Shown: in pieces, positions 1 to 64,000 of the stretch
How positions within the stretch are numbered: position 1 is the stretch's first letter
How the letters are laid out: the number at the start of each line of letters is the position of its first letter
Assembly: GCA_965215005.1 (NCBI GenBank)
Contig: CBDCCZ010000014.1
Location: forward strand, 96,001 to 160,000
DNA from: Kofleriaceae bacterium
GTDB lineage: Bacteria; Myxococcota_A; Polyangia; Haliangiales; Haliangiaceae
Direction: 5' to 3'
DNA: 64,000 nt
Made by a program: the position numbers and the translations under genes
Notes under the pieces: generated by a model
Told to the model about the DNA's origin: nothing
Databases searched by the model: none
Seen by the model: the letters and a program-made list of their open reading frames with translations, nothing else

Positions 1-695
1 AAGCGCTCCTTCAGCTTCCCCTTGAGCGCTTCGACGTTGGCGAGAATTCCGTCGATGGATCCGAACTGCTCGAGGAGCTTGGTAGCGGTTACCTTGCCGA
101 CTCCTGGCATGCCCGGGATGTTGTCGATCTTGTCACCGACCAGCGCGAGCCAGTCGCCCACCTGCGCCGGGCCGACACCGAATTTTTTTTCGACCTGAGC
201 CGCGTCGTACTGAAGCTGCCGCATCGAGTCGACCTGCACGACGTGACCGTCGACGAGCTGCATCAGATCTTTGTCACCGGAGTAGAGCACCACGTCCCAC
301 TCCTGCGCCCGCGCCTTCTTGACCATCGTCGCGATCACGTCGTCGGCCTCGACGCCAGGCACAGCGATGACTGGCCAGCAGAACGCTTCGGTGAGCTCGC
401 GAAAATACGGCATCTGCACCCGCAGCTCTTCGGGCGTCTCGCGCCGGGTTGCTTTGTATTCACCATCGAGCTCATTGCGGAAGGTCTTGCCGGGAGCATC
501 AAACACGACCGCGATGCGATCTGGCTTCTCGTCGAGGTAGAGCCGGATGAGCATCTGCGCATAGACGTACAGCGCTCCCGTCGGCATTCCTCCCGAGGTT
601 GATAACCGCACCGCACGCCGATCGGCGCCACCCAGTAACGCAAAGTAGGCGCGGAAGATGTACCCGTAGCCATCGAGGATGTGGAGGCGCTCCAT
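1..695 (-). CDS. polA: DNA polymerase I, N-terminal 5'-3' exonuclease domain (runs off window edge)
   Basis: Manual translation from ATG at 695: MERLHILDGYGYIFRAYFA...AVVFDAPGKTFRNE...EYKATR...PGVEADDVIAT...SGDKDLMQL...LALVGDKIDNIPGMPGVGKVTATKLL, the classic Pol I 5'-nuclease motifs. Absent from the ORF track because it is open at the edge. Confidence 0.92.
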   Translation of the reverse strand, partial: MERLHILDGYGYIFRAYFALLGGADRRAVRLSTSGGMPTGALYVYAQMLIRLYLDEKPDRIAVVFDAPGKTFRNELDGEYKATRRETPEELRVQMPYFRELTEAFCWPVIAVPGVEADDVIATMVKKARAQEWDVVLYSGDKDLMQLVDGHVVQVDSMRQLQYDAAQVEKKFGVGPAQVGDWLALVGDKIDNIPGMPGVGKVTATKLLEQFGSIDGILANVEALKGKLKER

Positions 696-824
696 GGGTC
701 GCGAACGCTAGCACGAGGCTCTCCGCGCAAACGTCCTGCGGGAGCTGCCGCAGGGCGGTTGCAAGCGCGGGCAATTTTCGCGTCTCGGATCCCGCGGCGG
801 CTCGCGAGCGTTATAGTGACGCTC

Positions 825-2519
825 ATGAGGGGTAAGGGAAGGCAACGTTGTGCCTTGAGCGCGCGCGTTGCGGCAATCGCTGCCGCCATGCTCGTGCTCT
901 TGGGAGGCTGTAAAACGGAGAATGAGCGACGAAGGGAGGATTCGGCAGCATCGCGCCCAGACACCGTTGAGAGCGAACAAGGGCAGCGCGGCGGGCACTT
1001 GAAGCTGCCGTCGAACGAGCCGCGTTACCTCAACCCGGTGATCGAGACGCGCGCCGATCTTGCCAACACGCTCATTTTTGAAGGGCTGGTTGGGCTCGAT
1101 GCGCGCATGGAGCCGGTGCCACGGCTGGCGGAGTCGTGGGAGTGGTCCGGCGATGGCAAAACGCTCACGTTCCACCTCCGCAAGGACGTTCGGTGGCACG
1201 ATGGCAAGCCGTTCACCGCCAAGGACGTGGAGGCCACGTTCGCTGCGATCCGTTCGACTCAGGCGCAGACGCTGTGGAAGGCGTACATGAACCGCGTCGA
1301 ATCGGTGTCGAGCCCGGATCCGCATACGGTGGTGGTCACGTACAACGAGCCCTACGCCCCTGCTTTGGTGACGTGGACCGTTGGCATCATTCCCGCGCAT
1401 GTCTATGGCGAGGGCGCAGATGCTAGCGATTTGACCGCGTCGCCGGCGAATCGCCAGCCGACTGGCACCGGGCCCTACAAGCTCGGGCGCTGGGAGCTCG
1501 GCAAGCGCCTGATGCTCGAGGCCAATGACGACTGGTGGCACGGCCGCCCCAACATCGACTCGATCGAGCTGGTGATGGTCGACTCGGACGACGCGGCTAT
1601 CGAGAAGCTCACCAACGGCCAGCTCGACTTCGCCCGTATCGACTCGATCGAGGACTGGAGCAACACCGCCCAGCTTCCCGAGTTTCGCGAGCGCTTCGAG
1701 GTCTCGGATGTGCTCGAGGCGCGCTTCCGGCTGCTGGCCTGGAACACGCAAAAGAAACCGTTTGCGGATCCGCGCGTACGGCAGGCGCTCACGTATGCGC
1801 TCGATCGCGGGCGCGTGATCGAGGAGGTTCTGCTCGGGCAAGCGCGACCACTTTCGGCGCCGCTCTTTCCCACGATGCTCGGCGCCGACCCCAGCATCGC
1901 TCCGCAGCCGTATGACCCCGAGCGCGCCAAGGGCCTGCTCGAGGAAGCCGGTTATCCGGACCGAGACGGCAAGCGCTTTGCCGTCTCGATGATCGCACTC
2001 GACGCGCAGAGAGGTCCAATCGCGAATCAGACCATGGCCATCTTGCGCAGCAACCTCGACGCGGTCGGCGTTGCCCTGGCGGTGGACTATTTGCCCACCC
2101 GCGAGTTCTTTCGCCGCGTGTTGGCGCGGCAGTTCGATGCTGCCTACTTCGGCTGGTTGCCCGACATTCCCGATCCGGATCCGTACGCGCTGCTGCACTC
2201 GAGTCAAATCGGCTCCGGGTCGAACTATGCGGGCTATTCCGACGCGGAGGTCGACGACCTGTTGGAGAAGGCTCGCGGCACGTCGGATCGCGAAGCGCGC
2301 AAAGCGCTGTATCATCAGCTGCATCGCCGCCTGGCCGAGCAGGTGCCGTACACGATGCTCTACGCGCCCTACGGGCACTATGCGTGGAATCGCCGAGTGC
2401 GGGCGGTCAATCCCGCCGACGTCGGGCCGATGGCGCGCTTTCCCGGCATTGCCAGGTGGTGGATTCGCGGTGCCCGCTCCAGCCCGGTGACCGCGAAACC
2501 GGTGGTGCCCAAAGAGTGA
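825..2519 (+). CDS. ABC transporter substrate-binding lipoprotein, peptide/nickel family 5
   Basis: Lipobox LLGGC; motifs IFEGLV...PRLAESW...TFHLRKDVRWHDGKPFTAKDV, GTGPYKL, FADPRVRQALTYALDR. Start chosen at the ATG 7 nt after TATAGT. Confidence 0.9.
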   Translation: MRGKGRQRCALSARVAAIAAAMLVLLGGCKTENERRREDSAASRPDTVESEQGQRGGHLKLPSNEPRYLNPVIETRADLANTLIFEGLVGLDARMEPVPRLAESWEWSGDGKTLTFHLRKDVRWHDGKPFTAKDVEATFAAIRSTQAQTLWKAYMNRVESVSSPDPHTVVVTYNEPYAPALVTWTVGIIPAHVYGEGADASDLTASPANRQPTGTGPYKLGRWELGKRLMLEANDDWWHGRPNIDSIELVMVDSDDAAIEKLTNGQLDFARIDSIEDWSNTAQLPEFRERFEVSDVLEARFRLLAWNTQKKPFADPRVRQALTYALDRGRVIEEVLLGQARPLSAPLFPTMLGADPSIAPQPYDPERAKGLLEEAGYPDRDGKRFAVSMIALDAQRGPIANQTMAILRSNLDAVGVALAVDYLPTREFFRRVLARQFDAAYFGWLPDIPDPDPYALLHSSQIGSGSNYAGYSDAEVDDLLEKARGTSDREARKALYHQLHRRLAEQVPYTMLYAPYGHYAWNRRVRAVNPADVGPMARFPGIARWWIRGARSSPVTAKPVVPKE

Positions 2520-2601
2520 GAAGCGCTGCACCGGCCGCAGCGGATGCATCACGAGGATGCGCGCTGCGGCGGTTCTAGAGTCACTAGCCGCTTGTCTCAC
2601 G

Positions 2602-3303
2602 TCAGTTCCTGCGCCGAGTGCGGCGATGCTTGGCTGGTCCGACTCGGCTTTGCAAAAGCGCATCCCGAATCAGCTCATGCGCTGTGATTCCCAGCAGCTC
2701 GAGACACTGCTCGGTTTCTTCACTGCCGAGCTCGTCGTTGGCAAAGCGCAGGAACGCCCGCAGCTCTTGCACCACGCACGGAACGTCGGCAAGGGCGATC
2801 GGCATCCACTCAGGCAGCACATACAGTAGCGCCCATTCAAAAACGTCCCGTTCGATCTGATGCGGCTCGCAATGGCACCATCCGCCGATCTCGAGGAGCC
2901 GCTCGGTCCAGCACAGGTCATAACCGCGCTCGTCGAGCTCGCGATAGGCGCGCGAGCGACGGAACTGCGCTACGACGCGTTCACGATTCTTGACCGCGCG
3001 CGTGTTCCAGTAGCTCGCCATCGACGGCGAGCGCAGCCCGTGCGAGAGCGCCACCTCGCTCACCGGCCAGCGATCGTCGCGGTGATCGTTCCAGAGGAAG
3101 AGAGCCACGCCCAGTCCGGCGCCTGTGCAGTCGGCAAACGGGCATCTATGGCCTTCCACGCGCGAGTCACGCCGTAGATGCCGGGCCTGGAAGAAACGCT
3201 CACACTCGCGGCACCACAGCCAGCACTGCGCGGGATCCTCCCGGCTGGCGAGGCGCGCGGCCACTGATTCGAGTGGCTCCAGCTCCATCACGGTCGTATG
3301 CAT
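2602..3303 (-). CDS. Hypothetical protein with N-terminal Cys-rich (CxxC...CxxxxC) zinc-ribbon-like segment
   Basis: 233-aa ORF with WCRECERFF and RCPFADC; fills the gap between flanking genes. Confidence 0.6.
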   Translation of the reverse strand: MHTTVMELEPLESVAARLASREDPAQCWLWCRECERFFQARHLRRDSRVEGHRCPFADCTGAGLGVALFLWNDHRDDRWPVSEVALSHGLRSPSMASYWNTRAVKNRERVVAQFRRSRAYRELDERGYDLCWTERLLEIGGWCHCEPHQIERDVFEWALLYVLPEWMPIALADVPCVVQELRAFLRFANDELGSEETEQCLELLGITAHELIRDALLQSRVGPAKHRRTRRRN

Positions 3304-3684
3304 GACACCCCCGCAATTGCAGCCGCTGATCCAGCGCTAACCACCCGAATCTACGCGGCGTCCGTCCGCCTCAGCGGACACCCGGCCGGCTAACCGGACA
3401 CGAGCGGGTCATACTCCGGACGCCGTCCGGTTGCTTCTGCCGAACAAGGGTGAGCCTGACATGCCCCGCGGCCACTCGAACGTCACCGGGCATACCCGCA
3501 GCATTGCCGCCACCAGCCCGGCCCGCGATACGCCTCTCGGAGCTCAATCCAGCGAGCGGCTAGTATTGCATCTCACGTGACGGCACGCGGCCGTTCGCCA
3601 CGCGCAGAACCATTGTGACACGGGGTGAGCGGCAGGCTTGGCCCCCGCGAGCACGCGTGCACGCGGCTAGCCCATCAGATTAGC

Positions 3685-3700
3685 TGGCCCGTCGCTTGCT
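3685..3700 (+). promoter_or_regulatory. Putative sigma54 promoter
   Basis: TGGCCC-GTCGC-TTGCT matches the -24/-12 consensus just upstream of the kinase ATG at 3718. Confidence 0.55.
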
Positions 3701-3717
3701 CTTCCAGCTGAGCAACC

Positions 3718-5169
3718 ATGCAGCTTGAAGTCGCCAGCAGCGAGTCCTTCTGCCCACAGTGCGGCACGGCGTCGGGGCGGTGCCAATGCGCTCCTTCCCG
3801 CGGCGGCACCCTCGACCGTTTTGGCACCGCGTTCGCCCCGCCGGCGCCGCGCGCAGAGGCTTCCGAGTTGCCGATTGGTCACGTCTTGGGGTCCTATCGA
3901 CTCACGGCTCGCCTCGGCGAGGGCGGAATGGGCGTGGTGTACGCGGCTGATCATTTGATGCTGCCGCGAACGGTCGCGATCAAAGTACTTCGCCCCGCGT
4001 ATCGCAGGAATCCGGAGGCCGTGGCCCGACTGCTTGCGGAGGCGCAAGCGGTCAACCTGATTTGCCACGACCACATTGTTGAGATCTATGACTTCGTCGC
4101 CGACCCCAGCGGCCCGAGCTATCTAGTGATGGAGCTGGTCGCCGGGGAGCCCCTTCTCGATGAGCTCGAGCGGGAGGTTTGCTTGCCGGTGCGGCGGGTC
4201 ATCGACATCGGCCGGCAGATTGCCGATGCAACCCGCGCGGTGCATGACGCCGGCATCGTTCACCGCGACCTCAAGCCAGAGAACGTGCTACTCGTGGCCG
4301 CGGACGAGGCGCCGGTATTCGTCAAGCTGCTCGACTTTGGCATCGCCAAGGTCGCGGAAGAAGGCCGGGCGCAGTCGCCCCTGCCCGAGTCCCTCCTGCC
4401 GACCACCCAGCACGGAATGGTCGTCGGCACGCCCGATTATATGGCTCCGGAGCAGGCGCGCGGCCACGCCGTCGATGCCCGCGCCGACATCTTCGCGCTC
4501 GGCGTGATGCTCTACGAGATGCTCACCGGAATGCGGCCCTTCCAAGGCGACAGCTTGCCGGAGCTCATGACAGCGATCGAGTGTCGGACGCCCATCGCGC
4601 CCTCGTACCTGCGGCGTGACGGGGACGAGATTCCACCGGAGCTCGAGACGTTGGTGTTGCGTTGCCTTGCGCCTGAGCCAGACGAGCGGCCGGCATCGAT
4701 GCACGAGGTCCATCGGATCTTGCAGAGTCTGATAGAACCGCCGACGCCCGCTCCCGAGCCACCCCTGATGCAGCGTGCCTTGACTCATCGCGCCGCGATG
4801 ATCGCCGGCGCGGTGGCGGTGTTGATTCTCACGGTCGGTTGGGGAGCGCATCGCCACAATGGGGTGCGCGAGGCGTCTGCGCTGGAAGCGCCGGCCGTGC
4901 AACCGCTAGCCGCAGCCGACGCCGTGCGGGCGACCCGTGAGCGGGCCCTCGCCGCACCGGCCGATGCTCGTCGCAATCCGGTGCCGGTGAGCAAGCGCCC
5001 GGTCATCGAAGCGCGCTCCACGTCGAGCCGTCGAACGCAGGCAAAGGCGAACCCGCAGGCCAAGGCGCAGGTGCCAGCCACGAGTCGCCAACCGGTTGCC
5101 AAGCGGAAACATCCGCCGCTTCGCCGCGAAGTTCTAAAAGATGCCGTGCTCGACCCCTTCAGCAAGTGA
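3718..5169 (+). CDS. Membrane-anchored Ser/Thr protein kinase
   Basis: LGEGGMGVVY, VAIKVL, HRDLKPEN, DFGIAK, GTPDYMAPE, DIFALG; one TM helix; C-terminal LDPF tail. Confidence 0.93.
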   Translation: MQLEVASSESFCPQCGTASGRCQCAPSRGGTLDRFGTAFAPPAPRAEASELPIGHVLGSYRLTARLGEGGMGVVYAADHLMLPRTVAIKVLRPAYRRNPEAVARLLAEAQAVNLICHDHIVEIYDFVADPSGPSYLVMELVAGEPLLDELEREVCLPVRRVIDIGRQIADATRAVHDAGIVHRDLKPENVLLVAADEAPVFVKLLDFGIAKVAEEGRAQSPLPESLLPTTQHGMVVGTPDYMAPEQARGHAVDARADIFALGVMLYEMLTGMRPFQGDSLPELMTAIECRTPIAPSYLRRDGDEIPPELETLVLRCLAPEPDERPASMHEVHRILQSLIEPPTPAPEPPLMQRALTHRAAMIAGAVAVLILTVGWGAHRHNGVREASALEAPAVQPLAAADAVRATRERALAAPADARRNPVPVSKRPVIEARSTSSRRTQAKANPQAKAQVPATSRQPVAKRKHPPLRREVLKDAVLDPFSK

Positions 5170-5394
5170 CGCCGGCATGCTCACCTCGCGCACCGAGGCA
5201 CCCCGCACGGTGCTTTCTTCCCGGCGTCGTGAGCCGTGACGCACCCGCCTCCGTCACGCTGATTGCGACCCCGCCTCGCTTGCACCGCCACGACCCCGAC
5301 GTCACCATCGCAAGCGTCCGTCATGTGAATGCGATCTCGCTCTCGCTTGCGGGCTAATCGTCTTCCTAAGCGTTTGCTTCTTATAATGTGAACC

Positions 5395-5991
5395 GTGCCG
5401 CGTCGGCTCTACCTCATGATCATGCTCACGATGCTCGGCCCCGTTGCCACCGCTCGCGGCGATACGGCCCCGCAATCGGAAGCCGCGCCCGCCGCGCCCG
5501 AGCCCGCCGCGCTCGAGCGCGCCAAAGAGCTCACCCGCCGCGGCGCAACCCATTACGCCCTGGGCCGATTTGCCGCCGCACGTGCCGATTATGCCGCCGC
5601 TTACGAGCTGGTTGCCGAGCCGGCGCTGCTATTCAACATTGGTCAATGCTATCGACAGCTCGGCGACCCGTCGCAAGCGCTGTTCTTCTATCGCGGCTAT
5701 CTCCGCGACGCCCCAGCCGCTGAGAACCGTGTGCTGGTAGAAGAATTGATCACCGAGACCGAGGCGGAGCTGCGCGCTGAGCGCGAGCGTTCGTTGGCGG
5801 TGACGCAGGATCCCGCGCCCCCACGCAGCGACCTGGTGACGCAATCGCCGGCGCGCCCGTTCTATCGCCAGTGGTGGTTTTGGGGCGCCACAGCCGCCGT
5901 TGCGACCGCCACCGCGATCGTGGTGGTGGCTCTCAGCGACTCCACTGAGACCCTGCCAACGGGCTCTTTGGGCACGGTCGATTACCGATGA
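5395..5991 (+). CDS. TPR-containing exported/membrane protein
   Basis: Signal peptide, TPR (AAYEL...PALLFNIGQCYRQLG), RPFYRQWWFWG-TM segment typical of myxobacterial TPR proteins. Confidence 0.8.
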   Translation: MPRRLYLMIMLTMLGPVATARGDTAPQSEAAPAAPEPAALERAKELTRRGATHYALGRFAAARADYAAAYELVAEPALLFNIGQCYRQLGDPSQALFFYRGYLRDAPAAENRVLVEELITETEAELRAERERSLAVTQDPAPPRSDLVTQSPARPFYRQWWFWGATAAVATATAIVVVALSDSTETLPTGSLGTVDYR

Positions 5992-6959
5992 TGCCGCGCT
6001 GGTCGACAGTGTCCCTGCTGCTGCTGGGATGCCTGCTTAGCGCGCTCAGCTGCGGTGCGGACGATGACTACAGCGGCGTGCTGCTCACGGTCCGCTACGA
6101 CCCCAGCATGACGCTCGAGCAGCTGGAAGTGAGCGCAACGACTCCCGGCGGGCAAGCGTTGCCGGCCAGCAGCATTCCGTCGCGGCCGCGCCCTCTAGAT
6201 CCCAACGGCGAGACCGTCGTGCTGCTGTTGGATGCGGCGCTCAGCGGCGAGCAAGTCGAGCTCACCGTCGCGGGTCTCTCAGGCGGAATGGTTCTCGCCG
6301 AGAGTCACGCCTCCGTTGCTCTCGCGCGCGGCCAGTTGATGCCGCTGATGGTCGAGCTCACGACCATGTCCAGCTGCGGCGACGGCGTCTGCAGCGCCGC
6401 CGATGGAGAAACCGGCTGCACCTGCGCGACCGACTGCACCGCGCCCTGCGAGCCCGACGAGCCCGACGAGCCCGACGAGCCCGACGAGCCCGACGAGCCC
6501 GACGAGCCCGACGCCTGTAGCGAGCGCTGCGACCGCTGCGGCGAGGGCGATTGCTGCAGCCAAGACTGCGGCGAGGCCGCGTGCACGGTGCGCTGCGCCG
6601 CCGGCTGCGAGTGCGCCGCGGCATGTGCCGTAGACGGCACCTGCGATTGGCGCTGCGAGTCGACCTCGTGCACGTTCGGCTGCGTGGGCGCTCAGCAATG
6701 CGCGGCCCAGTGCGCCGCAAACAGCGAGTGCGTTCTCGACTGCACCGGCGCCAAAAACTGCCGTGCCGACTGTGCACCGGGCTCGCGCTGCGAGATCACC
6801 TGCCGCGGCACCGACAAGTGCGACAAGGTTCGATGTGCCGACGGCGCCGCATGTCTGCTCGACTGCACCGATGCCAAGAAGTGCGGCTTCGAGGAATGCG
6901 CCGCGGGCGCCCAGAGCTGCGCCGACGGCCGGCTCGCGTGCGGCACTTCGTGTCCGTGA
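5988..6959 (+). CDS. Cys-rich lipoprotein
   Basis: Lipobox ALSC, CGDGVC motif, long run of Cys-spaced repeats; ATGA overlap with the upstream TPR gene. Confidence 0.75.
   Translation: MMPRWSTVSLLLLGCLLSALSCGADDDYSGVLLTVRYDPSMTLEQLEVSATTPGGQALPASSIPSRPRPLDPNGETVVLLLDAALSGEQVELTVAGLSGGMVLAESHASVALARGQLMPLMVELTTMSSCGDGVCSAADGETGCTCATDCTAPCEPDEPDEPDEPDEPDEPDEPDACSERCDRCGEGDCCSQDCGEAACTVRCAAGCECAAACAVDGTCDWRCESTSCTFGCVGAQQCAAQCAANSECVLDCTGAKNCRADCAPGSRCEITCRGTDKCDKVRCADGAACLLDCTDAKKCGFEECAAGAQSCADGRLACGTSCP
6450..6512 (+). repeat. 9-bp coding tandem repeat (GAGCCCGAC)x7 encoding (EPD)7 linker
   Basis: Seven perfect copies read directly. Confidence 0.95.
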
Positions 6960-7119
6960 GCGGCTCATGCTCCTGCTGCGGCACGAGTCGCAAATCCCAG
7001 TCGCGCTCGCAACCACTCATGGATGCCGGGGCCGAGGTTGGAGACTCCGCGTGGGGTGTGGGCTCCCTATGTGCCACCGCCGACGCTTCGTAAGCAGGCG
7101 ACTTTCCACGAGGGGCGCG

Positions 7120-7135
7120 TGGCATGGCGGTTGCT
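7120..7135 (+). promoter_or_regulatory. Putative sigma54 promoter
   Basis: TGGCAT-GGCGG-TTGCT, about 40 nt upstream of the ATG at 7175, which has a GGGGAG RBS. Confidence 0.65.
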
Positions 7136-7174
7136 CTGCACCAGATGGGACCGTTTCTGCCTCCGGGGAGCATC

Positions 7175-8431
7175 ATGAGATACCGCTACGGCGACGCCAC
7201 GCCCTTTCCGCTCGACGAGAACTTCATCGACACCATCGTTGCGGCAACTGACGCGTGCGTGGCGCTGTTTGAAGCCGACATGCACGCGGCGGAGCGTCGC
7301 CGACATGCCGATCGGGTCAAAACCCAAGCCGCCGAAGAGATCAAGCGGCTGTCGGTGCTCGAAAAAGCGGTCGCTGCGGCCGTGGCGCCGATGAAACCCA
7401 ATGGCCGCGCCGAGCGCGTATCGCAAGCGGCGGCCGCGAAGATCGCCCACAGCGCCCACACCCAGATCAAACACGCGCACGCGCAAGTCACCAAGCGGCG
7501 GGATGCGGCGATTCGCGCGGCCATTGGCGAGGAGCTGCCGCTGCGCATCCGCGACGCGATGGAGAAGTTCCTGCTCGCGTTTCAGCTACCGCAGACGCGG
7601 TGGGCGATCGCCTGGCAAGGTGGCTCGCAAGCGGGCGAAGCGCGGGTGCGCGCCCGTTCGAGCAGCGCCGGCGATCTGCACGCGGCCTTCGATATCGGCC
7701 TGCCCCCCGACACCGCGTGGAATGGTCCGCTGCGGGTGAGCGAGCTCGATGACGACTTCTACCTGCGCCTCAAGCTCGGCGGCGGGCTGTTGTCCCGCAG
7801 CTCCGAGCGGATCGAGCGCATGTGGCTCACCGAAGCAGAGGTGAGCGCGGATCGCGATTGGTTCGTGGTGCGTCGCAGCGCCAAGAAGCCCGCGCCCGGC
7901 TACGAGATCGTCATGCGCAGCCCGGATCAGAGCGTTCCCATTCTCTACGCCATCGACGAGCGCGGCGAACGCCAAGGCAAAGCGATGACGGTCGATGGCG
8001 ACGGCGCCGTCGCCCTCGCCAGCCTTTGGAACATCATCGAGCGCGGCCTGCGCGCGACCCTGGGGCATCGCAGCCACCTCGCCGACGCCCGCCTCGGCGA
8101 CCGGGCGGTGACCGCCATCGACGAGCCCGCGGAGCTCGCAGAAGCCATCTTGATGACGCTTGCGCCGATCGTCCGGCAGATGCGCCTGCGCAGCAAGGTT
8201 CCCGGCGAGTTGGTGCTGAAGCGCGACCTCGGCGACGGTCGCCGCGAAGAGTTGTTCGTGCCCCGACAAGAGCTCGAAGCGCGATTTTCGCGACTGCCGT
8301 ACAAGTACCGCGCCTCGTTCGAAGCGGCGGGCATCGGCGGCGAGGCGACCCGCGAGTTCGTCTCGCGCAAGGTCGAGGTATCGGCCGTCGCGTCCACCGG
8401 TGACGACGACGAAACCAACGCCGCAGCCTGA
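7175..8431 (+). CDS. Hypothetical protein, N-terminal coiled coil
   Basis: Long ORF with GC3-biased codons, RBS GGGGAG, start MRYRYGDATPFP; no recognised family. Confidence 0.7.
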   Translation: MRYRYGDATPFPLDENFIDTIVAATDACVALFEADMHAAERRRHADRVKTQAAEEIKRLSVLEKAVAAAVAPMKPNGRAERVSQAAAAKIAHSAHTQIKHAHAQVTKRRDAAIRAAIGEELPLRIRDAMEKFLLAFQLPQTRWAIAWQGGSQAGEARVRARSSSAGDLHAAFDIGLPPDTAWNGPLRVSELDDDFYLRLKLGGGLLSRSSERIERMWLTEAEVSADRDWFVVRRSAKKPAPGYEIVMRSPDQSVPILYAIDERGERQGKAMTVDGDGAVALASLWNIIERGLRATLGHRSHLADARLGDRAVTAIDEPAELAEAILMTLAPIVRQMRLRSKVPGELVLKRDLGDGRREELFVPRQELEARFSRLPYKYRASFEAAGIGGEATREFVSRKVEVSAVASTGDDDETNAAA

Positions 8432-8446
8432 ATCGGCGCGCCTCCG

Positions 8447-9208
8447 CTAACCGAGCACGCCGTCGCGCCCAGTGAGTGCCGAGGTGACCTCGCAAGCGAT
8501 CATCTCCGCCAGCCGCTCGAGCTGCTCACGACCTTCGGCAGCGGTGGCGGCCGCGGGGGCGCCGGCGTAGGCCTCCTCGAGCCCCATGGCGGCGAACGTG
8601 GTCACGCCCGCGCGAAGCTTCTCCGAGAGGCTGATGGGCACCTCGGGCAACGCGCGGCGCAGCGCATCGCGCACCGCAGCGGGCGCGGCCGCCATGACAA
8701 TCGAGGTCTCGTAGCGACCGGCGTGACACGCGCCGCTCTTGAACTCGTCGGAGAGCGTCGCCGCCCAGCGACGCGAAAGTGGGCATGCGACGCTGGCGCC
8801 GGCCTCGGCAGCCGCCGAGCGCACCGCCTGGTCCTGCGCCGGCTCGAGATGGTTATTGACCAGGCACACGTGATCGGCACCCGCACGATAAAATCCCGCG
8901 ATCACGGCGCATAGGAAGCCAACCAGTGCCTCGCTCGCCACGCTCACCGCACCGGCAAAGCCTTCGGCGCAGTCGGTCACGCCATAGGGAATGGCCGGGG
9001 CGATGCGGGCGAGGATTCCGTTCTCTTCAAGTCCTTCCGCGGCGCGCTCGCACGCGCTCACCGAGATAATTGCGTCGGTGTACAGCGGCAGATGCGGCCC
9101 GTGCGGCTCGACCGAGCCCAGCGGCTGCAAGATGACCAGCGGGCGAGCATCGGCCAGCAGAGCGGCAATCTCGGGGCTGGTGAGGGTGGCAAGGTCGTAG
9201 CGGCTCAT
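8447..9208 (-). CDS. Creatininase-family amidohydrolase
   Basis: PLGSVEPHGPHLPLYTD, NNHLEP, CHAGRYETS motifs; start MSRYDL overlaps the ligase stop. Confidence 0.88.
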   Translation of the reverse strand: MSRYDLATLTSPEIAALLADARPLVILQPLGSVEPHGPHLPLYTDAIISVSACERAAEGLEENGILARIAPAIPYGVTDCAEGFAGAVSVASEALVGFLCAVIAGFYRAGADHVCLVNNHLEPAQDQAVRSAAAEAGASVACPLSRRWAATLSDEFKSGACHAGRYETSIVMAAAPAAVRDALRRALPEVPISLSEKLRAGVTTFAAMGLEEAYAGAPAAATAAEGREQLERLAEMIACEVTSALTGRDGVLG

Positions 9209-10893
9209 TGCGCCGGCTCCGCTTGCGCGCGCAGAGCGTTGCGGTCGATCTTGCCGCGGTCGCTGCGCGGCAGCTCGTCGACGAATTCGATCCAGCGCGG
9301 ATACTTGTGCTTGGAGAGATGCGCTCGCACGTGCGCCTGCAGCTCGGCTTCGAGCGCGGCTCGCGCGCTGTCGCTGGCGAAGCACCGGCGCGCGCTCGCC
9401 GTAAGCATCACGAACGCTTTGGGCTTCTGGAGGCCTTCGCGGCCCTCACCGCGGCCATCGCTCACCGCGACCACCGCCGCCAGCGCCACCGCTTCGTGCT
9501 GCATCAGGCAATCCTCGACCTCGAGCGGCGCCACCCACACGCCGCCGACCTTGAACAACTCATCGGCGCGGCCGGCAAACCACAGCGCGCCGTCGGCGTC
9601 CTTGCGGAACAAATCGCCGGTGCGACACCAGTGGCCGTGAAACGTGCGCCAGCTGCGGTCGCGGTCGCGTGCGTAGCCGAGCGCGACGCTGTCGCCTTTG
9701 ACCCAGAGCACGCCGGTTTCCCCAGCCGGCAGCTCGGCCGCCCCCGGTCCTTCCGCGTCTTGCGGCAAGATCGCCAGCGAGTAGCCCTCCACGGCGCGGC
9801 CGAGGGAGCCGGGGCGGACATCGCCGGGGCGGTTGGAGCAGTAGATGTGAAACATCTCCGCCGAGCCGATGCCGTCGTAGACCTGGCCACCAAACCGCTC
9901 GAGAAACCGCGCCAGCAGCGCCGGCGGCAGCGCCTCGCCCGCCGATAGGTGGAACCGAATCGACGAGAAATCCATCGCCGGCTCGCCACGCGCACGCCGC
10001 TCCTCGTCGTAGTCCAGGAGCTTGCCGAGCATCGTCGGCACGTTGGTGACCACCGTCGGCCGATAGTTCTCGATGGCGCGCACCAGCGACTCGGCAGTAG
10101 GACGCTCGGCAAACAGCGCGGTGGTCGCGCCGACCGCGAACGGGAACCAGAGATTGGTCCCGGTCGCATAGCCAAAGAACAGCCGCGGCACGCTCACCGT
10201 CACGTCGTCTTGGCGATAGCCGATGGTTCGCTTGGCGTAAACCTCGGAGTTGAACGCGAAGTCGCGGTGGGTGTGCACGGCTGCTTTGGGGCGGCCGGTG
10301 GAGCCAGAGGTAAACAGCCACACGCAGGGATCATCGCGATGGCAACGCGGCAGCTCGACCTCGAGCCGACGGCCGCGCTCGAGGGCCTCGCGCAGCGCCA
10401 GCACCTCGAGCGGCGCCTCGGCAAGAGCGGCGGGGATCGCCACCGGCGCTTCGGGATCCTCGCCGGTGGCGACCTCGGGAACCAGCAGCACGGCGCGCAA
10501 TCCTGAAGCGCTGCAGAGCACCGAAGCTAGCGATTCCGCCACGCTGGGGGTCGTGATCACCGCGGCCGCGCGCGCGTAGTCGAGGACGTAGGCGAGATCG
10601 TCGACGGGCGCCACGGGATTGCCCATGGCCACCACCGCTCCCGCGGTGAGGGTGCCAAACGTTGCCCATGCAAACGGCGGCACGTCGAAGAGCACCGTGT
10701 AAACGCGCTGCTCGGGCGCAACGCCCACCGCAACCAAGTAGCGTGCGAGGGCGCGCGAGCGCTCGGCAACCTCGCCATACGAGTAGCTGCGATCGCCAAA
10801 GCGGATCGCCGTCTTGCCGGCCAACCCCTCGCGCAGGCGCTCATAGAGGAAGTAGTCAGCGATGCTGAGGTCGTCGTCGAACGTGACGCTCAC
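9205..10893 (-). CDS. Benzoate/aminobenzoate-CoA ligase family protein
   Basis: WLFTSGSTGRPKAAVHTH, PRLFFGYATG, SAGEALP, DGIGSAEMFHIY, RTGDLF, KYPRWIEFVDELPRSDRGKI. Confidence 0.9.
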   Translation of the reverse strand: MSVTFDDDLSIADYFLYERLREGLAGKTAIRFGDRSYSYGEVAERSRALARYLVAVGVAPEQRVYTVLFDVPPFAWATFGTLTAGAVVAMGNPVAPVDDLAYVLDYARAAAVITTPSVAESLASVLCSASGLRAVLLVPEVATGEDPEAPVAIPAALAEAPLEVLALREALERGRRLEVELPRCHRDDPCVWLFTSGSTGRPKAAVHTHRDFAFNSEVYAKRTIGYRQDDVTVSVPRLFFGYATGTNLWFPFAVGATTALFAERPTAESLVRAIENYRPTVVTNVPTMLGKLLDYDEERRARGEPAMDFSSIRFHLSAGEALPPALLARFLERFGGQVYDGIGSAEMFHIYCSNRPGDVRPGSLGRAVEGYSLAILPQDAEGPGAAELPAGETGVLWVKGDSVALGYARDRDRSWRTFHGHWCRTGDLFRKDADGALWFAGRADELFKVGGVWVAPLEVEDCLMQHEAVALAAVVAVSDGRGEGREGLQKPKAFVMLTASARRCFASDSARAALEAELQAHVRAHLSKHKYPRWIEFVDELPRSDRGKIDRNALRAQAEPAQ

Positions 10894-12014
10894 GCCTCCC
10901 CCTTGGCGAGCGCGCCGCCGATGATGAGGCGCTGGATCTCGCTGGTGCCTTCGTAGATGCGCAGCGGCCGAATCGCCCGATACAGCGCCTCGACCGGGTT
11001 GCCGAGCAAGACGCCGCGGCCGCCAAACAGCTGCACTGCCTCGTCGATGATGCGCTGCGCGGCCTCGGTCGCATAGAGCTTGCTCATCGCCGCTTCGACG
11101 GTGACGCGCTCGCGGCCGCTATCGCGCGCCCACGCTGCGCGCAGCACCAGTAGCCGGGCAGCGTCGAGCTCGGTCGCCATGTCTGCAAGCTTGGCCTGCA
11201 CCAGCTGATGCGCCGCGAGCGGCTTGCCGAACTGCTCGCGAGCGCGCACGTGAGCAAGCGCTTCGTCGAGCGCTCGGCGAGCCATGCCAACAGCGGCCGC
11301 ACCGACGGTGACGCGAAAGGTGTCCAGGGTGCGCATGGCTAGGCCCATGCCGGCGCCGACCTCGCCAAGCAGCGCTTCTTTGGCGACGCGACAGTCCTCG
11401 AAACGAAGCCCGCCCAGCGGATGAGAAAAGCCGGGCTCGAGGTTGAACTCAGTGAGTCCCGGCGCCCCAGCCTCGACCAGAAACGCGCTGATGCCGCGGC
11501 GTCCAGCAGACGGATCGGCGTTGGCGAACACGACGTAGTGGGTGGCGATGCCGACGTTGGAAATCAGCGTCTTCTCGCCGCGTAGCAGCCAGCCGTGCGC
11601 GTCGGCCACCGCCACCGTCTGCATCGACGCCACATCGCTGCCGGCGCCAGGCTCGGTGAGCGCAAACGCCCCCAGTCGCAGGCCGCTGCGATACTCCGCG
11701 AGCCGATGCGCGCGGTCGTGCTCGGTACCAGCCAAGAGAATCGGATAGGAGCCAAGGCCGTGGACCGCGAAGATCGAATCAGCCAAGGGCGAGACCTGCG
11801 CCAACATCTCGCGAATCAGCACCAGCGACCGAACATCCACCGGACCCTGTTTGGGCAGCAGATAGGCGTAAAGGCCAAGACGCGCCATCGCCTGGGCGGC
11901 CGCGCCCGGCTCGTCGATCGCGCCGAGCTCCTCAGCCGCTTCGATCAGGTCGCGAGCGAGGCGTTGGTGGCGCTCGCCGAAGAACAAGCCAAGGTCATGG
12001 GTCGACAGTTTCAT
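10890..12014 (-). CDS. Acyl-CoA dehydrogenase
   Basis: [42 protein letters not shown]. Confidence 0.93.
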
Positions 12015-12840
12015 CGCAGATCTCCGCGCCGGCGAAGTGCGGCTCGCGTTTGTTCTTGAAGGCCTCGTGGGCGCTGCGAAAGTCGGGGTGCTGCATGCAC
12101 AGCGCCTGCGCCTGGGCCTCGGCCTCGATGGCGGCCGCCAGTGGCATGGTGTGCTCGGACTCGAGCATCTGCTTGGTCATGGCATGCGCAAAGGCAGGCC
12201 CACGAGCCAATTTTCTGGCCCAGTCGCTGGCGAGCTCGCGAGCGGCATCGGCGTCGGCAACCACGCGGTTGACCAGTCCGATGCGCAATGCGTGGTCGGC
12301 ATCGATGAGCTCGCCCAGAAACAACAGCTCGGAAGCGTTTCCGAGGCCGACCAAGCGCGGCAACAGGTACGCCGCGCCCATGTCGGCGCCGCACAAACCG
12401 ACGCGCGGAAACACGAACCCAAAGCGCGCCGACTGCGCCGCAACGCGCACATCGCAGGCCGCGGCGATGACTGCGCCGGCGCCCACTGCCACGCCGTTGA
12501 CCGCCGCGACGATAGGTCGCCGACACGCGCGGATGGCGTGGATGAGCCGCCCTGTGAGACGGGTGAACTCGAGCAGCCGCGGCGCGTCTTGCGCGAGCAG
12601 CTCGGCGATGATGTCGTCTTGATCGCCGCCGGAGCAGAAGCCCTTGCCGCGCCCGGTGATGACCACGGCCCGCGCCTGCTCGCAGGTGTCGAGGTAGCAA
12701 ATCGTATCCGCGAGCTCGCGATAGACCTCGAAGGTGAGCGAGTTGAGCCGCTGCGGACGGTCGAGCGTGATGGTCGCAATCCCACTGGCGAGCTGTAGCG
12801 AAAACGATGATGGTCTAAGCGGATTGTTTGCGTGATTCAT
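11995..12840 (-). CDS. Enoyl-CoA hydratase/isomerase family protein
   Basis: ITLDRPQRLNSL, FCSGGD, AVNGVAVGAG, GADMGAAYLLPRLVG; start MNHANNP. Confidence 0.92.
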   Translation of the reverse strand: MNHANNPLRPSSFSLQLASGIATITLDRPQRLNSLTFEVYRELADTICYLDTCEQARAVVITGRGKGFCSGGDQDDIIAELLAQDAPRLLEFTRLTGRLIHAIRACRRPIVAAVNGVAVGAGAVIAAACDVRVAAQSARFGFVFPRVGLCGADMGAAYLLPRLVGLGNASELLFLGELIDADHALRIGLVNRVVADADAARELASDWARKLARGPAFAHAMTKQMLESEHTMPLAAAIEAEAQAQALCMQHPDFRSAHEAFKNKREPHFAGAEICDETVDP

Positions 12841-13259
12841 GCGCTCTCCTGCCAATCCTCTGGCATGACGGCGACGGCTTCGATCTCGACCTTGGCGCCC
12901 GGCTCCACCAGGCCCGTCACACCCACCAGCGCCATCGCCGGAAAATGCTTGCCGAGGAGCTCGCGCCAAATCGCGCCAATCGGTCTAAGCGAAGCGCGAT
13001 AGGCGGGCAGATCGGTGACGTAGATGGTCATCCGCGCCACATCGCTGGCGCTGCCGCCGGCGGCGGCGACGACCTCCAAGACGTTGGCGAGGGCTTGGCG
13101 AAATTGCGCCACGAAATCCTCGGAAACCAGCTCCTGCTGGCGATTCCAGCCGATTTGGCCAGCGATGTGTAGGGTCGGTCCGGAGGTGAGAACCCCATTG
13201 GAGTAGCCTCGCGGGCGCGCGCTATGCGCCGGCTCAATGATCCGCAACCGGTTCTTCAT
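12837..13259 (-). CDS. RidA/YjgF family protein
   Basis: PRGYSNG, IAGQIG, FPAMALVGVTGLVEPGAKVEIEAVA; RBS GAGGAG. Confidence 0.9.
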   Translation of the reverse strand: MKNRLRIIEPAHSARPRGYSNGVLTSGPTLHIAGQIGWNRQQELVSEDFVAQFRQALANVLEVVAAAGGSASDVARMTIYVTDLPAYRASLRPIGAIWRELLGKHFPAMALVGVTGLVEPGAKVEIEAVAVMPEDWQESA

Positions 13260-13332
13260 CGGGCTCTCCTCGTGGACGGACGACCTGCGCCCCGTTTGAA
13301 TTGGCGACAGCACCGAGCGATCGGTAGATGGC

Positions 13333-14094
13333 TCATTTCATGACCTGGCCGCCGTCGATGACCAGCGTTTGACCATGGATGCCGCACGCCTCGGCAGCCG
13401 CAAGCATCGCGACGGCGTGAGCGACCTCGCTGGGCGAGATCAAGCGCCGCTGCGGGCTCATCGCCTCGAGCACCCCGCGCGCTTTTGCTTCGGCGGCGCC
13501 GGTTTTCTCGGCGATGCGGTCGATGGCTTCGCGCGCCATGTCGGTCTCGACCCATCCGGGACACACCGCGTTGATGGTAACGCCAGAGGTGGCGAGGTCG
13601 ATGGCCAGCGCCCGCGTCATCCCCACCAGCGCGTGTTTGGACGCGCAGTAAGCGGCGCTATAGCGATAGCCGGTGACGCCGGCGTTGGAGGCGATATTGA
13701 TGATGCGTCCCCAGCCGGCTTCGATCATCGCCGGAAGCAACGCGCGGCAAAGGCGCATGGGCGCGGTGACGTTGACCTCGAAGAGCTCGTCCCAGGTTGC
13801 GTCTTCCAGGCGCGCGAGCGGCGCGCTCACCGCCACGCCGGCGTTGTTGACCAAGATATCGACGCGGCCGACCTCGCGCTGCAGGCGCTCGAGCAGCGCA
13901 TCGGTGGCGGCGCGGGCAGCGAGATCGGCGACCACGGCGATGCCGCCGAGCTCGGCGGCCAGCGCCGCAAGTGGCGCTTGGCGGCGCCCGGTGATCACCA
14001 CCGACGCGCCTTCCGCGGCAAGACGCCGAGCGATGGCTGCACCGATGCCACGCCCGCCACCCGTGACGAGGGCAACCCTTCCCACCAGCGACAT
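13333..14094 (-). CDS. SDR family oxidoreductase (3-hydroxyacyl-CoA dehydrogenase-like)
   Basis: TGGGRGIG, LVNNAG, YCASKHA (YxxxK), VCPGWVET; start MSLVGRVALV. Confidence 0.92.
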   Translation of the reverse strand: MSLVGRVALVTGGGRGIGAAIARRLAAEGASVVITGRRQAPLAALAAELGGIAVVADLAARAATDALLERLQREVGRVDILVNNAGVAVSAPLARLEDATWDELFEVNVTAPMRLCRALLPAMIEAGWGRIINIASNAGVTGYRYSAAYCASKHALVGMTRALAIDLATSGVTINAVCPGWVETDMAREAIDRIAEKTGAAEAKARGVLEAMSPQRRLISPSEVAHAVAMLAAAEACGIHGQTLVIDGGQVMK

Positions 14095-14287
14095 GGCCTT
14101 GGAATACCACATCGATTCGCGATGTTGGCGGGACTGGGACGGGTTGCGGTGGCGACCAAGGATGGCAAAGAACGGCAAAACGCTCGACTTTGCTCCGAGC
14201 ATCCGTAGTGTCTCTTGCAACGCCGCGGGCTGACGATACGTCAGATTCCGCCGCTCGTCTTGAGCGCGTTCAGACCAAGGAGCCATC

Positions 14288-14506
14288 GTGAAGAAGCCCA
14301 ATCGCAGTCGCATGACCCAGCGGGTGCTGGCGACCCAAGAGCTCTCCAACATCGTCGCTGGAACCATCCTCATCGGTCGCCGCGGCGGCAATGAGACTCC
14401 GGTACCCGGCGGGGGCGGTCCAGGTTGGCCGCCCAATCCAGTCGGCGGCGATCCGCCGGGCGGTATCGGCGGCATCATCATCCCGCCTATCTTTATCTTC
14501 CCCTGA
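14288..14506 (+). CDS. Small peptide with double-glycine-type leader (bacteriocin/RiPP precursor-like)
   Basis: AAGGAG RBS before GTG; leader ends LATQELSNIVAG; Gly/Pro/Ile-rich C-terminal part. Confidence 0.6.
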   Translation: MKKPNRSRMTQRVLATQELSNIVAGTILIGRRGGNETPVPGGGGPGWPPNPVGGDPPGGIGGIIIPPIFIFP

Positions 14507-14518
14507 GCGCCCTCGCCC

Positions 14519-17500
14519 GTGGCCGCACGCGACTCGCCAACCCGCACCGTCGCCGCCGACACCGACGACGGCGCCCCCGCAGGGCGGCCCTCGCCGACTC
14601 TGGCCAGGCGCGCCAATCCGGCTTCTGAACCGGCGACAGCGCTCGCGCTCGATACCGTCGCGCGCGAGCGCTACCAGTTTCTCGGCGAGGTCGGGCGCGG
14701 CGGCCTCGGCCAGGTCCAGCGCGCGTGCGATCGCCGCCTCGGGCGCGAGGTCGCGGTCAAAGAGCTGCTCGAGCCAACGCCGCTGCGCAAGGCGCACTTC
14801 GTGCGGGAAGCGCTGATCACCGCGCGCTTGCAACATCCCAGCATCGTGGCGCTCTACGACGCGGGGTTTTGGCCCAATGGCGATGTCTTCTACGTCATGA
14901 AGCTCATCGACGGCGAGCCACTGAGCGAGCGGCTGCGCGCGTGCACCGGCGCCAATGAGCGCCTCAGCCTATTACCTGCCGTTATCGCCGTTGCCGAGGC
15001 GATCGCCTATGCGCACGCGCAGCGCATCGTTCACCGCGACCTGAAGCCATCGAACATCGTGCTCGGCGCCTACGGTGAGGTGATGGTGGTCGATTGGGGC
15101 GTCGCGCTCGAGCTCGATGGCGAGCCGGCAGACGGCAGCATCGTCGGCACCCCCGCCTATATGTCGCCCGAGCAAGCCGCAGGCGCTGCGGTCGACGAGC
15201 GCGCCGACGTCTACGCCCTCGGAGCGATTCTCTACAAGCTATTGACGGGCCGTGCACCCTATTCCGGTGGCCGCGGCGCCAGCGCCACGCTCGAGCAGAT
15301 TCGGCGCGCGGCGCCCACTTCCGTGCAGCTCTTGGCGCCGCAGACGCCGCGCGATCTGCTCGCCATCGTCACCACCGCGATGGCGCGGGAGCCCGGCGAC
15401 CGCTACCCGTCCGCCGCGAGCCTGGCCGATGAGCTGCGGCGCTTTCAAGCCGGGCAGCTCATCCGCGCGCGCGAGTACAGCCGCTGGGAACGCAGCAAAC
15501 GGTTCCTGTCGCGCCACCGCCGAGCCTTGGCGCTGTTGGCCGCCTCGACGCTGCTGCTCGCCAGCTTCGCCACCGCCAGCGTCTGGCGCATCGCGCAAGA
15601 GCGCACCCGCGCGGTGGCCGCCGAAGCCGGCGCGCGGCAGCGAGCGCGCGAGCTGGTGCTAACCAATGCGCGCACCGCCTTGCAGGTCGATCCCACCGAG
15701 ACGCTCGCGTGGCTACGCCATCTCGAAGGCGACGCCGCCGCGTGGCGACGAGCGCGGCTCCTCATCGGCGAAGCGCTCGAGCGCGGGGTTTCACGCGATG
15801 TCGTACGCGCCCATCAGAGCAGCGGCTGGCGCCTGGCCATCGCCCCCAACGCCGTGGCATCCGCCGGCTTCGATGGCGCCATTGCGGTGTGGAAGCTAGG
15901 CGAGGCGATACTCACGCGCTTCACTGGCTTTAGCGAGGTTACGGCGCTCGAATGGATGCCGGGGAACACGACGTTGCTGGCAGCCGATCAAGCGGGCAGC
16001 GTGAGGCTAGTGGATCCCGCGCAGAATGCGGCAACCATGATCGCGACGCAACCGGCCGGCTATGGCTGGGCGACGGCGTCAGACGATGGCGAGCAGGTCG
16101 TCGCGACCGGTAGCGAGTCGACGCAGCTGTGGGACCGCGGCAGTAGCCGGCTGCGGACGCTGCCGACCCATGGCGGCTACACCTGGCACGCGCAGTTCAT
16201 CGGCCGCGGCGTCGTCACCACGGGCGATGATGGCATCGTGCGTCTCGTCGATGAAGACGGTGCTCGCGTCGTGGGCCGTCACACCGGCACAGCGACGCAC
16301 CTGGCGGTCTCGCCCGAAGGCCGCTGGGTCGCCTCCGGTGCGGAAAACGGCGACGTCGGCTTGTGGTCCATCGAAGACACCAAGGGCCAAATTCTCAGCG
16401 GCCACACGGCTGCGGTGGAGTCACTGGTGTTTGCCGCAGACGGCGCCTCGCTTTGGACCGCCAGTCGCGATCACACGGTGCGGCGGTGGGAGCTGGCAAC
16501 CGGCGCCGCAACAGAGCTCGAGGTTCATGAAGACGATGTCGTCGCGATAGCGCGCGCCGCCGGCGATCGCTACCTCAGCGCCAGCTACGATGGCACCATT
16601 GCGGTATGGCAGGCTGACGGAGAGCTCGCAGCCCACTTCCATGGTCACCGCGGCGCTGTCGAGGCGGTCGCGGCCACCGACGATGGTGAGACGATGGTGT
16701 CTATCGGCCGCGATGGCAGCGTGAGGAGCTGGCAGCTGCCGGCCCCAGCGCCGGCCATTCCCATCTCCGGCGGCGCCCTCGACCCAGCTATCGCGATTTC
16801 ATCGAAGGCCAGCGTTCTGGCCGTAGCGGCTTACCAGCGCCCCGAAGGCGCGGTCTGGCGCTTCGATCAAGCCGAGCCACCACAGACCATCACCGAGCTG
16901 CCGTGGTGTCGCGGCGTCGACGTGAGCGCGGATGGCCGCGTGGTCGTGTTCGGCGGCTCGAACGGACTGCGCGTGCTAATTGCCGGCGACGAGCGAGCCA
17001 TTGCCATTCCCGACGAGCACGTACAACGGGTGGCGTTGGCGCCCGATGCCGTGCACCTCGCCGCGGGCACCGCTTCCGGCAAGGTGTTCTTGGCAACGAC
17101 TCGGGGCGAGCTCGCCGAGCTTGGCACCCATGACGGCTTCGTCACCCAGCTGCGATTTTCGCCCGACGGCCAGCTGCTCGCCACCGTTGCCCGCGACGGC
17201 ACCCTCAAGATCTGGCGCGTCGGCGATCATCGCTTGCTCGGCACCGGCACGCACGACAAGCCCAATCTCTACAGCATCGCGTGGAGCTCGCCCACCGAGC
17301 TTGCCACCGGCGGGCAAGACGCGGCCATTCGCCGCTGGCGCATCATCGACAACGGCGTGGCAGCGGTGGACGTTCTGCGCGGACATCGCAGCTCGGTCAC
17401 CGCGCTGACGTTCTTGCGCGACGGCCGGTTGGTGAGCGCGGGCAAAGATCGCACGGTGCGGCTGTGGAGCGCTGCGGGGATGCTGCAAGACACTCTCATC

Positions 17501-17854
17501 AGCTACGGCGGCGCGCTGTACTCGCTCGATGTTGCGCCCGACGAGACGCGGGTGGTCACCGCCGGACAGGACGGCGCGGTGCGGCTTTGGGATCTGCTCG
17601 CGCGCGAAAGTCGCGTGCTCGGCACCCACGCCGAAGCCGCGCACGACGCCAAGTTCACCGCCGACGGCACGACCATCTTCTCGATCGGCGCGCGCGGTGA
17701 CGTTGGGCGCTGGGACGATGCGTTGCCGTTTGCGCCGGCTGGGCTGCGCGCGGCCATCGACCGCGCCACCACCGCGACCATCGCGCCAGGAGAGCCGCTG
17801 GCCACACCCATGCAGGTACACGAGGTCGCCGTCACCGACTTGCCCGTTCGGTGA
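14519..17854 (+). CDS. Ser/Thr protein kinase with TM helix and C-terminal WD40 repeats
   Basis: VGRGGLGQV, HRDLKPSN, DWG, GTPAYMSPE; many GH...W[D/E] repeats (e.g. GHTAAVESLVF...DHTVRRWE). Exact start uncertain. Confidence 0.92.
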   Translation: MAARDSPTRTVAADTDDGAPAGRPSPTLARRANPASEPATALALDTVARERYQFLGEVGRGGLGQVQRACDRRLGREVAVKELLEPTPLRKAHFVREALITARLQHPSIVALYDAGFWPNGDVFYVMKLIDGEPLSERLRACTGANERLSLLPAVIAVAEAIAYAHAQRIVHRDLKPSNIVLGAYGEVMVVDWGVALELDGEPADGSIVGTPAYMSPEQAAGAAVDERADVYALGAILYKLLTGRAPYSGGRGASATLEQIRRAAPTSVQLLAPQTPRDLLAIVTTAMAREPGDRYPSAASLADELRRFQAGQLIRAREYSRWERSKRFLSRHRRALALLAASTLLLASFATASVWRIAQERTRAVAAEAGARQRARELVLTNARTALQVDPTETLAWLRHLEGDAAAWRRARLLIGEALERGVSRDVVRAHQSSGWRLAIAPNAVASAGFDGAIAVWKLGEAILTRFTGFSEVTALEWMPGNTTLLAADQAGSVRLVDPAQNAATMIATQPAGYGWATASDDGEQVVATGSESTQLWDRGSSRLRTLPTHGGYTWHAQFIGRGVVTTGDDGIVRLVDEDGARVVGRHTGTATHLAVSPEGRWVASGAENGDVGLWSIEDTKGQILSGHTAAVESLVFAADGASLWTASRDHTVRRWELATGAATELEVHEDDVVAIARAAGDRYLSASYDGTIAVWQADGELAAHFHGHRGAVEAVAATDDGETMVSIGRDGSVRSWQLPAPAPAIPISGGALDPAIAISSKASVLAVAAYQRPEGAVWRFDQAEPPQTITELPWCRGVDVSADGRVVVFGGSNGLRVLIAGDERAIAIPDEHVQRVALAPDAVHLAAGTASGKVFLATTRGELAELGTHDGFVTQLRFSPDGQLLATVARDGTLKIWRVGDHRLLGTGTHDKPNLYSIAWSSPTELATGGQDAAIRRWRIIDNGVAAVDVLRGHRSSVTALTFLRDGRLVSAGKDRTVRLWSAAGMLQDTLISYGGALYSLDVAPDETRVVTAGQDGAVRLWDLLARESRVLGTHAEAAHDAKFTADGTTIFSIGARGDVGRWDDALPFAPAGLRAAIDRATTATIAPGEPLATPMQVHEVAVTDLPVR

Positions 17855-17890
17855 GGTTGCCGCGAAACGCTGCCGCCGTATAGAGGAGCC

Positions 17891-18502
17891 ATGATCGAGC
17901 TCTATACCTGGACCACTCCCAACGGCCGCAAACCACTCATCCTGCTCGAAGAGCTAGGCCTGCCATACGAGGCTCACGCGATTGACATCGGCGCTGGCGA
18001 GCAGCACGAGCCAACATTTCTAGCCATCAATCCCAATGGCAAGATTCCCGCACTCGTCGACCGCCTCGACGATGGCAGTCACGTGCAGCTGTTCGAGTCA
18101 GGCGCCGTTCTCATCTATCTGGCGGAGAAGTGCGGCCGCTTGCTGCCGAGCAGTGGCCAAGCGCGAGCCGAGACGCTGTCGTGGTTGATGTTCCAGGTCG
18201 GCGGCGTTGGCCCCATGTTCGGCCAGCTCGGCCACTTTCGCCGGCTCGATGCGCGCAACGAGTACGCTCTCGAGCGCTACGGTGACGAGACCAAACGGCT
18301 GTTCTCGGTGCTCGACCAGCGCCTGAAGGAAGTGCCATATCTCGCCGGCGAGTACTCCATTGCCGACATTGCGACCTATCCGTGGGCCAAGGCACTCGAG
18401 ATGTTCGAGCTGCCCAAGGACGACTATCCCCATGTCGTCACCTGGATGGAAACGATCGGCGAGCGCGCTGCGGTGAAGAAGGCAGAAGCCTGGAAGCCCT
18501 AG
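17891..18502 (+). CDS. Glutathione S-transferase, Nu-class (YfcG/Ure2-like)
   Basis: LYTWTTPNGRK, INPNGKIPALVD, FESGAVLIYLAEK, YSIADIATYPW; RBS GAGGAG. Confidence 0.92.
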   Translation: MIELYTWTTPNGRKPLILLEELGLPYEAHAIDIGAGEQHEPTFLAINPNGKIPALVDRLDDGSHVQLFESGAVLIYLAEKCGRLLPSSGQARAETLSWLMFQVGGVGPMFGQLGHFRRLDARNEYALERYGDETKRLFSVLDQRLKEVPYLAGEYSIADIATYPWAKALEMFELPKDDYPHVVTWMETIGERAAVKKAEAWKP

Positions 18503-18589
18503 TAAGGCTGCTCACACTACGACCTCCGAGCCGGCTGCCCTCGTGCACTGAATCCCGATCCGAGGTGACGAACTCGGTAAGGTAGTCCG

Positions 18590-19582
18590 ATGAGCAACGG
18601 CATCCATCCCGCAGACGCCCTGTTCGAGGGCGAGAAGCCCTTCCCCGTCATCCCCTCCTGCGAACACTTTGCCGGCAGCGAAAAGCTGATCGGCAAAGCG
18701 TTCGCGCTTCAAAGTAAGCTCGGGCCGATCTTCGACATCACCATGGACTGCGAAGACGGCGCCCCGGCCGGCCGCGAACAGCAGCACGCCGAGATGGTGG
18801 TCGAGATGCAAAAGGCCGAGGCCAACGTTCATCGAATGGCCGGCATCCGCATCCACGACTACACCCACGCAGCGTGGAAACAAGACGTCGATATCATCGT
18901 TCCCGGCGCTGGCGATCGCCTGGCGTACATCACGATTCCCAAGCCCACGGCAGCGGCGCAGGTCGCCGAAATGGTCGACTACATTCGCGCTGCATGCAAC
19001 CAGCACGGCATCCGCAGGCAGCTGCCGATCCACGTGCTGATCGAGACCCACGGCGCGCTCCGCGACAGCTTCGAGATCGCCGCGATTCCATGGGTCGCGG
19101 TGCTTGATTTCGGCCTCATGGACTTCGTCTCCGGTCATCACGGCGCGGTTCCGTCGTCGGCGATGCGCTCGCCAGGGCAGTTCGAGCACGCGCTGATCGC
19201 CCGCGCCAAAGCGCAGGTGGTGGCCGCAGCGCTGGCCAACGGCGTGGTTCCGGCGCACAACGTGACGCTCGATCTCAAGAACGTCTATCAGACCCACAGC
19301 GATGCGCGACGCGCCAATCGTGAATTTGGCTTCTTGCGCATGTGGTCGATCTACCCGGCGCAGATTCAGCCCATCGTCGATGCCATGGCGCCCGACTTCA
19401 ACGAGGTTCAAGCCGGCGTCGAGATCCTGTTGGCGGCGCAGAAGGCCAGCTGGGGCCCCATTCAGCACGCCGGCGAGCTGCACGACCGCGCTACCTACCG
19501 CTATTACTGGGAGCTGGTGCAGCGAGCGCACGTCTCGGGGCAATCGCTGCCCAGTGATGCGCAAGCGTGGTTCACCCGCTGA
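18590..19582 (+). CDS. HpcH/HpaI aldolase / citrate lyase beta (CitE-like) family protein
   Basis: MDCEDGA, ITIPK, HVLIETHGAL, LDFGLMDF, MWSIYPAQI. Confidence 0.85.
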   Translation: MSNGIHPADALFEGEKPFPVIPSCEHFAGSEKLIGKAFALQSKLGPIFDITMDCEDGAPAGREQQHAEMVVEMQKAEANVHRMAGIRIHDYTHAAWKQDVDIIVPGAGDRLAYITIPKPTAAAQVAEMVDYIRAACNQHGIRRQLPIHVLIETHGALRDSFEIAAIPWVAVLDFGLMDFVSGHHGAVPSSAMRSPGQFEHALIARAKAQVVAAALANGVVPAHNVTLDLKNVYQTHSDARRANREFGFLRMWSIYPAQIQPIVDAMAPDFNEVQAGVEILLAAQKASWGPIQHAGELHDRATYRYYWELVQRAHVSGQSLPSDAQAWFTR

Positions 19583-19600
19583 TTCGCGCGCAGCCGGTGG

Positions 19601-21046
19601 TTACTCGGCGCGCTCGCGGCACGCGTACTCGCAGTGCTTCTTGTGCGCGCAATCGTAGCTGCAGCCGGCTGCGAGCGCAAAGCCTACCAACACGTCGTGG
19701 GGCGGCGATGCAGCGCCTGCCGCCCGACGTGCGGCGGCTGCCGCCGGTAACAACGCGCGGGCATCGTGAGCATATGGCGTGGTGAGGTAGCCGAGGCGAA
19801 ACAGGGTGTCGCGCACGGTGCGGTCGGGCAAGGCGATGAAGTCGCCGAGGTTGTCGAAGCGGACCGCTCCCAGCGACGCGAGCGCGCCCAAGATCCAGAA
19901 CAGCTCGATCTTGAAGAGGCCACGGCCGAGGGCGCCGTCGAGCACGTCGAAGGCGGCATCGGCCGAGCTCTGCCGCTCGAGCGTCGCCGCGAGCTGGGGC
20001 GCTTCGGCGCACCGCCGGGCGACCAGGGAGGCCAGCATCAACGCTTGCGCATCGACCCGCTCGGGCAACGTCTCCGGCGCCGTGCCGTAGTACAGATCGG
20101 TGAGGATGCCGGCCTCCTGCAGGGCTGCGAACGCAGCGCTCGCCCGCTGGCGGTCTTGACCCAAGCGAAACGCCAGCGCTGCCGCCACCGCTACCCGGTA
20201 CAGCGTCTCCTCCGCCTGCTCCATCCATTGCTCGCGATCGATGCCGAAGTCGCCGAGCACCGGTCCCGCCACCGGCTCGCGCTGCTCGGCCCACCAGCCC
20301 TGTAGCCGAGCCGTGGTCTCCGCGAGCACCTCTGCGGAAAACGCATCGCAGCCGGCGAAACGACCCACGGCAACCGGCCGCTCACGTCCACGCGGACAGC
20401 TCAGCTGCGCGGACGGCGCCGACGGCGCAGGAGCCGCGGCAACGGGAGTATCGGTGGGCTCCTCGAGCCGCAGCGGCTGGCGCTCTTCGGGCTGATCCTC
20501 GTCGAGAAAGTCGTCGATATCGAGCGCAGCCGCTTTTTGGGCCAGCGCTTGCCCGCGCTCATCGAGCACGAACGCGATGCCGACCATCTTGACCAGCGCG
20601 AGCCCCTGCGCGAGGTAGAGCCAGGCAATCACCGCGGGACGGGTCGGTCGCGCACCGCGAAATCCCGGTCCATCGATGTATTTGAACAACTCGTCGCGGA
20701 CGTGAGGACGCTCGCTGCAGCAATCAAGGACAGCTTTGCACACCAGTGGATGCAGCTGCCAAAGACGCTCCGCGAGCACCTCCTTGGCTGCCTCGTCATC
20801 CGCGGCGTCGGCAACCCGGCGCATGACCGCCGACGGCACCACGAGGTCACTGGCGCTCAACGCCAGGAAATTCAGCAGCGCATCGACGTGGTCGCGATCC
20901 CACAGGCCTTTGTCTTTGAGGCGATGGCGAAAGCTCTTCATGCGCTCGCCCTCGGCAGGCACCTCGCGACACAGCGCGATCAGAAGAGCGACAGCGCGCG
21001 AGGCACCACCCGAAGGGAGCTGGGGATATTCCGTTACCTGAGGCAT
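19601..21046 (-). CDS. Hypothetical protein with C-terminal 4-Cys cluster
   Basis: 481-aa ORF; ALPDRTVRDTLFRLGYL and terminal CSYDCAHKKHCEYAC. Confidence 0.7.
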   Translation of the reverse strand: MPQVTEYPQLPSGGASRAVALLIALCREVPAEGERMKSFRHRLKDKGLWDRDHVDALLNFLALSASDLVVPSAVMRRVADAADDEAAKEVLAERLWQLHPLVCKAVLDCCSERPHVRDELFKYIDGPGFRGARPTRPAVIAWLYLAQGLALVKMVGIAFVLDERGQALAQKAAALDIDDFLDEDQPEERQPLRLEEPTDTPVAAAPAPSAPSAQLSCPRGRERPVAVGRFAGCDAFSAEVLAETTARLQGWWAEQREPVAGPVLGDFGIDREQWMEQAEETLYRVAVAAALAFRLGQDRQRASAAFAALQEAGILTDLYYGTAPETLPERVDAQALMLASLVARRCAEAPQLAATLERQSSADAAFDVLDGALGRGLFKIELFWILGALASLGAVRFDNLGDFIALPDRTVRDTLFRLGYLTTPYAHDARALLPAAAAARRAAGAASPPHDVLVGFALAAGCSYDCAHKKHCEYACRERAE

Positions 21047-21128
21047 GAGCGCGCCGGCATTGTTTCATAGCCGAGCCGGCGGTGCCGAGGCGCAGCCGAG
21101 CTGATTCCGCTATGCTCAACTGCACACC

Positions 21129-21803
21129 GTGAGACGTTCTTCTTCAAAGCCAGTGCGCCCGCTTCTTCTCGCGTTTTTTCTGGCCGCTTCCTGCGGCGCC
21201 ACCGCGCAGCCGCCGCGGGGGCCCGCCTACGATCCGGTCAACTCACCCGAAGCGCCCACCGCTTGCCCCGAGGAGCGCAAGCAGGCGCAAGCCGCGCGCG
21301 AAGAGCTGCTCGAAGGCGAGCGCCTCGAGCAACGCGCGCCCACCGCCGAGGCGGTTCTCAAACAGGCCGACTGCGAGCGTCAAACGTTCGCCGAGATTCC
21401 CCTCGAGGCGCCGACCCAGGAGCTCATGCTGCAGCGGCTGCGCGAGGCGCGCGACGTGTATCAGAGCGTGACCAACCTCTATGAAGAGGTGGTCCGTTAC
21501 GACACCGAATTGGCCGGTCCCGCGGGGGCGCGCCTTGGCGACACCCACGCGGCCTTCGCCGCCAAAGTGCGGCAAGCGCCGCCGCCGTCCGAGCTCACCG
21601 ATCCGGCGGCGCGCGCCGACTTCGTGACCGAGTTGATGCAGCTGGCTGCGGAGCTCGACGATCGCGCCGTTATGGCCTACGCCGCGGCGCTCGATCACGC
21701 CCCGCGCATCGCTCCCAAACCAGCGTGGGTGAGCACCACGTGCGAGCAGTTGCGCGCGCTCGACAGCGCGATGTTCACCGCCACTGCCGCGTGCAATCGC
21801 TAA
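21129..21803 (+). CDS. Hypothetical lipoprotein, helical/TPR-like
   Basis: Lipobox LAASC; all-alpha composition. Confidence 0.7.
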   Translation: MRRSSSKPVRPLLLAFFLAASCGATAQPPRGPAYDPVNSPEAPTACPEERKQAQAAREELLEGERLEQRAPTAEAVLKQADCERQTFAEIPLEAPTQELMLQRLREARDVYQSVTNLYEEVVRYDTELAGPAGARLGDTHAAFAAKVRQAPPPSELTDPAARADFVTELMQLAAELDDRAVMAYAAALDHAPRIAPKPAWVSTTCEQLRALDSAMFTATAACNR

Positions 21804-21809
21804 CGCCGA

Positions 21810-23186
21810 TTACGGCGCTGGCGCGAGCACCGCGCAAACGGCCTCTGGCGCGGTCATGCCGTGCTTGCGCAAATACGCTTCGCTCGAGGTGATGAGCCCC
21901 TGCCCCGCCGCGCCACCAACCAGCTGACCGCGGCGCCGCCGCACCACCACCTCGTGCAAATGCATGCCCAGCTCCACCAGCTCCGCCTCCGCGGTGCTCA
22001 TGAGACGTAGCGCGCCACGCTCCTGGCCTCGCACCCGCAACAGTGCCGACTCGAGAAGAGTCGCGAGCGCCGCCGGCCACGGCAACTCAAGCGCCCGCAG
22101 CTGCCGCGCAACGCGACCAGCAAGCGCAAAGCCCTCACTCCATCCCGCAAGGCCTGCCGCCAGCGCCGCGCGGGCGCGCAGGTCGAGCGCTTCCACCGTA
22201 AATGCCGGCGCTCGCACCACCCCGGCGCGCCGCAGCTCGGGCCACGCTCGCTCGACCAGCTGGGAGGCGCCGCGGCCATCGCCGGCGTAGAGCCGCCCGA
22301 GAGCGCGCGCGTTGACCACGGCGTATCGCAGCCACGCCGCTCCCTCTTCGCGCGCGGCGAGTCGGTCGGCCTCGGCGACGATGTCATCGAGGATCGCGGC
22401 ATGGCCGGTGGCCAGCAGCGCAAGCGCCGCCGGGCCGGTGCCCAGGGTGACCACGTTGAGTCGGTCCTCGCGAGCACGCGCGTCGTCGACGAGCGCCATC
22501 GCCAGCCGCCGAGCGTCGCGCACCTCGCCGAGATAGAGCGAGGCTTCGGTGTCGAGCAGCGCCGCGGCAAACCGCTCGGCCGCCGCGTCGTCGCCGTGGC
22601 AGCGAGCCACCAGAGGTCGCGCCAACTCGCGCGCCGACTGCCACTCGCCGCGCTCGCGCGCCAAGGTTGCAACAGCGAGATCGACGTGGGCGCTGGAGCG
22701 CTCATCGCGGGCCAATGCGCGGGCCTCGGTGAGCAGCGCCTTGGCGCGCCGGCTGGCGGGGCGCAGGGAGGTGGCGTGTACGGCGCCGGCATAGGCCAAA
22801 CTTCGAGCCACGTGATCGGCGGCGCGCGCATCGAGCGCGAGCGCCAAGTGGCGAGCATGGACATCGCGCGCGGCCGCCGGATCGACGCGCACCAGCACCA
22901 GAGCAGCGCCCGAGAGGAGCTCGAGCACATCGGCGGCCTCGACCTCGGGGCGGGCTTTCTCGTCGATCGCCGCGCGAATCCGGCGGCGTCGCAGGTCTTT
23001 CCGCTGGGTGCCGTTTAGACTGGCGCGACGGGTGGCGGTGCTGCCGGTGGCGGCGAGCTCACGAGCCAGAATCGCGGCCAGCTCGCGGACCTCCGGCAGC
23101 GCCAGAGACAGCTCGCCACGAGCGAGACAGCGCCAGGTTCGCTCGCAGCGCTGCCGGCGACTGGGTCGAGGGGAAGAGTCGCTCAC
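21810..23186 (-). CDS. Hypothetical helical-repeat protein resembling the C-terminal module of the kinase-AAA proteins
   Basis: C-terminus RRRGQLVGGAAGQGLI...YLRKHGMTAP parallels RLGELLGGDEGAELI...WAQQEGVRAP of 31591-35493. Start (GTG 23186) uncertain. Confidence 0.65.
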   Translation of the reverse strand: MSDSSPRPSRRQRCERTWRCLARGELSLALPEVRELAAILARELAATGSTATRRASLNGTQRKDLRRRRIRAAIDEKARPEVEAADVLELLSGAALVLVRVDPAAARDVHARHLALALDARAADHVARSLAYAGAVHATSLRPASRRAKALLTEARALARDERSSAHVDLAVATLARERGEWQSARELARPLVARCHGDDAAAERFAAALLDTEASLYLGEVRDARRLAMALVDDARAREDRLNVVTLGTGPAALALLATGHAAILDDIVAEADRLAAREEGAAWLRYAVVNARALGRLYAGDGRGASQLVERAWPELRRAGVVRAPAFTVEALDLRARAALAAGLAGWSEGFALAGRVARQLRALELPWPAALATLLESALLRVRGQERGALRLMSTAEAELVELGMHLHEVVVRRRRGQLVGGAAGQGLITSSEAYLRKHGMTAPEAVCAVLAPAP

Positions 23187-23262
23187 GCGGTCATTGGTGC
23201 GATGCCGGTTGCCGCGCTGTGGCCATGCTGCGCCCGCTCTTGCATCGCCAACGTCTCTCCGT

Positions 23263-23871
23263 TCACGGCGAGGGCAGCTTCTTCTTGATGCTCTCGATGA
23301 CCTCGGTGTAGCTCGTGGACTTGACCACCTCGGAGAGCTCTTCGGTGTAGCGCGTGACGAGATCGGTGCGCCGCCGCTCGATGGCGTCTTCGCGAGCCTT
23401 GTAGAGGGTGATGAAGGCGCGCTCGGCGTTGACGAAGTACTCGACCACTGCGAGCACCGCACAGGCGGTGGAAGAGACGATCGATCGCGATTGGTCGGCG
23501 AACGAGAAGTGCTTGCCTTCGGAGTTCTTGACCTCGATGGTCACGGTACCGAGCGCGTCGACACCGCTTTGGCCTTTCTTGGTGTCGAGCTGTCCGCGCA
23601 CCGCAAACGACAGCAGCTGGATCGTCTTGAGAGACGGATACTCTTGCCCATAGCGGCTCAGAAGGCCGGAGTGCAGCGCATCGACCAGGCCGCACCCTTG
23701 CCCTTCCACGGTGACGTCGTGACCATCGGCTTCGCCGGCCAAGAGCGAGATTTTGCTGGTATGCGACGCTTGATCTTCCTCGACGACCAACCGCTTGAGC
23801 GATAGCTCGAGGTAATCGCCGCCGAGCACCCGGCGAATGAGCTCGATGTTGTCTTGAGGGCGTCTAGTCAC
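23263..23871 (-). CDS. Stand-alone LeuA (2-isopropylmalate synthase) allosteric-domain-like protein
   Basis: VEGQGCGLVDAL...LLSFAV...DALGTVTIEV...SRSIVSSTACAVL follows the GxGPVDA...DIVxAS pattern; no catalytic TIM barrel. Confidence 0.6.
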   Translation of the reverse strand: MTRRPQDNIELIRRVLGGDYLELSLKRLVVEEDQASHTSKISLLAGEADGHDVTVEGQGCGLVDALHSGLLSRYGQEYPSLKTIQLLSFAVRGQLDTKKGQSGVDALGTVTIEVKNSEGKHFSFADQSRSIVSSTACAVLAVVEYFVNAERAFITLYKAREDAIERRRTDLVTRYTEELSEVVKSTSYTEVIESIKKKLPSP

Positions 23872-24030
23872 GTTAAACACTATACCGCAGCGTCTTCTAC
23901 CGCGCCCCGCAACCTCACGCTCATGGCACCACTGCATCACGAGCAACGCGGCGCAGAGTCAACATCGCTGTGCTTGCAAAGCGCCTGCGGCAGGTACTTC
24001 CTCGCGTAGCGACTGGTACGATACTCGCTC

Positions 24031-25121
24031 ATGTCGACGCACGCCCCCGTCGCTGCGCTGTTGTCGCAGCTCATCGCTCATCGCACCGACAACCCCGGCA
24101 GCGGTGAGCTACCCCTGTGTCAGCACCTGGCGCGAGAGCTCGACGCTCGTGGCGCCGACCGCGTCGAGGTCACCGAGGTCCCACGAGAAAACGCCACAGG
24201 TGCGTACGTGCTCGCGTGCTACGGCACCCCGCGCACCTTTGGTCAACGTGCACATCGATACCGTTCCCGCCAACACCGGTTGGAGCCGTGACCCATGGAC
24301 CGCAGAGCTCGACAGCGAGCGCGTCTGGGGGCTTGGTAGCGCCGACACCAAAGGCGCCGCGGCGGCAGTGTTGGTGGCGCTCGAGCGCACCCGTCCCCGC
24401 GACGTGGGAATCCTGTTTTCTGGCGACGAAGAGCGCTCCGGCAGCTGCGTGCGCGCCTTCATCGAAGCCGGTCACGCGCGCGGCATCGAGCGCGCGATCA
24501 TCTGCGAGCCCACCAGGCGCACCGCGGGTATTGCGCATCGCGGCGTCATCGCGGCTCGCGCTTCGGTTCGCGGCAAAGGCGGTCACTCCTCTGCGGCCGA
24601 CCACATGCCCAAACCGATCGTCGCCATGGCGCGTGTGGCCGTCGCGCTCGATGAGCTGGCCAAGCGGCACCTGCACCGCGGACCTGTGGGCATGCAGGGT
24701 CTTTGCGTCAACGTTGCATCCATAGAGGGCGGCGTGGCGTTCAACGTCGTTCCCCGACAGCGCCAGCTTGCAATGGTCGCTGCGACCGTGGCCTGGCATC
24801 GATCGCGACGCGCTCGATCGCGAGCTGGCTGAGGCGATGGCGGCGGCCGGCACCGGCGTCCAAAGCGAGCTTCTCATCGATCATCCCGCGTTCGCCTGCC
24901 GCGATGAGAGTGGGTTTCGCCAGCTCCTTGGCGGCCACGTCGACGAGTTCGTCAAGCTCGATTTCTGGACCGAGGCCGCGGTATTTTCTGCAGCCGGTAT
25001 CGCAGCGGTGGTCGTTGGCCCCGGCGACATCGCGCAGGCTCACGCCCCCGATGAGTTCGTTACCCTGGCCGATCTCGATTGGGCGGTCGAGCTGTTCTCG
25101 CACGTCTTCGAAGTGACCTAG
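24031..25121 (+). CDS. argE: Acetylornithine deacetylase / M20 amidohydrolase (two apparent frameshifts, near 24240 and 24755)
   Basis: Three consecutive frames give NVHIDTVP, GLGSADTKG, SGDEE, ICEPT, GGHSS, FWTEAA, VGPGDIAQAHAPDE. Confidence 0.8.
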
Positions 25122-25123
25122 CG

Positions 25124-26235
25124 ATGGAGCCGAGCGAGCTGGTCCTGCGCTTCGTCGCGAGCATCGGCAGCAAAGCCGAGAGCGACTACTACTTATCGCT
25201 ATTTCGAAGAGCGCGGCCGGAGAGCTTTGCCATCATCGCGGTCTCCGAGGCGGTGGTGGCGAGCGCGCTCGAAGCACTGGTGCTCGACCTGCGATTCTTG
25301 TCGCAGCTCGGGCTCGCGCCGGTGATCGTGTTTGGCCTCGATAGCCAATCGAGAGCCGAGCGCCTGGCCTCCCAGGTGGCCGAATTTCTGGCCGACGAGC
25401 GCTTTGCAGTCATCGCCGAGGCTGCAAGCGCTGCCGACTTGGCCCGCTCCGGGACGATCGCGTTGGTTCCACTTGGTGCCTGCCAGCGGCAGCGACGAGG
25501 CGTTCCATTGCTTGGCCGCGATGGCGAGCGCGCATCAGTGCCGCAAGCTCGTGTTCCTCGAGCTCGGCAGCGGTTTGCAAGCCGCCTCTGGCGTTCCCTC
25601 CATCGTCGACCTCAGCTGCGACTACGCGGAGCTGGTGACGCAGCTGCCGGCATTGCAAGCGACTCTGCTCGACCGCACTCGCACCCTCCTCGATGGCCTC
25701 GGGCATCGCATGACCGTAGCGGTCACCTCACCGCTCGACCTCTTGCGCGAGCTATTCACGGTGCGCGGCGCCGGCACCCTCATCCGCCGCGGCCTCCACC
25801 GTCACACGCCATCACGACCTCCACACCGTCGATACCTGCCGCCTCAGCGCCTTGGTCGAGGCGGCGTTCAACCGCCCGCTCCGAGCAGCATTTTGGCAGC
25901 GCCCCTTCTCCACCTGTCTCATCGCCGATGACTATCGCGGCGCCGCGCTCCTGCAAGACACGCCGCTCGGCTGCTATCTCAGCAAATTCGCCGTCGACCA
26001 CGGCGCCCGCGGCGAGGGAATTGGCCGGGACTTGTGGCGCGCCCTCGCCGCGCCCGCCACGCCGCTGTTCTGGCGCAGTCGCGCCGAGAATCCCATCAAC
26101 GCGTGGTACGTGGAGCAATGCCACGGCATGGCCCGAGCCGACGCCTGGCAGGTGTTTTGGCGCGATCTCCCTGCCGGTCGCATCGCCGCGGTCATCGACT
26201 GGGCCGTCGCCGCCCCAGTCGACTTCGTGCGCTAG
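25124..26235 (+). CDS. N-acetylglutamate synthase/kinase-like protein, AAK + DUF619-type NAT domain (frameshifts near 25480 and 25795)
   Basis: IGSKAESDYYLSLF, VTSPLDLLRELFTVRGAGTLIRRG, YLSKFAVDHGARGEGIGRDLW, LFWRSRAENPINAWY across three frames. Confidence 0.75.
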
Positions 26236-26257
26236 GCAAACCGATCGCGAAGCGAGC

Positions 26258-27550
<1,293 letters not shown>

Positions 27551-30500
27551 TCAAGGAAGCGCTGGCAACATCCAAGCGGCAAAGCGCGTCGGATTGCGAA
27601 CTTGTTCGCGATGCGCCCAGGCGTGGTACGCAGCGGAGTGCTCTGCACCGGCGTCGCCTCCGACGAGCTGCCCCAAACGAGCGCGCATGGGCATCGAGTA
27701 GAAGTTGGCGCCAGCGACGTCGAACCGCGCTACGGCGTCGCCAAGCAGAGATACGGCGCTCTGCTGCTGCCCGCGCAGCGCGGCGACCATGGCGCGAATC
27801 GCACGCGCGTGAGCGAGCGCGAAATACGGCAACTTGCGGCCATAGCGCTCCAGAGCCCGCGCCTGCCGCGCCGCCACTCGCAGCCACTTGCTGCGCTGGG
27901 CCGGATTTTCGATCGCCAGCCCCACCGCGGTGCGCCCCACCAACTGCGCGGCGAAGGCATAGGGTATCGCGCATTTGGCAAGCGAGGACCGGCGCATGCG
28001 CCGCCAAAACGGCTCGAGCAGCGCCCAGGCGTCGCGCAGCCGACCATCATAGCGCGCTACGTCCGCATGCACGACGTGCCAGTAGAACTGTGCCATTGTG
28101 GGCCGACCGGCCACCGGGGGCCCGGCGGCGTCGAGGTTTCGCGCTGCCTCCGCAGGCGCATCGGCAGCCAGCCAGATATACACGCCGCCCTGCGCGCGCA
28201 GGCTGTTGAGCAGATAGATGTTGCCGCTCTCTTGCGCGCGGCGCAGGAGCGCCGGCAGCCGCGCGCTCACCAGCGCGAGCTCGCCGGCGTGCGTCCAGGT
28301 GTTGACCAACCCCAGGCGCAGCTGATCCGTGTCGTAAGCAAACCGCAACTCCGACTCTGCGGCCGGAATGTTGTCTTCCATCAGCGCGGCACCCTCAGAT
28401 AGCTGCTGATAATGGAGAATGCTCGTATAGCCGCGCCAGCCGTCGACGATGGCGCGATAGCTCGCAGGTGCGTGCTCCACGGCTAATTGCCGCGCGCGCG
28501 CGAGCAGTGCATCGCAGGCGGACGCGCCCGGTACGCCGCGCATCGCGGCCGAGAACACCGCTTCGTAAGTCATCGCCATCGCGGCACGCTGCGGCTCGCC
28601 CGCTCGGAGCGCCGCGGGAAGCGCCCGACTGTGCATCGCGAAGCCGAGCAAGGTATCGTTGAAGCCAAGCCCTAAGGCGGTCTCCATGGCCAGATCGAGA
28701 CGGCGAAGCTCGTGCGCTGGACAGTCGTGTCGGAGCCGGATTTCCGGCCCGATGACCTGGCGGCCAGCGAGCAGGAGTCGGCTGAAGAGGATCGCGACCA
28801 CGGCACCTATCGTCGAGCGCGGCAGAGAAGAACCAGTGGCCTTGAGAGCGGCGTCGGCGTGAGCCATGGCTTCATCGACGCGACCGGGCACGAAGAAAAC
28901 ACACCACCGCCCGACCGCGCAGCTCGACAGCGGCGTCCACCTCGGCGCGGCTTGCCGCTGCATGAAACGCGGCGGCCGCAGCGGGCAGCTGCCCGGCTCG
29001 CTGCAACGCATCGGCGTGAGCAATCTCGAGCGCGAGACGCTCGGGATCATCGGCCGGGCTCAGCTCGACCGCCGCTGCAAACTGGGTGGCGGCGCTCGAG
29101 TACGCTTGGCTCCGCAGCGCCCGCTCGGCGGCGGCAATCGCGTATCGGCGAGCGCGCTCAGGTTCGCCAGCACCGCGCCAGTGAAACACCAACGCCTCGA
29201 GGTCGCGCTCGGGAGCCGCTTCGAAGGCCCGAGCCAACCGGCGGTGCAGCTTGCGGCGCGCGGTGGCCTCCATACCGGCCGCAATGGTCTCGCGGATGCG
29301 ATCGTGGTAGGTGGTTAGCCGCTCGCCATCGCGACTCTGCTCGACCCGCGAAAATCGCTCGACACGCAGCTGTGCCAGCGTTTGCGCAACATCGCGCACC
29401 CGCGCCGCACGCACCAGAACGTCGATGGGCTGCGGCCGAGTCGCCAGCGCAGCAGCCGCCAAAAGGCGCTTGGCGGGACCAGGCAGGATGCCGATTCGAC
29501 GCGCCAGCAGCGCATCCAGCCCTTGCAGCTCGGTAAGCGAGCCGCGCGCGAAGGCAAGCTCGGTGGCGAAAAACGGATTTCCTTCCGACTCCTGCGCCAG
29601 CCGCCGCACCAGCGCAGCGCCGGGATCCTCACCGGTTATGGCCGCGACGAGTCCTTCGACCTCGCGCTGCGGCAGTGGCAATAGCGAGAGCATTCGCACG
29701 TCGGTGGTGGCGCCGGCCGCGCCGAGCTGGGTATTGAGCGCGGCAATGAGAGCCGGCTCGGCAGCGCCGTCATTGCGAAAGGTGCCCAGCAGCAAGATTC
29801 CGGGCGTTTCGGCGGCCTGAGCCAGCTCGACGAGCAAGAACGCGCTGTCGGCATCTCCCCACTGCAGATCATCAATGCTCACGATCACCGGCCTGCGCTG
29901 CGCGAGCCGCGCCAGCAGCGTCCGCAGCGCCACGGCCGCGCGACGTCGAATCAAAGCGACAGAAGCGGCGAGTCCGCCGCCGCGGGATTGATGACGCAGA
30001 AATCCGCCGCCCCGATGCGGGGCAAGGGCGGCAGATTTCTGCTGCTCACGTGCCCCCTTCGGCGTCTCCCCAAGCGATTGTTGCTTTGCTAGTGGTTCAC
30101 GACTCACGCCGTGAACCACTGGCTCGTTGCCAGCAAGACGCTCGGCAACCGCGGCCGCGCGCCGCAGCGTCGGAAACAAGTGCGCGAGCGCGTCGATCTC
30201 GTCGGGAACCACCGCCCGCGCCAACTCCGGCTGATTGCGCAAGTAGCCAGCGATCGCATCGATCACGGCGTCGAGCGCTTTGAACGGCACCGACTCGCCT
30301 TCGTAGCAACGCCCGCCAAACACCACCGCGTCGCTGCCGACGAGCAGCTCCGCGGTCGCGCGCGCCGCCAGCGCGGTCTTGCCCGTACCCGACGGACCAC
30401 CAACCAACAGTGTCACGGTGCTGCCGCGGCGAGCGTCGGCATACGCTGCATTCAGACGCTCGAGCTCCTTGGCGCGGCCGACGAACGGTGCTTCGATGGT

Positions 30501-31598
30501 TGCGGCGAGCGGCGGCGCGGCGCCTGAAGTCGACAGTGCCTCGCGCAGCGCTATCGCCGTTGGCCGGCGCTCAGGACCAGGTTCGAGCAGCGCCATGCAC
30601 AGAGCATCGAGCTCGCTCGGAATGCTCGCATCGATCGCCCTGGGAGCGGCGATCGATGCGCTGCCCTTGCACGCGAATAGCTCGCGGACCGAAGGTGCCT
30701 CCAGCGGCAATCGTCCGGTGAGAGCCTCGTAGAGCATCACACCCACGGAATACCAATCGCTGGCCGCTGTGAGCGTGCCCATGCCAGCCGACTGCTCGGG
30801 CGAGGCGTACGCAGGCGTGCCGAGAAACTGCCCCTCATCCGCTTGGAACGGCGAGATGAGCCCAAAGTCGCAAATCACCACCCGCCCCGATCGATCGACG
30901 AGCACGTTCGAGGGCTTGAGGTCGCGGTGCACCATGCCGCGCTCGTGCAGCGCCGCAACGCCATCGATCAACTGCGACAGCGCGCCGCGCAGCCGCTCAT
31001 GATTGAGCGTGGCACTCTCGATGAAACGCCGCCGCTGGCTACCACCGCCTCGTTGCAGGCTGTCGACCTCAACCGTTGCGAGCGTGGTCGTGGGGGCGGC
31101 AGTGATTTCCGCGCTGCGAGCGCTACCCCTTGCGTAGTTTTCGCTGGGATTACATGGCGAGCGCGAAGCCGAGCTCGCCACCTCGAGGTCAGCTCCCTCT
31201 GCCGCCATGAGATGCCGATGCGGCCGCACGTAGTCGAGAAATGTCCGCGCGTCTGCCACCAGCTCCATCGCCACGCACCACTCTCCGGCGTCAGCGTGCA
31301 GCTCGTAGAGCGTCGCGAGATTGGGGTGAACCAGATCGGCGAGGGCGCGAAATTCTTGTTTGAAACGATACAAGGAGTCCGGGCGCATCGCCGTGAGCAA
31401 CTTGAGAGCAACCTCGTGGCCGCGTACCGGATCGAAGACGCGATAAACCCGCCCCATCGCTCCCTGCCCCAAGCGCTCTCGCACCGCGAAGCGCCCAAGA
31501 GACCATTGCTCGCCGCTAGCTACAGGAGCTCGAGCGATTGCCGCCGTCGCATTGAGCAGCTCCGGTCGAGTCTTTGATTCCGCGATTACGTCATTCAT
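27551..31598 (-). CDS. Ser/Thr kinase - AAA (STAND-like) ATPase - TPR protein, paralog 1 (frameshift near 28895)
   Basis: HRDLKPSN, DFG, PFVGRAKEL, Walker A GPSGTGKT, IDDLQWGD; ORFs 28872-31598 and 27551-29050 together are collinear with the intact paralog. Confidence 0.85.
29973..30122. repeat. 150-bp palindromic element inserted in frame in kinase paralog 1
   Basis: 50 extra residues absent from paralog 2; hairpins GCAGAAATC(29996)...GATTTCTGC(30042) and AGTGGTTCACG(30091)...CGTGAACCACT(30120). Confidence 0.7.
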
Positions 31599-34500
31599 GA
31601 ATCCGCTCTATTCCACCCCCGAGTCGACCCACTGCGCTCATCGGCGGCATCATCCAATCGGCAAACCGGCTGGGCGCGCGCACCCCCTCCTGCTGCGCCC
31701 AGGAATGATAAATCGCGATCAGCTCGGCACCTTCGTCGCCGCCGAGCAGCTCGCCCAGCCGCGCCCGCAGGGGCATGGCGTAGAAATTTGCATCGGCAGA
31801 GTCGAAGCGCGCCACCGCGTCGGCGAAGAGCACGACCGCCGGTTCTCGCTGTCCACGGATCAGCGCGATCTCGGCGCGAATCGCGCGTGCATGTGCCAGC
31901 GCGAAGTACGGCAGCTTGCGATCCAGACGCGCGAGAACGCGCGCTGGCCACGCTGCCACTCGCAGCCACCGTTTTCGCTCCGCGGGTCGATCGATTGCCA
32001 GGCTGAGGGCGATGCGTCCAACCAGCTGCGCGGTATAGGCATACGGCAGCACGCAGCTGGCCAACGAGGACCGCGACATCCGCCGAAAAAACGGCGAGAG
32101 ATGGTCCCACGCCGCAGCAAGTCGTCCGTCGTAGAGCGCAATGTCGGCGTGCAGCGCGTGCCAGTAGAACTGCCGCAGCGTCGGCCGGCCCCGCACCGGC
32201 GGCCCAACGTCATCGAGCTGGGCGAGCGCTTGCGCGGGTTCATCGGCAGCAAGCCACGAATAGACACCGCCCTGGGCGCGCAAGCTGTCATAAAGGTACA
32301 AGTTGCCGTTCTCATGAGCGCGCCGCAACAGGGCTGGCAAGCGCGTGTTCAGCAGCGAAAGCGCGCCTCGATGCAACCAGGTGTTGACCAACGCCAAGCG
32401 CAGCTGGTCGACGTCATACGTAAACCGCGACTCCAGCTCTGCCCGAGCGATGCTGGACTCGATTGCCTCTGCTGCGACGTTCAGCTCTTCGTAACGCAAC
32501 AGTTTGACGTAGCCTCGCCAGCCATCGATGATCGCCACGAAACTAGGTGTCGCGTGCTCCGTTGCCAGCTCTGTGGCGCGCGCAAACAACGCTTCGCACT
32601 TGACCTTTCCGGTCATGCCTTTCATCGCCGCGAGAAAGAGCGCTTCGTAGGCAATCGCCATGGCCGCCCGCGTCGGCTCGCCGACCTCGAGCGCGTCCGC
32701 CAGCACCCGGCTCTGCAGCGCAAAGCCGAGCAGCGTATCGATAAAGCCAAGTCCGAGCGCGGTCTCCATGCCGAGATCCAGCCGCGCCAGCTCGCGCTCC
32801 GAGCACGCCGCTTCGAGCCGCAGCTGGCGCACGTCCGTGCGGCGGCCCAACAAACGAGCGCGCTGCCGTAAAATGGCCATGACCGCCGCGAAGGTCGAGC
32901 GCGGCAGCCCCGTGCCAACCGCGTGATTGGCTGCGCCGGCGTCGGCCATGGCCTCGTCCAGCCGGCCAACGCGCAACAAACACACCAGCGCCCGGCCGCG
33001 GAGATCTGCCGCCGTCGCTGGATCCACGTCGTTCGCCGCTTGGCGAAACGCCGCTGCTGCGGCGGCGAGCTGACCGGCGCGCTGCAGCGCATCCGCCCGA
33101 GCGATTTCTAGATGGGCGCGCTCAGGATCATTGGCGGGGCTCAGCTCGAGCGCGGCGCCGAGATGATTGGCGGCGCTGAAGAACGCCTGACCGTGGAGCG
33201 CTCGCTCCGCCGCCAACAACGCATACCCGCGGGCGCGATTCGCGGAGCCAGCGCCTCGCCAGTGATGAACCAGCGCCTCGAGATCGCGCTCGGGCACGCG
33301 CTCGAAGGCTCGCGCGAGCCGGCGGTGGAGCTTCTTGCGCGCTGGCTCGGTCATCGCAGCTACCACGGTTTCGCGGATGCGGTCGTGATAGGTGGTGAGG
33401 CGCTCGCCCTCGCGGGTTTGCTCGACGCGCAAAAAGCGACCAACGCGCAGCTGCGCCAGCGCTTGTGCGACCTCCACGACCCGCGCCGCTGCCACCAAAA
33501 CGTCGACGGGCTGCGGACGTGCAGCCAAGGCGGCAGCTTGCAGGAGATGGCGCGCTGGGTCGGGCAGCTCCGCCGCGCGATGACCGAGCAAGGCGTCGAG
33601 GCCGTGGAAGCTGGTCGCGAAGCTGTCGCGCGCAAACGCCAGCTCGGCGGCAAAGAACGGATTGCCTTCCGACTCGCGGGCCAGCCGTTGCACCAGCGGC
33701 GCCTCGGCCGACTCTCCGGTAAGCGTCGCGACGAGACCCTCGACCTCGTGCCGTCCCAGCGGCGCGAGTTCGAGCAGTCGCACGTCAGCGTTGGCACCCA
33801 CCACGCCCAGTTGGATGCGTAGCGCGGCGATCAGGGCAGGATCCCCGGCGCCATCGTTGCGATACGTGCCGAGGAGCAGCACGCCCGGCGACTCGGGGGC
33901 TTGCGCCAGCTCTACCAGCAGCGGCGCACTGTCGGCATCGCCCCACTGCAGATCGTCGATGCTAACGATCACCGGCCGGTGCTGTGCCAAACGGGCGAGC
34001 AGCGTCCGCAGCGCTACCGCGGCGCGACGGCGAATGGCGGCAGCGGGAGCACTGAGCTCGTTGCCAGCAAGCGCCTCGGCCACGGCCGCCGCTCGCCGCA
34101 GCGTCGGGAACAGGTGCGCGAGCGCATCGATTTCCTCGGGAACGACGCGGCGCGCGAGCTCGGGCGCGCCGCGAAGAAACCCGGCGATGGCATCGATCAC
34201 CGCATCGAGCGCCTTGAACGGAACCGACTCGCCTTCGTAGCAGCGCCCCGCGAACACCACCGCGTCGGTGTCATGAGACAGCGTCTCCACCGCATGCGCC
34301 ACCAGCGCGCTTTTGCCGGTTCCCGACGGCGCGCCCACGAGCACGGTCACCGCGCGGTTGGCTCTCGCGTCGGCAAACGCCGAGCGTATCCGCTCGAGCT
34401 CGGCAGCGCGGCCGACGAACGGAACATCGGGGGCGGCGCGGAAGCGCGACGGCATCGCCAGCGGAGCCACGCCGACGCTCGCCCGCAGATGCTCGGCCGG

Positions 34501-35493
34501 AGGGCGCCGCGCCGGCTCGATGTCGAGCAGCGCCATGGTTAGCGCGTCGAGCTCATCGCTCACGAGGCGGTTTACGCACCGCGGCGGCGTCACCGGCGCG
34601 ACGCTCTTGAGCGCAATGAGCTCATGAATGGTCGGTGCTTGAACCGGCAGCCGGCCGGTGAGCGCCTCGTACAACATCACCCCCACCGCGTACCAGTCAC
34701 TCGCCGTGGTGAGGCAGCTCGCTCCCGCTGATTGTTCCGGCGAGGCGTACGCAGGGGTGCCGAGAAACTGCCGCTCGTCGGCATGCAGCGGCGCGATCAG
34801 GCCGAAGTCGCAGATTACCACCCGACCTCGGCTGTCGACCAAAACGTTGGAGGGCTTGAGATCGCGGTGCAGCATGCCCCGCTCATGGAGCGCGGCAACG
34901 CCATCGATCAGCTGCGACAACGCGCTTTCCAGCCGCTCAGGGATGAGGACCGCCTGCTCGATGGCACGGCGGCGCGTGTCGCGAAGGCCGCCTTGCCTGC
35001 TCATCACGTCGGTGGTCGCCAGCGTCGGCGGCTGCGCGGAGGTCTGCGTGAGCTGCTGGGCCAGCGCCGCCGTCTCGAGCTCCGCGCTGCGATCGTCGGA
35101 GGACGGCGTGCGCGACGCCCCAAGCTCAGACTCCGAGCTGCCGGTGAGGCTGTCCGCAGGCGTGAGTATGTGTCGATAGGGGCGCACGTACTCGAGAAAC
35201 GAACGAGCGCCTTCGACGAGCTCCATCGCGACGCACCAGCCCTCGCCCTCAGGACTCGCGTGAAGCTCGTAGAGCGTCACCAAGTTTGGATGAATGAAAT
35301 CGGCGAGGGCGCGAAACTCCTGCTTGAAGCGATACAGCGAGTCGGGTCGCAGGGCGGTCAGCCACTTGAGCGCGAGCTCATGGCGTCGCACGTGATCGTA
35401 AACGCGATAAACGCGCCCCACGGCGCCCTCTCCCAACAGCTCGCGAACCGCGAAGCGGTCGCCCGGTACTCGCTCCTCGCCCCTCTCTGGCAT
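31591..35493 (-). CDS. Ser/Thr kinase - AAA (STAND-like) ATPase - TPR protein, paralog 2
   Basis: LGEGAVGRVY, HRDLKPSN, GTPAYASPE, APSGTGKS, IDDLQWGD, SEGNPFF; RBS GGGGGAG before ATG 35493. Confidence 0.9.
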   Translation of the reverse strand: MPERGEERVPGDRFAVRELLGEGAVGRVYRVYDHVRRHELALKWLTALRPDSLYRFKQEFRALADFIHPNLVTLYELHASPEGEGWCVAMELVEGARSFLEYVRPYRHILTPADSLTGSSESELGASRTPSSDDRSAELETAALAQQLTQTSAQPPTLATTDVMSRQGGLRDTRRRAIEQAVLIPERLESALSQLIDGVAALHERGMLHRDLKPSNVLVDSRGRVVICDFGLIAPLHADERQFLGTPAYASPEQSAGASCLTTASDWYAVGVMLYEALTGRLPVQAPTIHELIALKSVAPVTPPRCVNRLVSDELDALTMALLDIEPARRPPAEHLRASVGVAPLAMPSRFRAAPDVPFVGRAAELERIRSAFADARANRAVTVLVGAPSGTGKSALVAHAVETLSHDTDAVVFAGRCYEGESVPFKALDAVIDAIAGFLRGAPELARRVVPEEIDALAHLFPTLRRAAAVAEALAGNELSAPAAAIRRRAAVALRTLLARLAQHRPVIVSIDDLQWGDADSAPLLVELAQAPESPGVLLLGTYRNDGAGDPALIAALRIQLGVVGANADVRLLELAPLGRHEVEGLVATLTGESAEAPLVQRLARESEGNPFFAAELAFARDSFATSFHGLDALLGHRAAELPDPARHLLQAAALAARPQPVDVLVAAARVVEVAQALAQLRVGRFLRVEQTREGERLTTYHDRIRETVVAAMTEPARKKLHRRLARAFERVPERDLEALVHHWRGAGSANRARGYALLAAERALHGQAFFSAANHLGAALELSPANDPERAHLEIARADALQRAGQLAAAAAAFRQAANDVDPATAADLRGRALVCLLRVGRLDEAMADAGAANHAVGTGLPRSTFAAVMAILRQRARLLGRRTDVRQLRLEAACSERELARLDLGMETALGLGFIDTLLGFALQSRVLADALEVGEPTRAAMAIAYEALFLAAMKGMTGKVKCEALFARATELATEHATPSFVAIIDGWRGYVKLLRYEELNVAAEAIESSIARAELESRFTYDVDQLRLALVNTWLHRGALSLLNTRLPALLRRAHENGNLYLYDSLRAQGGVYSWLAADEPAQALAQLDDVGPPVRGRPTLRQFYWHALHADIALYDGRLAAAWDHLSPFFRRMSRSSLASCVLPYAYTAQLVGRIALSLAIDRPAERKRWLRVAAWPARVLARLDRKLPYFALAHARAIRAEIALIRGQREPAVVLFADAVARFDSADANFYAMPLRARLGELLGGDEGAELIAIYHSWAQQEGVRAPSRFADWMMPPMSAVGRLGGGIERIHE

Positions 35494-35806
35494 GGTGCTG
35501 GCTCCCCCAATTCTCACGACCGCAACCCCTAGATTTTCCTATTCTGCCATACCCGCCGCCGCCGATGGAGCCCCACCCCGCTGCTTCCAACGTGGAGGAA
35601 CCTCGCGCACACGTATCCCGCTGGTGAACGTTCGCGACCAGCGTGTTGCCCGGCGAACGCGGACAGCTGAAACGAGGGGGCCTCGGTGTCGAAGACCGCG
35701 TGCTGCGCGTTTCGTCAGCTGCCTGTGGCTCACGGTTAGTTGCCGCCCGGCAACAAGTCCAGCGTGACCGGGCGCGCCAGACGCGCCACGTGCTGGTTCG
35801 CAACCG

Positions 35807-35822
35807 TGGCACGCCGGCTGCT
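35807..35822 (+). promoter_or_regulatory. Putative sigma54 promoter of the RiPP cluster
   Basis: TGGCAC-GCCGG-CTGCT immediately upstream of ATG 35835. Confidence 0.6.
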
Positions 35823-35834
35823 CTACGCGCCGCC

Positions 35835-37082
35835 ATGGTGGCTACGCCGCTTCATGCATTTTTACCGAGCCCGGCTGTCTCCGAGCGTTCCTGTGAAGGG
35901 CCGGTCTGCGATCTCTTTGCAGCACTAGGCGGTCCCGACTTCCGCAAGCAGCAATTCGGCCGCGAGCTGGTATTTCGGCCCAACGCACTTTCACCCGAAG
36001 CGGCGCAAGGCCTACTCGACGTCACCGACGTCGAAGCACTCGTCCACACCCGCGGCGTCACCACGCGTCAGCAAATCGGTACCCGACACCGCGACGCCAC
36101 CATGGTTCGCTCGTTGCGCAGTCCGGGCGAGCTATACGAGCGGCTCACGGAGGGAGCCTCGCTTCAGCTGCGGCACCTCGAGGGTATTCTTGCACCGTCG
36201 GCGCCTCTGTCGCGAGCCGCGCAAGCTCTCGAGCACGCGCTCCAGCACCCGCTCGACTCGGTAAGCTGCTTTCTGACCCCACCCGGCAGCGCGACGCTGG
36301 GGCTCCACCACGACGCCACCGAAATCGTCACGATTCAGGTGCGTGGCACCAAACGATGGCGTCTCTACCACCGCGTATGGTCGCCGGAATCGGGGACCCA
36401 CGCCGCCGACGAGGTCGATGCCCCCGAGGTCGAGCTCACACTTGCGCCTGGCGACATCTTGTACACGCCAGGTGGCCTCATCCATGAGGTCGAAGCCGCG
36501 GATGAGCTGTCGATGTCGGTAACGATCGTCTTCGCGCCGTTGCGTTGGAATATCCTCCTCAACGTTCTCACCGAGCGCGCGGCGCGCCTTGCCCCGTTGC
36601 TCGATCTCGTCGATTTGACGGCAGCAGATGCAAACGGCTCCGAGGCTTTGGCGGCGGCCTTCGCTGCTCGCCGAGACCTGCTCATCGAGGAGCTCGAGCG
36701 CATGAACGTCGACGAGCTCGCTCACCGGGCACGCGAGCAACTGCTGACGGCGATGACTTGGAGCCACCGGCCCCATCTCGACGATGCATTCGCGGCCGCT
36801 CGCATCGATCTGGATACCCGCCTCGAGCATCGCTTCCCATGCGAGCTAGCCGTGTGTCGGCGCGGCGGACACGTTCACCTCACGGGTCCCGGCGGGACCG
36901 CCGCGGTGCTCCCGGCCGCCATCGAGCCCGAGCTTCGCGCGCTCGCTGCGCGGCGAGACGTCTGGCCGGTGATCGAGCTGTCCGCCCGCCTCCCCGAGAC
37001 CGAGCGCGTGGCGCTAGCGCGTCAACTGGTCCGGTCTGGGCTGATCCGCATCGCGCGCGGCAGCCAGGAGCCGCTGCCATGA
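35835..37082 (+). CDS. JmjC/cupin Fe(II)/2-oxoglutarate oxygenase (RoxA/YcfD-like) #1
   Basis: GLHHDATEIVTIQVRGTKRWRLY...PGDILYTPGGLIHEV (HxD...H triad); winged-helix-like C-terminus LARQLVRSGLI. Confidence 0.85.
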   Translation: MVATPLHAFLPSPAVSERSCEGPVCDLFAALGGPDFRKQQFGRELVFRPNALSPEAAQGLLDVTDVEALVHTRGVTTRQQIGTRHRDATMVRSLRSPGELYERLTEGASLQLRHLEGILAPSAPLSRAAQALEHALQHPLDSVSCFLTPPGSATLGLHHDATEIVTIQVRGTKRWRLYHRVWSPESGTHAADEVDAPEVELTLAPGDILYTPGGLIHEVEAADELSMSVTIVFAPLRWNILLNVLTERAARLAPLLDLVDLTAADANGSEALAAAFAARRDLLIEELERMNVDELAHRAREQLLTAMTWSHRPHLDDAFAAARIDLDTRLEHRFPCELAVCRRGGHVHLTGPGGTAAVLPAAIEPELRALAARRDVWPVIELSARLPETERVALARQLVRSGLIRIARGSQEPLP

Positions 37083-37954
37083 ATGCCCCCCGCAGTCTGT
37101 CGCAGCTCGTCGGTCCAGAGGGACTCGCCGCGTTCTTTTCCGCGCATTGGGGCCACACGCCGTTGATTCGGCAAGTGATGGCGCCGGCGGAAGCGCTGCA
37201 ACTCGTTGACGAGGAGCAGTTTTGGATGCTCGTCGAGCGCGCAACTCGGCTTCCTGGCCAGCACGTGCGGGTGGCGCGCGCTACTACACGCGCAAACGAA
37301 CAACAGCGCTGGCTCACTCGCGCTCACGATGCGCGCGCCGCTTACCGCGACGGCTGGAGCATAACGCTTCACCATCTCGGCGCACTGCTTCCGCCCCAGC
37401 ACCCGCTCGTGGAGCTGGAGCGTGACATCGCCGACTCTGTCGGGGCTCTCGCCGAGGAGGCGCAGGTCGCCGCCATCCTGACCCCGAGTGGCGCGCGCGG
37501 CTTCACCATTCACCAGGACGACAACGAGTTCTTCTCGCTCCAGCTCGCCGGAACCAAAACGTGGACCCTCCACGGCATCGCCCCAACCCACGTGCGCGGC
37601 GCCGAGTGTCCCGTAACAGAGCGCCATGAGCTGGAATCTGGCGCCATGCTCTACGTCCCGCGGCACACTGTGCACGAGGTCGATGCCACCCCGGCCGCGA
37701 GCCTCTCCGCGGTGCTGATGTTCCGCGTCCCCACCTGGGCTCGCCTCGTGCGCACGCTGATCGAGCGAGCTCTGGTGGTCGACACCGATCGGCGCTGGCA
37801 CCGCACCGTTCCGCCCGCGCTCCTCCGCGGCTGCGGAGATGACACCGCCGCCGCCCAGGCCCTCGACCACCTCGCGCTGATCGCGGGCGCATCCGGGCTA
37901 CTGCGCGAATGGGTTCGCGAGCGAGAGGACACGCACCGCGGGCGCTCAAGCTAA
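37079..37954 (+). CDS. JmjC/cupin Fe(II)/2OG oxygenase #2
   Basis: FFSAHWGHTP, GFTIHQDDNEFFSLQLAGTKTW...GAMLYVPRHTVHEV; ATGA overlap with #1. Confidence 0.85.
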   Translation: MNAPRSLSQLVGPEGLAAFFSAHWGHTPLIRQVMAPAEALQLVDEEQFWMLVERATRLPGQHVRVARATTRANEQQRWLTRAHDARAAYRDGWSITLHHLGALLPPQHPLVELERDIADSVGALAEEAQVAAILTPSGARGFTIHQDDNEFFSLQLAGTKTWTLHGIAPTHVRGAECPVTERHELESGAMLYVPRHTVHEVDATPAASLSAVLMFRVPTWARLVRTLIERALVVDTDRRWHRTVPPALLRGCGDDTAAAQALDHLALIAGASGLLREWVREREDTHRGRSS

Positions 37955-38004
37955 CTCGCCTTACTTTTCCCGACCCTTTGCGATCAACCACAAGGAGACA
38001 TGAG

Positions 38005-38337
38005 ATGAAGAAAATGAACGACACCCTTAAAGCCCAAATCCGTCAGCTGCTTCGCCTAGCGGCCACCGATCCCGAGGTTCGCGCCGAGCTCCTCGCCGAT
38101 CCGGCATCTGCGCTCCGGCGCTTCGCTGGGGTCGAGATCGCGGCGGCCGACCTGCCTAGCTTCGTCGCCAGCGACGACGAGGCGTCGAGCGAGGACGCCA
38201 TCGTGATCCCGGCGCTGATCGCGCGTCCGCTCGGCAGCAATGAGCTGGCCGCCGCCACCGGAGGACGACAGTACGAGAACTGGGGCGGCGAGTTCGTCTC
38301 GGCCGCGATGGAGAACTGGGGCAGCGAAGTCATCTAA
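38005..38337 (+). CDS. NHLP-leader (proteusin-type) RiPP precursor peptide
   Basis: AAGGAG RBS; leader LLRLAATDPEVRAELLADPASAL...IVIP...LGSNELAAATGG; 23-aa core RQYENWGGEFVSAAMENWGSEVI. Confidence 0.88.
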   Translation: MKKMNDTLKAQIRQLLRLAATDPEVRAELLADPASALRRFAGVEIAAADLPSFVASDDEASSEDAIVIPALIARPLGSNELAAATGGRQYENWGGEFVSAAMENWGSEVI

Positions 38338-38345
38338 TCACCGCC

Positions 38346-38377
38346 GACGCCGCACGGTCCACGGGCCGTGCGGCGTC
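38346..38377 (+). other. Stem-loop downstream of precursor gene (mRNA stabiliser or partial terminator)
   Basis: GACGCCGCACGG...CCGTGCGGCGTC 12-bp perfect inverted repeat with no U-tract. Confidence 0.6.
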
Positions 38378-38404
38378 CCCGCATGCACTGCCAGGAGCGC
38401 CCCC

Positions 38405-40135
38405 ATGGAAACCTCTCAGCTCAAGCTCATCGCTGATGGCGCCCGCACTCTCGAGGAGCTCGCGCGCGACCCAGAGCAGCGCGACGATGCGCCCTGGCGC
38501 GCGGCGTGGGCGTCTGCCATCGCCGGTCCCGGAGAATCTCCTGACGCCGTGCTGGCAGCGCGCTACGCCGAGCTCGGTGCGTATCGAGCGGACGAGCGCT
38601 GGCTTGACCTCGTCGCATATGCCCTCGGACGGGCCGCTCCGCCGGTCGAGCAGCCGCCCGAGCAGCCTGCGGCATCGGCATTCGTAGGGCCCTTCGTGAG
38701 CGCCGCGGCATTTTTTCTTACTAGTCGGCTCGAGAACGATGCCGTGCTAGGACCAGAGGCGTGGGCCGAGCTCGAGCGTGAGCTCGCTCGCGAGCTCGCC
38801 GCCTGCGCTGAGCAGGTCGTCACGCTCGAGCTCAACCTCTGGAAGGCGGCCCCGACGCTCGCCACCGCGAGCAGCTGGATCACCGGCCTTGACCGACGTA
38901 CCTACGGCGAGATCCTGGTCACGTATCCGGCGCTGGCCAGAATTCTGGCTGAACGTGCGCTGCTCTGGGTTGACCGCGTCTGTGCACTCGTGGCTCGGTT
39001 CACCCGCGACGGACACGCGCTGCACGAATCGCTGGCAGTTCCGCCCGGCGCCCGCGTGGTCTCCGTCCAAAGCACTCTCGGAGATCCGCACCTGGGGGGC
39101 GGCACCGCGCTCATCCTGCACCTCGAGCCGGGGCCGACGATCGTCTACAAACCACGGCCCGTAGACGCCGAAGCGTACCTTCTCGAGCTCGACCACTGGC
39201 TCGCCGCCCGCAATCCCGAGCTGGGGCTCCGACTCATGCCGGTGATTCCGCGGCAGGGCTATGGGTGGATGGGCTTTGCGCCACACCGCGCCTGCCGTTC
39301 GATGGAGGAGATCGAGAAGTTCTATCGCTGCGCAGGCCGGCTGCTCGGCATCCTGCACCTGCTGTGCGGGACCGATATGAACCACGAAAACATCATCGCG
39401 ATGGGCGACGCCGCGGTGCCGATCGATACCGAGATGCTGTTTACCCCGCAGCTGCACCCAGACGAGCACGAAGCTCGCTCGACGGTGCTCGATACTCTGC
39501 TCTTGCCCACCCCAGCTGCGGAGCGACCCGATCATCCTGCGGATCCCTGTGGATTGGGCTCGTGCACCGGCTCGTGGAATTCGCGCGGGCAGTGGTTTGC
39601 GAGTCAACACCAGCCCCGCCTAGGTGACCGGCGCGTACCCGCACACGAACATGCGGCGGCCATCGATGAGGGATTCACCGCGATATATCGCGCGGCCCTC
39701 CGCCACGAGCGTGAGCTCATCGCGCAGAGCGGTCCGCTCGAGCGCGCTGCGAGCATCATCACGCGCATCGTCAGGCTCACCACGGTCCAATACGCTCGCA
39801 TCCTCGGCGCCAGCTTTCAGCCCGAGCTCCTTCGTGCCGGCTACCGGCGCGGCGCGTTGCTGGAATCGCTGACGCGGGGCCTGTGGACGGTCGAGCACGA
39901 CGGTGCACGACAGGCACGCACCGTCCGCCTGGACGAGATTCGCTCGCTCCTCGTCGGTGACGTCCCCTACTTTCAGATTCGCGCCGACGCCGCCGGCGCC
40001 CCGGTGGGCTTCGTGCGGTCCGGCCTCGATCGCGCGCGGCGCCGGATCGAGCGGCTGTCGGAGGACGACCTCGATCGCCAGCGGGCCATCATCCACCAGA
40101 GCTTTCGCCATGAGCAGGAGGAGCGCGTCGCGTGA
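38405..40135 (+). CDS. Stand-alone LanM N-terminal dehydratase/kinase domain (DUF4135-type), no cyclase
   Basis: GDPHLGG, IVYKPRP, GYGWMGF, FYRCAG, TDMNHENIIA, IDTEMLF, LLVGDVPYF, ends LSEDDLDRQRAII; AGGAG RBS; about 576 aa, no LanC domain. Confidence 0.88.
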   Translation: METSQLKLIADGARTLEELARDPEQRDDAPWRAAWASAIAGPGESPDAVLAARYAELGAYRADERWLDLVAYALGRAAPPVEQPPEQPAASAFVGPFVSAAAFFLTSRLENDAVLGPEAWAELERELARELAACAEQVVTLELNLWKAAPTLATASSWITGLDRRTYGEILVTYPALARILAERALLWVDRVCALVARFTRDGHALHESLAVPPGARVVSVQSTLGDPHLGGGTALILHLEPGPTIVYKPRPVDAEAYLLELDHWLAARNPELGLRLMPVIPRQGYGWMGFAPHRACRSMEEIEKFYRCAGRLLGILHLLCGTDMNHENIIAMGDAAVPIDTEMLFTPQLHPDEHEARSTVLDTLLLPTPAAERPDHPADPCGLGSCTGSWNSRGQWFASQHQPRLGDRRVPAHEHAAAIDEGFTAIYRAALRHERELIAQSGPLERAASIITRIVRLTTVQYARILGASFQPELLRAGYRRGALLESLTRGLWTVEHDGARQARTVRLDEIRSLLVGDVPYFQIRADAAGAPVGFVRSGLDRARRRIERLSEDDLDRQRAIIHQSFRHEQEERVA

Positions 40136-40671
40136 GAACCGAGCAGCTGATCGCCGCGATAGCGGCGCTCGAGGTGGCAAACATGAGCGACGTGCTCGCC
40201 GGCATGGGGGTCGAGCTCGACCAAGACGACATCCGCGCGTCGGTTGCCGCCGATCTCGCCCGCGGGATGCCGCTCGCTGCCGTCGTGGACGACGATGCTT
40301 TGCTCGGCTACTGGCGCTACGTACGCGAATGCGCGACCGGTGACGTGTTCCTCAAGAGTCTTCAGCTACGGGCGCCCGGCCGGTCGGCGGCCGCGCTGCG
40401 CACCCTCCTGTCGACCGCGCGGCACTGCCTGGCTGCCGAGAACGGCAAGACCGTGCGTGCCGTCGTGCAGCGCCAGAACCTGCGCTCCCTCGGCATCCAT
40501 CGGCGGCTAGGCTTCCATGTCGCGCGCGAACATCCGCATGCGCTCGCCCTCGCGATCGACCGCAACCGCCTCGTCGCGAGCTTGCCCCACCCCCGGCGCG
40601 GGCCCGTGGTCCTCCTCAATGCCCCGCTCGACGGCGGCTTGCGGCCGACGAGCCCCCACGAGGCATCATGA
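40132..40671 (+). CDS. GNAT family N-acyltransferase
   Basis: LLGYWRY...VFLKSLQL...VRAVVQRQNLRSLGIHRRLGF (motif B); GTGA/ATGA overlaps on both sides. Confidence 0.75.
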   Translation: MRTEQLIAAIAALEVANMSDVLAGMGVELDQDDIRASVAADLARGMPLAAVVDDDALLGYWRYVRECATGDVFLKSLQLRAPGRSAAALRTLLSTARHCLAAENGKTVRAVVQRQNLRSLGIHRRLGFHVAREHPHALALAIDRNRLVASLPHPRRGPVVLLNAPLDGGLRPTSPHEAS

Positions 40672-41846
40672 GCACACGCATCTTCGAACGTCTATTCCCC
40701 TCCCTCGGCCACGACGGCTTCATCCGCAGCGCGTATCCGACCCGGCCGGTCATCGAGCACGCGCCGCCAAGCCGCTTGGGACCACTCTGGGACGACCCGC
40801 GCTTCGATGATCCCGCGGCGCTTATCGAGACGGCGCCGCCCTACCCGCGACCGGTCGCGTACGTCCGCGGTCCCGAGGGCGGTCCTACTCGACAGATCCG
40901 TACGGATCCGGTCACCGCCGCAGCGCTGTATCGCCGCGGCGCCACCGTAGCCCTCGACGACGGCCAACCGATAGCGGCCGAGATCGGTGCCTGGAACCGT
41001 CGTATGACGCGAGAGCTGGGTCTGGGACGGCGCGAATCTCCGGTGGCGCTGGTAGCCTCGCCCGCCGGCGAAGGCGTACCTACCCACTTCGATGGACTCG
41101 AGGTCATCGTGATCCAGCTCCGCGGGCGCAAACGGTGGCGGCTGGCCGCGAACGAAGTCCACGAGCACCCGACGTTCCGATTTCTCCCGGGCGAAGGGGG
41201 CCGCCCGGCCCGCGACCGCAACGTGCAAGCACAAGCCTTCGCGGACGAGCTGCAGGTGCCGGACATGGAGGATGCGCAGACCACTGTCCTCGAGCCCGGT
41301 TCGGCGCTGTTCTTGCCCAGGGGTTGGTGGCACACGACCGAGTGCTTGGAGCCGAGCATCTCGCTCACCTTCCGCCTCGCGGCCATGACCGGATTCCGCG
41401 CGGTCGCGGATGCCATCGCCAGTGAGCTCGCAAATCATGCTGCGTGGCGCTGCCCCCTCGCCGCGCCGATCGGCGAGCTCGATGCTCCCACCGAGGAAGC
41501 CCTGACCGTCCTCGTCGAGCGCGCCCAAGCTGCGCTCCCGGGGCTACTTTCCCAGCTCGCGCTCCGCCGCGTCCTCACGGGCCCCCAGTACGCGCCCACG
41601 CGCGAGCAGCCCCTCCACTTCGATCACGACGCCTCTCGCATCGTCGTTGGCGCTTCCAGCGCCGACCCGCGCTGTCTCCCTGTTCCGGCCACGGTGGCAC
41701 CGATCGTGACGTGGCTGGCCGAGCGGCAAGCCCCCTTCGCCGAACGGGACGCGCTCGCCTGCGCTCCCGATGCCGATCTCCGCGACCTCGACCGCGCGCT
41801 GGCCTGGCTGTGCTCGGTCGGCTTCCTCGTGCGCCTAAACGCCTAA
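40668..41846 (+). CDS. JmjC/cupin Fe(II)/2OG oxygenase #3
   Basis: GVPTHFDGLEVIVIQLRGRKRW...LEPGSALFLPRGWWHTT; winged-helix-like C-terminus LAWLCSVGFL. Confidence 0.87.
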   Translation: MSTRIFERLFPSLGHDGFIRSAYPTRPVIEHAPPSRLGPLWDDPRFDDPAALIETAPPYPRPVAYVRGPEGGPTRQIRTDPVTAAALYRRGATVALDDGQPIAAEIGAWNRRMTRELGLGRRESPVALVASPAGEGVPTHFDGLEVIVIQLRGRKRWRLAANEVHEHPTFRFLPGEGGRPARDRNVQAQAFADELQVPDMEDAQTTVLEPGSALFLPRGWWHTTECLEPSISLTFRLAAMTGFRAVADAIASELANHAAWRCPLAAPIGELDAPTEEALTVLVERAQAALPGLLSQLALRRVLTGPQYAPTREQPLHFDHDASRIVVGASSADPRCLPVPATVAPIVTWLAERQAPFAERDALACAPDADLRDLDRALAWLCSVGFLVRLNA

Positions 41847-41864
41847 GCGGCAGCACCGCACAGC

Positions 41865-42497
41865 TTACGGAACGGCGCCGACGGCGACGCGGTCGAGCTC
41901 GTCTTGCTCGGCGCGCTCTTCATCGCTCTTGTACTTCTTGAGCCCGCGGAGGGTTAGCAGCAGCTCACTCTCCTCCGCGAAATCGGGCAAATCATCTTCG
42001 CTCCACACGGCGGTTTCCAGAGCCCGGGTCATGCATTGCTCGATGGCGCGGTCGTCGAGATCGCTCTTGAGCACCTCGATGTTGGTGGCGCGTGCTTGGC
42101 CGTTTTGGATGCGCAGGACGTATTTGAACTTGAGCCGCGCGTCGGGATCGAGGCCACCACGATAGCAGCTCGCCATGCCGCTCATGAGCCGGCGCGGAAT
42201 GTCTTGATCGACACGAGCGGCAAACGCGTCGCTGCTCGGCGCGAGCTTGTCGCCAGCTTCGCTGGCAGTGGGCTCTGCGGCGGCCGCGTCATCCGTGGCG
42301 TCACCGGTGACGATTATACGCCGCGAGTCCGGTGCGACGCTGGCAGTGGGCGTCGCGGCCGGCGTTGGCGTGGCGGCCATGACTGCCACCACCGGCGGCG
42401 CCAGCGGCTGGCGAATCTGCACTACGAGGAACGTGAGCGCGCCGCCAATGCCAGCCACGGCAGCGAGCCACTTCAGTGTCTTGGTGTGCTTTGACAT
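41865..42497 (-). CDS. Membrane-anchored protein with TonB-C/AgmX-PglI-like C-terminal domain
   Basis: N-terminal TM, Ala/Pro/Thr linker, SCY...KSDLDDRAIEQCMTRAL pattern. Confidence 0.6.
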   Translation of the reverse strand: MSKHTKTLKWLAAVAGIGGALTFLVVQIRQPLAPPVVAVMAATPTPAATPTASVAPDSRRIIVTGDATDDAAAAEPTASEAGDKLAPSSDAFAARVDQDIPRRLMSGMASCYRGGLDPDARLKFKYVLRIQNGQARATNIEVLKSDLDDRAIEQCMTRALETAVWSEDDLPDFAEESELLLTLRGLKKYKSDEERAEQDELDRVAVGAVP

Positions 42498-42537
42498 CAC
42501 GTTGTTTCCTGGTGCCTCGCAAGCGAGATGCGGGCTG

Positions 42538-42572
42538 AAAAAAAAGAGCCCGGAGCGGGCGCTCCGGGCTCT
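42538..42572 (-). terminator. Rho-independent terminator
   Basis: AGAGCCCGGAGC/GCTCCGGGCTCT stem followed on the minus strand by T8, downstream of 42610-43515. Confidence 0.85.
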
Positions 42573-42609
42573 GGTTCAGCAGACGGCCGCAGCCGTCCCT
42601 GTCAGGCTA

Positions 42610-43515
42610 CTAGCGCTCGATCTTCGAGGGTCCGCATTGACCTGCGTCTTGGCGGGCCTTGGTGAGATCGTAGAACCGCTGCAGCGCCTGCATCGCATTG
42701 CCGTTGTCCACGTTGAACCGCGGATGCGTCTGGAAGGGCTCCTGCCCCAGTCCGACCTGCTCGAGAAGCGGCCGGTTGATCATGACTGCACCAGCTTGAT
42801 CAATGGTGAAGTATGCATCGAGGAGCGAGGAGTCTTTCGTCAGGTTGATGAAGGTCAGCTCATTGTTGTCATTAGCCAGAAATCCTTCACCGGCGAGGTT
42901 GTGGCATTGCTCGCAGTCGCCCTGATTGGTGCCCTTGTTGGCCCACTCACCGCCGACGTTCTCGGCTTGGAAGTCAGCCAGCTCCATACAACCGCTCCAA
43001 GCCGCGAGCGGACCGACTGTGGTCGCTCCACCAGCCGCCACAGCATCTTTCTCCGCGGTGAGCCAGCTCTGGATCCCAGTGACAACTTCAGGAGTGAAGG
43101 TGACACCGTAGTGACCGCCTTGGCCATTGATCAAGAGCTTAGCGGTCGCCGGGTCGTAGTTGACGAACAGGGTGTCGCTATAGAGCTTGATGCTAGCGGC
43201 CGTGAACGCTGCAGGATCCGCGGGTACGAAGGTCGGGGCTTGCGCCGCGTGGCAAGCAGGACCACCGCAGGTGGTGGCGATGGGCTGCGCGACGGCCGCA
43301 AACAGTGCATCGGGGCCCGCTCCCGGAGTCGCCGTCCCGTCATCGGCAGCAGGGTCGCCACCGTTCGGGGTCGTGGGAGTCCCGTTGTTGGGGTCGACCG
43401 GCGTGCCGCCGCTCATCCCATCGTCGGGGGTTACGGGGTCGAGCTCCCCGATGCAACCAGTTGCCGCAAGGGCCAGGGACCCGCAAGCAACAAGGAGTGT
43501 ACTTAGACGTTTCAT
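42610..43515 (-). CDS. Lipoprotein with putative c-type heme motifs
   Basis: Lipobox ATGC; CGGPACH and CEQCH; RBS AAAGGAG. Confidence 0.7.
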   Translation of the reverse strand: MKRLSTLLVACGSLALAATGCIGELDPVTPDDGMSGGTPVDPNNGTPTTPNGGDPAADDGTATPGAGPDALFAAVAQPIATTCGGPACHAAQAPTFVPADPAAFTAASIKLYSDTLFVNYDPATAKLLINGQGGHYGVTFTPEVVTGIQSWLTAEKDAVAAGGATTVGPLAAWSGCMELADFQAENVGGEWANKGTNQGDCEQCHNLAGEGFLANDNNELTFINLTKDSSLLDAYFTIDQAGAVMINRPLLEQVGLGQEPFQTHPRFNVDNGNAMQALQRFYDLTKARQDAGQCGPSKIER

Positions 43516-43539
43516 GGTAGTCCCTGTCTCCTTTCCGGC

Positions 43540-45444
43540 TTAGGCGTTGCGGCGACGGCGGATGGCGAAGGCCAGGCCGAGGAACATTAGAGCGAAGCTG
43601 CCACCCAAGGAACCAGCGCCACCAGCCGAGCAACCACCAACCGGCTGCGCAGCCCCACCGTTGCTGGGCGAGGTCGGGTCGCTGTTACCACCCGAGGGGG
43701 TGCCGGGGGTGCTGGGGGTGCCGGTGCCCTCAGGATCCGCACCACCACCTTGAGGAGCGGGGGTTTGCGGCGCCGCAGGAGCCTTCACCGAGGACCAAAT
43801 CTCCGCTACCGCGTCGAGCTTGATAGCCGGGTCCATGCTGCTCACCTTGCCGGTGTAGGTGCACATGTTGAAGACCGGGATGCCCTGCGTCGGGCCGGGC
43901 TGGTCCACGAACGGATTCACGATGGTGCCGCACTTGGAGTAGTTACGACCCTGGTTGTTGGGATTGCCACCGAGGAGGTTCGAGTACAGCTGGTTGTCGT
44001 AGCTTGCCTGAAGCTCTTGGACGCCGGCGTAGGTCGGGGTCTGGCCAGCGAGGCTGATGTTGAGCACGTGTGAGCCGCGGGTCGCGTTGGCGTTGAAGCT
44101 ACCAGCCTGAAGGCTGAGCACCGGCTCGAGGTTTCCGGCCTCGCCCTGGAACGACTGGAAGAGGGTGGCGTGCGTCATCTCGACCTTGGACTGAATGACC
44201 ATGTCGGTGATGTCCCAGCGGCCAACTTCGTTGAGCGAATCGGCGGCGGGTTGGAACAGCGCAAGATAGACTTTACCGTCGCGACCGCCCTTGCGGTTGG
44301 CGTCTTTGCCCTTGCCAGCGTTGTTACCGCGGTGCATTTGGAACTCGGCCCAAATGCGGCCGGTCTTGGCGCCGGAGATGTCGGTCTCGGCGAGGGTCTT
44401 GATACGCATCGCATAGTAGCGCTGACCGTCGATTTCCTCGCGATGCGCCACGCGCTCACGCCAGAGAAGGTCACCGCTCTCGTGATTGACTGCGGCGGCC
44501 CAGACGCCTTCGCGCTGCGGCTGATTGTTGCCTTCCGTGCCGAAGCAGAAGTCGGTGTCGGCAGAACCGTCGGCGTTGGTGTCGAGCATGTGACACTTAC
44601 CGCGGCTACGCTCTTCTTCTTTGATGACGCTGGTGTCACCGATCTTGGTGACTTCGCAGGAATTGGTGCCCGCTTCGCAAGAGACTGCGATGTGGTTACG
44701 CCAGCCGTCGTCGCGGCCGTTGCCGTTGCAGAGCTCGAGGCACGAGAACTCGACCGAGCCGTCGGCATTGTATTGAACGTCGCACGCCTCACCCGACTGA
44801 CCGCCGGAGCAGTTGTCGTTGTTCTTGGCCATGATGAGTGCGGCCTTGTCCTCCGTCACCTCGGTGTTCGAGGTGAGGTCCATCAGCTCGCAGCTCGAGT
44901 TGACGACTTGCAAGTAGCGCTCGGTGTTGTTGCGGTTTTCTTTCTGCCAGTTGGCCATGACCGCGAAGCGATCGCCGCCAAGGGCATACACCGAAGGAAA
45001 GTTGAAGGCGCGAGCCTCGCGGGCGCGGCGCTGGGTGAGGTAATGCTTGTTCGCCTGATCGACCGACAGGGTCACGCCAGCCGCCGAGTCGGGATCTTGA
45101 ACGAGCTCGACGGGATGGCAGGCGCCCTGCCAAGCTTCGCGCTCCACCTGCTCACCAGTGAACGGACCGGCGGCGCCGTCGAGACGGCCCGTCGACATGA
45201 GGGCGACCACGCCCTTGGCCGGATTGCCCGGATCGAAGGCGTAGGACGCCATCTCCTGGGTGCCGTACTCTTCGCTCGCCCTCAAGCGAACGACACCGTC
45301 GCGCTCGCGGACCGGCGCTTTATCTTCCGGATCCGCCGCCTGAATCATGACTGATTTCGATTGCGCGAATGCGGTGCTTGCGGGGATGAGCATTGCGCCT
45401 GCCCCCATCATTCCCAAAGTGATGCCCAGTTTTGGCCATTGCAT
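43540..45444 (-). CDS. Secreted Cys-rich protein with MYXO-CTERM sorting signal
   Basis: Signal peptide (AFA-Q), Pro/Gly/Thr linker, C-terminal GGCSAGG...FALMFLGLAFAIRRRR. Confidence 0.82.
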   Translation of the reverse strand: MQWPKLGITLGMMGAGAMLIPASTAFAQSKSVMIQAADPEDKAPVRERDGVVRLRASEEYGTQEMASYAFDPGNPAKGVVALMSTGRLDGAAGPFTGEQVEREAWQGACHPVELVQDPDSAAGVTLSVDQANKHYLTQRRAREARAFNFPSVYALGGDRFAVMANWQKENRNNTERYLQVVNSSCELMDLTSNTEVTEDKAALIMAKNNDNCSGGQSGEACDVQYNADGSVEFSCLELCNGNGRDDGWRNHIAVSCEAGTNSCEVTKIGDTSVIKEEERSRGKCHMLDTNADGSADTDFCFGTEGNNQPQREGVWAAAVNHESGDLLWRERVAHREEIDGQRYYAMRIKTLAETDISGAKTGRIWAEFQMHRGNNAGKGKDANRKGGRDGKVYLALFQPAADSLNEVGRWDITDMVIQSKVEMTHATLFQSFQGEAGNLEPVLSLQAGSFNANATRGSHVLNISLAGQTPTYAGVQELQASYDNQLYSNLLGGNPNNQGRNYSKCGTIVNPFVDQPGPTQGIPVFNMCTYTGKVSSMDPAIKLDAVAEIWSSVKAPAAPQTPAPQGGGADPEGTGTPSTPGTPSGGNSDPTSPSNGGAAQPVGGCSAGGAGSLGGSFALMFLGLAFAIRRRRNA

Positions 45445-45508
45445 GATCTCGAATGCCTCCTAAAGAAACCCGGCTTGGATACGTTGACGCGTTGACGAGG
45501 GACACTTG

Positions 45509-45553
45509 TGCAACGAGAAGGCCAACCGCTTTACTAGTCAAATCAACGACTTG
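45509..45553 (-). promoter_or_regulatory. Putative sigma54 promoter with upstream IHF site
   Basis: Minus strand TGGCCT-TCTCG-TTGCA (45524-45509); AATCAACGACTTG at 45541-45553 fits the IHF consensus WATCAAN4TTR. Confidence 0.65.
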
Positions 45554-45797
45554 CATACTCAGGCTTTGGGGGGAGGGGTCCCACCGGCGGGGGCCCCGCT
45601 CCCGCAATCGGCACCGCCAATCGCGGCGCTTGAGCAGCGCGAGCCACGCCCAGCGGCGCGCGTTGCCCTCCGGGGGAAGGCGCACCGCTGCCCGAGAGCC
45701 CAGACACCCCCGCGGAGCATCCCGTCCCAGTCCCGGCGGAAGCTCGGGACGACATTGCATCGAAGCCAGCAGGCGCCGACGCGAACGCCGAAACGCC

Positions 45798-45832
45798 AAA
45801 GGCCCCACTCGCGACTGCGAAGTGGGGCCTTT
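45798..45832 (-). terminator. Putative terminator hairpin
   Basis: AAAGGCCCCACT...AGTGGGGCCTTT downstream of the 45866 stop. Confidence 0.65.
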
Positions 45833-45865
45833 GCGAACCTGCGGCCTGAGGCCGCAGCGCAAGAA

Positions 45866-46465
45866 TTAGTATGCGTCGTAGGTATAGACGGAGTACGTGC
45901 CGGTGCCGGTTAGTGCATTGCTCCCCTTGGCGAGCAGTGGCTTGAACGAGATGACATGGTTGTTATCGAGGAAGTGTGTTAACTCGCCATGGCAGGTTCC
46001 GGTTGCCTCGGTGCTGATCGCAAAGTTAATGCGCTGCACCTCGGGATCCGCCACGTACGTGATCGTGCGCTGGAAGTCCTCATCTTGCGTCACCTCATAC
46101 ACCCACTCCTCGGCGATTTCCGGTTGCGGGTCGCAACCGACAAAGGCGGTCTGGTAGGTCACTCGCCAGGTGCCGGCGGGCCAACACCCCTCGTAGTCAG
46201 CCGGCGGCGCCGCCGCTGGCTCGAAGGTGCCATTGATCGTGAACGTCGTCTCGCAGGCGATGCCGAGCAGATCGAGACGCTCATCCACCTCCGGATCCGG
46301 TGACGCAATACGCGCAAACCCGTCGACCACGGGAGCGGGATCGTCATCGCCCGACCCGCCTCCGGGGCCAGGATCATTGACGGAATCGAGGGCGCAGCCA
46401 GCAAGGCTGCTCACGAGCACCAGGCTCAGACCAAAGTGCAACGAACGTGGATGCCGACTGTGCAT
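45866..46465 (-). CDS. Hypothetical lipoprotein
   Basis: Lipobox LAGC; start MHSRHPR just downstream of a sigma54 motif. Confidence 0.7.
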   Translation of the reverse strand: MHSRHPRSLHFGLSLVLVSSLAGCALDSVNDPGPGGGSGDDDPAPVVDGFARIASPDPEVDERLDLLGIACETTFTINGTFEPAAAPPADYEGCWPAGTWRVTYQTAFVGCDPQPEIAEEWVYEVTQDEDFQRTITYVADPEVQRINFAISTEATGTCHGELTHFLDNNHVISFKPLLAKGSNALTGTGTYSVYTYDAY

Positions 46466-46478
46466 GCGGTAAGAGTTA

Positions 46479-46494
46479 AGCAGCTGCCGTGCCA
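46479..46494 (-). promoter_or_regulatory. Putative sigma54 promoter
   Basis: Minus strand TGGCAC-GGCAG-CTGCT. Confidence 0.6.
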
Positions 46495-46645
46495 CGGCCA
46501 ACGTAGCGAGATTCGTTTTCTGCATTCGCCCTGCCCTGGGGCCTCGTCCATCCAGCCGGCGAGTGTGCTTCCCGCTTCGCGGCCCTGCCGAGCGCGTGCG
46601 ACGGCCGCGGGGACCGTGGAACGTGAGCTGCATTGGCTGCGGCGC

Positions 46646-47780
46646 ATGCGCTTCAGCTACGCCGGCATCCTCATAACCGCCTTATTGAGCGTCGTGGCTT
46701 GCCACGACGAACCAGCTTCCAAAGCCGACTCCCCCCCAGAGGCGAGCACGGCTCCCAAAGCCATTCCAGTACCCAAAGCGGTGCCCATCGATCGCGATGG
46801 CCAGCCCCTGACCGCCACCGGCGAAGGCCACTCCGGCCAGCATCGCAAAGGCGAGCACGAGCAGGACGAGGGCGAGTGGATTCCGGGCGAGTACAAGACC
46901 GGTGTCAGCCGATTCAAAGATGCCATCGTCTACGTCGACGGCGCACCGAAGGGCATGTTGTCGTTCGGCGAGCTGCCCTTGCCCATCAAGGTCGCCTGGC
47001 ACGACGAAGAGTCGGCCATCGCGTTCGGCCCCGACCATCCGGGACCGCACTTCAAGATCACCAAGCAGCGCCGCTATCGCGTTGCCGACTACATGAAAGC
47101 AATCGGCGTTAATCCCGCTAAAATCAAGGCAATCCACATCTACGGCGGCGGCAAGCGTCGTCTCGCTGCGGCAGTCATCACCGGGCGCGAGCTGGCAAAG
47201 CACAAAGACTTTGCCTTTCGCTTTGGCAACGACATCGGCGGCAAGCCGATTCCCGTGTGCCCGGAATCGGGCTGGCACTGCCCCGACAACATCACCGCGA
47301 TAGCGGTTTACGTCACCAAAGCACCGCCCGTACAGAAAGATGGCATCAACTACTTGAATGGTGAGCCGGGTTAAAGACCTCCCCTACGTCGAAGAGCCCA
47401 TGCGCGGCGGCATCCGCATTCACCTCGACAACACCTACGCCACTCGCATCAAGCGCAACGAGCTCGTCGAATCGGGTGAAGCCTTCAAGGCCGCCTCTGA
47501 AGATGGCCAAGAAACCTGGAGCTTCTTTGGCTTCTTGAAGGCGCAAGGCATCGATACCGACAAGGTCGAAGAGGCATGGATCATTCACGATGAGCGTCGC
47601 GTGCAGCGGCTGTCGCGAGGTGAGCTGGTGACCGCGACGTTCATGGCCAACCCACAAAACAAAGGCGAGATCCTGTTTGGCTACGACAAAACGCCTACGC
47701 ACGCCATCGCGCTGCACACCAAGCCGCTGCAGCCGGAAGATCTCCCCGTCATCATGCCCAACGAGCGCTTCGACTTCTAA
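46646..47780 (+). CDS. Hypothetical lipoprotein with two related domains (apparent frameshift near 47368)
   Basis: Lipobox VVAC; ORFs 46646-47374 and 47358-47780 join as NGEP-VKDLPY if one G is removed. Confidence 0.65.
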
Positions 47781-47793
47781 GGAGCCAGCGGTC

Positions 47794-48417
47794 ATGCGCT
47801 CACTTTCACTACTTGCAGTTGCTCTCGCGCTCGTCGGCTGCAGCAGCACCGAAGAGCCCTTGGCTGTCGAGCCCGATGCTGGAGCGACGGCCCCCACTTC
47901 TGCCGACGCCGCAGTGCCGCGCACCTGTCTCATCAGCGACAGCTACGGCGATCTCGGCTCGCAATCCGGCACGGTCGCCATTCGGCCTGCCGAGGAGGAC
48001 ATGCCCGAGGGACCGCGCGTCGTTGTTCTCGAGGTGCCGCTCGATCAAGCGGCGGCCCCCGATGTTCTCGTCGTCGAGCTCTGGGAAGGCTCGATCGGCT
48101 TCACCGATGGCATCGAGCCTGGGTCCTTCCAGCTCGCCGGCACCAACAGCGACCTCATCAACTGCGGCGCCTGCGTCTATATCGCCGCCGACCGCGTCGC
48201 CGGTGAGGTCCCAGTCCGTCACGTCGCCAGCGCCGGCACCCTCACCCTCGACGAGGTCGACCTCCGTCCCGGCGGTCGAATCGTCGGTCGCTTGACCGAC
48301 GTGACCCTGCGCGAGGTCGAGCTCAAGCAGGGGGGGCAAGGCGAGGTCGAAAACGGCTGCACGAGCAGCGTCAGCAATGTAGCGCTGAGCTTCACGGTCG
48401 CTGCAGCGGCGCCGTGA
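47794..48417 (+). CDS. Hypothetical lipoprotein
   Basis: AAGGAG RBS, lipobox LVGC, internal CGAC. Confidence 0.72.
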   Translation: MRSLSLLAVALALVGCSSTEEPLAVEPDAGATAPTSADAAVPRTCLISDSYGDLGSQSGTVAIRPAEEDMPEGPRVVVLEVPLDQAAAPDVLVVELWEGSIGFTDGIEPGSFQLAGTNSDLINCGACVYIAADRVAGEVPVRHVASAGTLTLDEVDLRPGGRIVGRLTDVTLREVELKQGGQGEVENGCTSSVSNVALSFTVAAAAP

Positions 48418-48479
48418 GCGCCCTTAGGCCCTCGTCTCGCCCCGTATCGCCACTCTAGCGACCTCGCTACACTGCCGCC

Positions 48480-49745
48480 ATGCCGTCCACCGCCCCCACG
48501 CCAGCTCCTCGTCCGCGACTCCGCCCAGTGGCGCGCGTCGTGTATCTGCTGGTGTTGGCGATTGGGGTGTTCTTCTTACCCGATTGGTGGATGGTGGGCG
48601 GCGTGCTCGGCGCGCAGCTCGTGCTGTGGTACGTCGTGGGCCTGCAGACGAGTGCGCTCTTGCGGCAGGTGCGCAAGCTGGTGCTGTTCTTGAGCTTCAT
48701 CTTCGTTGCGTACGCGCTCGTGAGCTACGAGCCGGCGGCCGACGTGTGGCATCGGGTGTCGGTGTTCGGGTGGTTTTCGCTGCGCTGGAATGAAACGGGA
48801 GCCCTTGCCGGCTTCACGATGGTTCTGCGGATACTCACGATCGTGCTGGCGTCGCAGCTCGTGCGCGCCGGCGACTCGCGCGCGATCGCCGCCGGTCTCG
48901 GCGCGCTCGGCGTTCCCACCACCGCCGCGCTATCGATTGACTTGGTGTTGGTGTTGCTCGGCGATCGCGGCAAGCGCGGCGGTGGCGGTGGCGGTGGCGG
49001 TGGCGGTGGCGGTGGCGGTGGCGGTGGACGCGGACGTGGGGGCGGCCGAGGCGCGGCTTTTGGAGGGTTCTGGGCGAGTCTTGGCCGACTCGCGCGTGGC
49101 GACGTCTCGATCATCGCCGAGCGGCTGCACCGGCAAGTCGAGCGCGTCGAAGAACACATGGAAGAGATCGGCCACCGCGCGCCGCCTCACGTCGCCCGCG
49201 ACATCGCGGTCATTTCCGGCGTCGCGTTGACCATGCTCGGCATCAAGGTCCTCAAGCTCCTGCCGGGCCTTCCCTTCGCCCCCGGTCACAAGGGCGTCTT
49301 GCTGATACCGCTCTACATCGTCGCCGGTTGCATGACTCGTAGCCGCACTGGGGCCACCGCGACCGGCTTCGTCATGGGAACCGTTGCGTTCCTGTTGGGC
49401 GATGGCCGTTATGGCGTCTTCGAGATCGTTAAGCACGTCGCGCCAGGGGTGCTCGTCGATTTGCTGTTGCCGCTGATGCGTACTCGCACCGGAGCGCTCC
49501 GACGCGGTATCATTGCCTGGTCATTCTTTGGAATCGTTGCAGCACTGGGGAGGTTCGCGACGGTCACCGCCATTGCGTTGGCTGTTCAAGCCCCGGCCCT
49601 AGTGTTCGCGTTCTTGATCCCCGGACTCCTCGTTCACGCCGTATTCGGAGCCCTTTCAGGAATCGTCACCGCGCCGCTCGTGCGCGCGCTGGAGACGAGC
49701 GGGTCGCCGCGTGAGCGACCCGGCAGCAACAGAGAGGCAGCATGA
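48480..49745 (+). CDS. Membrane protein, apparent fusion of ECF T-component-like and S-component-like domains with poly-Gly linker
   Basis: N-half MVLRILTIVLAS...AIAAGLGALGVP (CbiQ/EcfT-like); Gly17; C-half PGHKGVL...GATATGFVMG...APGVLVDLL with about 6 TM helices. Confidence 0.65.
   Translation: MPSTAPTPAPRPRLRPVARVVYLLVLAIGVFFLPDWWMVGGVLGAQLVLWYVVGLQTSALLRQVRKLVLFLSFIFVAYALVSYEPAADVWHRVSVFGWFSLRWNETGALAGFTMVLRILTIVLASQLVRAGDSRAIAAGLGALGVPTTAALSIDLVLVLLGDRGKRGGGGGGGGGGGGGGGGGRGRGGGRGAAFGGFWASLGRLARGDVSIIAERLHRQVERVEEHMEEIGHRAPPHVARDIAVISGVALTMLGIKVLKLLPGLPFAPGHKGVLLIPLYIVAGCMTRSRTGATATGFVMGTVAFLLGDGRYGVFEIVKHVAPGVLVDLLLPLMRTRTGALRRGIIAWSFFGIVAALGRFATVTAIALAVQAPALVFAFLIPGLLVHAVFGALSGIVTAPLVRALETSGSPRERPGSNREAA
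48978..49025 (+). repeat. (GGCGGT)x8 coding microsatellite, poly-Gly linker
   Basis: Read directly; part of a run of 17 Gly codons. Confidence 0.9.
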
Positions 49746-50581
49746 GCTCAAAGCTGATGACCGGTGACGGTCGCACTCACATTCGCTCGAAACTGATGCA
49801 GGAATCGCTACAAAATCGCGGCGTCCTCGAAGGCGCCGACAGCGATCGCGACCTGCAAATCTTTCCCGACGTCGCGCTCGTGAGCATCGGCGGTCAGAGC
49901 ATCTTCGACCGCGGTCGCGACGCGATCTTGCCGCTCGTCGACGAGCTTGCCGAGCTCAAAACCCAGCACCGCATGGTGATCGCCGTGGGTGGCGGCACGC
50001 GGGTTCGTCACACCGCATCGATCGCCCTCGATCTGGGCCTGCCGGTCGGCGGCGTCGCCCAGCTCGTTGGTGCGATGGAAGAGCTCAATGCAGTGATGCT
50101 CAACGCGCTGTTGGCCAAGCACGGCTCGATGACCATGCAGCGCGATCACTTCTGGGAGCTGCCGCTCTACCTGGCGGCGGGCATGCTGCCCATCGCGATC
50201 TCCATTCCGCCATATCACCTGTGGGAGCCGCCGCCCAAACACGGCCACCTGCCCGCCCACGGCTCCGATTTCGGCCTGTTCCAGATGGCCGAGGTTTTGG
50301 CGATGAAACAGCTCATCTTCATCAAGGACGAAGACGGCCTGTACGATAAAGATCCCAAGAAGCACGACGACGCCAAACACATCCCGGAGATCACGCTCGA
50401 GGCACTGCTGGCCAATCCGCCAGCAGAGAACATTCTCGATGCGGAGCTTTTTCAAGCCTGGAAACACGCGCGCAACGTGCGCCGCGTGCAAATCATCAAT
50501 GGCCTCAAACGCGGGGAGCTCGCCAAAGCGCTGCGCGGAGAGAATAACGGCACCGTCATCGTCAAGGAGCGAAACGCGTGA
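49742..50581 (+). CDS. Molybdenum storage protein-like subunit 1 (amino-acid-kinase fold, MosA-like)
   Basis: HIRSKLMQESLQ, IGGQSIFDRGRDAILPLVDEL, LDLGLPVG, PPYHLWE, KDEDGLY, VQIINGL match the Azotobacter MoSto subunits as recalled. Confidence 0.8.
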   Translation: MSSKLMTGDGRTHIRSKLMQESLQNRGVLEGADSDRDLQIFPDVALVSIGGQSIFDRGRDAILPLVDELAELKTQHRMVIAVGGGTRVRHTASIALDLGLPVGGVAQLVGAMEELNAVMLNALLAKHGSMTMQRDHFWELPLYLAAGMLPIAISIPPYHLWEPPPKHGHLPAHGSDFGLFQMAEVLAMKQLIFIKDEDGLYDKDPKKHDDAKHIPEITLEALLANPPAENILDAELFQAWKHARNVRRVQIINGLKRGELAKALRGENNGTVIVKERNA

Positions 50582-51384
50582 GCGAGCGACAAACTCTCGA
50601 AAGCCGCCTCTCGGGCTCGACCCTTACCGGCGCCGACGACCTCACCGACTTCCAAGCGGTCGCCGTGATGCCCGAGCTTCGCGTCGTCAAGCTCGGCGGC
50701 CAAAGCATCATGGATCGCGGCCGCGCCGCAGTGTTTCCGATTCTCGAGGAGATTGTCGCGGCACGCAAAGAAGGCATCCCGATCCTCATCCTTACCGGCG
50801 GCGGTACCCGCGCTCGTCACGTTTACGCCATTGCGAGCGATCTCGAGATGCCCACCGGCGTCATCGCCTCGATCGGCGGCTACATCCCGATGCAAAACGC
50901 CCGCATGATTCAGATGCTGCTCGCCAAACACGGCGGCGTCTACATCATGCAAGACGACTTCGAAAAGCTGCCGCTCTACATTCAGATGGGATGCATCCCC
51001 ATCATGACCGGCATGCCGCCGTTCGGGTATTGGGAGAAACGCGGCGAGGATGGCCGTATTCCCGCCAATCGAACCGATGCCGGCGTGTTCTTATCCGCGG
51101 AGTTTCTCGGTTGCCGACGCGCGATCTTCATCAAAGACGAAGCCGGCCTCTACACCGACGACCCGAAGAAGAATCCCAAAGCCGAACACATTCCGCGCAT
51201 CAGCGCTACCGAGCTCATCGAGCGCAACCTCGATGACTTGATCGTCGAGCGCGTCGTCGTTGAATACATGACGCGCGCGCGCTGGGTTCGGGAGCTCCAA
51301 ATCGTCAACGGCCTCGAGCCAGGTCAGGTCACCAAAGCCCTCCGCGGCGAAGACTGCGGCACGATCATCTACCACGAGGGATGA
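50578..51384 (+). CDS. Molybdenum storage protein-like subunit 2 (MosB-like)
   Basis: KLGGQSIMDRGRAAVFPILEEIVAARK, TGGGTRARHVY, GMPPF, IPANRTDAG, KDEAGLYTDDPK, IPRIS; GTGA overlap. Confidence 0.82.
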   Translation: MSERQTLESRLSGSTLTGADDLTDFQAVAVMPELRVVKLGGQSIMDRGRAAVFPILEEIVAARKEGIPILILTGGGTRARHVYAIASDLEMPTGVIASIGGYIPMQNARMIQMLLAKHGGVYIMQDDFEKLPLYIQMGCIPIMTGMPPFGYWEKRGEDGRIPANRTDAGVFLSAEFLGCRRAIFIKDEAGLYTDDPKKNPKAEHIPRISATELIERNLDDLIVERVVVEYMTRARWVRELQIVNGLEPGQVTKALRGEDCGTIIYHEG

Positions 51385-51387
51385 TCG

Positions 51388-51467
51388 CCGTTAGGAATGG
51401 TCACCGTTAGGAATGGTCACCGTTAGGAATGGTCACCGTTAGGAATGGTCACCGTTAAGAATGGTCA
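51388..51467 (+). repeat. 16-bp tandem repeat (CCGTTAGGAATGGTCA)x5
   Basis: Four perfect copies plus one with a G>A change, starting 3 nt after the stop codon. Confidence 0.95.
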
Positions 51468-51612
51468 GTAGAGCCCTGGAGCGACGCGCCATGACGCCGT
51501 CGCTCTAGCTCCCCCTCGATCCCGCACAACGTAGCCTCTGTGATGGGGCCGAAGCCCGCGTCGACGTCTGCGCGTGCAACAAGCCCCCGCTGCCCCTTCG
51601 GCCGCCGAAAGT

Positions 51613-51640
51613 ACAACGGCTCTCCGCGGAGAGCCGTTGT
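51613..51640. repeat. Perfect palindrome in a structured intergenic region between convergent genes (REP-like or terminator)
   Basis: ACAACGGCTCTCCGCGGAGAGCCGTTGT. Confidence 0.6.
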
Positions 51641-51665
51641 CGCGAGCGTAGCGGGGACGAGGAGC

Positions 51666-52259
51666 TCAGCTGCCCTTGCCTTCACCCCCGTGGCCGCCCA
51701 TGCCGCCACCCGTGCCCGAACCATGCCCTTCATGCCCCGGCTTGACCTTCAACGCCGCCAGTCGCTTCTCCGCTTCGGCCCGCAGCGCATCCGCCCCCAG
51801 CTCCGGCGCCGTAACAGTCACCTTCACGCCTCCATCTACCTCTTCGACCGTCAAGTCCGTGTTGGCCATGACCACAGGACACTGCCCCAGCGTACCGCCG
51901 CCGGTGCCCTTCCCCGTGTGCTCAATCGCCGCCGACTCCACGTCATCGAGCGACGCCAGCGTCTGCGCGCGCTTGCGGATATCGGCAATCGCCGCCTCGT
52001 CCTGCGCCGTGATCGAAACCGCGATCCCGCTATCGACCACCGCGATGCCCGTCTCCGCGCCCTGCACCGCGTTGGGGCAGTTGGCCATGTTGTTGATCAT
52101 ATCCGGCTGCTCGACCACCGGCTCCGCCCCCATCGGCTCCTCCGCCACCGGCACCTCGACCGCAGCAACATCCGGCTCCACCGGCGCCGCCTCCTCCTTC
52201 TTACAAGCTCCGGCCAGCGCGAGCGCAGCCACCATCACATACGGAACGATTGCACGCAT
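51666..52259 (-). CDS. Lipoprotein with duplicated Cys-Pro domain and His/Gly-rich segments
   Basis: GGAGGAG RBS, lipobox AGAC; NCPNAV...GIAVSITA and QCPVVM...GVKVTVTA repeats; GHEGHG...GHGG tail. Confidence 0.75.
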   Translation of the reverse strand: MRAIVPYVMVAALALAGACKKEEAAPVEPDVAAVEVPVAEEPMGAEPVVEQPDMINNMANCPNAVQGAETGIAVVDSGIAVSITAQDEAAIADIRKRAQTLASLDDVESAAIEHTGKGTGGGTLGQCPVVMANTDLTVEEVDGGVKVTVTAPELGADALRAEAEKRLAALKVKPGHEGHGSGTGGGMGGHGGEGKGS

Positions 52260-52512
52260 TAATTCTCCTCCACGACGTTGTAGAAATCCCCGATGAGCGC
52301 CTGAAGTTACCAGCCTTTCCATCGCCCGCGCCACTCCGCGACCGCATCCGATCCGACCGCACCTCCCCCTTCCCCAGCCGGCAATCCAGCCCGCCTTTCC
52401 CCCTCCCCTTCCTCCCTCCGCCCGGCAAACTTCCGCCCGCCGCAAATCCCCCCGACCACCCTCTTGACGCCAAAGCCCCAAGAAGGTAACCAAGCAACCC
52501 GTTTCCCGGTGC

Positions 52513-52586
52513 TCGGGGATCGTCTAATGGTAGGACGGCAGACTCTGGATCTGTCTATCTAGGTTCGAATCCTAGTCCCCGAACCA
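52513..52586 (+). tRNA. tRNA-Gln (CTG)
   Basis: Cloverleaf TCGGGGA...TCCCCGA-ACCA, anticodon arm GCAGA-CTCTGGA-TCTGT, T-loop GGTTCGAATCC. Confidence 0.96.
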
Positions 52587-52650
52587 AAATCCCCTTGACC
52601 AGGAAGGGGACTTCGCCTTAAAGAGCTTTGCACGCCTCAGCAGCCCTCCA

Positions 52651-52703
<53 letters not shown>

Positions 52704-52722
<19 letters not shown>

Positions 52723-52990
52723 CTACGCCAATTGGAAACGGCAGCTCCGGCTGCCGTTTCTGAATTTTCGGGCGGATATCCGCCGACGTAGGCGGCGCCA
52801 TCCAGCTCCCAGACGGTGCGCCCGCCCGCGCTTCTTCGGCGTGAAGACGATGCCCTCCGTGAACAGCGTGAGGTACAGCTCGCGCAGCGCGTCGAGATCG
52901 TCGGCCAGAGCGCAGCCGACCATATGCCAGGCACGGCGCTCGACCTCGGCCACCCGGGCGCCCGTCTCGTCCGGCGAGCGGGTCGCCGCG
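52704..52990 (-). pseudogene. Probable C-terminal relic of a site-specific (serine) recombinase ending inside tRNA-Glu
   Basis: DDLDALRELYLTLFTEGIVFTP, then after a frameshift VWELDG...SDPTGT* with the stop in the antisense tRNA T-arm. Confidence 0.4.
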
Positions 52991-53009
52991 ACCAGTCGGC
53001 GATGGCCGA

Positions 53010-53538
53010 CGTGCATGTCGTCTCGGCTGGCTCCTTACGCGACCCGCTTAAACGCAGTCGTCGCTTCATCTACTTCGGGCTCGGCCAAGAAAAGCTTCAT
53101 CTTGAGCACCTCGAGTCGCAGGGAATCGACAACGAGACCACGAGGAGCCAGAGAGCGTGGATCGACGCACAGCGGTACACATTCGTCACGGACGTGAACG
53201 TCGGCGCCTGGTCCGAAACGTCCGTCCGAAAGATGGCAAAGGAAGCCGACCTCCTCGACTTCTACCGCTTCCGGTATCACCCGCTGAGCGCGGCAGCCCA
53301 CAGCATGTGGAACCACGTCGCCACGTTCAATCTGCGGCCGTGCACCAATCCGCTCCATCGGTATCATCACGTCCCGGAGATTCCCGACCTACCGCCCGAC
53401 ATCGGCCTGTGGGACATGACCGCGGGATTACTGCGCGAGACCTTCGCACTCTTCGACGCGGCGTTCGCCATCTCAGTTGCCCTGACATCGTCCGTAGAAT
53501 TGCTCGACGAGGCACTCGCCGACTATGCTGCAAGCTGA
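53010..53538 (+). pseudogene. 5'-truncated DUF5677-like (HEPN-like) gene
   Basis: GLGQEKL...SVRKMAKEADLLDFYRFRYHPLSAAAHSMW...CTNPLH; no credible start, abuts the recombinase relic. Confidence 0.5.
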
Positions 53539-53541
53539 GAC

Positions 53542-54192
53542 ATGATGAAGCCTTCCACGCGAACACTCAACAGCCTGCCAAGGCCGGAGGTACTGGAACG
53601 TCTCTCGATGTCGCTGGCGACTCTTGACGCGATCCTCAGCCCAGAGTGGCAAGACCGATACTACTCGTTCAACAAGACTTGGGACCCAACCAAGCACCAC
53701 CGGATGGCGTCGATGCGCAACGGTTGTGGCGACGAGTACTTCATCCTCTTTACAGAGGCTGGCGCGGCCATCAAGGGTTACGCACACGAGTGCCCTATGG
53801 CGCGGCCGGGCGCCCCACCGGAAGGCGTCTTCGATGACTTCCCCCAAGCAATCACCGAATTTCTCGCCGAGCCGGCGTTCTCGATCGAGAACACGACGTT
53901 CTGCCTTTGGTGTCTGGTCGGTGGGGCGTGGACGGCAGGGTCCGCGCGATTCCCTGGACATGACGATCCAGACGGTTCCGAGTTCCTGCTTGAACTGCTG
54001 ACCGCCGATCCTCGCGACTATCAAAAGTACGCGAGGGACTATTTCGAGGTAGACGTGTCGCTGATCGCCATTGAAACCATCTACTCGCACCTGCCATTGA
54101 CGCAGGAACTGGTTCAGCGCGTGAATCCCAAGGCGAAGCTCCCGAGCCTGCTCGACGACTTCGCCGAGATCGGCTACCCGGTCGCCATCTGA
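53542..54192 (+). CDS. Conserved-looking hypothetical protein
   Basis: 216-aa ORF: LDAILSPEWQDRYYSF...MRNGCGDEYF...KGYAHE...DPDGSEFLL. Confidence 0.75.
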   Translation: MMKPSTRTLNSLPRPEVLERLSMSLATLDAILSPEWQDRYYSFNKTWDPTKHHRMASMRNGCGDEYFILFTEAGAAIKGYAHECPMARPGAPPEGVFDDFPQAITEFLAEPAFSIENTTFCLWCLVGGAWTAGSARFPGHDDPDGSEFLLELLTADPRDYQKYARDYFEVDVSLIAIETIYSHLPLTQELVQRVNPKAKLPSLLDDFAEIGYPVAI

Positions 54193-54278
54193 GCGATGCG
54201 CCGGGCCGGCGGACGCCTTCTGAATGCCGTCGACCGGGCAATCCTGCCGGCTAAACCAAACGGGAGAGACCGTAGTCG

Positions 54279-54473
54279 CTACTGCGCGTCGGTCGCGTGG
54301 CGCGGTCGAGGCTGGTTGTTGCCGTTCGGCGGACGGTAGCGCTCGGCCAGCTCGCCGTTGTCATCGAGGATCCCGGCACGCTTGAGCAGCTCCTCGCGCT
54401 CGGCCTGGCTCATCGCGTCGAAGCGCTTGAGGGCTCGCTCGTGAAGATCGTCTGCGGTGAGATGGCGTTCCAT
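54279..54473 (-). CDS. Small hypothetical protein (antitoxin-like)
   Basis: 64 aa, ELLKRAGILDDNGELAERY, directly downstream of the truncated gene. Confidence 0.55.
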   Translation of the reverse strand: MERHLTADDLHERALKRFDAMSQAEREELLKRAGILDDNGELAERYRPPNGNNQPRPRHATDAQ

Positions 54474-54481
54474 GACCGTAC

Positions 54482-54679
54482 TTAATCCCCAGTATAGCTG
54501 GCCGCGGGCCGGAAGTAACCCAGGATGCAGCTGGGGTCCCTAACGGCGATCTGGACGTGGGTTTTCGCGTGAATGCGGGCGCCCTCGTAGACGGGATCGC
54601 CCTCGACGAACGCGCCGCGCACGGTCTGAAAGTAGCTCGTCCTCCTCTTGTCGCGCTCCGCGTCCTTCACCAGGTACTT
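54482..54679 (-). pseudogene. C-terminal fragment of a gene cut off at the CRISPR trailer repeat
   Basis: FQTVRGAFVEGDPVYEGARIHAKTHVQIAVRDPSCILGYFRP; upstream reading frame consists only of repeats and spacers. Confidence 0.6.
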
Positions 54680-57600
54680 GTTCTCAACGCCTTTCGGCAT
54701 CACGGCGAGTACGACATGCAGCGTCACAGTGATATTCGACGCGGTAGGTTCGTGCTCAACGCCTTTCGGCATCCCGGCGAGTACGACACGGCTCTGGCTG
54801 GCAGTGAGCAAAGGGCATTGGCTGTGCTCAACGCGTTTCGGCATCACGGCGAGTACGACAGTGGGGCTACGACGGGGCAATGTCCGGATTTCTGGCGTGC
54901 TCAACGCCTTTCGGCATCACGGCGAGTACGACCATCTATCGGCTGGCTGAGTCTGGCTATCCGACGGTGCTCAACGCCTTTCGGCATCACGGCGAGTACG
55001 ACGTCGGGTAACCCGCACGGGCCTGCGACGCCCGCCTAGTGCTCAACGCCTTTCGGCATCACGGCAAGTACGACTTGAGAAGATCACCGAAGCGCGCATC
55101 CGCGGGCAGCTCGAGGGGGTGCTCAACGCCTTTCGGCATCACGGCGAGTACGACCTCCCTTGCCCGCACCGAAGCCCGCATTGGCTTTGTGCTCAACGCC
55201 TTTCGGCATCACGGCGAGTACGACGTAGCCGCAGCGGCGCCACTCGGCGACGATCGCGATGTGCTCAACGCCTTTCGGCATCACGGCGAGTACGACCCGA
55301 CCACCGCAAATGGAGCTCGCCGAGATTCGGGTGCTCAACGCCTTTCGGCATCACGGCGAGTACGACTTGTCGACGACGAGCGGCTGGCCCGCACCGCCGA
55401 GTGCTCAACGCCTTTCGGCATCACGGCGAGTACGACTCCAGGTAGCTTTGCCCGCTAGGGTCGAGGCCTATGATGGTGCTCAACGCCTTTCGGTATCACG
55501 GCGAGTACGACTTTCTTCGTCGTCGTCGTACTGGCATTTGTCCCTCTCAGTGCTCAACGCCTTTCGGCATCACGGCGAGTACGACCCGTAAAGAGTCGCC
55601 CCCCGCCGTTTCCGACCGTGTGCTCAACGCCTTTCGGCATCACGGCGAGTACGACTTGCCGACCTCGGCTCGGCGCGAAAATCCAGCCTCGTGCTCAACG
55701 CCTTTCGGCATCACGGCGAGTACGACGCGCTCTCGCGCTACGAGGTCGACAGACGCGTGAAGGTGCTCAACGCCTTTCGGCATCACGGCGAGTACGACCC
55801 GTAAAGAGTCGCCCCCCGCCGTTTCCGACCGTGTGCTCAACGCCTTTCGGCATCACGGCGAGTACGACTTGCCGACCTCGGCTCGGCGCGAAAATCCAGC
55901 CTCGTGCTCAACGCCTTTCGGCATCACGGCGAGTACGACGCGCTCTCGCGCTACGAGGTCGACAGACGCGTGAAGGTGCTCAACGCCTTTCGGCATCACG
56001 GCGAGTACGACTCACACCGTACTTCACACCGTCGCCAAGCTACACGAGTGCTCAACGCCTTTCGGCATCACGGCGAGTACGACACTTAGACCCGCAGGGC
56101 TCATCGCTGGACTGGTATGTGCTCAACGCCTTTCGGCATCACGGCGAGTACGACTGCCGCGACGGGGCGCGGGCCGCGGTGCCCAGCACATACAGTGCTC
56201 AACGCCTTTCGGCATCACGGCGAGTACGACCACCCAGACCTACTCACATCACGAGGGAGGATCTGATGTGCTCAACGCCTTTCGGCATCACGGCGAGTAC
56301 GACCCGGCGTCTTCGACCGTAATCGTCGCCTGTGCGCGGTGCTCAACGCCTTTCGGCATCACGGCGAGTACGACAATTTCCCCCTGCCGCTTGTCGCGAC
56401 CCCCCTCTAGTGCTCAACGCCTTTCGGCATCACGGCGAGTACGACTTCCGACCCACTCTCCGGATTCTCGATAAATCTGGCGTGCTCAACGCCTTTCGGC
56501 ATCACGGCGAGTACGACGCCGTCGCTCGGTCGCGTGACCGAGACGCGGTACACCGTGCTCAACGCCTTTCGGCATCACGGCGAGTACGACGCTCGAAACG
56601 ACGGCGATCCTCGTCGTCTCGATCGGTGTGCTCAACGCCTTTCGGCATCACGGCGAGTACGACATTGCGCGACCTGCTGCGCGAGCGTAGACACCTCCTG
56701 TGCTCAACGCCTTTCGGCATCACGGCGAGTACGACCGTCAAGTACTGAACCGGGCGACGGGTATTGTGGGCTCGTGCTCAACGCCTTTCGGCATCACGGC
56801 GAGTACGAACATGAACCCGGTTCGCCATCTGAGATCAACCGTACGCGTGCTCAACGCCTTTCGGCATCACGGCGAGTACGACTGGAGACCGCTGCCCACC
56901 ACTCGCCGGCGTCCCCGTGTGCTCAACGCCTTTCGGCATCACGGCGAGTACGACCTGTCTCGCAGATCGCGAGCTCCCAGTGTCTATCCGTGCTCAACGC
57001 CTTTCGGCATCACGGCGAGTACGACCAGACTTCGTGACGCAGCTCTTCCGGCCTCAATAGTGCTCAACGCCTTTCGGCATCACGGCGAGTACGACGTCTT
57101 GCAGAGCCGCCGCAGCGCCGTCTTGCGATAGTGCTCAACGCCTTTCGGCATCACGGCGAGTACGACGGCTCTACGGCGAAGCCGACGACTTTGACGAACT
57201 CGTCGTGCTCAACGCCTTTCGGCATCACGGCGAGTACGACCCCTGCATTGTGTTTGACATAACGGTCTCTTCGACGTGCTCAACGCCATTCGGCATCACG
57301 GCGAGTACGACGACGTCATGCTCGCGCCCTGGATCGTCAATGCCGGTGTGCTCAACGCCTTTCGGCATCACGGCGAGTACGACGGGAGCCGGCGCTCGTA
57401 GAGCCCGCGTAGCTGGTCGTGTGCTCAACGCCTTTCGGCATCACGGCGAGTACGACGTGTACGGAATCGTGATCAGAATTTCAGCCCCGCGTGCTCAACG
57501 CCTTTCGGCATCACGGCGAGTACGACCGTAAGTGCGACCGCACCGATCAGGATTCCCGCGGCGTGCTCAACGCCTTTCGGCATCACGGCGAGTACGACTC

Positions 57601-60407
57601 ATCAAGCACAGCCAACGTGGCATCGCTCGCCCAGTGCTCAACGCCTTTCGGCATCACGGCGAGTACGACTAGTAGCGATTTCCGCTTGCGTCGTGCGCAC
57701 GACTTGCGGTGCTCAACGCCTTTCGGCATCACGGCGAGTACGACCGCTCGCCCGCCCGACTGGCAAAGCAAGCTGAAGTTGTGCTCAACGCCTTTCGGCA
57801 TCACGGCGAGCACGACGCGACCCGGACAACTGGCGGGGCGTTCTCAAGTAGTGCTCAACGCCTTTCGGCATCACGGCGAGTACGACCTTTTTTTTCCCAC
57901 TCCATGCCTTTGCCTTAGAAGTGCTCAACGCCTTTCGGCATCACGGCGAGTACGACTTGTGGCCGGCGCGATGGAAGACGCGAATCTCGACGTGCTCAAC
58001 GCCTTTCGGCATCACGGCGAGTACGACCATTTACGGCAGCCTCGATGCGGCCGATTTCGGCGAGGTGCTCAACGCCTTTCGGCATCACGGCGAGTACGAC
58101 CGTTTCCGCCGGCCGATCCAGTGGATCCCGCAGGTGCTCAACGCCTTTCGGCATCACGGCGAGTACGACGCTGTCTCGCAGATTGCGGACTCCCGGCGTC
58201 TATCCGTGCTCAACGCCTTTCGGCATCACGGCGAGTACGACACGTCGGCGCCTCCGCGCAGCATCCGGTCATCGTCGGTGCTCAACGCCTTTCGGCATCA
58301 CGGCGAGTACGACCGGCTCGCGGCGTCTGGTGCTTCGTCCAAGATCCGGACGTGCTCAACGCCTTTCGGCATCACGGCGAGTACGACCGGGTCAGCGGTG
58401 GGCGTCGACGCAGACACCACGTCGCGTGCTCAACGCCTTTCGGCATCACGGCGAGTACGACCAAGTCCGCTGGAATTGCCCTCGTCGATCCCACTGGTGC
58501 TCAACGCCTTTCGGCATCACGGCGAGTACGACACGTCGGCGCCTCCGCGCAGCATCCGGTCATCGTCGGTGCTCAACGCCTTTCGGCATCACGGCGAGTA
58601 CGACCGGCTCGCGGCGTCTGGTGCTTCGTCCAAGATCCGGACGTGCTCAACGCCTTTCGGCATCACGGCGAGTACGACCGGGGTCAGCGGTGGGCGTCGA
58701 CGCAGACACCACGTCGCGTGCTCAACGCCTTTCGGCATCACGGCGAGTACGACCAAGTCCGCTGGAATTGCCCTCGTCGATCCCACTGGTGCTCAACGCC
58801 TTTCGGCATCACGGCGAGTACGACGCTCTAGTTCTAGCGGCAGCGCATCGGGTGTTTGACGTGCTCAACGCCTTTCGGCATCACGGCGAGTACGACCTTT
58901 CAAGGGGACGGTTAGCTTAAGGCCAGGGTTGGTGTGCTCAACGCCTTTCGGCATCACGGCGAGTACGACGGGCGAATCACCACGGCCTCGGAGCGCGTAG
59001 TGCGTGCTCAACGCCTTTCGGCATCACGGCGAGTACGACACTTGAGCGTAGTAGGAGAGCGTAATGCCGAATTATGGTGCTCAACGCCTTTCGGCATCAC
59101 GGCGAGTACGACAATGGCCTTCTCAAAGGCGTGCGTGCAGCGTCCACAGTGCTCAACGCCTTTCGGCATCACGGCGAGTACGACTAGCGATACGCCTTGG
59201 GTGCGATGGCCAGAAACCCGCGGTGCTCAACGCCTTTCGGCATCACGGCGAGTACGACGGTTCGTAAGCTCTCTACCGTCGTGCGGAATTCGTGCTCAAC
59301 GCCTTTCGGCATCACGGCGAGTGCGACCCACTCGCCCGAATCGCGATAGATCTGTCCGTTGGTGCTCAACGCCTTTCGGCATCACGGCGAGTACGACGGG
59401 GGAGAGATGAGAATGTACCGGACTCGGCGTGCGCGTGCTCAACGCCTTTCGGCATCACGGCGAGTACGACCGGGTCTTGCACCCCGGCGGCGCCGGGGGA
59501 CGATCAGTGCTCAACGCCTTTCGGCATCACGGCGAGTACGACGTGAAAGTCTCCCCCCAAGTCGCGCGCTCCCCAAGTGCTCAACGCCTTTCGGCATCAC
59601 GGCGAGTACGACCGCGACGCTCAGTCCCGGCGGCGAGCTCCTGATCCGTGCTCAACGCCTTTCGGCATCACGGCGAGTACGACCGTGCGGACCAGACTTT
59701 GCCGGGACCGATCGCAAGGTGCTCAACGCCTTTCGGCATCACGGCGAGTACGACTATCCCGTATAATGCAGGCGACGCATCGCTGTTGAAGTGCTCAACG
59801 CCTTTCGGCATCACGGCGAGTACGACCATAGACGCCTCGTCGCAGGCGGGTCTCGGCGAAGAGTGCTCAACGCCTTTCGGCATCACGGCGAGTACGACGG
59901 CGGCGCGGCGTCGAGCTTGGCGATCCTCGGTTTGTGCTCAACGCCTTTCGGCATCACGGCGAGTACGACCTTACGGAAGTGAAGCAGACACCACTAAGGT
60001 CCTATTGTGCTCAACGCCTTTCGGCATCACGGCGAGTACGACCGTGCAGGAGGCCGAAATCCTGGCAGAGGACCTCGACGTGCTCAACGCCTTTCGGCAT
60101 CACGGCGAGTACGACGCCCGCGCGAGCGCGGATATCGACGACGGACTGATCGCGTGCTCAACGCCTTTCGGCATCACGGCGAGTACGACGACTCCACGTG
60201 CCGAAAAATCGGCGAGGTGGGACTGGTGCTCAACGCCTTTCGGCATCACGGCGAGTACGACTCCCGACCCACTCTCCGGATTCTCGATAGATCTGCGGTG
60301 CTCAACGCCTTTCGGCATCACGGCGAGTACGACGCCGCTTACACGATGACCTGGGGCGACTCTGTGATCCCGTGCTCAACGCCTTTCGGCATCACGGCGA
60401 GTACGAC
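54680..60407 (-). CRISPR. CRISPR array, about 80 repeats of 36 bp (+ strand GTGCTCAACGCCTTTCGGCATCACGGCGAGTACGAC)
   Basis: Manual count of 80 repeats with spacers mostly 33-39 bp. Degenerate repeats cluster at the low-coordinate end and the leader lies next to cas2, so it is transcribed on the minus strand. Confidence 0.98.
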
Positions 60408-60657
60408 CCTGTCTCCGCAAACAGCTGAAATAAAGAGCAAATCTCTGCCAATTTGCAAGCATAGGCTGGAGGTTGGCATCCTTCGCTGGCGAAGCCTCCA
60501 CGGCGATGCAAAAAGCTCTGCGTTTTCGACTGTTTCGGCTGGCTCATGGATCTCGCATCTCTTCGAACGCAGCTAAGTTGGCAATATAACACTATTCTTC
60601 TGTCAAAGAGCATGCCCAACGAGAATACGGTCGAAGGTGCGTGATCGGTGCGCTGTC
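60408..60657 (-). promoter_or_regulatory. CRISPR leader
   Basis: AT-richer non-coding stretch between cas2 and the first intact repeat. Confidence 0.75.
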
Positions 60658-60955
60658 TCAGATGATCTTGAACGGTGGCGGGTCGAGGTCGAAGGGGACA
60701 CGTTCTTTCCCGCGAACGGTTACGCGACCAGCACATTCGCCGCAGAGGCGCGCAATCAAAAGGGCGATCGTCCGGCTCGATGATTTTGGCGAGCTCAAAG
60801 CGCATGCGCTCGAGCTCGCGCGTCGTGCATCGCACGCGGAAGACCGAGTATTGAACCGGCTTTCCCCACGCCCATAATGTCTTATAGACTCGTCGCAGAA
60901 CTTTCTGGTCAGATACGTCGTACATGACCAGGTGCCAGTAGCGAGGTTCGGGCAT
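60658..60955 (-). CDS. cas2: CRISPR-associated Cas2 (+1 frameshift near 60763)
   Basis: HLVMYDVSD...WGKPVQYSVF...EPDDR, then LLIARLCGEC in the next frame. Confidence 0.9.
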
Positions 60956-60959
60956 GGCG

Positions 60960-62606
60960 TCACCGTATTCTGAGGGTTGCGAATAGCCCAGCTTCGCCCG
61001 ACCACTCCTTTTCAAGGAGCCGGGCTTCAAGCTCCATCATACGCGCGTATGAGAGGCTGTATTGAAGAGCTGGATGACGGTACTCGTCGTGCTTTCGTCG
61101 CTCGTAGACCTCGATGAGCTTCTTGCGCCCAGTGTCTGACAGCCAGACTTGTGCTCCGGTCACCGTGAAGTCATCGTCCGGGTGGAACGTTCGGCGGTTT
61201 ACAGCACCGAGAATGGCCATATCGACGAGCGGGACGCGAAACAGTTCCATCAGGTCGAGGGCGAGCGGGTAGCTCGCAGACCGCGGCTGGTGTAGGAAGC
61301 CTAGCGCAGGCTCGAGTCCTACCCGCACAATCGCACTATAGACGTCTCGCTAGAGCAGGCCGTAGGCGAACGAGAGCAGTGAATTAAATCGGTCAAGGGG
61401 CGGCCGCTTAGAGCGGCCCTGAGGAACCATGGACTCCCCGGCATCTGGCGAGACGAGAGCTCTAAGCGAATCGAAGTAGGCTCGCGCACCCTGGCCTTCG
61501 TAGCCCATTAACTGCTCGCGGCTATCTCCTTGGAATGCGCCCCGGACGGCGGCCCTAAGCCGCACTAAGCTCGTCGAGCAGCTCGTGCGAATCGTCGGCT
61601 TGCCGCGGCTGGCCCGCATGATGTGCTGGATCTGCATTTGAATCTTCGCGATGACCAGCCGACGCGCCAGTTCGAGCGAGGTGGCCTCGTTTCGCAAGCC
61701 TTCGAACTGCCGGATGCGACGCTGAACACCGCCGGACTGCCCCGCAAACGAACCAATGAAGCTTCCGGACGCGGCGATGAAGTGCACCGGGATATCGGCG
61801 CTAGCACAGAGTCGCAGTGCTTGGGTCGTAATCTGCGCGAAGCCGTGGAGCACCACGTCGCTAACCTCGCGGGTGCCGATGACGGTCTTCTTCCCGTCGC
61901 GGGGCACGACAACGAGTGTCTCGCCCGAGCGCGTGACGCGGGCACCGGAGGACACCACATGCACCGACCGACGTTCGGTATCTATGGGAAAGAGACGCAC
62001 TGGAGTGGGCTTAGATTCCGTGTCGGGCACCTGCGCGAAGCGAGCCTCCTCCGGAAGGCACACTGGCGCGAGGGAGCACCTCACACATCGCCGTTCGTGC
62101 ACCGTGACGGGGGGACGTTCGGTCGAGACGCGGAGCTGACCGGCACGTTCGACCACCCGTATGACCTGACCACGCAGGTTCTCGTCGATGGGGACCCGAA
62201 GCGTAAGATTATCCTTATGATAACGAACACGAGCTTCGGGAATGGATGACGAGGTGTGTTCCTCGAGTAGCATGGCGTAAGCTGCAAGCTGGATCGCGTC
62301 GCTATCCCATGGCTGCGCCTCGCCGTTGATCGTGCGCGAGCATCGCCCGCGCTTGTGCTCAATGGGAAACATCGCTCCGTCACGCCGCCTCACGGCGTCC
62401 ATTCGCCCGCGAATACCAAGCACCTCTGACTCCAGCGTCAGATTGGTGATCTCCGCTGGCTCGTCAAGCTCGGCATGAAGGCGGCGCCCCGCCCAAACCG
62501 CTTCGTCAGCGACGCGAATCTCCTCGACCTCCTCGAGATAGAAGAGACGCTCGCAGTACGCGAGCGCGTGCAGAGCCATTACGCGGATTGTCGGCGAGGC
62601 TGTCAT
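60960..62606 (-). CDS. cas1: Cas4-Cas1 fusion with in-frame TAG at 61350-61352
   Basis: YCERLFY, GRMD, IEHKRG, QLAAY, CVRCSLAPVCLP (Cas4); LMGYEG, NSLLSFAYGLL*RDV, GFLHQPR, LALDLMELFR (Cas1). Both ORF pieces are in the same frame. Confidence 0.92.
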
Positions 62607-63304
62607 GTCTCCTCCACGAGGCCGGGGTTCTGCGGGACCCACGCCCACGCTTCGGCAGGAATCGAGGCAGATTCCGCCAGGGGAGCAAAGACGGCGGACG
62701 TGGTGCGGCTGCTGTCGAGGCGGTCGATGCCGATCGTAAGCCTGCTAGAGCCTTTCCGGGGCGGATCGCCGGCGCCAATGGGTGCATACCAGCGACAGCG
62801 CGGAGGCTCATTGAGGACATCCGCGCGATCGAGGAGGAGGTTGTTGTCGCCTGCATGTGGCAAGCCGTAGCGAGGCGTCTCCAGCTCGCCGGCCAGCCCG
62901 CGCCCCACGCGCGCCAGCACCTCGTCCGCGCCTCGCGCAGCGATGACGCAATCCAAGCCCACCAAGAGCTCGCGGCGAGCGGGCGCGATCCAATACTTGG
63001 CCCCATGGGATCGCGCCTTGTACTCCTTGCCGGAGTTCCCGACGGGATAGGTGTGTAGCTGCTGGTACAGCGACGTCGTGGAGGCTTCCGCCACCGCACC
63101 GACGGCGATCTCCAGGGCTGGTGCGTCGGATCGAACCGTCGTGATAGTTTTTCGCTCCGGACCCCGCGTGTCGATGCCCGCTAGGTTGAGGAGCAGGCCC
63201 CAAGCCGCCGAAGGCGGTATGACCGGGCTCGTCGCGCGGTAAACGCCAGCCTGCAGCCATCGAAACGCGGCAAAAGGAGCGCGAACGCGTATGCACAGAT
63301 TCAT
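62603..63304 (-). CDS. cas5: Type I (MYXAN/I-B-like) Cas5/DevS
   Basis: IRVRAPFAAFR...PPSAAWGLLLNLAG...YQQLHTYPVG...KYWIAPARRELL...PRYGLP. Confidence 0.9.
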   Translation of the reverse strand: MNLCIRVRAPFAAFRWLQAGVYRATSPVIPPSAAWGLLLNLAGIDTRGPERKTITTVRSDAPALEIAVGAVAEASTTSLYQQLHTYPVGNSGKEYKARSHGAKYWIAPARRELLVGLDCVIAARGADEVLARVGRGLAGELETPRYGLPHAGDNNLLLDRADVLNEPPRCRWYAPIGAGDPPRKGSSRLTIGIDRLDSSRTTSAVFAPLAESASIPAEAWAWVPQNPGLVEET

Positions 63305-64000
63305 GCGGACTCGCCCCCGAGCAGTCGGTCGGCGGCCATCATCAGCGCGCGCTGCGGGTTGTCCTCGAACGTCACGCCCGTAGCACCCATCTCCTTCTTC
63401 AGCTCGGCAGACATCGAGCGTGAGACCTCGCCACCAACCAGAAACTCGCTGCCGGGAAGGTCTTTGTTGAGGACGCGACGCAATTCGGGGAATTGTCCCT
63501 GGAGATTGAACCCATAGCTTTCGTAGCCGGCCACAAGGCTGCGGGTCACGCGAATGACGATGCTCCGCGGTGCCATCTCGAAGAGGCTTCTTGCATGACC
63601 GCCAGCGACGTTCGAAAGCTCTCCAATGGCCTGGAGCAGCTTTCTCGTCCAGGCCGGACCATTCCCTTGAGCACAGTCGGAGCCAGCGAGCGCGAACGGA
63701 TATTGAAATGCCGTGTAGGCGGTCTCGCGGTGAATCAGCGCCGAGTTGACTGCGTTCTTCCATGGGCTTCCGCCGGCGTTCTGCGGAGATTGATGGAAGG
63801 TCGCGTCAAAGCGGTAGGCCTCCAATGCAACAGCCAGGTTCATGCGCAGGACGCTGTCGCGCTTGGCGGGGCGCTTAGCCTTCTTCTTCATCTCCTTGGA
63901 GTCGGCGACCATGTACCCAAAGAGAAAGTCGTCTGCGTACTTCGACGCGTCCGGAAAGTCTTTGAACTCGACGGCGAGCTGATCTTCGTTGTGGAGACGG
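63301..64000 (-). CDS. cas7: Type I Cas7/DevR (5' part outside window)
   Basis: YADDFLFGYMVA...KRDSVLRMNLAV...FHQSP...LIHRETAYTAFQYPF...VAGGHARSLFEMAP. Confidence 0.88.
   Translation of the reverse strand, partial: RLHNEDQLAVEFKDFPDASKYADDFLFGYMVADSKEMKKKAKRPAKRDSVLRMNLAVALEAYRFDATFHQSPQNAGGSPWKNAVNSALIHRETAYTAFQYPFALAGSDCAQGNGPAWTRKLLQAIGELSNVAGGHARSLFEMAPRSIVIRVTRSLVAGYESYGFNLQGQFPELRRVLNKDLPGSEFLVGGEVSRSMSAELKKEMGATGVTFEDNPQRALMMAADRLLGGESA

Follow-up and report, generated by a model that had tools for sequence, protein, structure and literature searches.

The six genes at positions 35835-41846 of the window (the whole 64,000-nucleotide stretch that was analysed) probably form a RiPP cluster which, judged from the encoded sequences, brings known enzyme families together in an arrangement new to the databases and literature searched. 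Three JmjC oxygenase genes (A, B and F), a LanC-less DUF4135 enzyme (D) and a precursor (C) whose predicted core is Cys-free and carries an ENWG repeat make up a set that was absent, as a set, from the loci and literature covered by our searches. The genes themselves are real and form one operon. Its putative product is a linear peptide, hydroxylated and either dehydrated or phosphorylated, and the enzymes behind these modifications are described below, together with the alternatives that the same evidence allows.

Architecture of the operon

The list of open reading frames and their translations gives six co-oriented genes, A to F (Table 1), which overlap by 4 nt at three junctions (ATGA at A/B, GTGA at D/E and ATGA at E/F). 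Shine-Dalgarno motifs stand ahead of genes B to F, all six frames are intact, their codon bias resembles that of the host, and codon-position GC is coding-like in every one of them (GC3 0.75-0.85, GC2 0.48-0.54; gene C has a GC3 of 0.81). Coordinates, junctions and codon-position GC thus bear out the layout of six co-oriented genes with three ATGA/GTGA overlaps given by an earlier, sequence-only reading of this DNA. Two public sequencing runs, both from one sample that is probably the source of this DNA, contain the stretch, and there is no RNA run among them.

Table 1. Features of the operon and its 5' flank, with predicted functions.
Feature	Position	Strand	Description
Divergent neighbour kinase	31591-35517	-	Ser/Thr kinase with AAA_16 domain, 1308 aa (Pfam)
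Sigma-54-like -24/-12 element	35807-35821	+	TGGCAC-N6-TGC, weak lead
Gene A	35835-37082	+	JmjC oxygenase 1, 415 aa, ribosomal-oxygenase-like, with C-terminal extension
Gene B	37079-37954	+	JmjC oxygenase 2, 291 aa, without C-terminal domain
Gene C	38005-38337	+	Precursor peptide, 110 aa
Hairpin	38346-38377	+	14-bp, GC-rich, between precursor gene C and gene D
Gene D	38405-40135	+	Stand-alone LanM-type dehydratase (kinase/lyase) domain, 576 aa, without LanC cyclase
Gene E	40132-40671	+	Small protein, 179 aa, probably GNAT-fold
Gene F	40668-41846	+	JmjC oxygenase (JmjC_2 match)

The same reading had placed a sigma54-like promoter in front of the operon. The motif is indeed present, 13 nt 5' of the gene A ATG, but it does not rise above chance: the window holds two matches to TGGCAC-N6-TGC against 0.74 expected, and 17 of 100 shuffles hold two or more, which rules out a sigma-54 promoter as an above-chance feature. 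Matches to Sigma54_activat number 55 across the genome and none inside the window. Because no Shine-Dalgarno motif was found 5' of the gene A start at 35835, a leaderless transcript is conceivable for this gene, and an in-frame GTG at 35790 provides an alternative start. The divergent kinase upstream is a putative cluster member that may regulate the operon; a similar kinase adjoins a second JmjC-plus-precursor locus of the same genome (L026), an anecdotal observation on two loci.

Domain scanning of the six operon genes and 43 further ORFs of the window (16 + 27) returned no radical SAM enzyme, YcaO, LanC, C39 peptidase or ABC exporter, and these absences, noted before for the cluster, therefore hold across all the ORFs scanned. 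Three Peptidase_C39 matches occur in the genome, all away from the operon.

The three JmjC oxygenases

By family, metal triad and 2-oxoglutarate-binding Lys, A, B and F are Fe(II)/2-oxoglutarate JmjC oxygenases. All three score well over the JmjC_2 (PF08007) cut-off of 22 bits (A 67.2, B 49.3 and F 63.4 bits; Pfam E-values 1.3e-18, 4.5e-13 and 1.9e-17), while sharing just 21-25% identity with one another. The HxD...H triad and the Lys do not vary in either of two alignments, one of 6 and one of 15 sequences: H158/D160/H217 and K173 of gene A in the former, H140/D142/K155/H222 of gene F in 15 of 15 sequences in the latter, with the metal triad of gene B aligning with those of A and F. The family scores and the two alignments uphold the claim that three JmjC proteins with an intact iron triad are encoded here. 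MINA53 and NO66 are the nearest solved relatives of gene A (E 2e-12 to 7.5e-11), which also matches YcfD (E 7e-6), and they are likewise the nearest to gene B, whose start is preceded by an AGGAG motif.

Gene F, the one modelled among the three, is predicted to adopt the JmjC double-stranded beta-helix fold (pLDDT 83.8, pTM 0.76). A Foldseek search with this model ranked YxbC first (7zcc_A, E 4.9e-19, TM 0.76 on target), followed by NO66, YcfD and MINA53; excerpts on CzlI, a RiPP Phe hydroxylase, likewise name YxbC as its top structural neighbour (PMC11575548). Towards the C-terminus of the model, strands at 307-310, 316-319, 324-327 and 335-338 are succeeded by helices at 341-352, 359-365 and 371-383, a predicted order equal to that given for RRE-bearing enzymes in a study in which RRE-JmjC fusions occur in RiPP contexts (PMC12710340). 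The predicted complex of F (15-row alignment) with the precursor reached ipSAE values of 0.19 and 0.08 against a mark of 0.32 and weighs neither way. JmjC or PF08007 peptide hydroxylases with a place in RiPP pathways include BipG (PMC12707348) and, in the portions of the report available, PhaI (PMC8784127).

The precursor peptide

The peptide encoded by gene C divides into a leader of residues 1-87 (38005-38265) that ends in TGG and a 23-residue core, residues 88-110 (38266-38334), with the sequence RQYENWGGEFVSAAMENWGSEVI. The core opens with Arg88 at its position 1 and holds two Ser and two ENWG-containing 9-mers that form a duplicated motif; it has no Lys, and Cys is missing both from the core and from the whole 110-residue precursor. 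An AAGGAG at 37992-37997, 7 nt before the ATG, confirms the strong ribosome-binding site of its own that had been ascribed to this gene.

The designation as an NHLP precursor was not borne out at curated thresholds. Every NHLP-clan model stayed under its cut-off (NF038399 21.4 bits against 40, TIGR04509 19.7 against 34, TIGR03793 16.7 against 50.9), but residues 4-90 are collinear with residues 5-88 of the solved NHLP leader 8tb1_A, with the TGG motifs aligned, at an E-value (0.049) so weak that the alignment is a resemblance and no proof. In a six-frame search of the genome the precursor was the sole TIGR03793-like match (E 0.038, 16.4 bits). Past the precursor stop, at a distance of 9 nt, the hairpin already noticed in the sequence-only reading proved sound, with a perfect stem and a folding energy of -36.2 kcal/mol (z -2.69; 3 of 200 shuffles fold equally well). 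It has no T-run, and its function may be attenuation or the stabilising of mRNA.

The dehydratase domain and the small protein E

Gene D aligns with positions 1-377 of the 378 in DUF4135 (E 3.9e-76), stops 51 residues past that domain and has no LANC_like match, in agreement with its earlier description as a cyclase-less LanM domain. It scores 299 bits against TIGR03897, just under the cut-off of 304, and matches the solved LanMs LicM2 (6st5, E 1.9e-41) and CylM (5dzt, E 1e-17). With residue roles taken from CylM mutagenesis (PMC4550811), eight of the nine catalytic positions are kept: D227, H229, K249, D324, N329, D341, R454 and T460 of gene D correspond to CylM D252, H254, K274, D347, N352, D364, R506 and T512. 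The elimination residues are complete (4/4: D227, H229, R454 and T460), and four of the five phosphorylation residues are present. The exception is N326, which replaces H349, the His of the DxH motif, at a position where 147 of the 149 nearest representatives have His; CylM H349A has a small residual dehydration activity (PMC4550811).

A pattern search of genome contigs with gene D gave 124 matches with no relative among them, and the metagenome contigs gave one, a spurious match of 54 residues. Aligned with short DUF4135 proteins in a set of 14 sequences, gene D yielded no searchable conserved stretch; a 5-sequence alignment was usable. One apparent parallel to gene D, a 578-aa DUF4135 frame in the relative G019, turned out to be a split LanM whose LanC part occupies the following ORF, with an IS66 transposase alongside.

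Protein E is probably GNAT-fold, on weak matches under the thresholds that all fall within the GNAT superfamily. Its Pfam matches, FR47 (E 0.047) and Acetyltransf_3 (E 0.15), lie below the cut-offs, which leaves the GNAT label proposed for it unconfirmed at curated thresholds; in the PDB it matches the acetyltransferases 2bl1 and 1yvo at E 0.03. The best match in an Atlas language-model search was a GNAT protein (score 0.98) and the ten best family-bearing matches share its family or clan, an agreement equalled for one third of shuffled proteins. The single-sequence AlphaFold model has a mean pLDDT of 38.4, and database searches found no sequence relatives.

Related loci and known RiPP systems

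No orthologous cluster was found in the genomes, metagenome contigs or loci searched, and conservation therefore cannot support the function of the operon. The nearest JmjC relative of F (G024:C223, locus L021 of the same bacterial family) shares 36% identity over 367 residues. There, as in the operon, the JmjC gene adjoins a DUF4135 enzyme and a precursor with a GG leader, but the enzyme is a full 1127-aa LanM with LanC, the JmjC gene is single, the core has two Cys and there is no homologue of E. Elsewhere in the genome that carries the operon, a 71-aa GG-leader ORF lies 4 nt 5' of another JmjC gene, and relatives of the organism carry clusters in which several JmjC genes accompany YcaO or LanM enzymes.

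That the enzyme set matches no recognised class, as the sequence-only reading held, could not be sustained, since two systems had been overlooked, phaeornamide (PMC8784127) and phospeptin (PMC9259500), here taken from excerpts of the reports. The phaeornamide (pha) cluster of Pseudophaeobacter arcticus, a selidamide/proteusin system, likewise has an NHLP-type precursor ending in Gly-Gly, a GNAT, the PF08007 hydroxylase PhaI and a LanM-type enzyme. As described in those excerpts, pha differs in its full LanM (PF13575 + PF05147) that makes methyllanthionine, its PF12640 peptide arginase, its single hydroxylase and its own peptidase and exporter (PMC8784127). The A-F operon has three PF08007 genes and is without LanC, core Cys or core Lys; arginase, protease and exporter were not found, and E is weakly GNAT-like. 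This comparison is one of cluster descriptions.

Cyclase-less LanM domains are already known from PoyF and phospeptin, according to sections of the two reports (PMC9505594, PMC9259500). Polytheonamide, in the former, resembles A-F in its NHLP leader, the cyclase-less LanM-type dehydratase PoyF, which dehydrates one N-terminal Thr, and the Fe(II)/2OG hydroxylase PoyI; the poy cluster also has a radical SAM epimerase and methyltransferases, an N-methyltransferase and its own protease, none of which was found at A-F (PMC9505594). Phospeptin (EmbA/EmbM) shares with A-F the stand-alone LanM dehydration domain, the Cys-free precursor and a linear product, yet EmbM is described in the portions cited as the sole maturase, one that only phosphorylates Thr and has mutated catalytic-site residues (PMC9259500), whereas in gene D the elimination residues are intact, and three oxygenases and E accompany it.

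The oxygenases have counterparts of their own. CzlI of curacozole (PMC11575548, in excerpt), BipG of biphenomycin (PMC12707348) and MppG (bioRxiv 10.64898/2026.10.04.756588) are all JmjC-type or JmjC-like Fe(II)/2OG enzymes with a 2-His-1-Asp site. All three act on leader-bearing precursors; CzlI has YxbC as its nearest solved fold, as F does, and in MppG an RRE domain binds a long leader of the Nif11 type. These pathways have one JmjC enzyme each, with YcaO, MNIO/rSAM or LanM partners, where A-F has three paralogues.

Proposed pathway and alternatives

We consider it moderately probable that A-F is a cryptic RiPP operon that makes a Cys-free core, tailored by A, B, F, D and E and processed in trans. 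The sequences show in what order the genes lie, which domains they encode, that catalytic residues are conserved and that the leader runs collinear with an NHLP leader; the chemistry of every step, the residues it would modify, the sequence of steps, what E does and the processing in trans are what we infer from them. The precursor from gene C would consist of an NHLP-type leader, 87 residues long with TGG at its end, and a Cys-free core of 23 residues. The leader would bring the core to the JmjC oxygenases A, B and F, which would hydroxylate side chains in the duplicated ENWG-containing motif and/or Arg88, Tyr or Phe, and also to D, a LanC-less, ATP-using LanM-type kinase/lyase that would phosphorylate Ser99 and Ser107 of the core and probably eliminate the phosphate to leave dehydroalanines. 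A thioether ring would be impossible because the cluster lacks a cyclase and the core lacks Cys. E, the probable GNAT, may transfer an acyl group to an amine or to a freshly installed hydroxyl; a C39-peptidase ABC transporter, encoded at another place in the genome, would then cleave off the leader at the double-Gly motif and export the peptide. The linear, hydroxylated and dehydrated or phosphorylated product envisaged earlier is thus upheld as a reasonable prediction, from the oxygenases, the LanM domain and the want of a cyclase.

The two class II lanthipeptide features absent here, LanC from D and Cys from the core, were counted in favour of the RiPP reading, and the nearest relative of F has both. 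Against that reading stand the lack of an orthologue, the missed NHLP cut-offs, the sub-threshold matches of E, the His-to-Asn change in the DxH motif of D, the failure to find a protease or exporter among the scanned ORFs of the window, and a core without the Lys or ornithine that a selidamide-type GNAT would use. Several of these points recur in the alternatives. D might stop at phosphorylation, of Ser/Thr or of a JmjC-made hydroxyl, and leave a linear phospho- and hydroxy-peptide in the manner of phospeptin, as excerpts report for EmbM, itself a stand-alone LanM dehydration domain with a Cys-free precursor (PMC9259500, PMC9505594). The unusual N326 would suit such an outcome, but a figure legend links the EmbM phenotype to mutations in catalytic-site residues (PMC9259500), while D keeps all four CylM elimination positions, and we regard a kinase-only D as unlikely. 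Loss of the near-invariant catalytic His could also mark D as part of a former class II lanthipeptide cluster that shed LanC and its core Cys and whose genes are decaying or repurposed, with no defined product; the cluster is a singleton, the scan of window ORFs turned up neither protease nor exporter, the closest JmjC relative comes from an ordinary LanM cluster, and the split LanM beside a transposase in G019 indicates that such clusters do break. Decay is hard to square, though, with six intact ORFs, overlapping start and stop codons, Shine-Dalgarno motifs on B to F and host-like codon bias, nor does it sit well with the clean end of D after a complete DUF4135, its eight of nine catalytic positions and the retention of all metal ligands in the three JmjC genes, and we give it a low probability.

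No better a chance attaches to a selidamide-like route, in which E would acylate near the core N-terminus (Arg88, position 1) after JmjC hydroxylation, in the manner of PhaI/PhaN. It draws on the likeness of the pha gene set, with its NHLP precursor, GNAT, PF08007 hydroxylase and LanM, and on the pha chemistry given in the excerpts, in which the acyl group goes to (hydroxy)ornithine at the first or second core position, more efficiently after PhaI hydroxylation of the ornithine (PMC8784127); the A-F core begins with Arg, and gene A is similar to the Arg hydroxylase YcfD. Yet the core has no Lys, E passes no GNAT model, and ornithine is unaccounted for because the PF12640 arginase was not found in the genome (92.8% complete), a search in which the control genomes gave no match either and which thus had no positive control. 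Least probable of those weighed here is a two-step machine in which the JmjC oxygenases and D together make alpha,beta-dehydro residues at non-Ser/Thr positions: the oxygenases would put beta-hydroxyls on Asn, Glu, Trp, Tyr, Phe or Arg of the ENWG-containing motif, and D, with its DxH His changed to Asn, would phosphorylate these and eliminate the phosphate, or E would O-acylate them instead. If true, this would give ribosomal peptides a new way to acquire dehydro-amino acids and would amount to a new RiPP class.

Implications

Beyond domain identity, this account of A-F is a prediction from one draft genome. If the cryptic operon is active, it may represent a new RiPP subclass, that of a linear, Cys-free, NHLP-type peptide modified by three JmjC oxygenases and a stand-alone LanM dehydratase. 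A, B and F would then be three candidate leader-dependent peptide hydroxylases for peptide engineering, and D, a natural variant with Asn in place of the DxH His in a LanM kinase site, is relevant to the mechanism of that site. In this bacterial family, RiPP pathways rich in JmjC enzymes may be a little-explored theme.

Gene arrangement and genomic setting

The source genome is a draft (G000; 6.2 Mb, 62 contigs, 92.8% complete), in which the window corresponds to G000:C14:96001-160000. Six co-oriented ORFs with the three ATGA/GTGA overlaps described by the sequence-only reading were recovered at 35835-41846, with ATGA at A/B, GTGA at D/E and ATGA at E/F. Codon-position GC is 0.75-0.85 at the third and 0.48-0.54 at the second position in all six genes and similar in the neighbouring kinase gene. 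Shine-Dalgarno-like motifs stand 6-10 nt 5' of the starts of genes B to F; none was found upstream of gene A.

The operon and its immediate neighbours
Feature	Position	Strand	Length and basis
Gene A (JmjC oxygenase)	35835-37082	+	415 aa ORF
Gene B (JmjC oxygenase)	37079-37954	+	291 aa ORF
Gene C (precursor)	38005-38337	+	110 aa ORF
Gene D (LanM-type domain)	38405-40135	+	576 aa ORF
Gene E (small protein)	40132-40671	+	179 aa ORF
Gene F (JmjC oxygenase)	40668-41846	+	392 aa ORF
Ser/Thr kinase with AAA_16 domain	upstream of operon	divergent	1308 aa; Pfam
Three ORFs without Pfam match	downstream of operon	convergent	Pfam

The hairpin proposed downstream of the precursor gene is a perfect 14-bp stem at 38346-38377, after the stop of C, with a stability of -36.2 kcal/mol that only 3 of 200 shuffled sequences equalled. 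The proposed sigma-54-like promoter is only a lead: its motif is present at 35807-35821, but an excess over chance was not borne out, the pattern occurring twice in the window versus 0.74 expected and at least twice in 17 of 100 shuffles. Sigma54_activat matches number 55 genome-wide and 0 in the window.

The earlier statement that radical SAM, YcaO, LanC, peptidase and exporter genes are missing from the cluster can be extended to the 43 other window ORFs scanned, the peptidase and exporter types sought being C39 and ABC. Elsewhere in the window lie two overlapping amino-acid kinase family genes (49715-51384, +; 288 and 278 aa), preceded by several Pfam-less ORFs, and, near the window end, a 464-aa Cas4-Cas1 fusion protein (61350-62744, -). 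The three Peptidase_C39 matches in the genome are all on other contigs. The best (G000:C18:242469-242855, - strand) falls within a 781-aa transporter-like open frame, and a protease-exporter encoded elsewhere in the genome could thus act in trans on C. Some 7 kb separate it from another, RiPP-like JmjC locus (L026, on contig C18), where a gap of 4 nt divides a 71-aa double-Gly-leader ORF with a Pro/Gly-rich core (locus coordinates 6624-6839, +) from the 412-aa JmjC_2/Cupin_8 gene that follows it (6843-8081, +); a 1234-aa Ser/Thr kinase carrying AAA and TPR domains is encoded upstream. The pairing of a JmjC gene with a double-Gly leader is therefore not a one-off in the source organism. The same contig also encodes a sigma-54 activator (G000:C18:238832).

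The precursor and the JmjC oxygenases

The NHLP label given earlier to C stands in part. C falls below every cut-off of the NHLP-clan models, and Pfam gives it a single weak match, with the duramycin-type leader family (E 0.0078); its best solved-structure match, however, is an NHLP leader, with residues 4-90 aligned collinearly and TGG on TGG (E 0.049, weak). This alignment places the cleavage site after Gly87, leaving the core RQYENWGGEFVSAAMENWGSEVI, which has two Ser, no Cys and no Lys and includes two similar 9-residue blocks, each with ENWG.

A, B and F all clear the Pfam JmjC_2 (PF08007) cut-off by a wide margin. Their HxD...H iron triad, as first read from the sequence, is kept in all three and is invariant, together with one Lys, both in an alignment of A, B and F with three homologues and in one of 15 sequences. 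The sequence-nearest proteins are the ribosomal oxygenases MINA53, NO66 and YcfD for A and B, and B. subtilis YxbC for F. The 15-sequence alignment gave a confident AlphaFold model of F (pLDDT 83.8, pTM 0.76), which resembles YxbC most closely in fold (7zcc_A, E 4.9e-19), with NO66 and YcfD next. C-terminal to the catalytic domain, residues 307-383 of the model form four short strands and three helices, an order that matches the one given for JmjC-fused RiPP recognition elements (PMC12710340). This region of F is alignable with A; B is shorter and does not have it. Peptide hydroxylases of the PF08007/JmjC type are established for curacozole (PMC11575548), biphenomycin (PMC12707348) and phaeornamide (PMC8784127).

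Proposed pathway and alternatives

The best reading of these domain identities, conserved residues and gene arrangement is a RiPP pathway, and the chemistry that we infer for it would run as follows. The long leader of C would bring the core to A, B, F and D; A, B and F would hydroxylate core side chains; D would phosphorylate Ser99 and Ser107, with elimination probably giving uncyclised dehydroalanines; an amine or hydroxyl group may be acylated by E; and a C39 transporter from elsewhere in the genome would cut the leader at TGG.

There are less likely rivals: the core might only be phosphorylated, as with phospeptin, or the operon might be the decaying remnant of a lanthipeptide cluster. D covers the DUF4135 profile in full (E 3.9e-76), and a Pfam search found no LANC_like domain in it. 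Residues of D were mapped onto CylM by alignment, with roles taken from the CylM structure paper (PMC4550811). All four phosphate-elimination residues are retained (D227, H229, R454 and T460), as are four of the five phosphorylation residues (K249, D324, N329 and D341). In the DxH motif Asn326 takes the place of the His, and the residue after it is a His. When 1.84 billion proteins were searched, 147 of the 149 closest representatives had His in the Asn326 column, and at the other eight catalytic columns 140 to 149 of the 149 agree with D. The CylM H349A mutant keeps a small residual dehydration activity (PMC4550811). Decay has a parallel in a relative (G019), where a 578-aa open frame was considered as a stand-alone DUF4135 counterpart of D and rejected as a split LanM: its locus (L025, G019:C19:890000-904000; 6129-9276, +) holds a 572-aa DUF4135 ORF and a 496-aa LanC ORF in different frames, with an IS66 transposase about 0.7 kb downstream of the latter.

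A third rival is a selidamide-like acylated product. The GNAT label assigned to E earlier finds partial backing: its matches are all to GNAT-superfamily families or acetyltransferases, but none is above threshold. A language-model search also points to GNATs, an agreement seen equally for a third of shuffled proteins, and a single-sequence structure model was not usable; E probably has a GNAT fold. The literature confirms both parallels drawn at the outset, to the selidamide GNATs (PMC8784127) and to the polytheonamide enzymes PoyF and PoyI (PMC9505594). Overall, we regard the six genes as a real operon, and probably a functional RiPP one.

Known systems and distribution

The initial statement that the enzyme set fits no recognised class is not supported as it stands, having overlooked two precedents. 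The phaeornamide cluster brings together an NHLP precursor, a GNAT, a PF08007 hydroxylase and a LanM (PMC8784127), and phospeptin provides a characterised stand-alone LanM dehydration domain acting on a Cys-free peptide (PMC9259500), as proposed for D and C. The literature searched, main texts of largely open-access papers, contained no case of multiple JmjC genes alongside a DUF4135 protein that lacks LanC. The operon is a new arrangement of known parts, not a categorically new system.

No orthologous cluster was found in any protein, genome or metagenome search made. A word-indexed search of 5.8 billion proteins with C returned itself alone among 214 candidates. Across 401 same-class genomes, C matched at E <= 0.01 in 11, self included, the best non-self value (7.3e-4 per genome) being chance level over 400 genomes. 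For D, the word-indexed search gave three distant matches and nothing else, and JGI metagenome contigs one spurious match only. Among the 1.84 billion representatives, its best non-self matches had E 1e-49, at 31-38% identity and mostly about 1000-1100 aa, the length of full LanM; among 61 related genomes it matched in 14, with non-self identities of at most 40% and the strong matches within long open frames. A scan of one genome per species (185,579 species) with a 5-sequence D alignment yielded 312 confirmed relatives. Of the 82 DUF4135 ORFs in the 80 best of these loci, 75 are at least 800 aa, and a JmjC profile applied to those 80 loci, with up to 10 kb of flank per side, found no match even at E <= 1; in the relatives' loci it picked up 20 ORFs, some not used in building it. 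E had no relatives in the word-indexed protein search or the 61 genomes, and F matched in 20 of the 61, with 36% identity at best outside itself. Being a singleton, the operon has no comparative support for function.

JmjC genes in putative RiPP loci of relatives

That closest homologue of F lies in G024:C223 (L021), in an ordinary class II lanthipeptide cluster (4549-9473, -) with a two-Cys GG-leader precursor, a full 1127-aa LanM and the JmjC gene; the cluster adjoins type VI secretion genes. In G011:C160 (L023, 40000-59000) a YcaO gene is flanked by four JmjC genes, and in G021:C3 (L024, 7000-21000) a TfuA-YcaO fusion and a radical SAM gene are flanked by two. L023 also contains an APH kinase, DUF6445 and a multicopper oxidase. 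In the same class, G055:C2:556422-559979 has two tandem NHLP-type precursors (41.5 and 30.6 bits, sub-cut-off) directly upstream of a full LanM in an open frame of 1157 aa. A further locus (L022, G011:C101:22000-38000; 4592-10497, +) runs through a TylF-type methyltransferase, a 308-aa protein kinase, JmjC, an FmdA/AmdA-like amidase, a second JmjC and a Fur regulator, then a TonB-dependent receptor; it may be another tailoring cluster.

The JmjC genes beside LanM and YcaO in these relatives indicate that, within this bacterial family, JmjC oxygenases repeatedly accompany RiPP core enzymes. The operon is a variant of that theme, in which the core enzyme is a LanM whose cyclase has been lost and the core peptide is without Cys, and it makes a promising target for heterologous expression.
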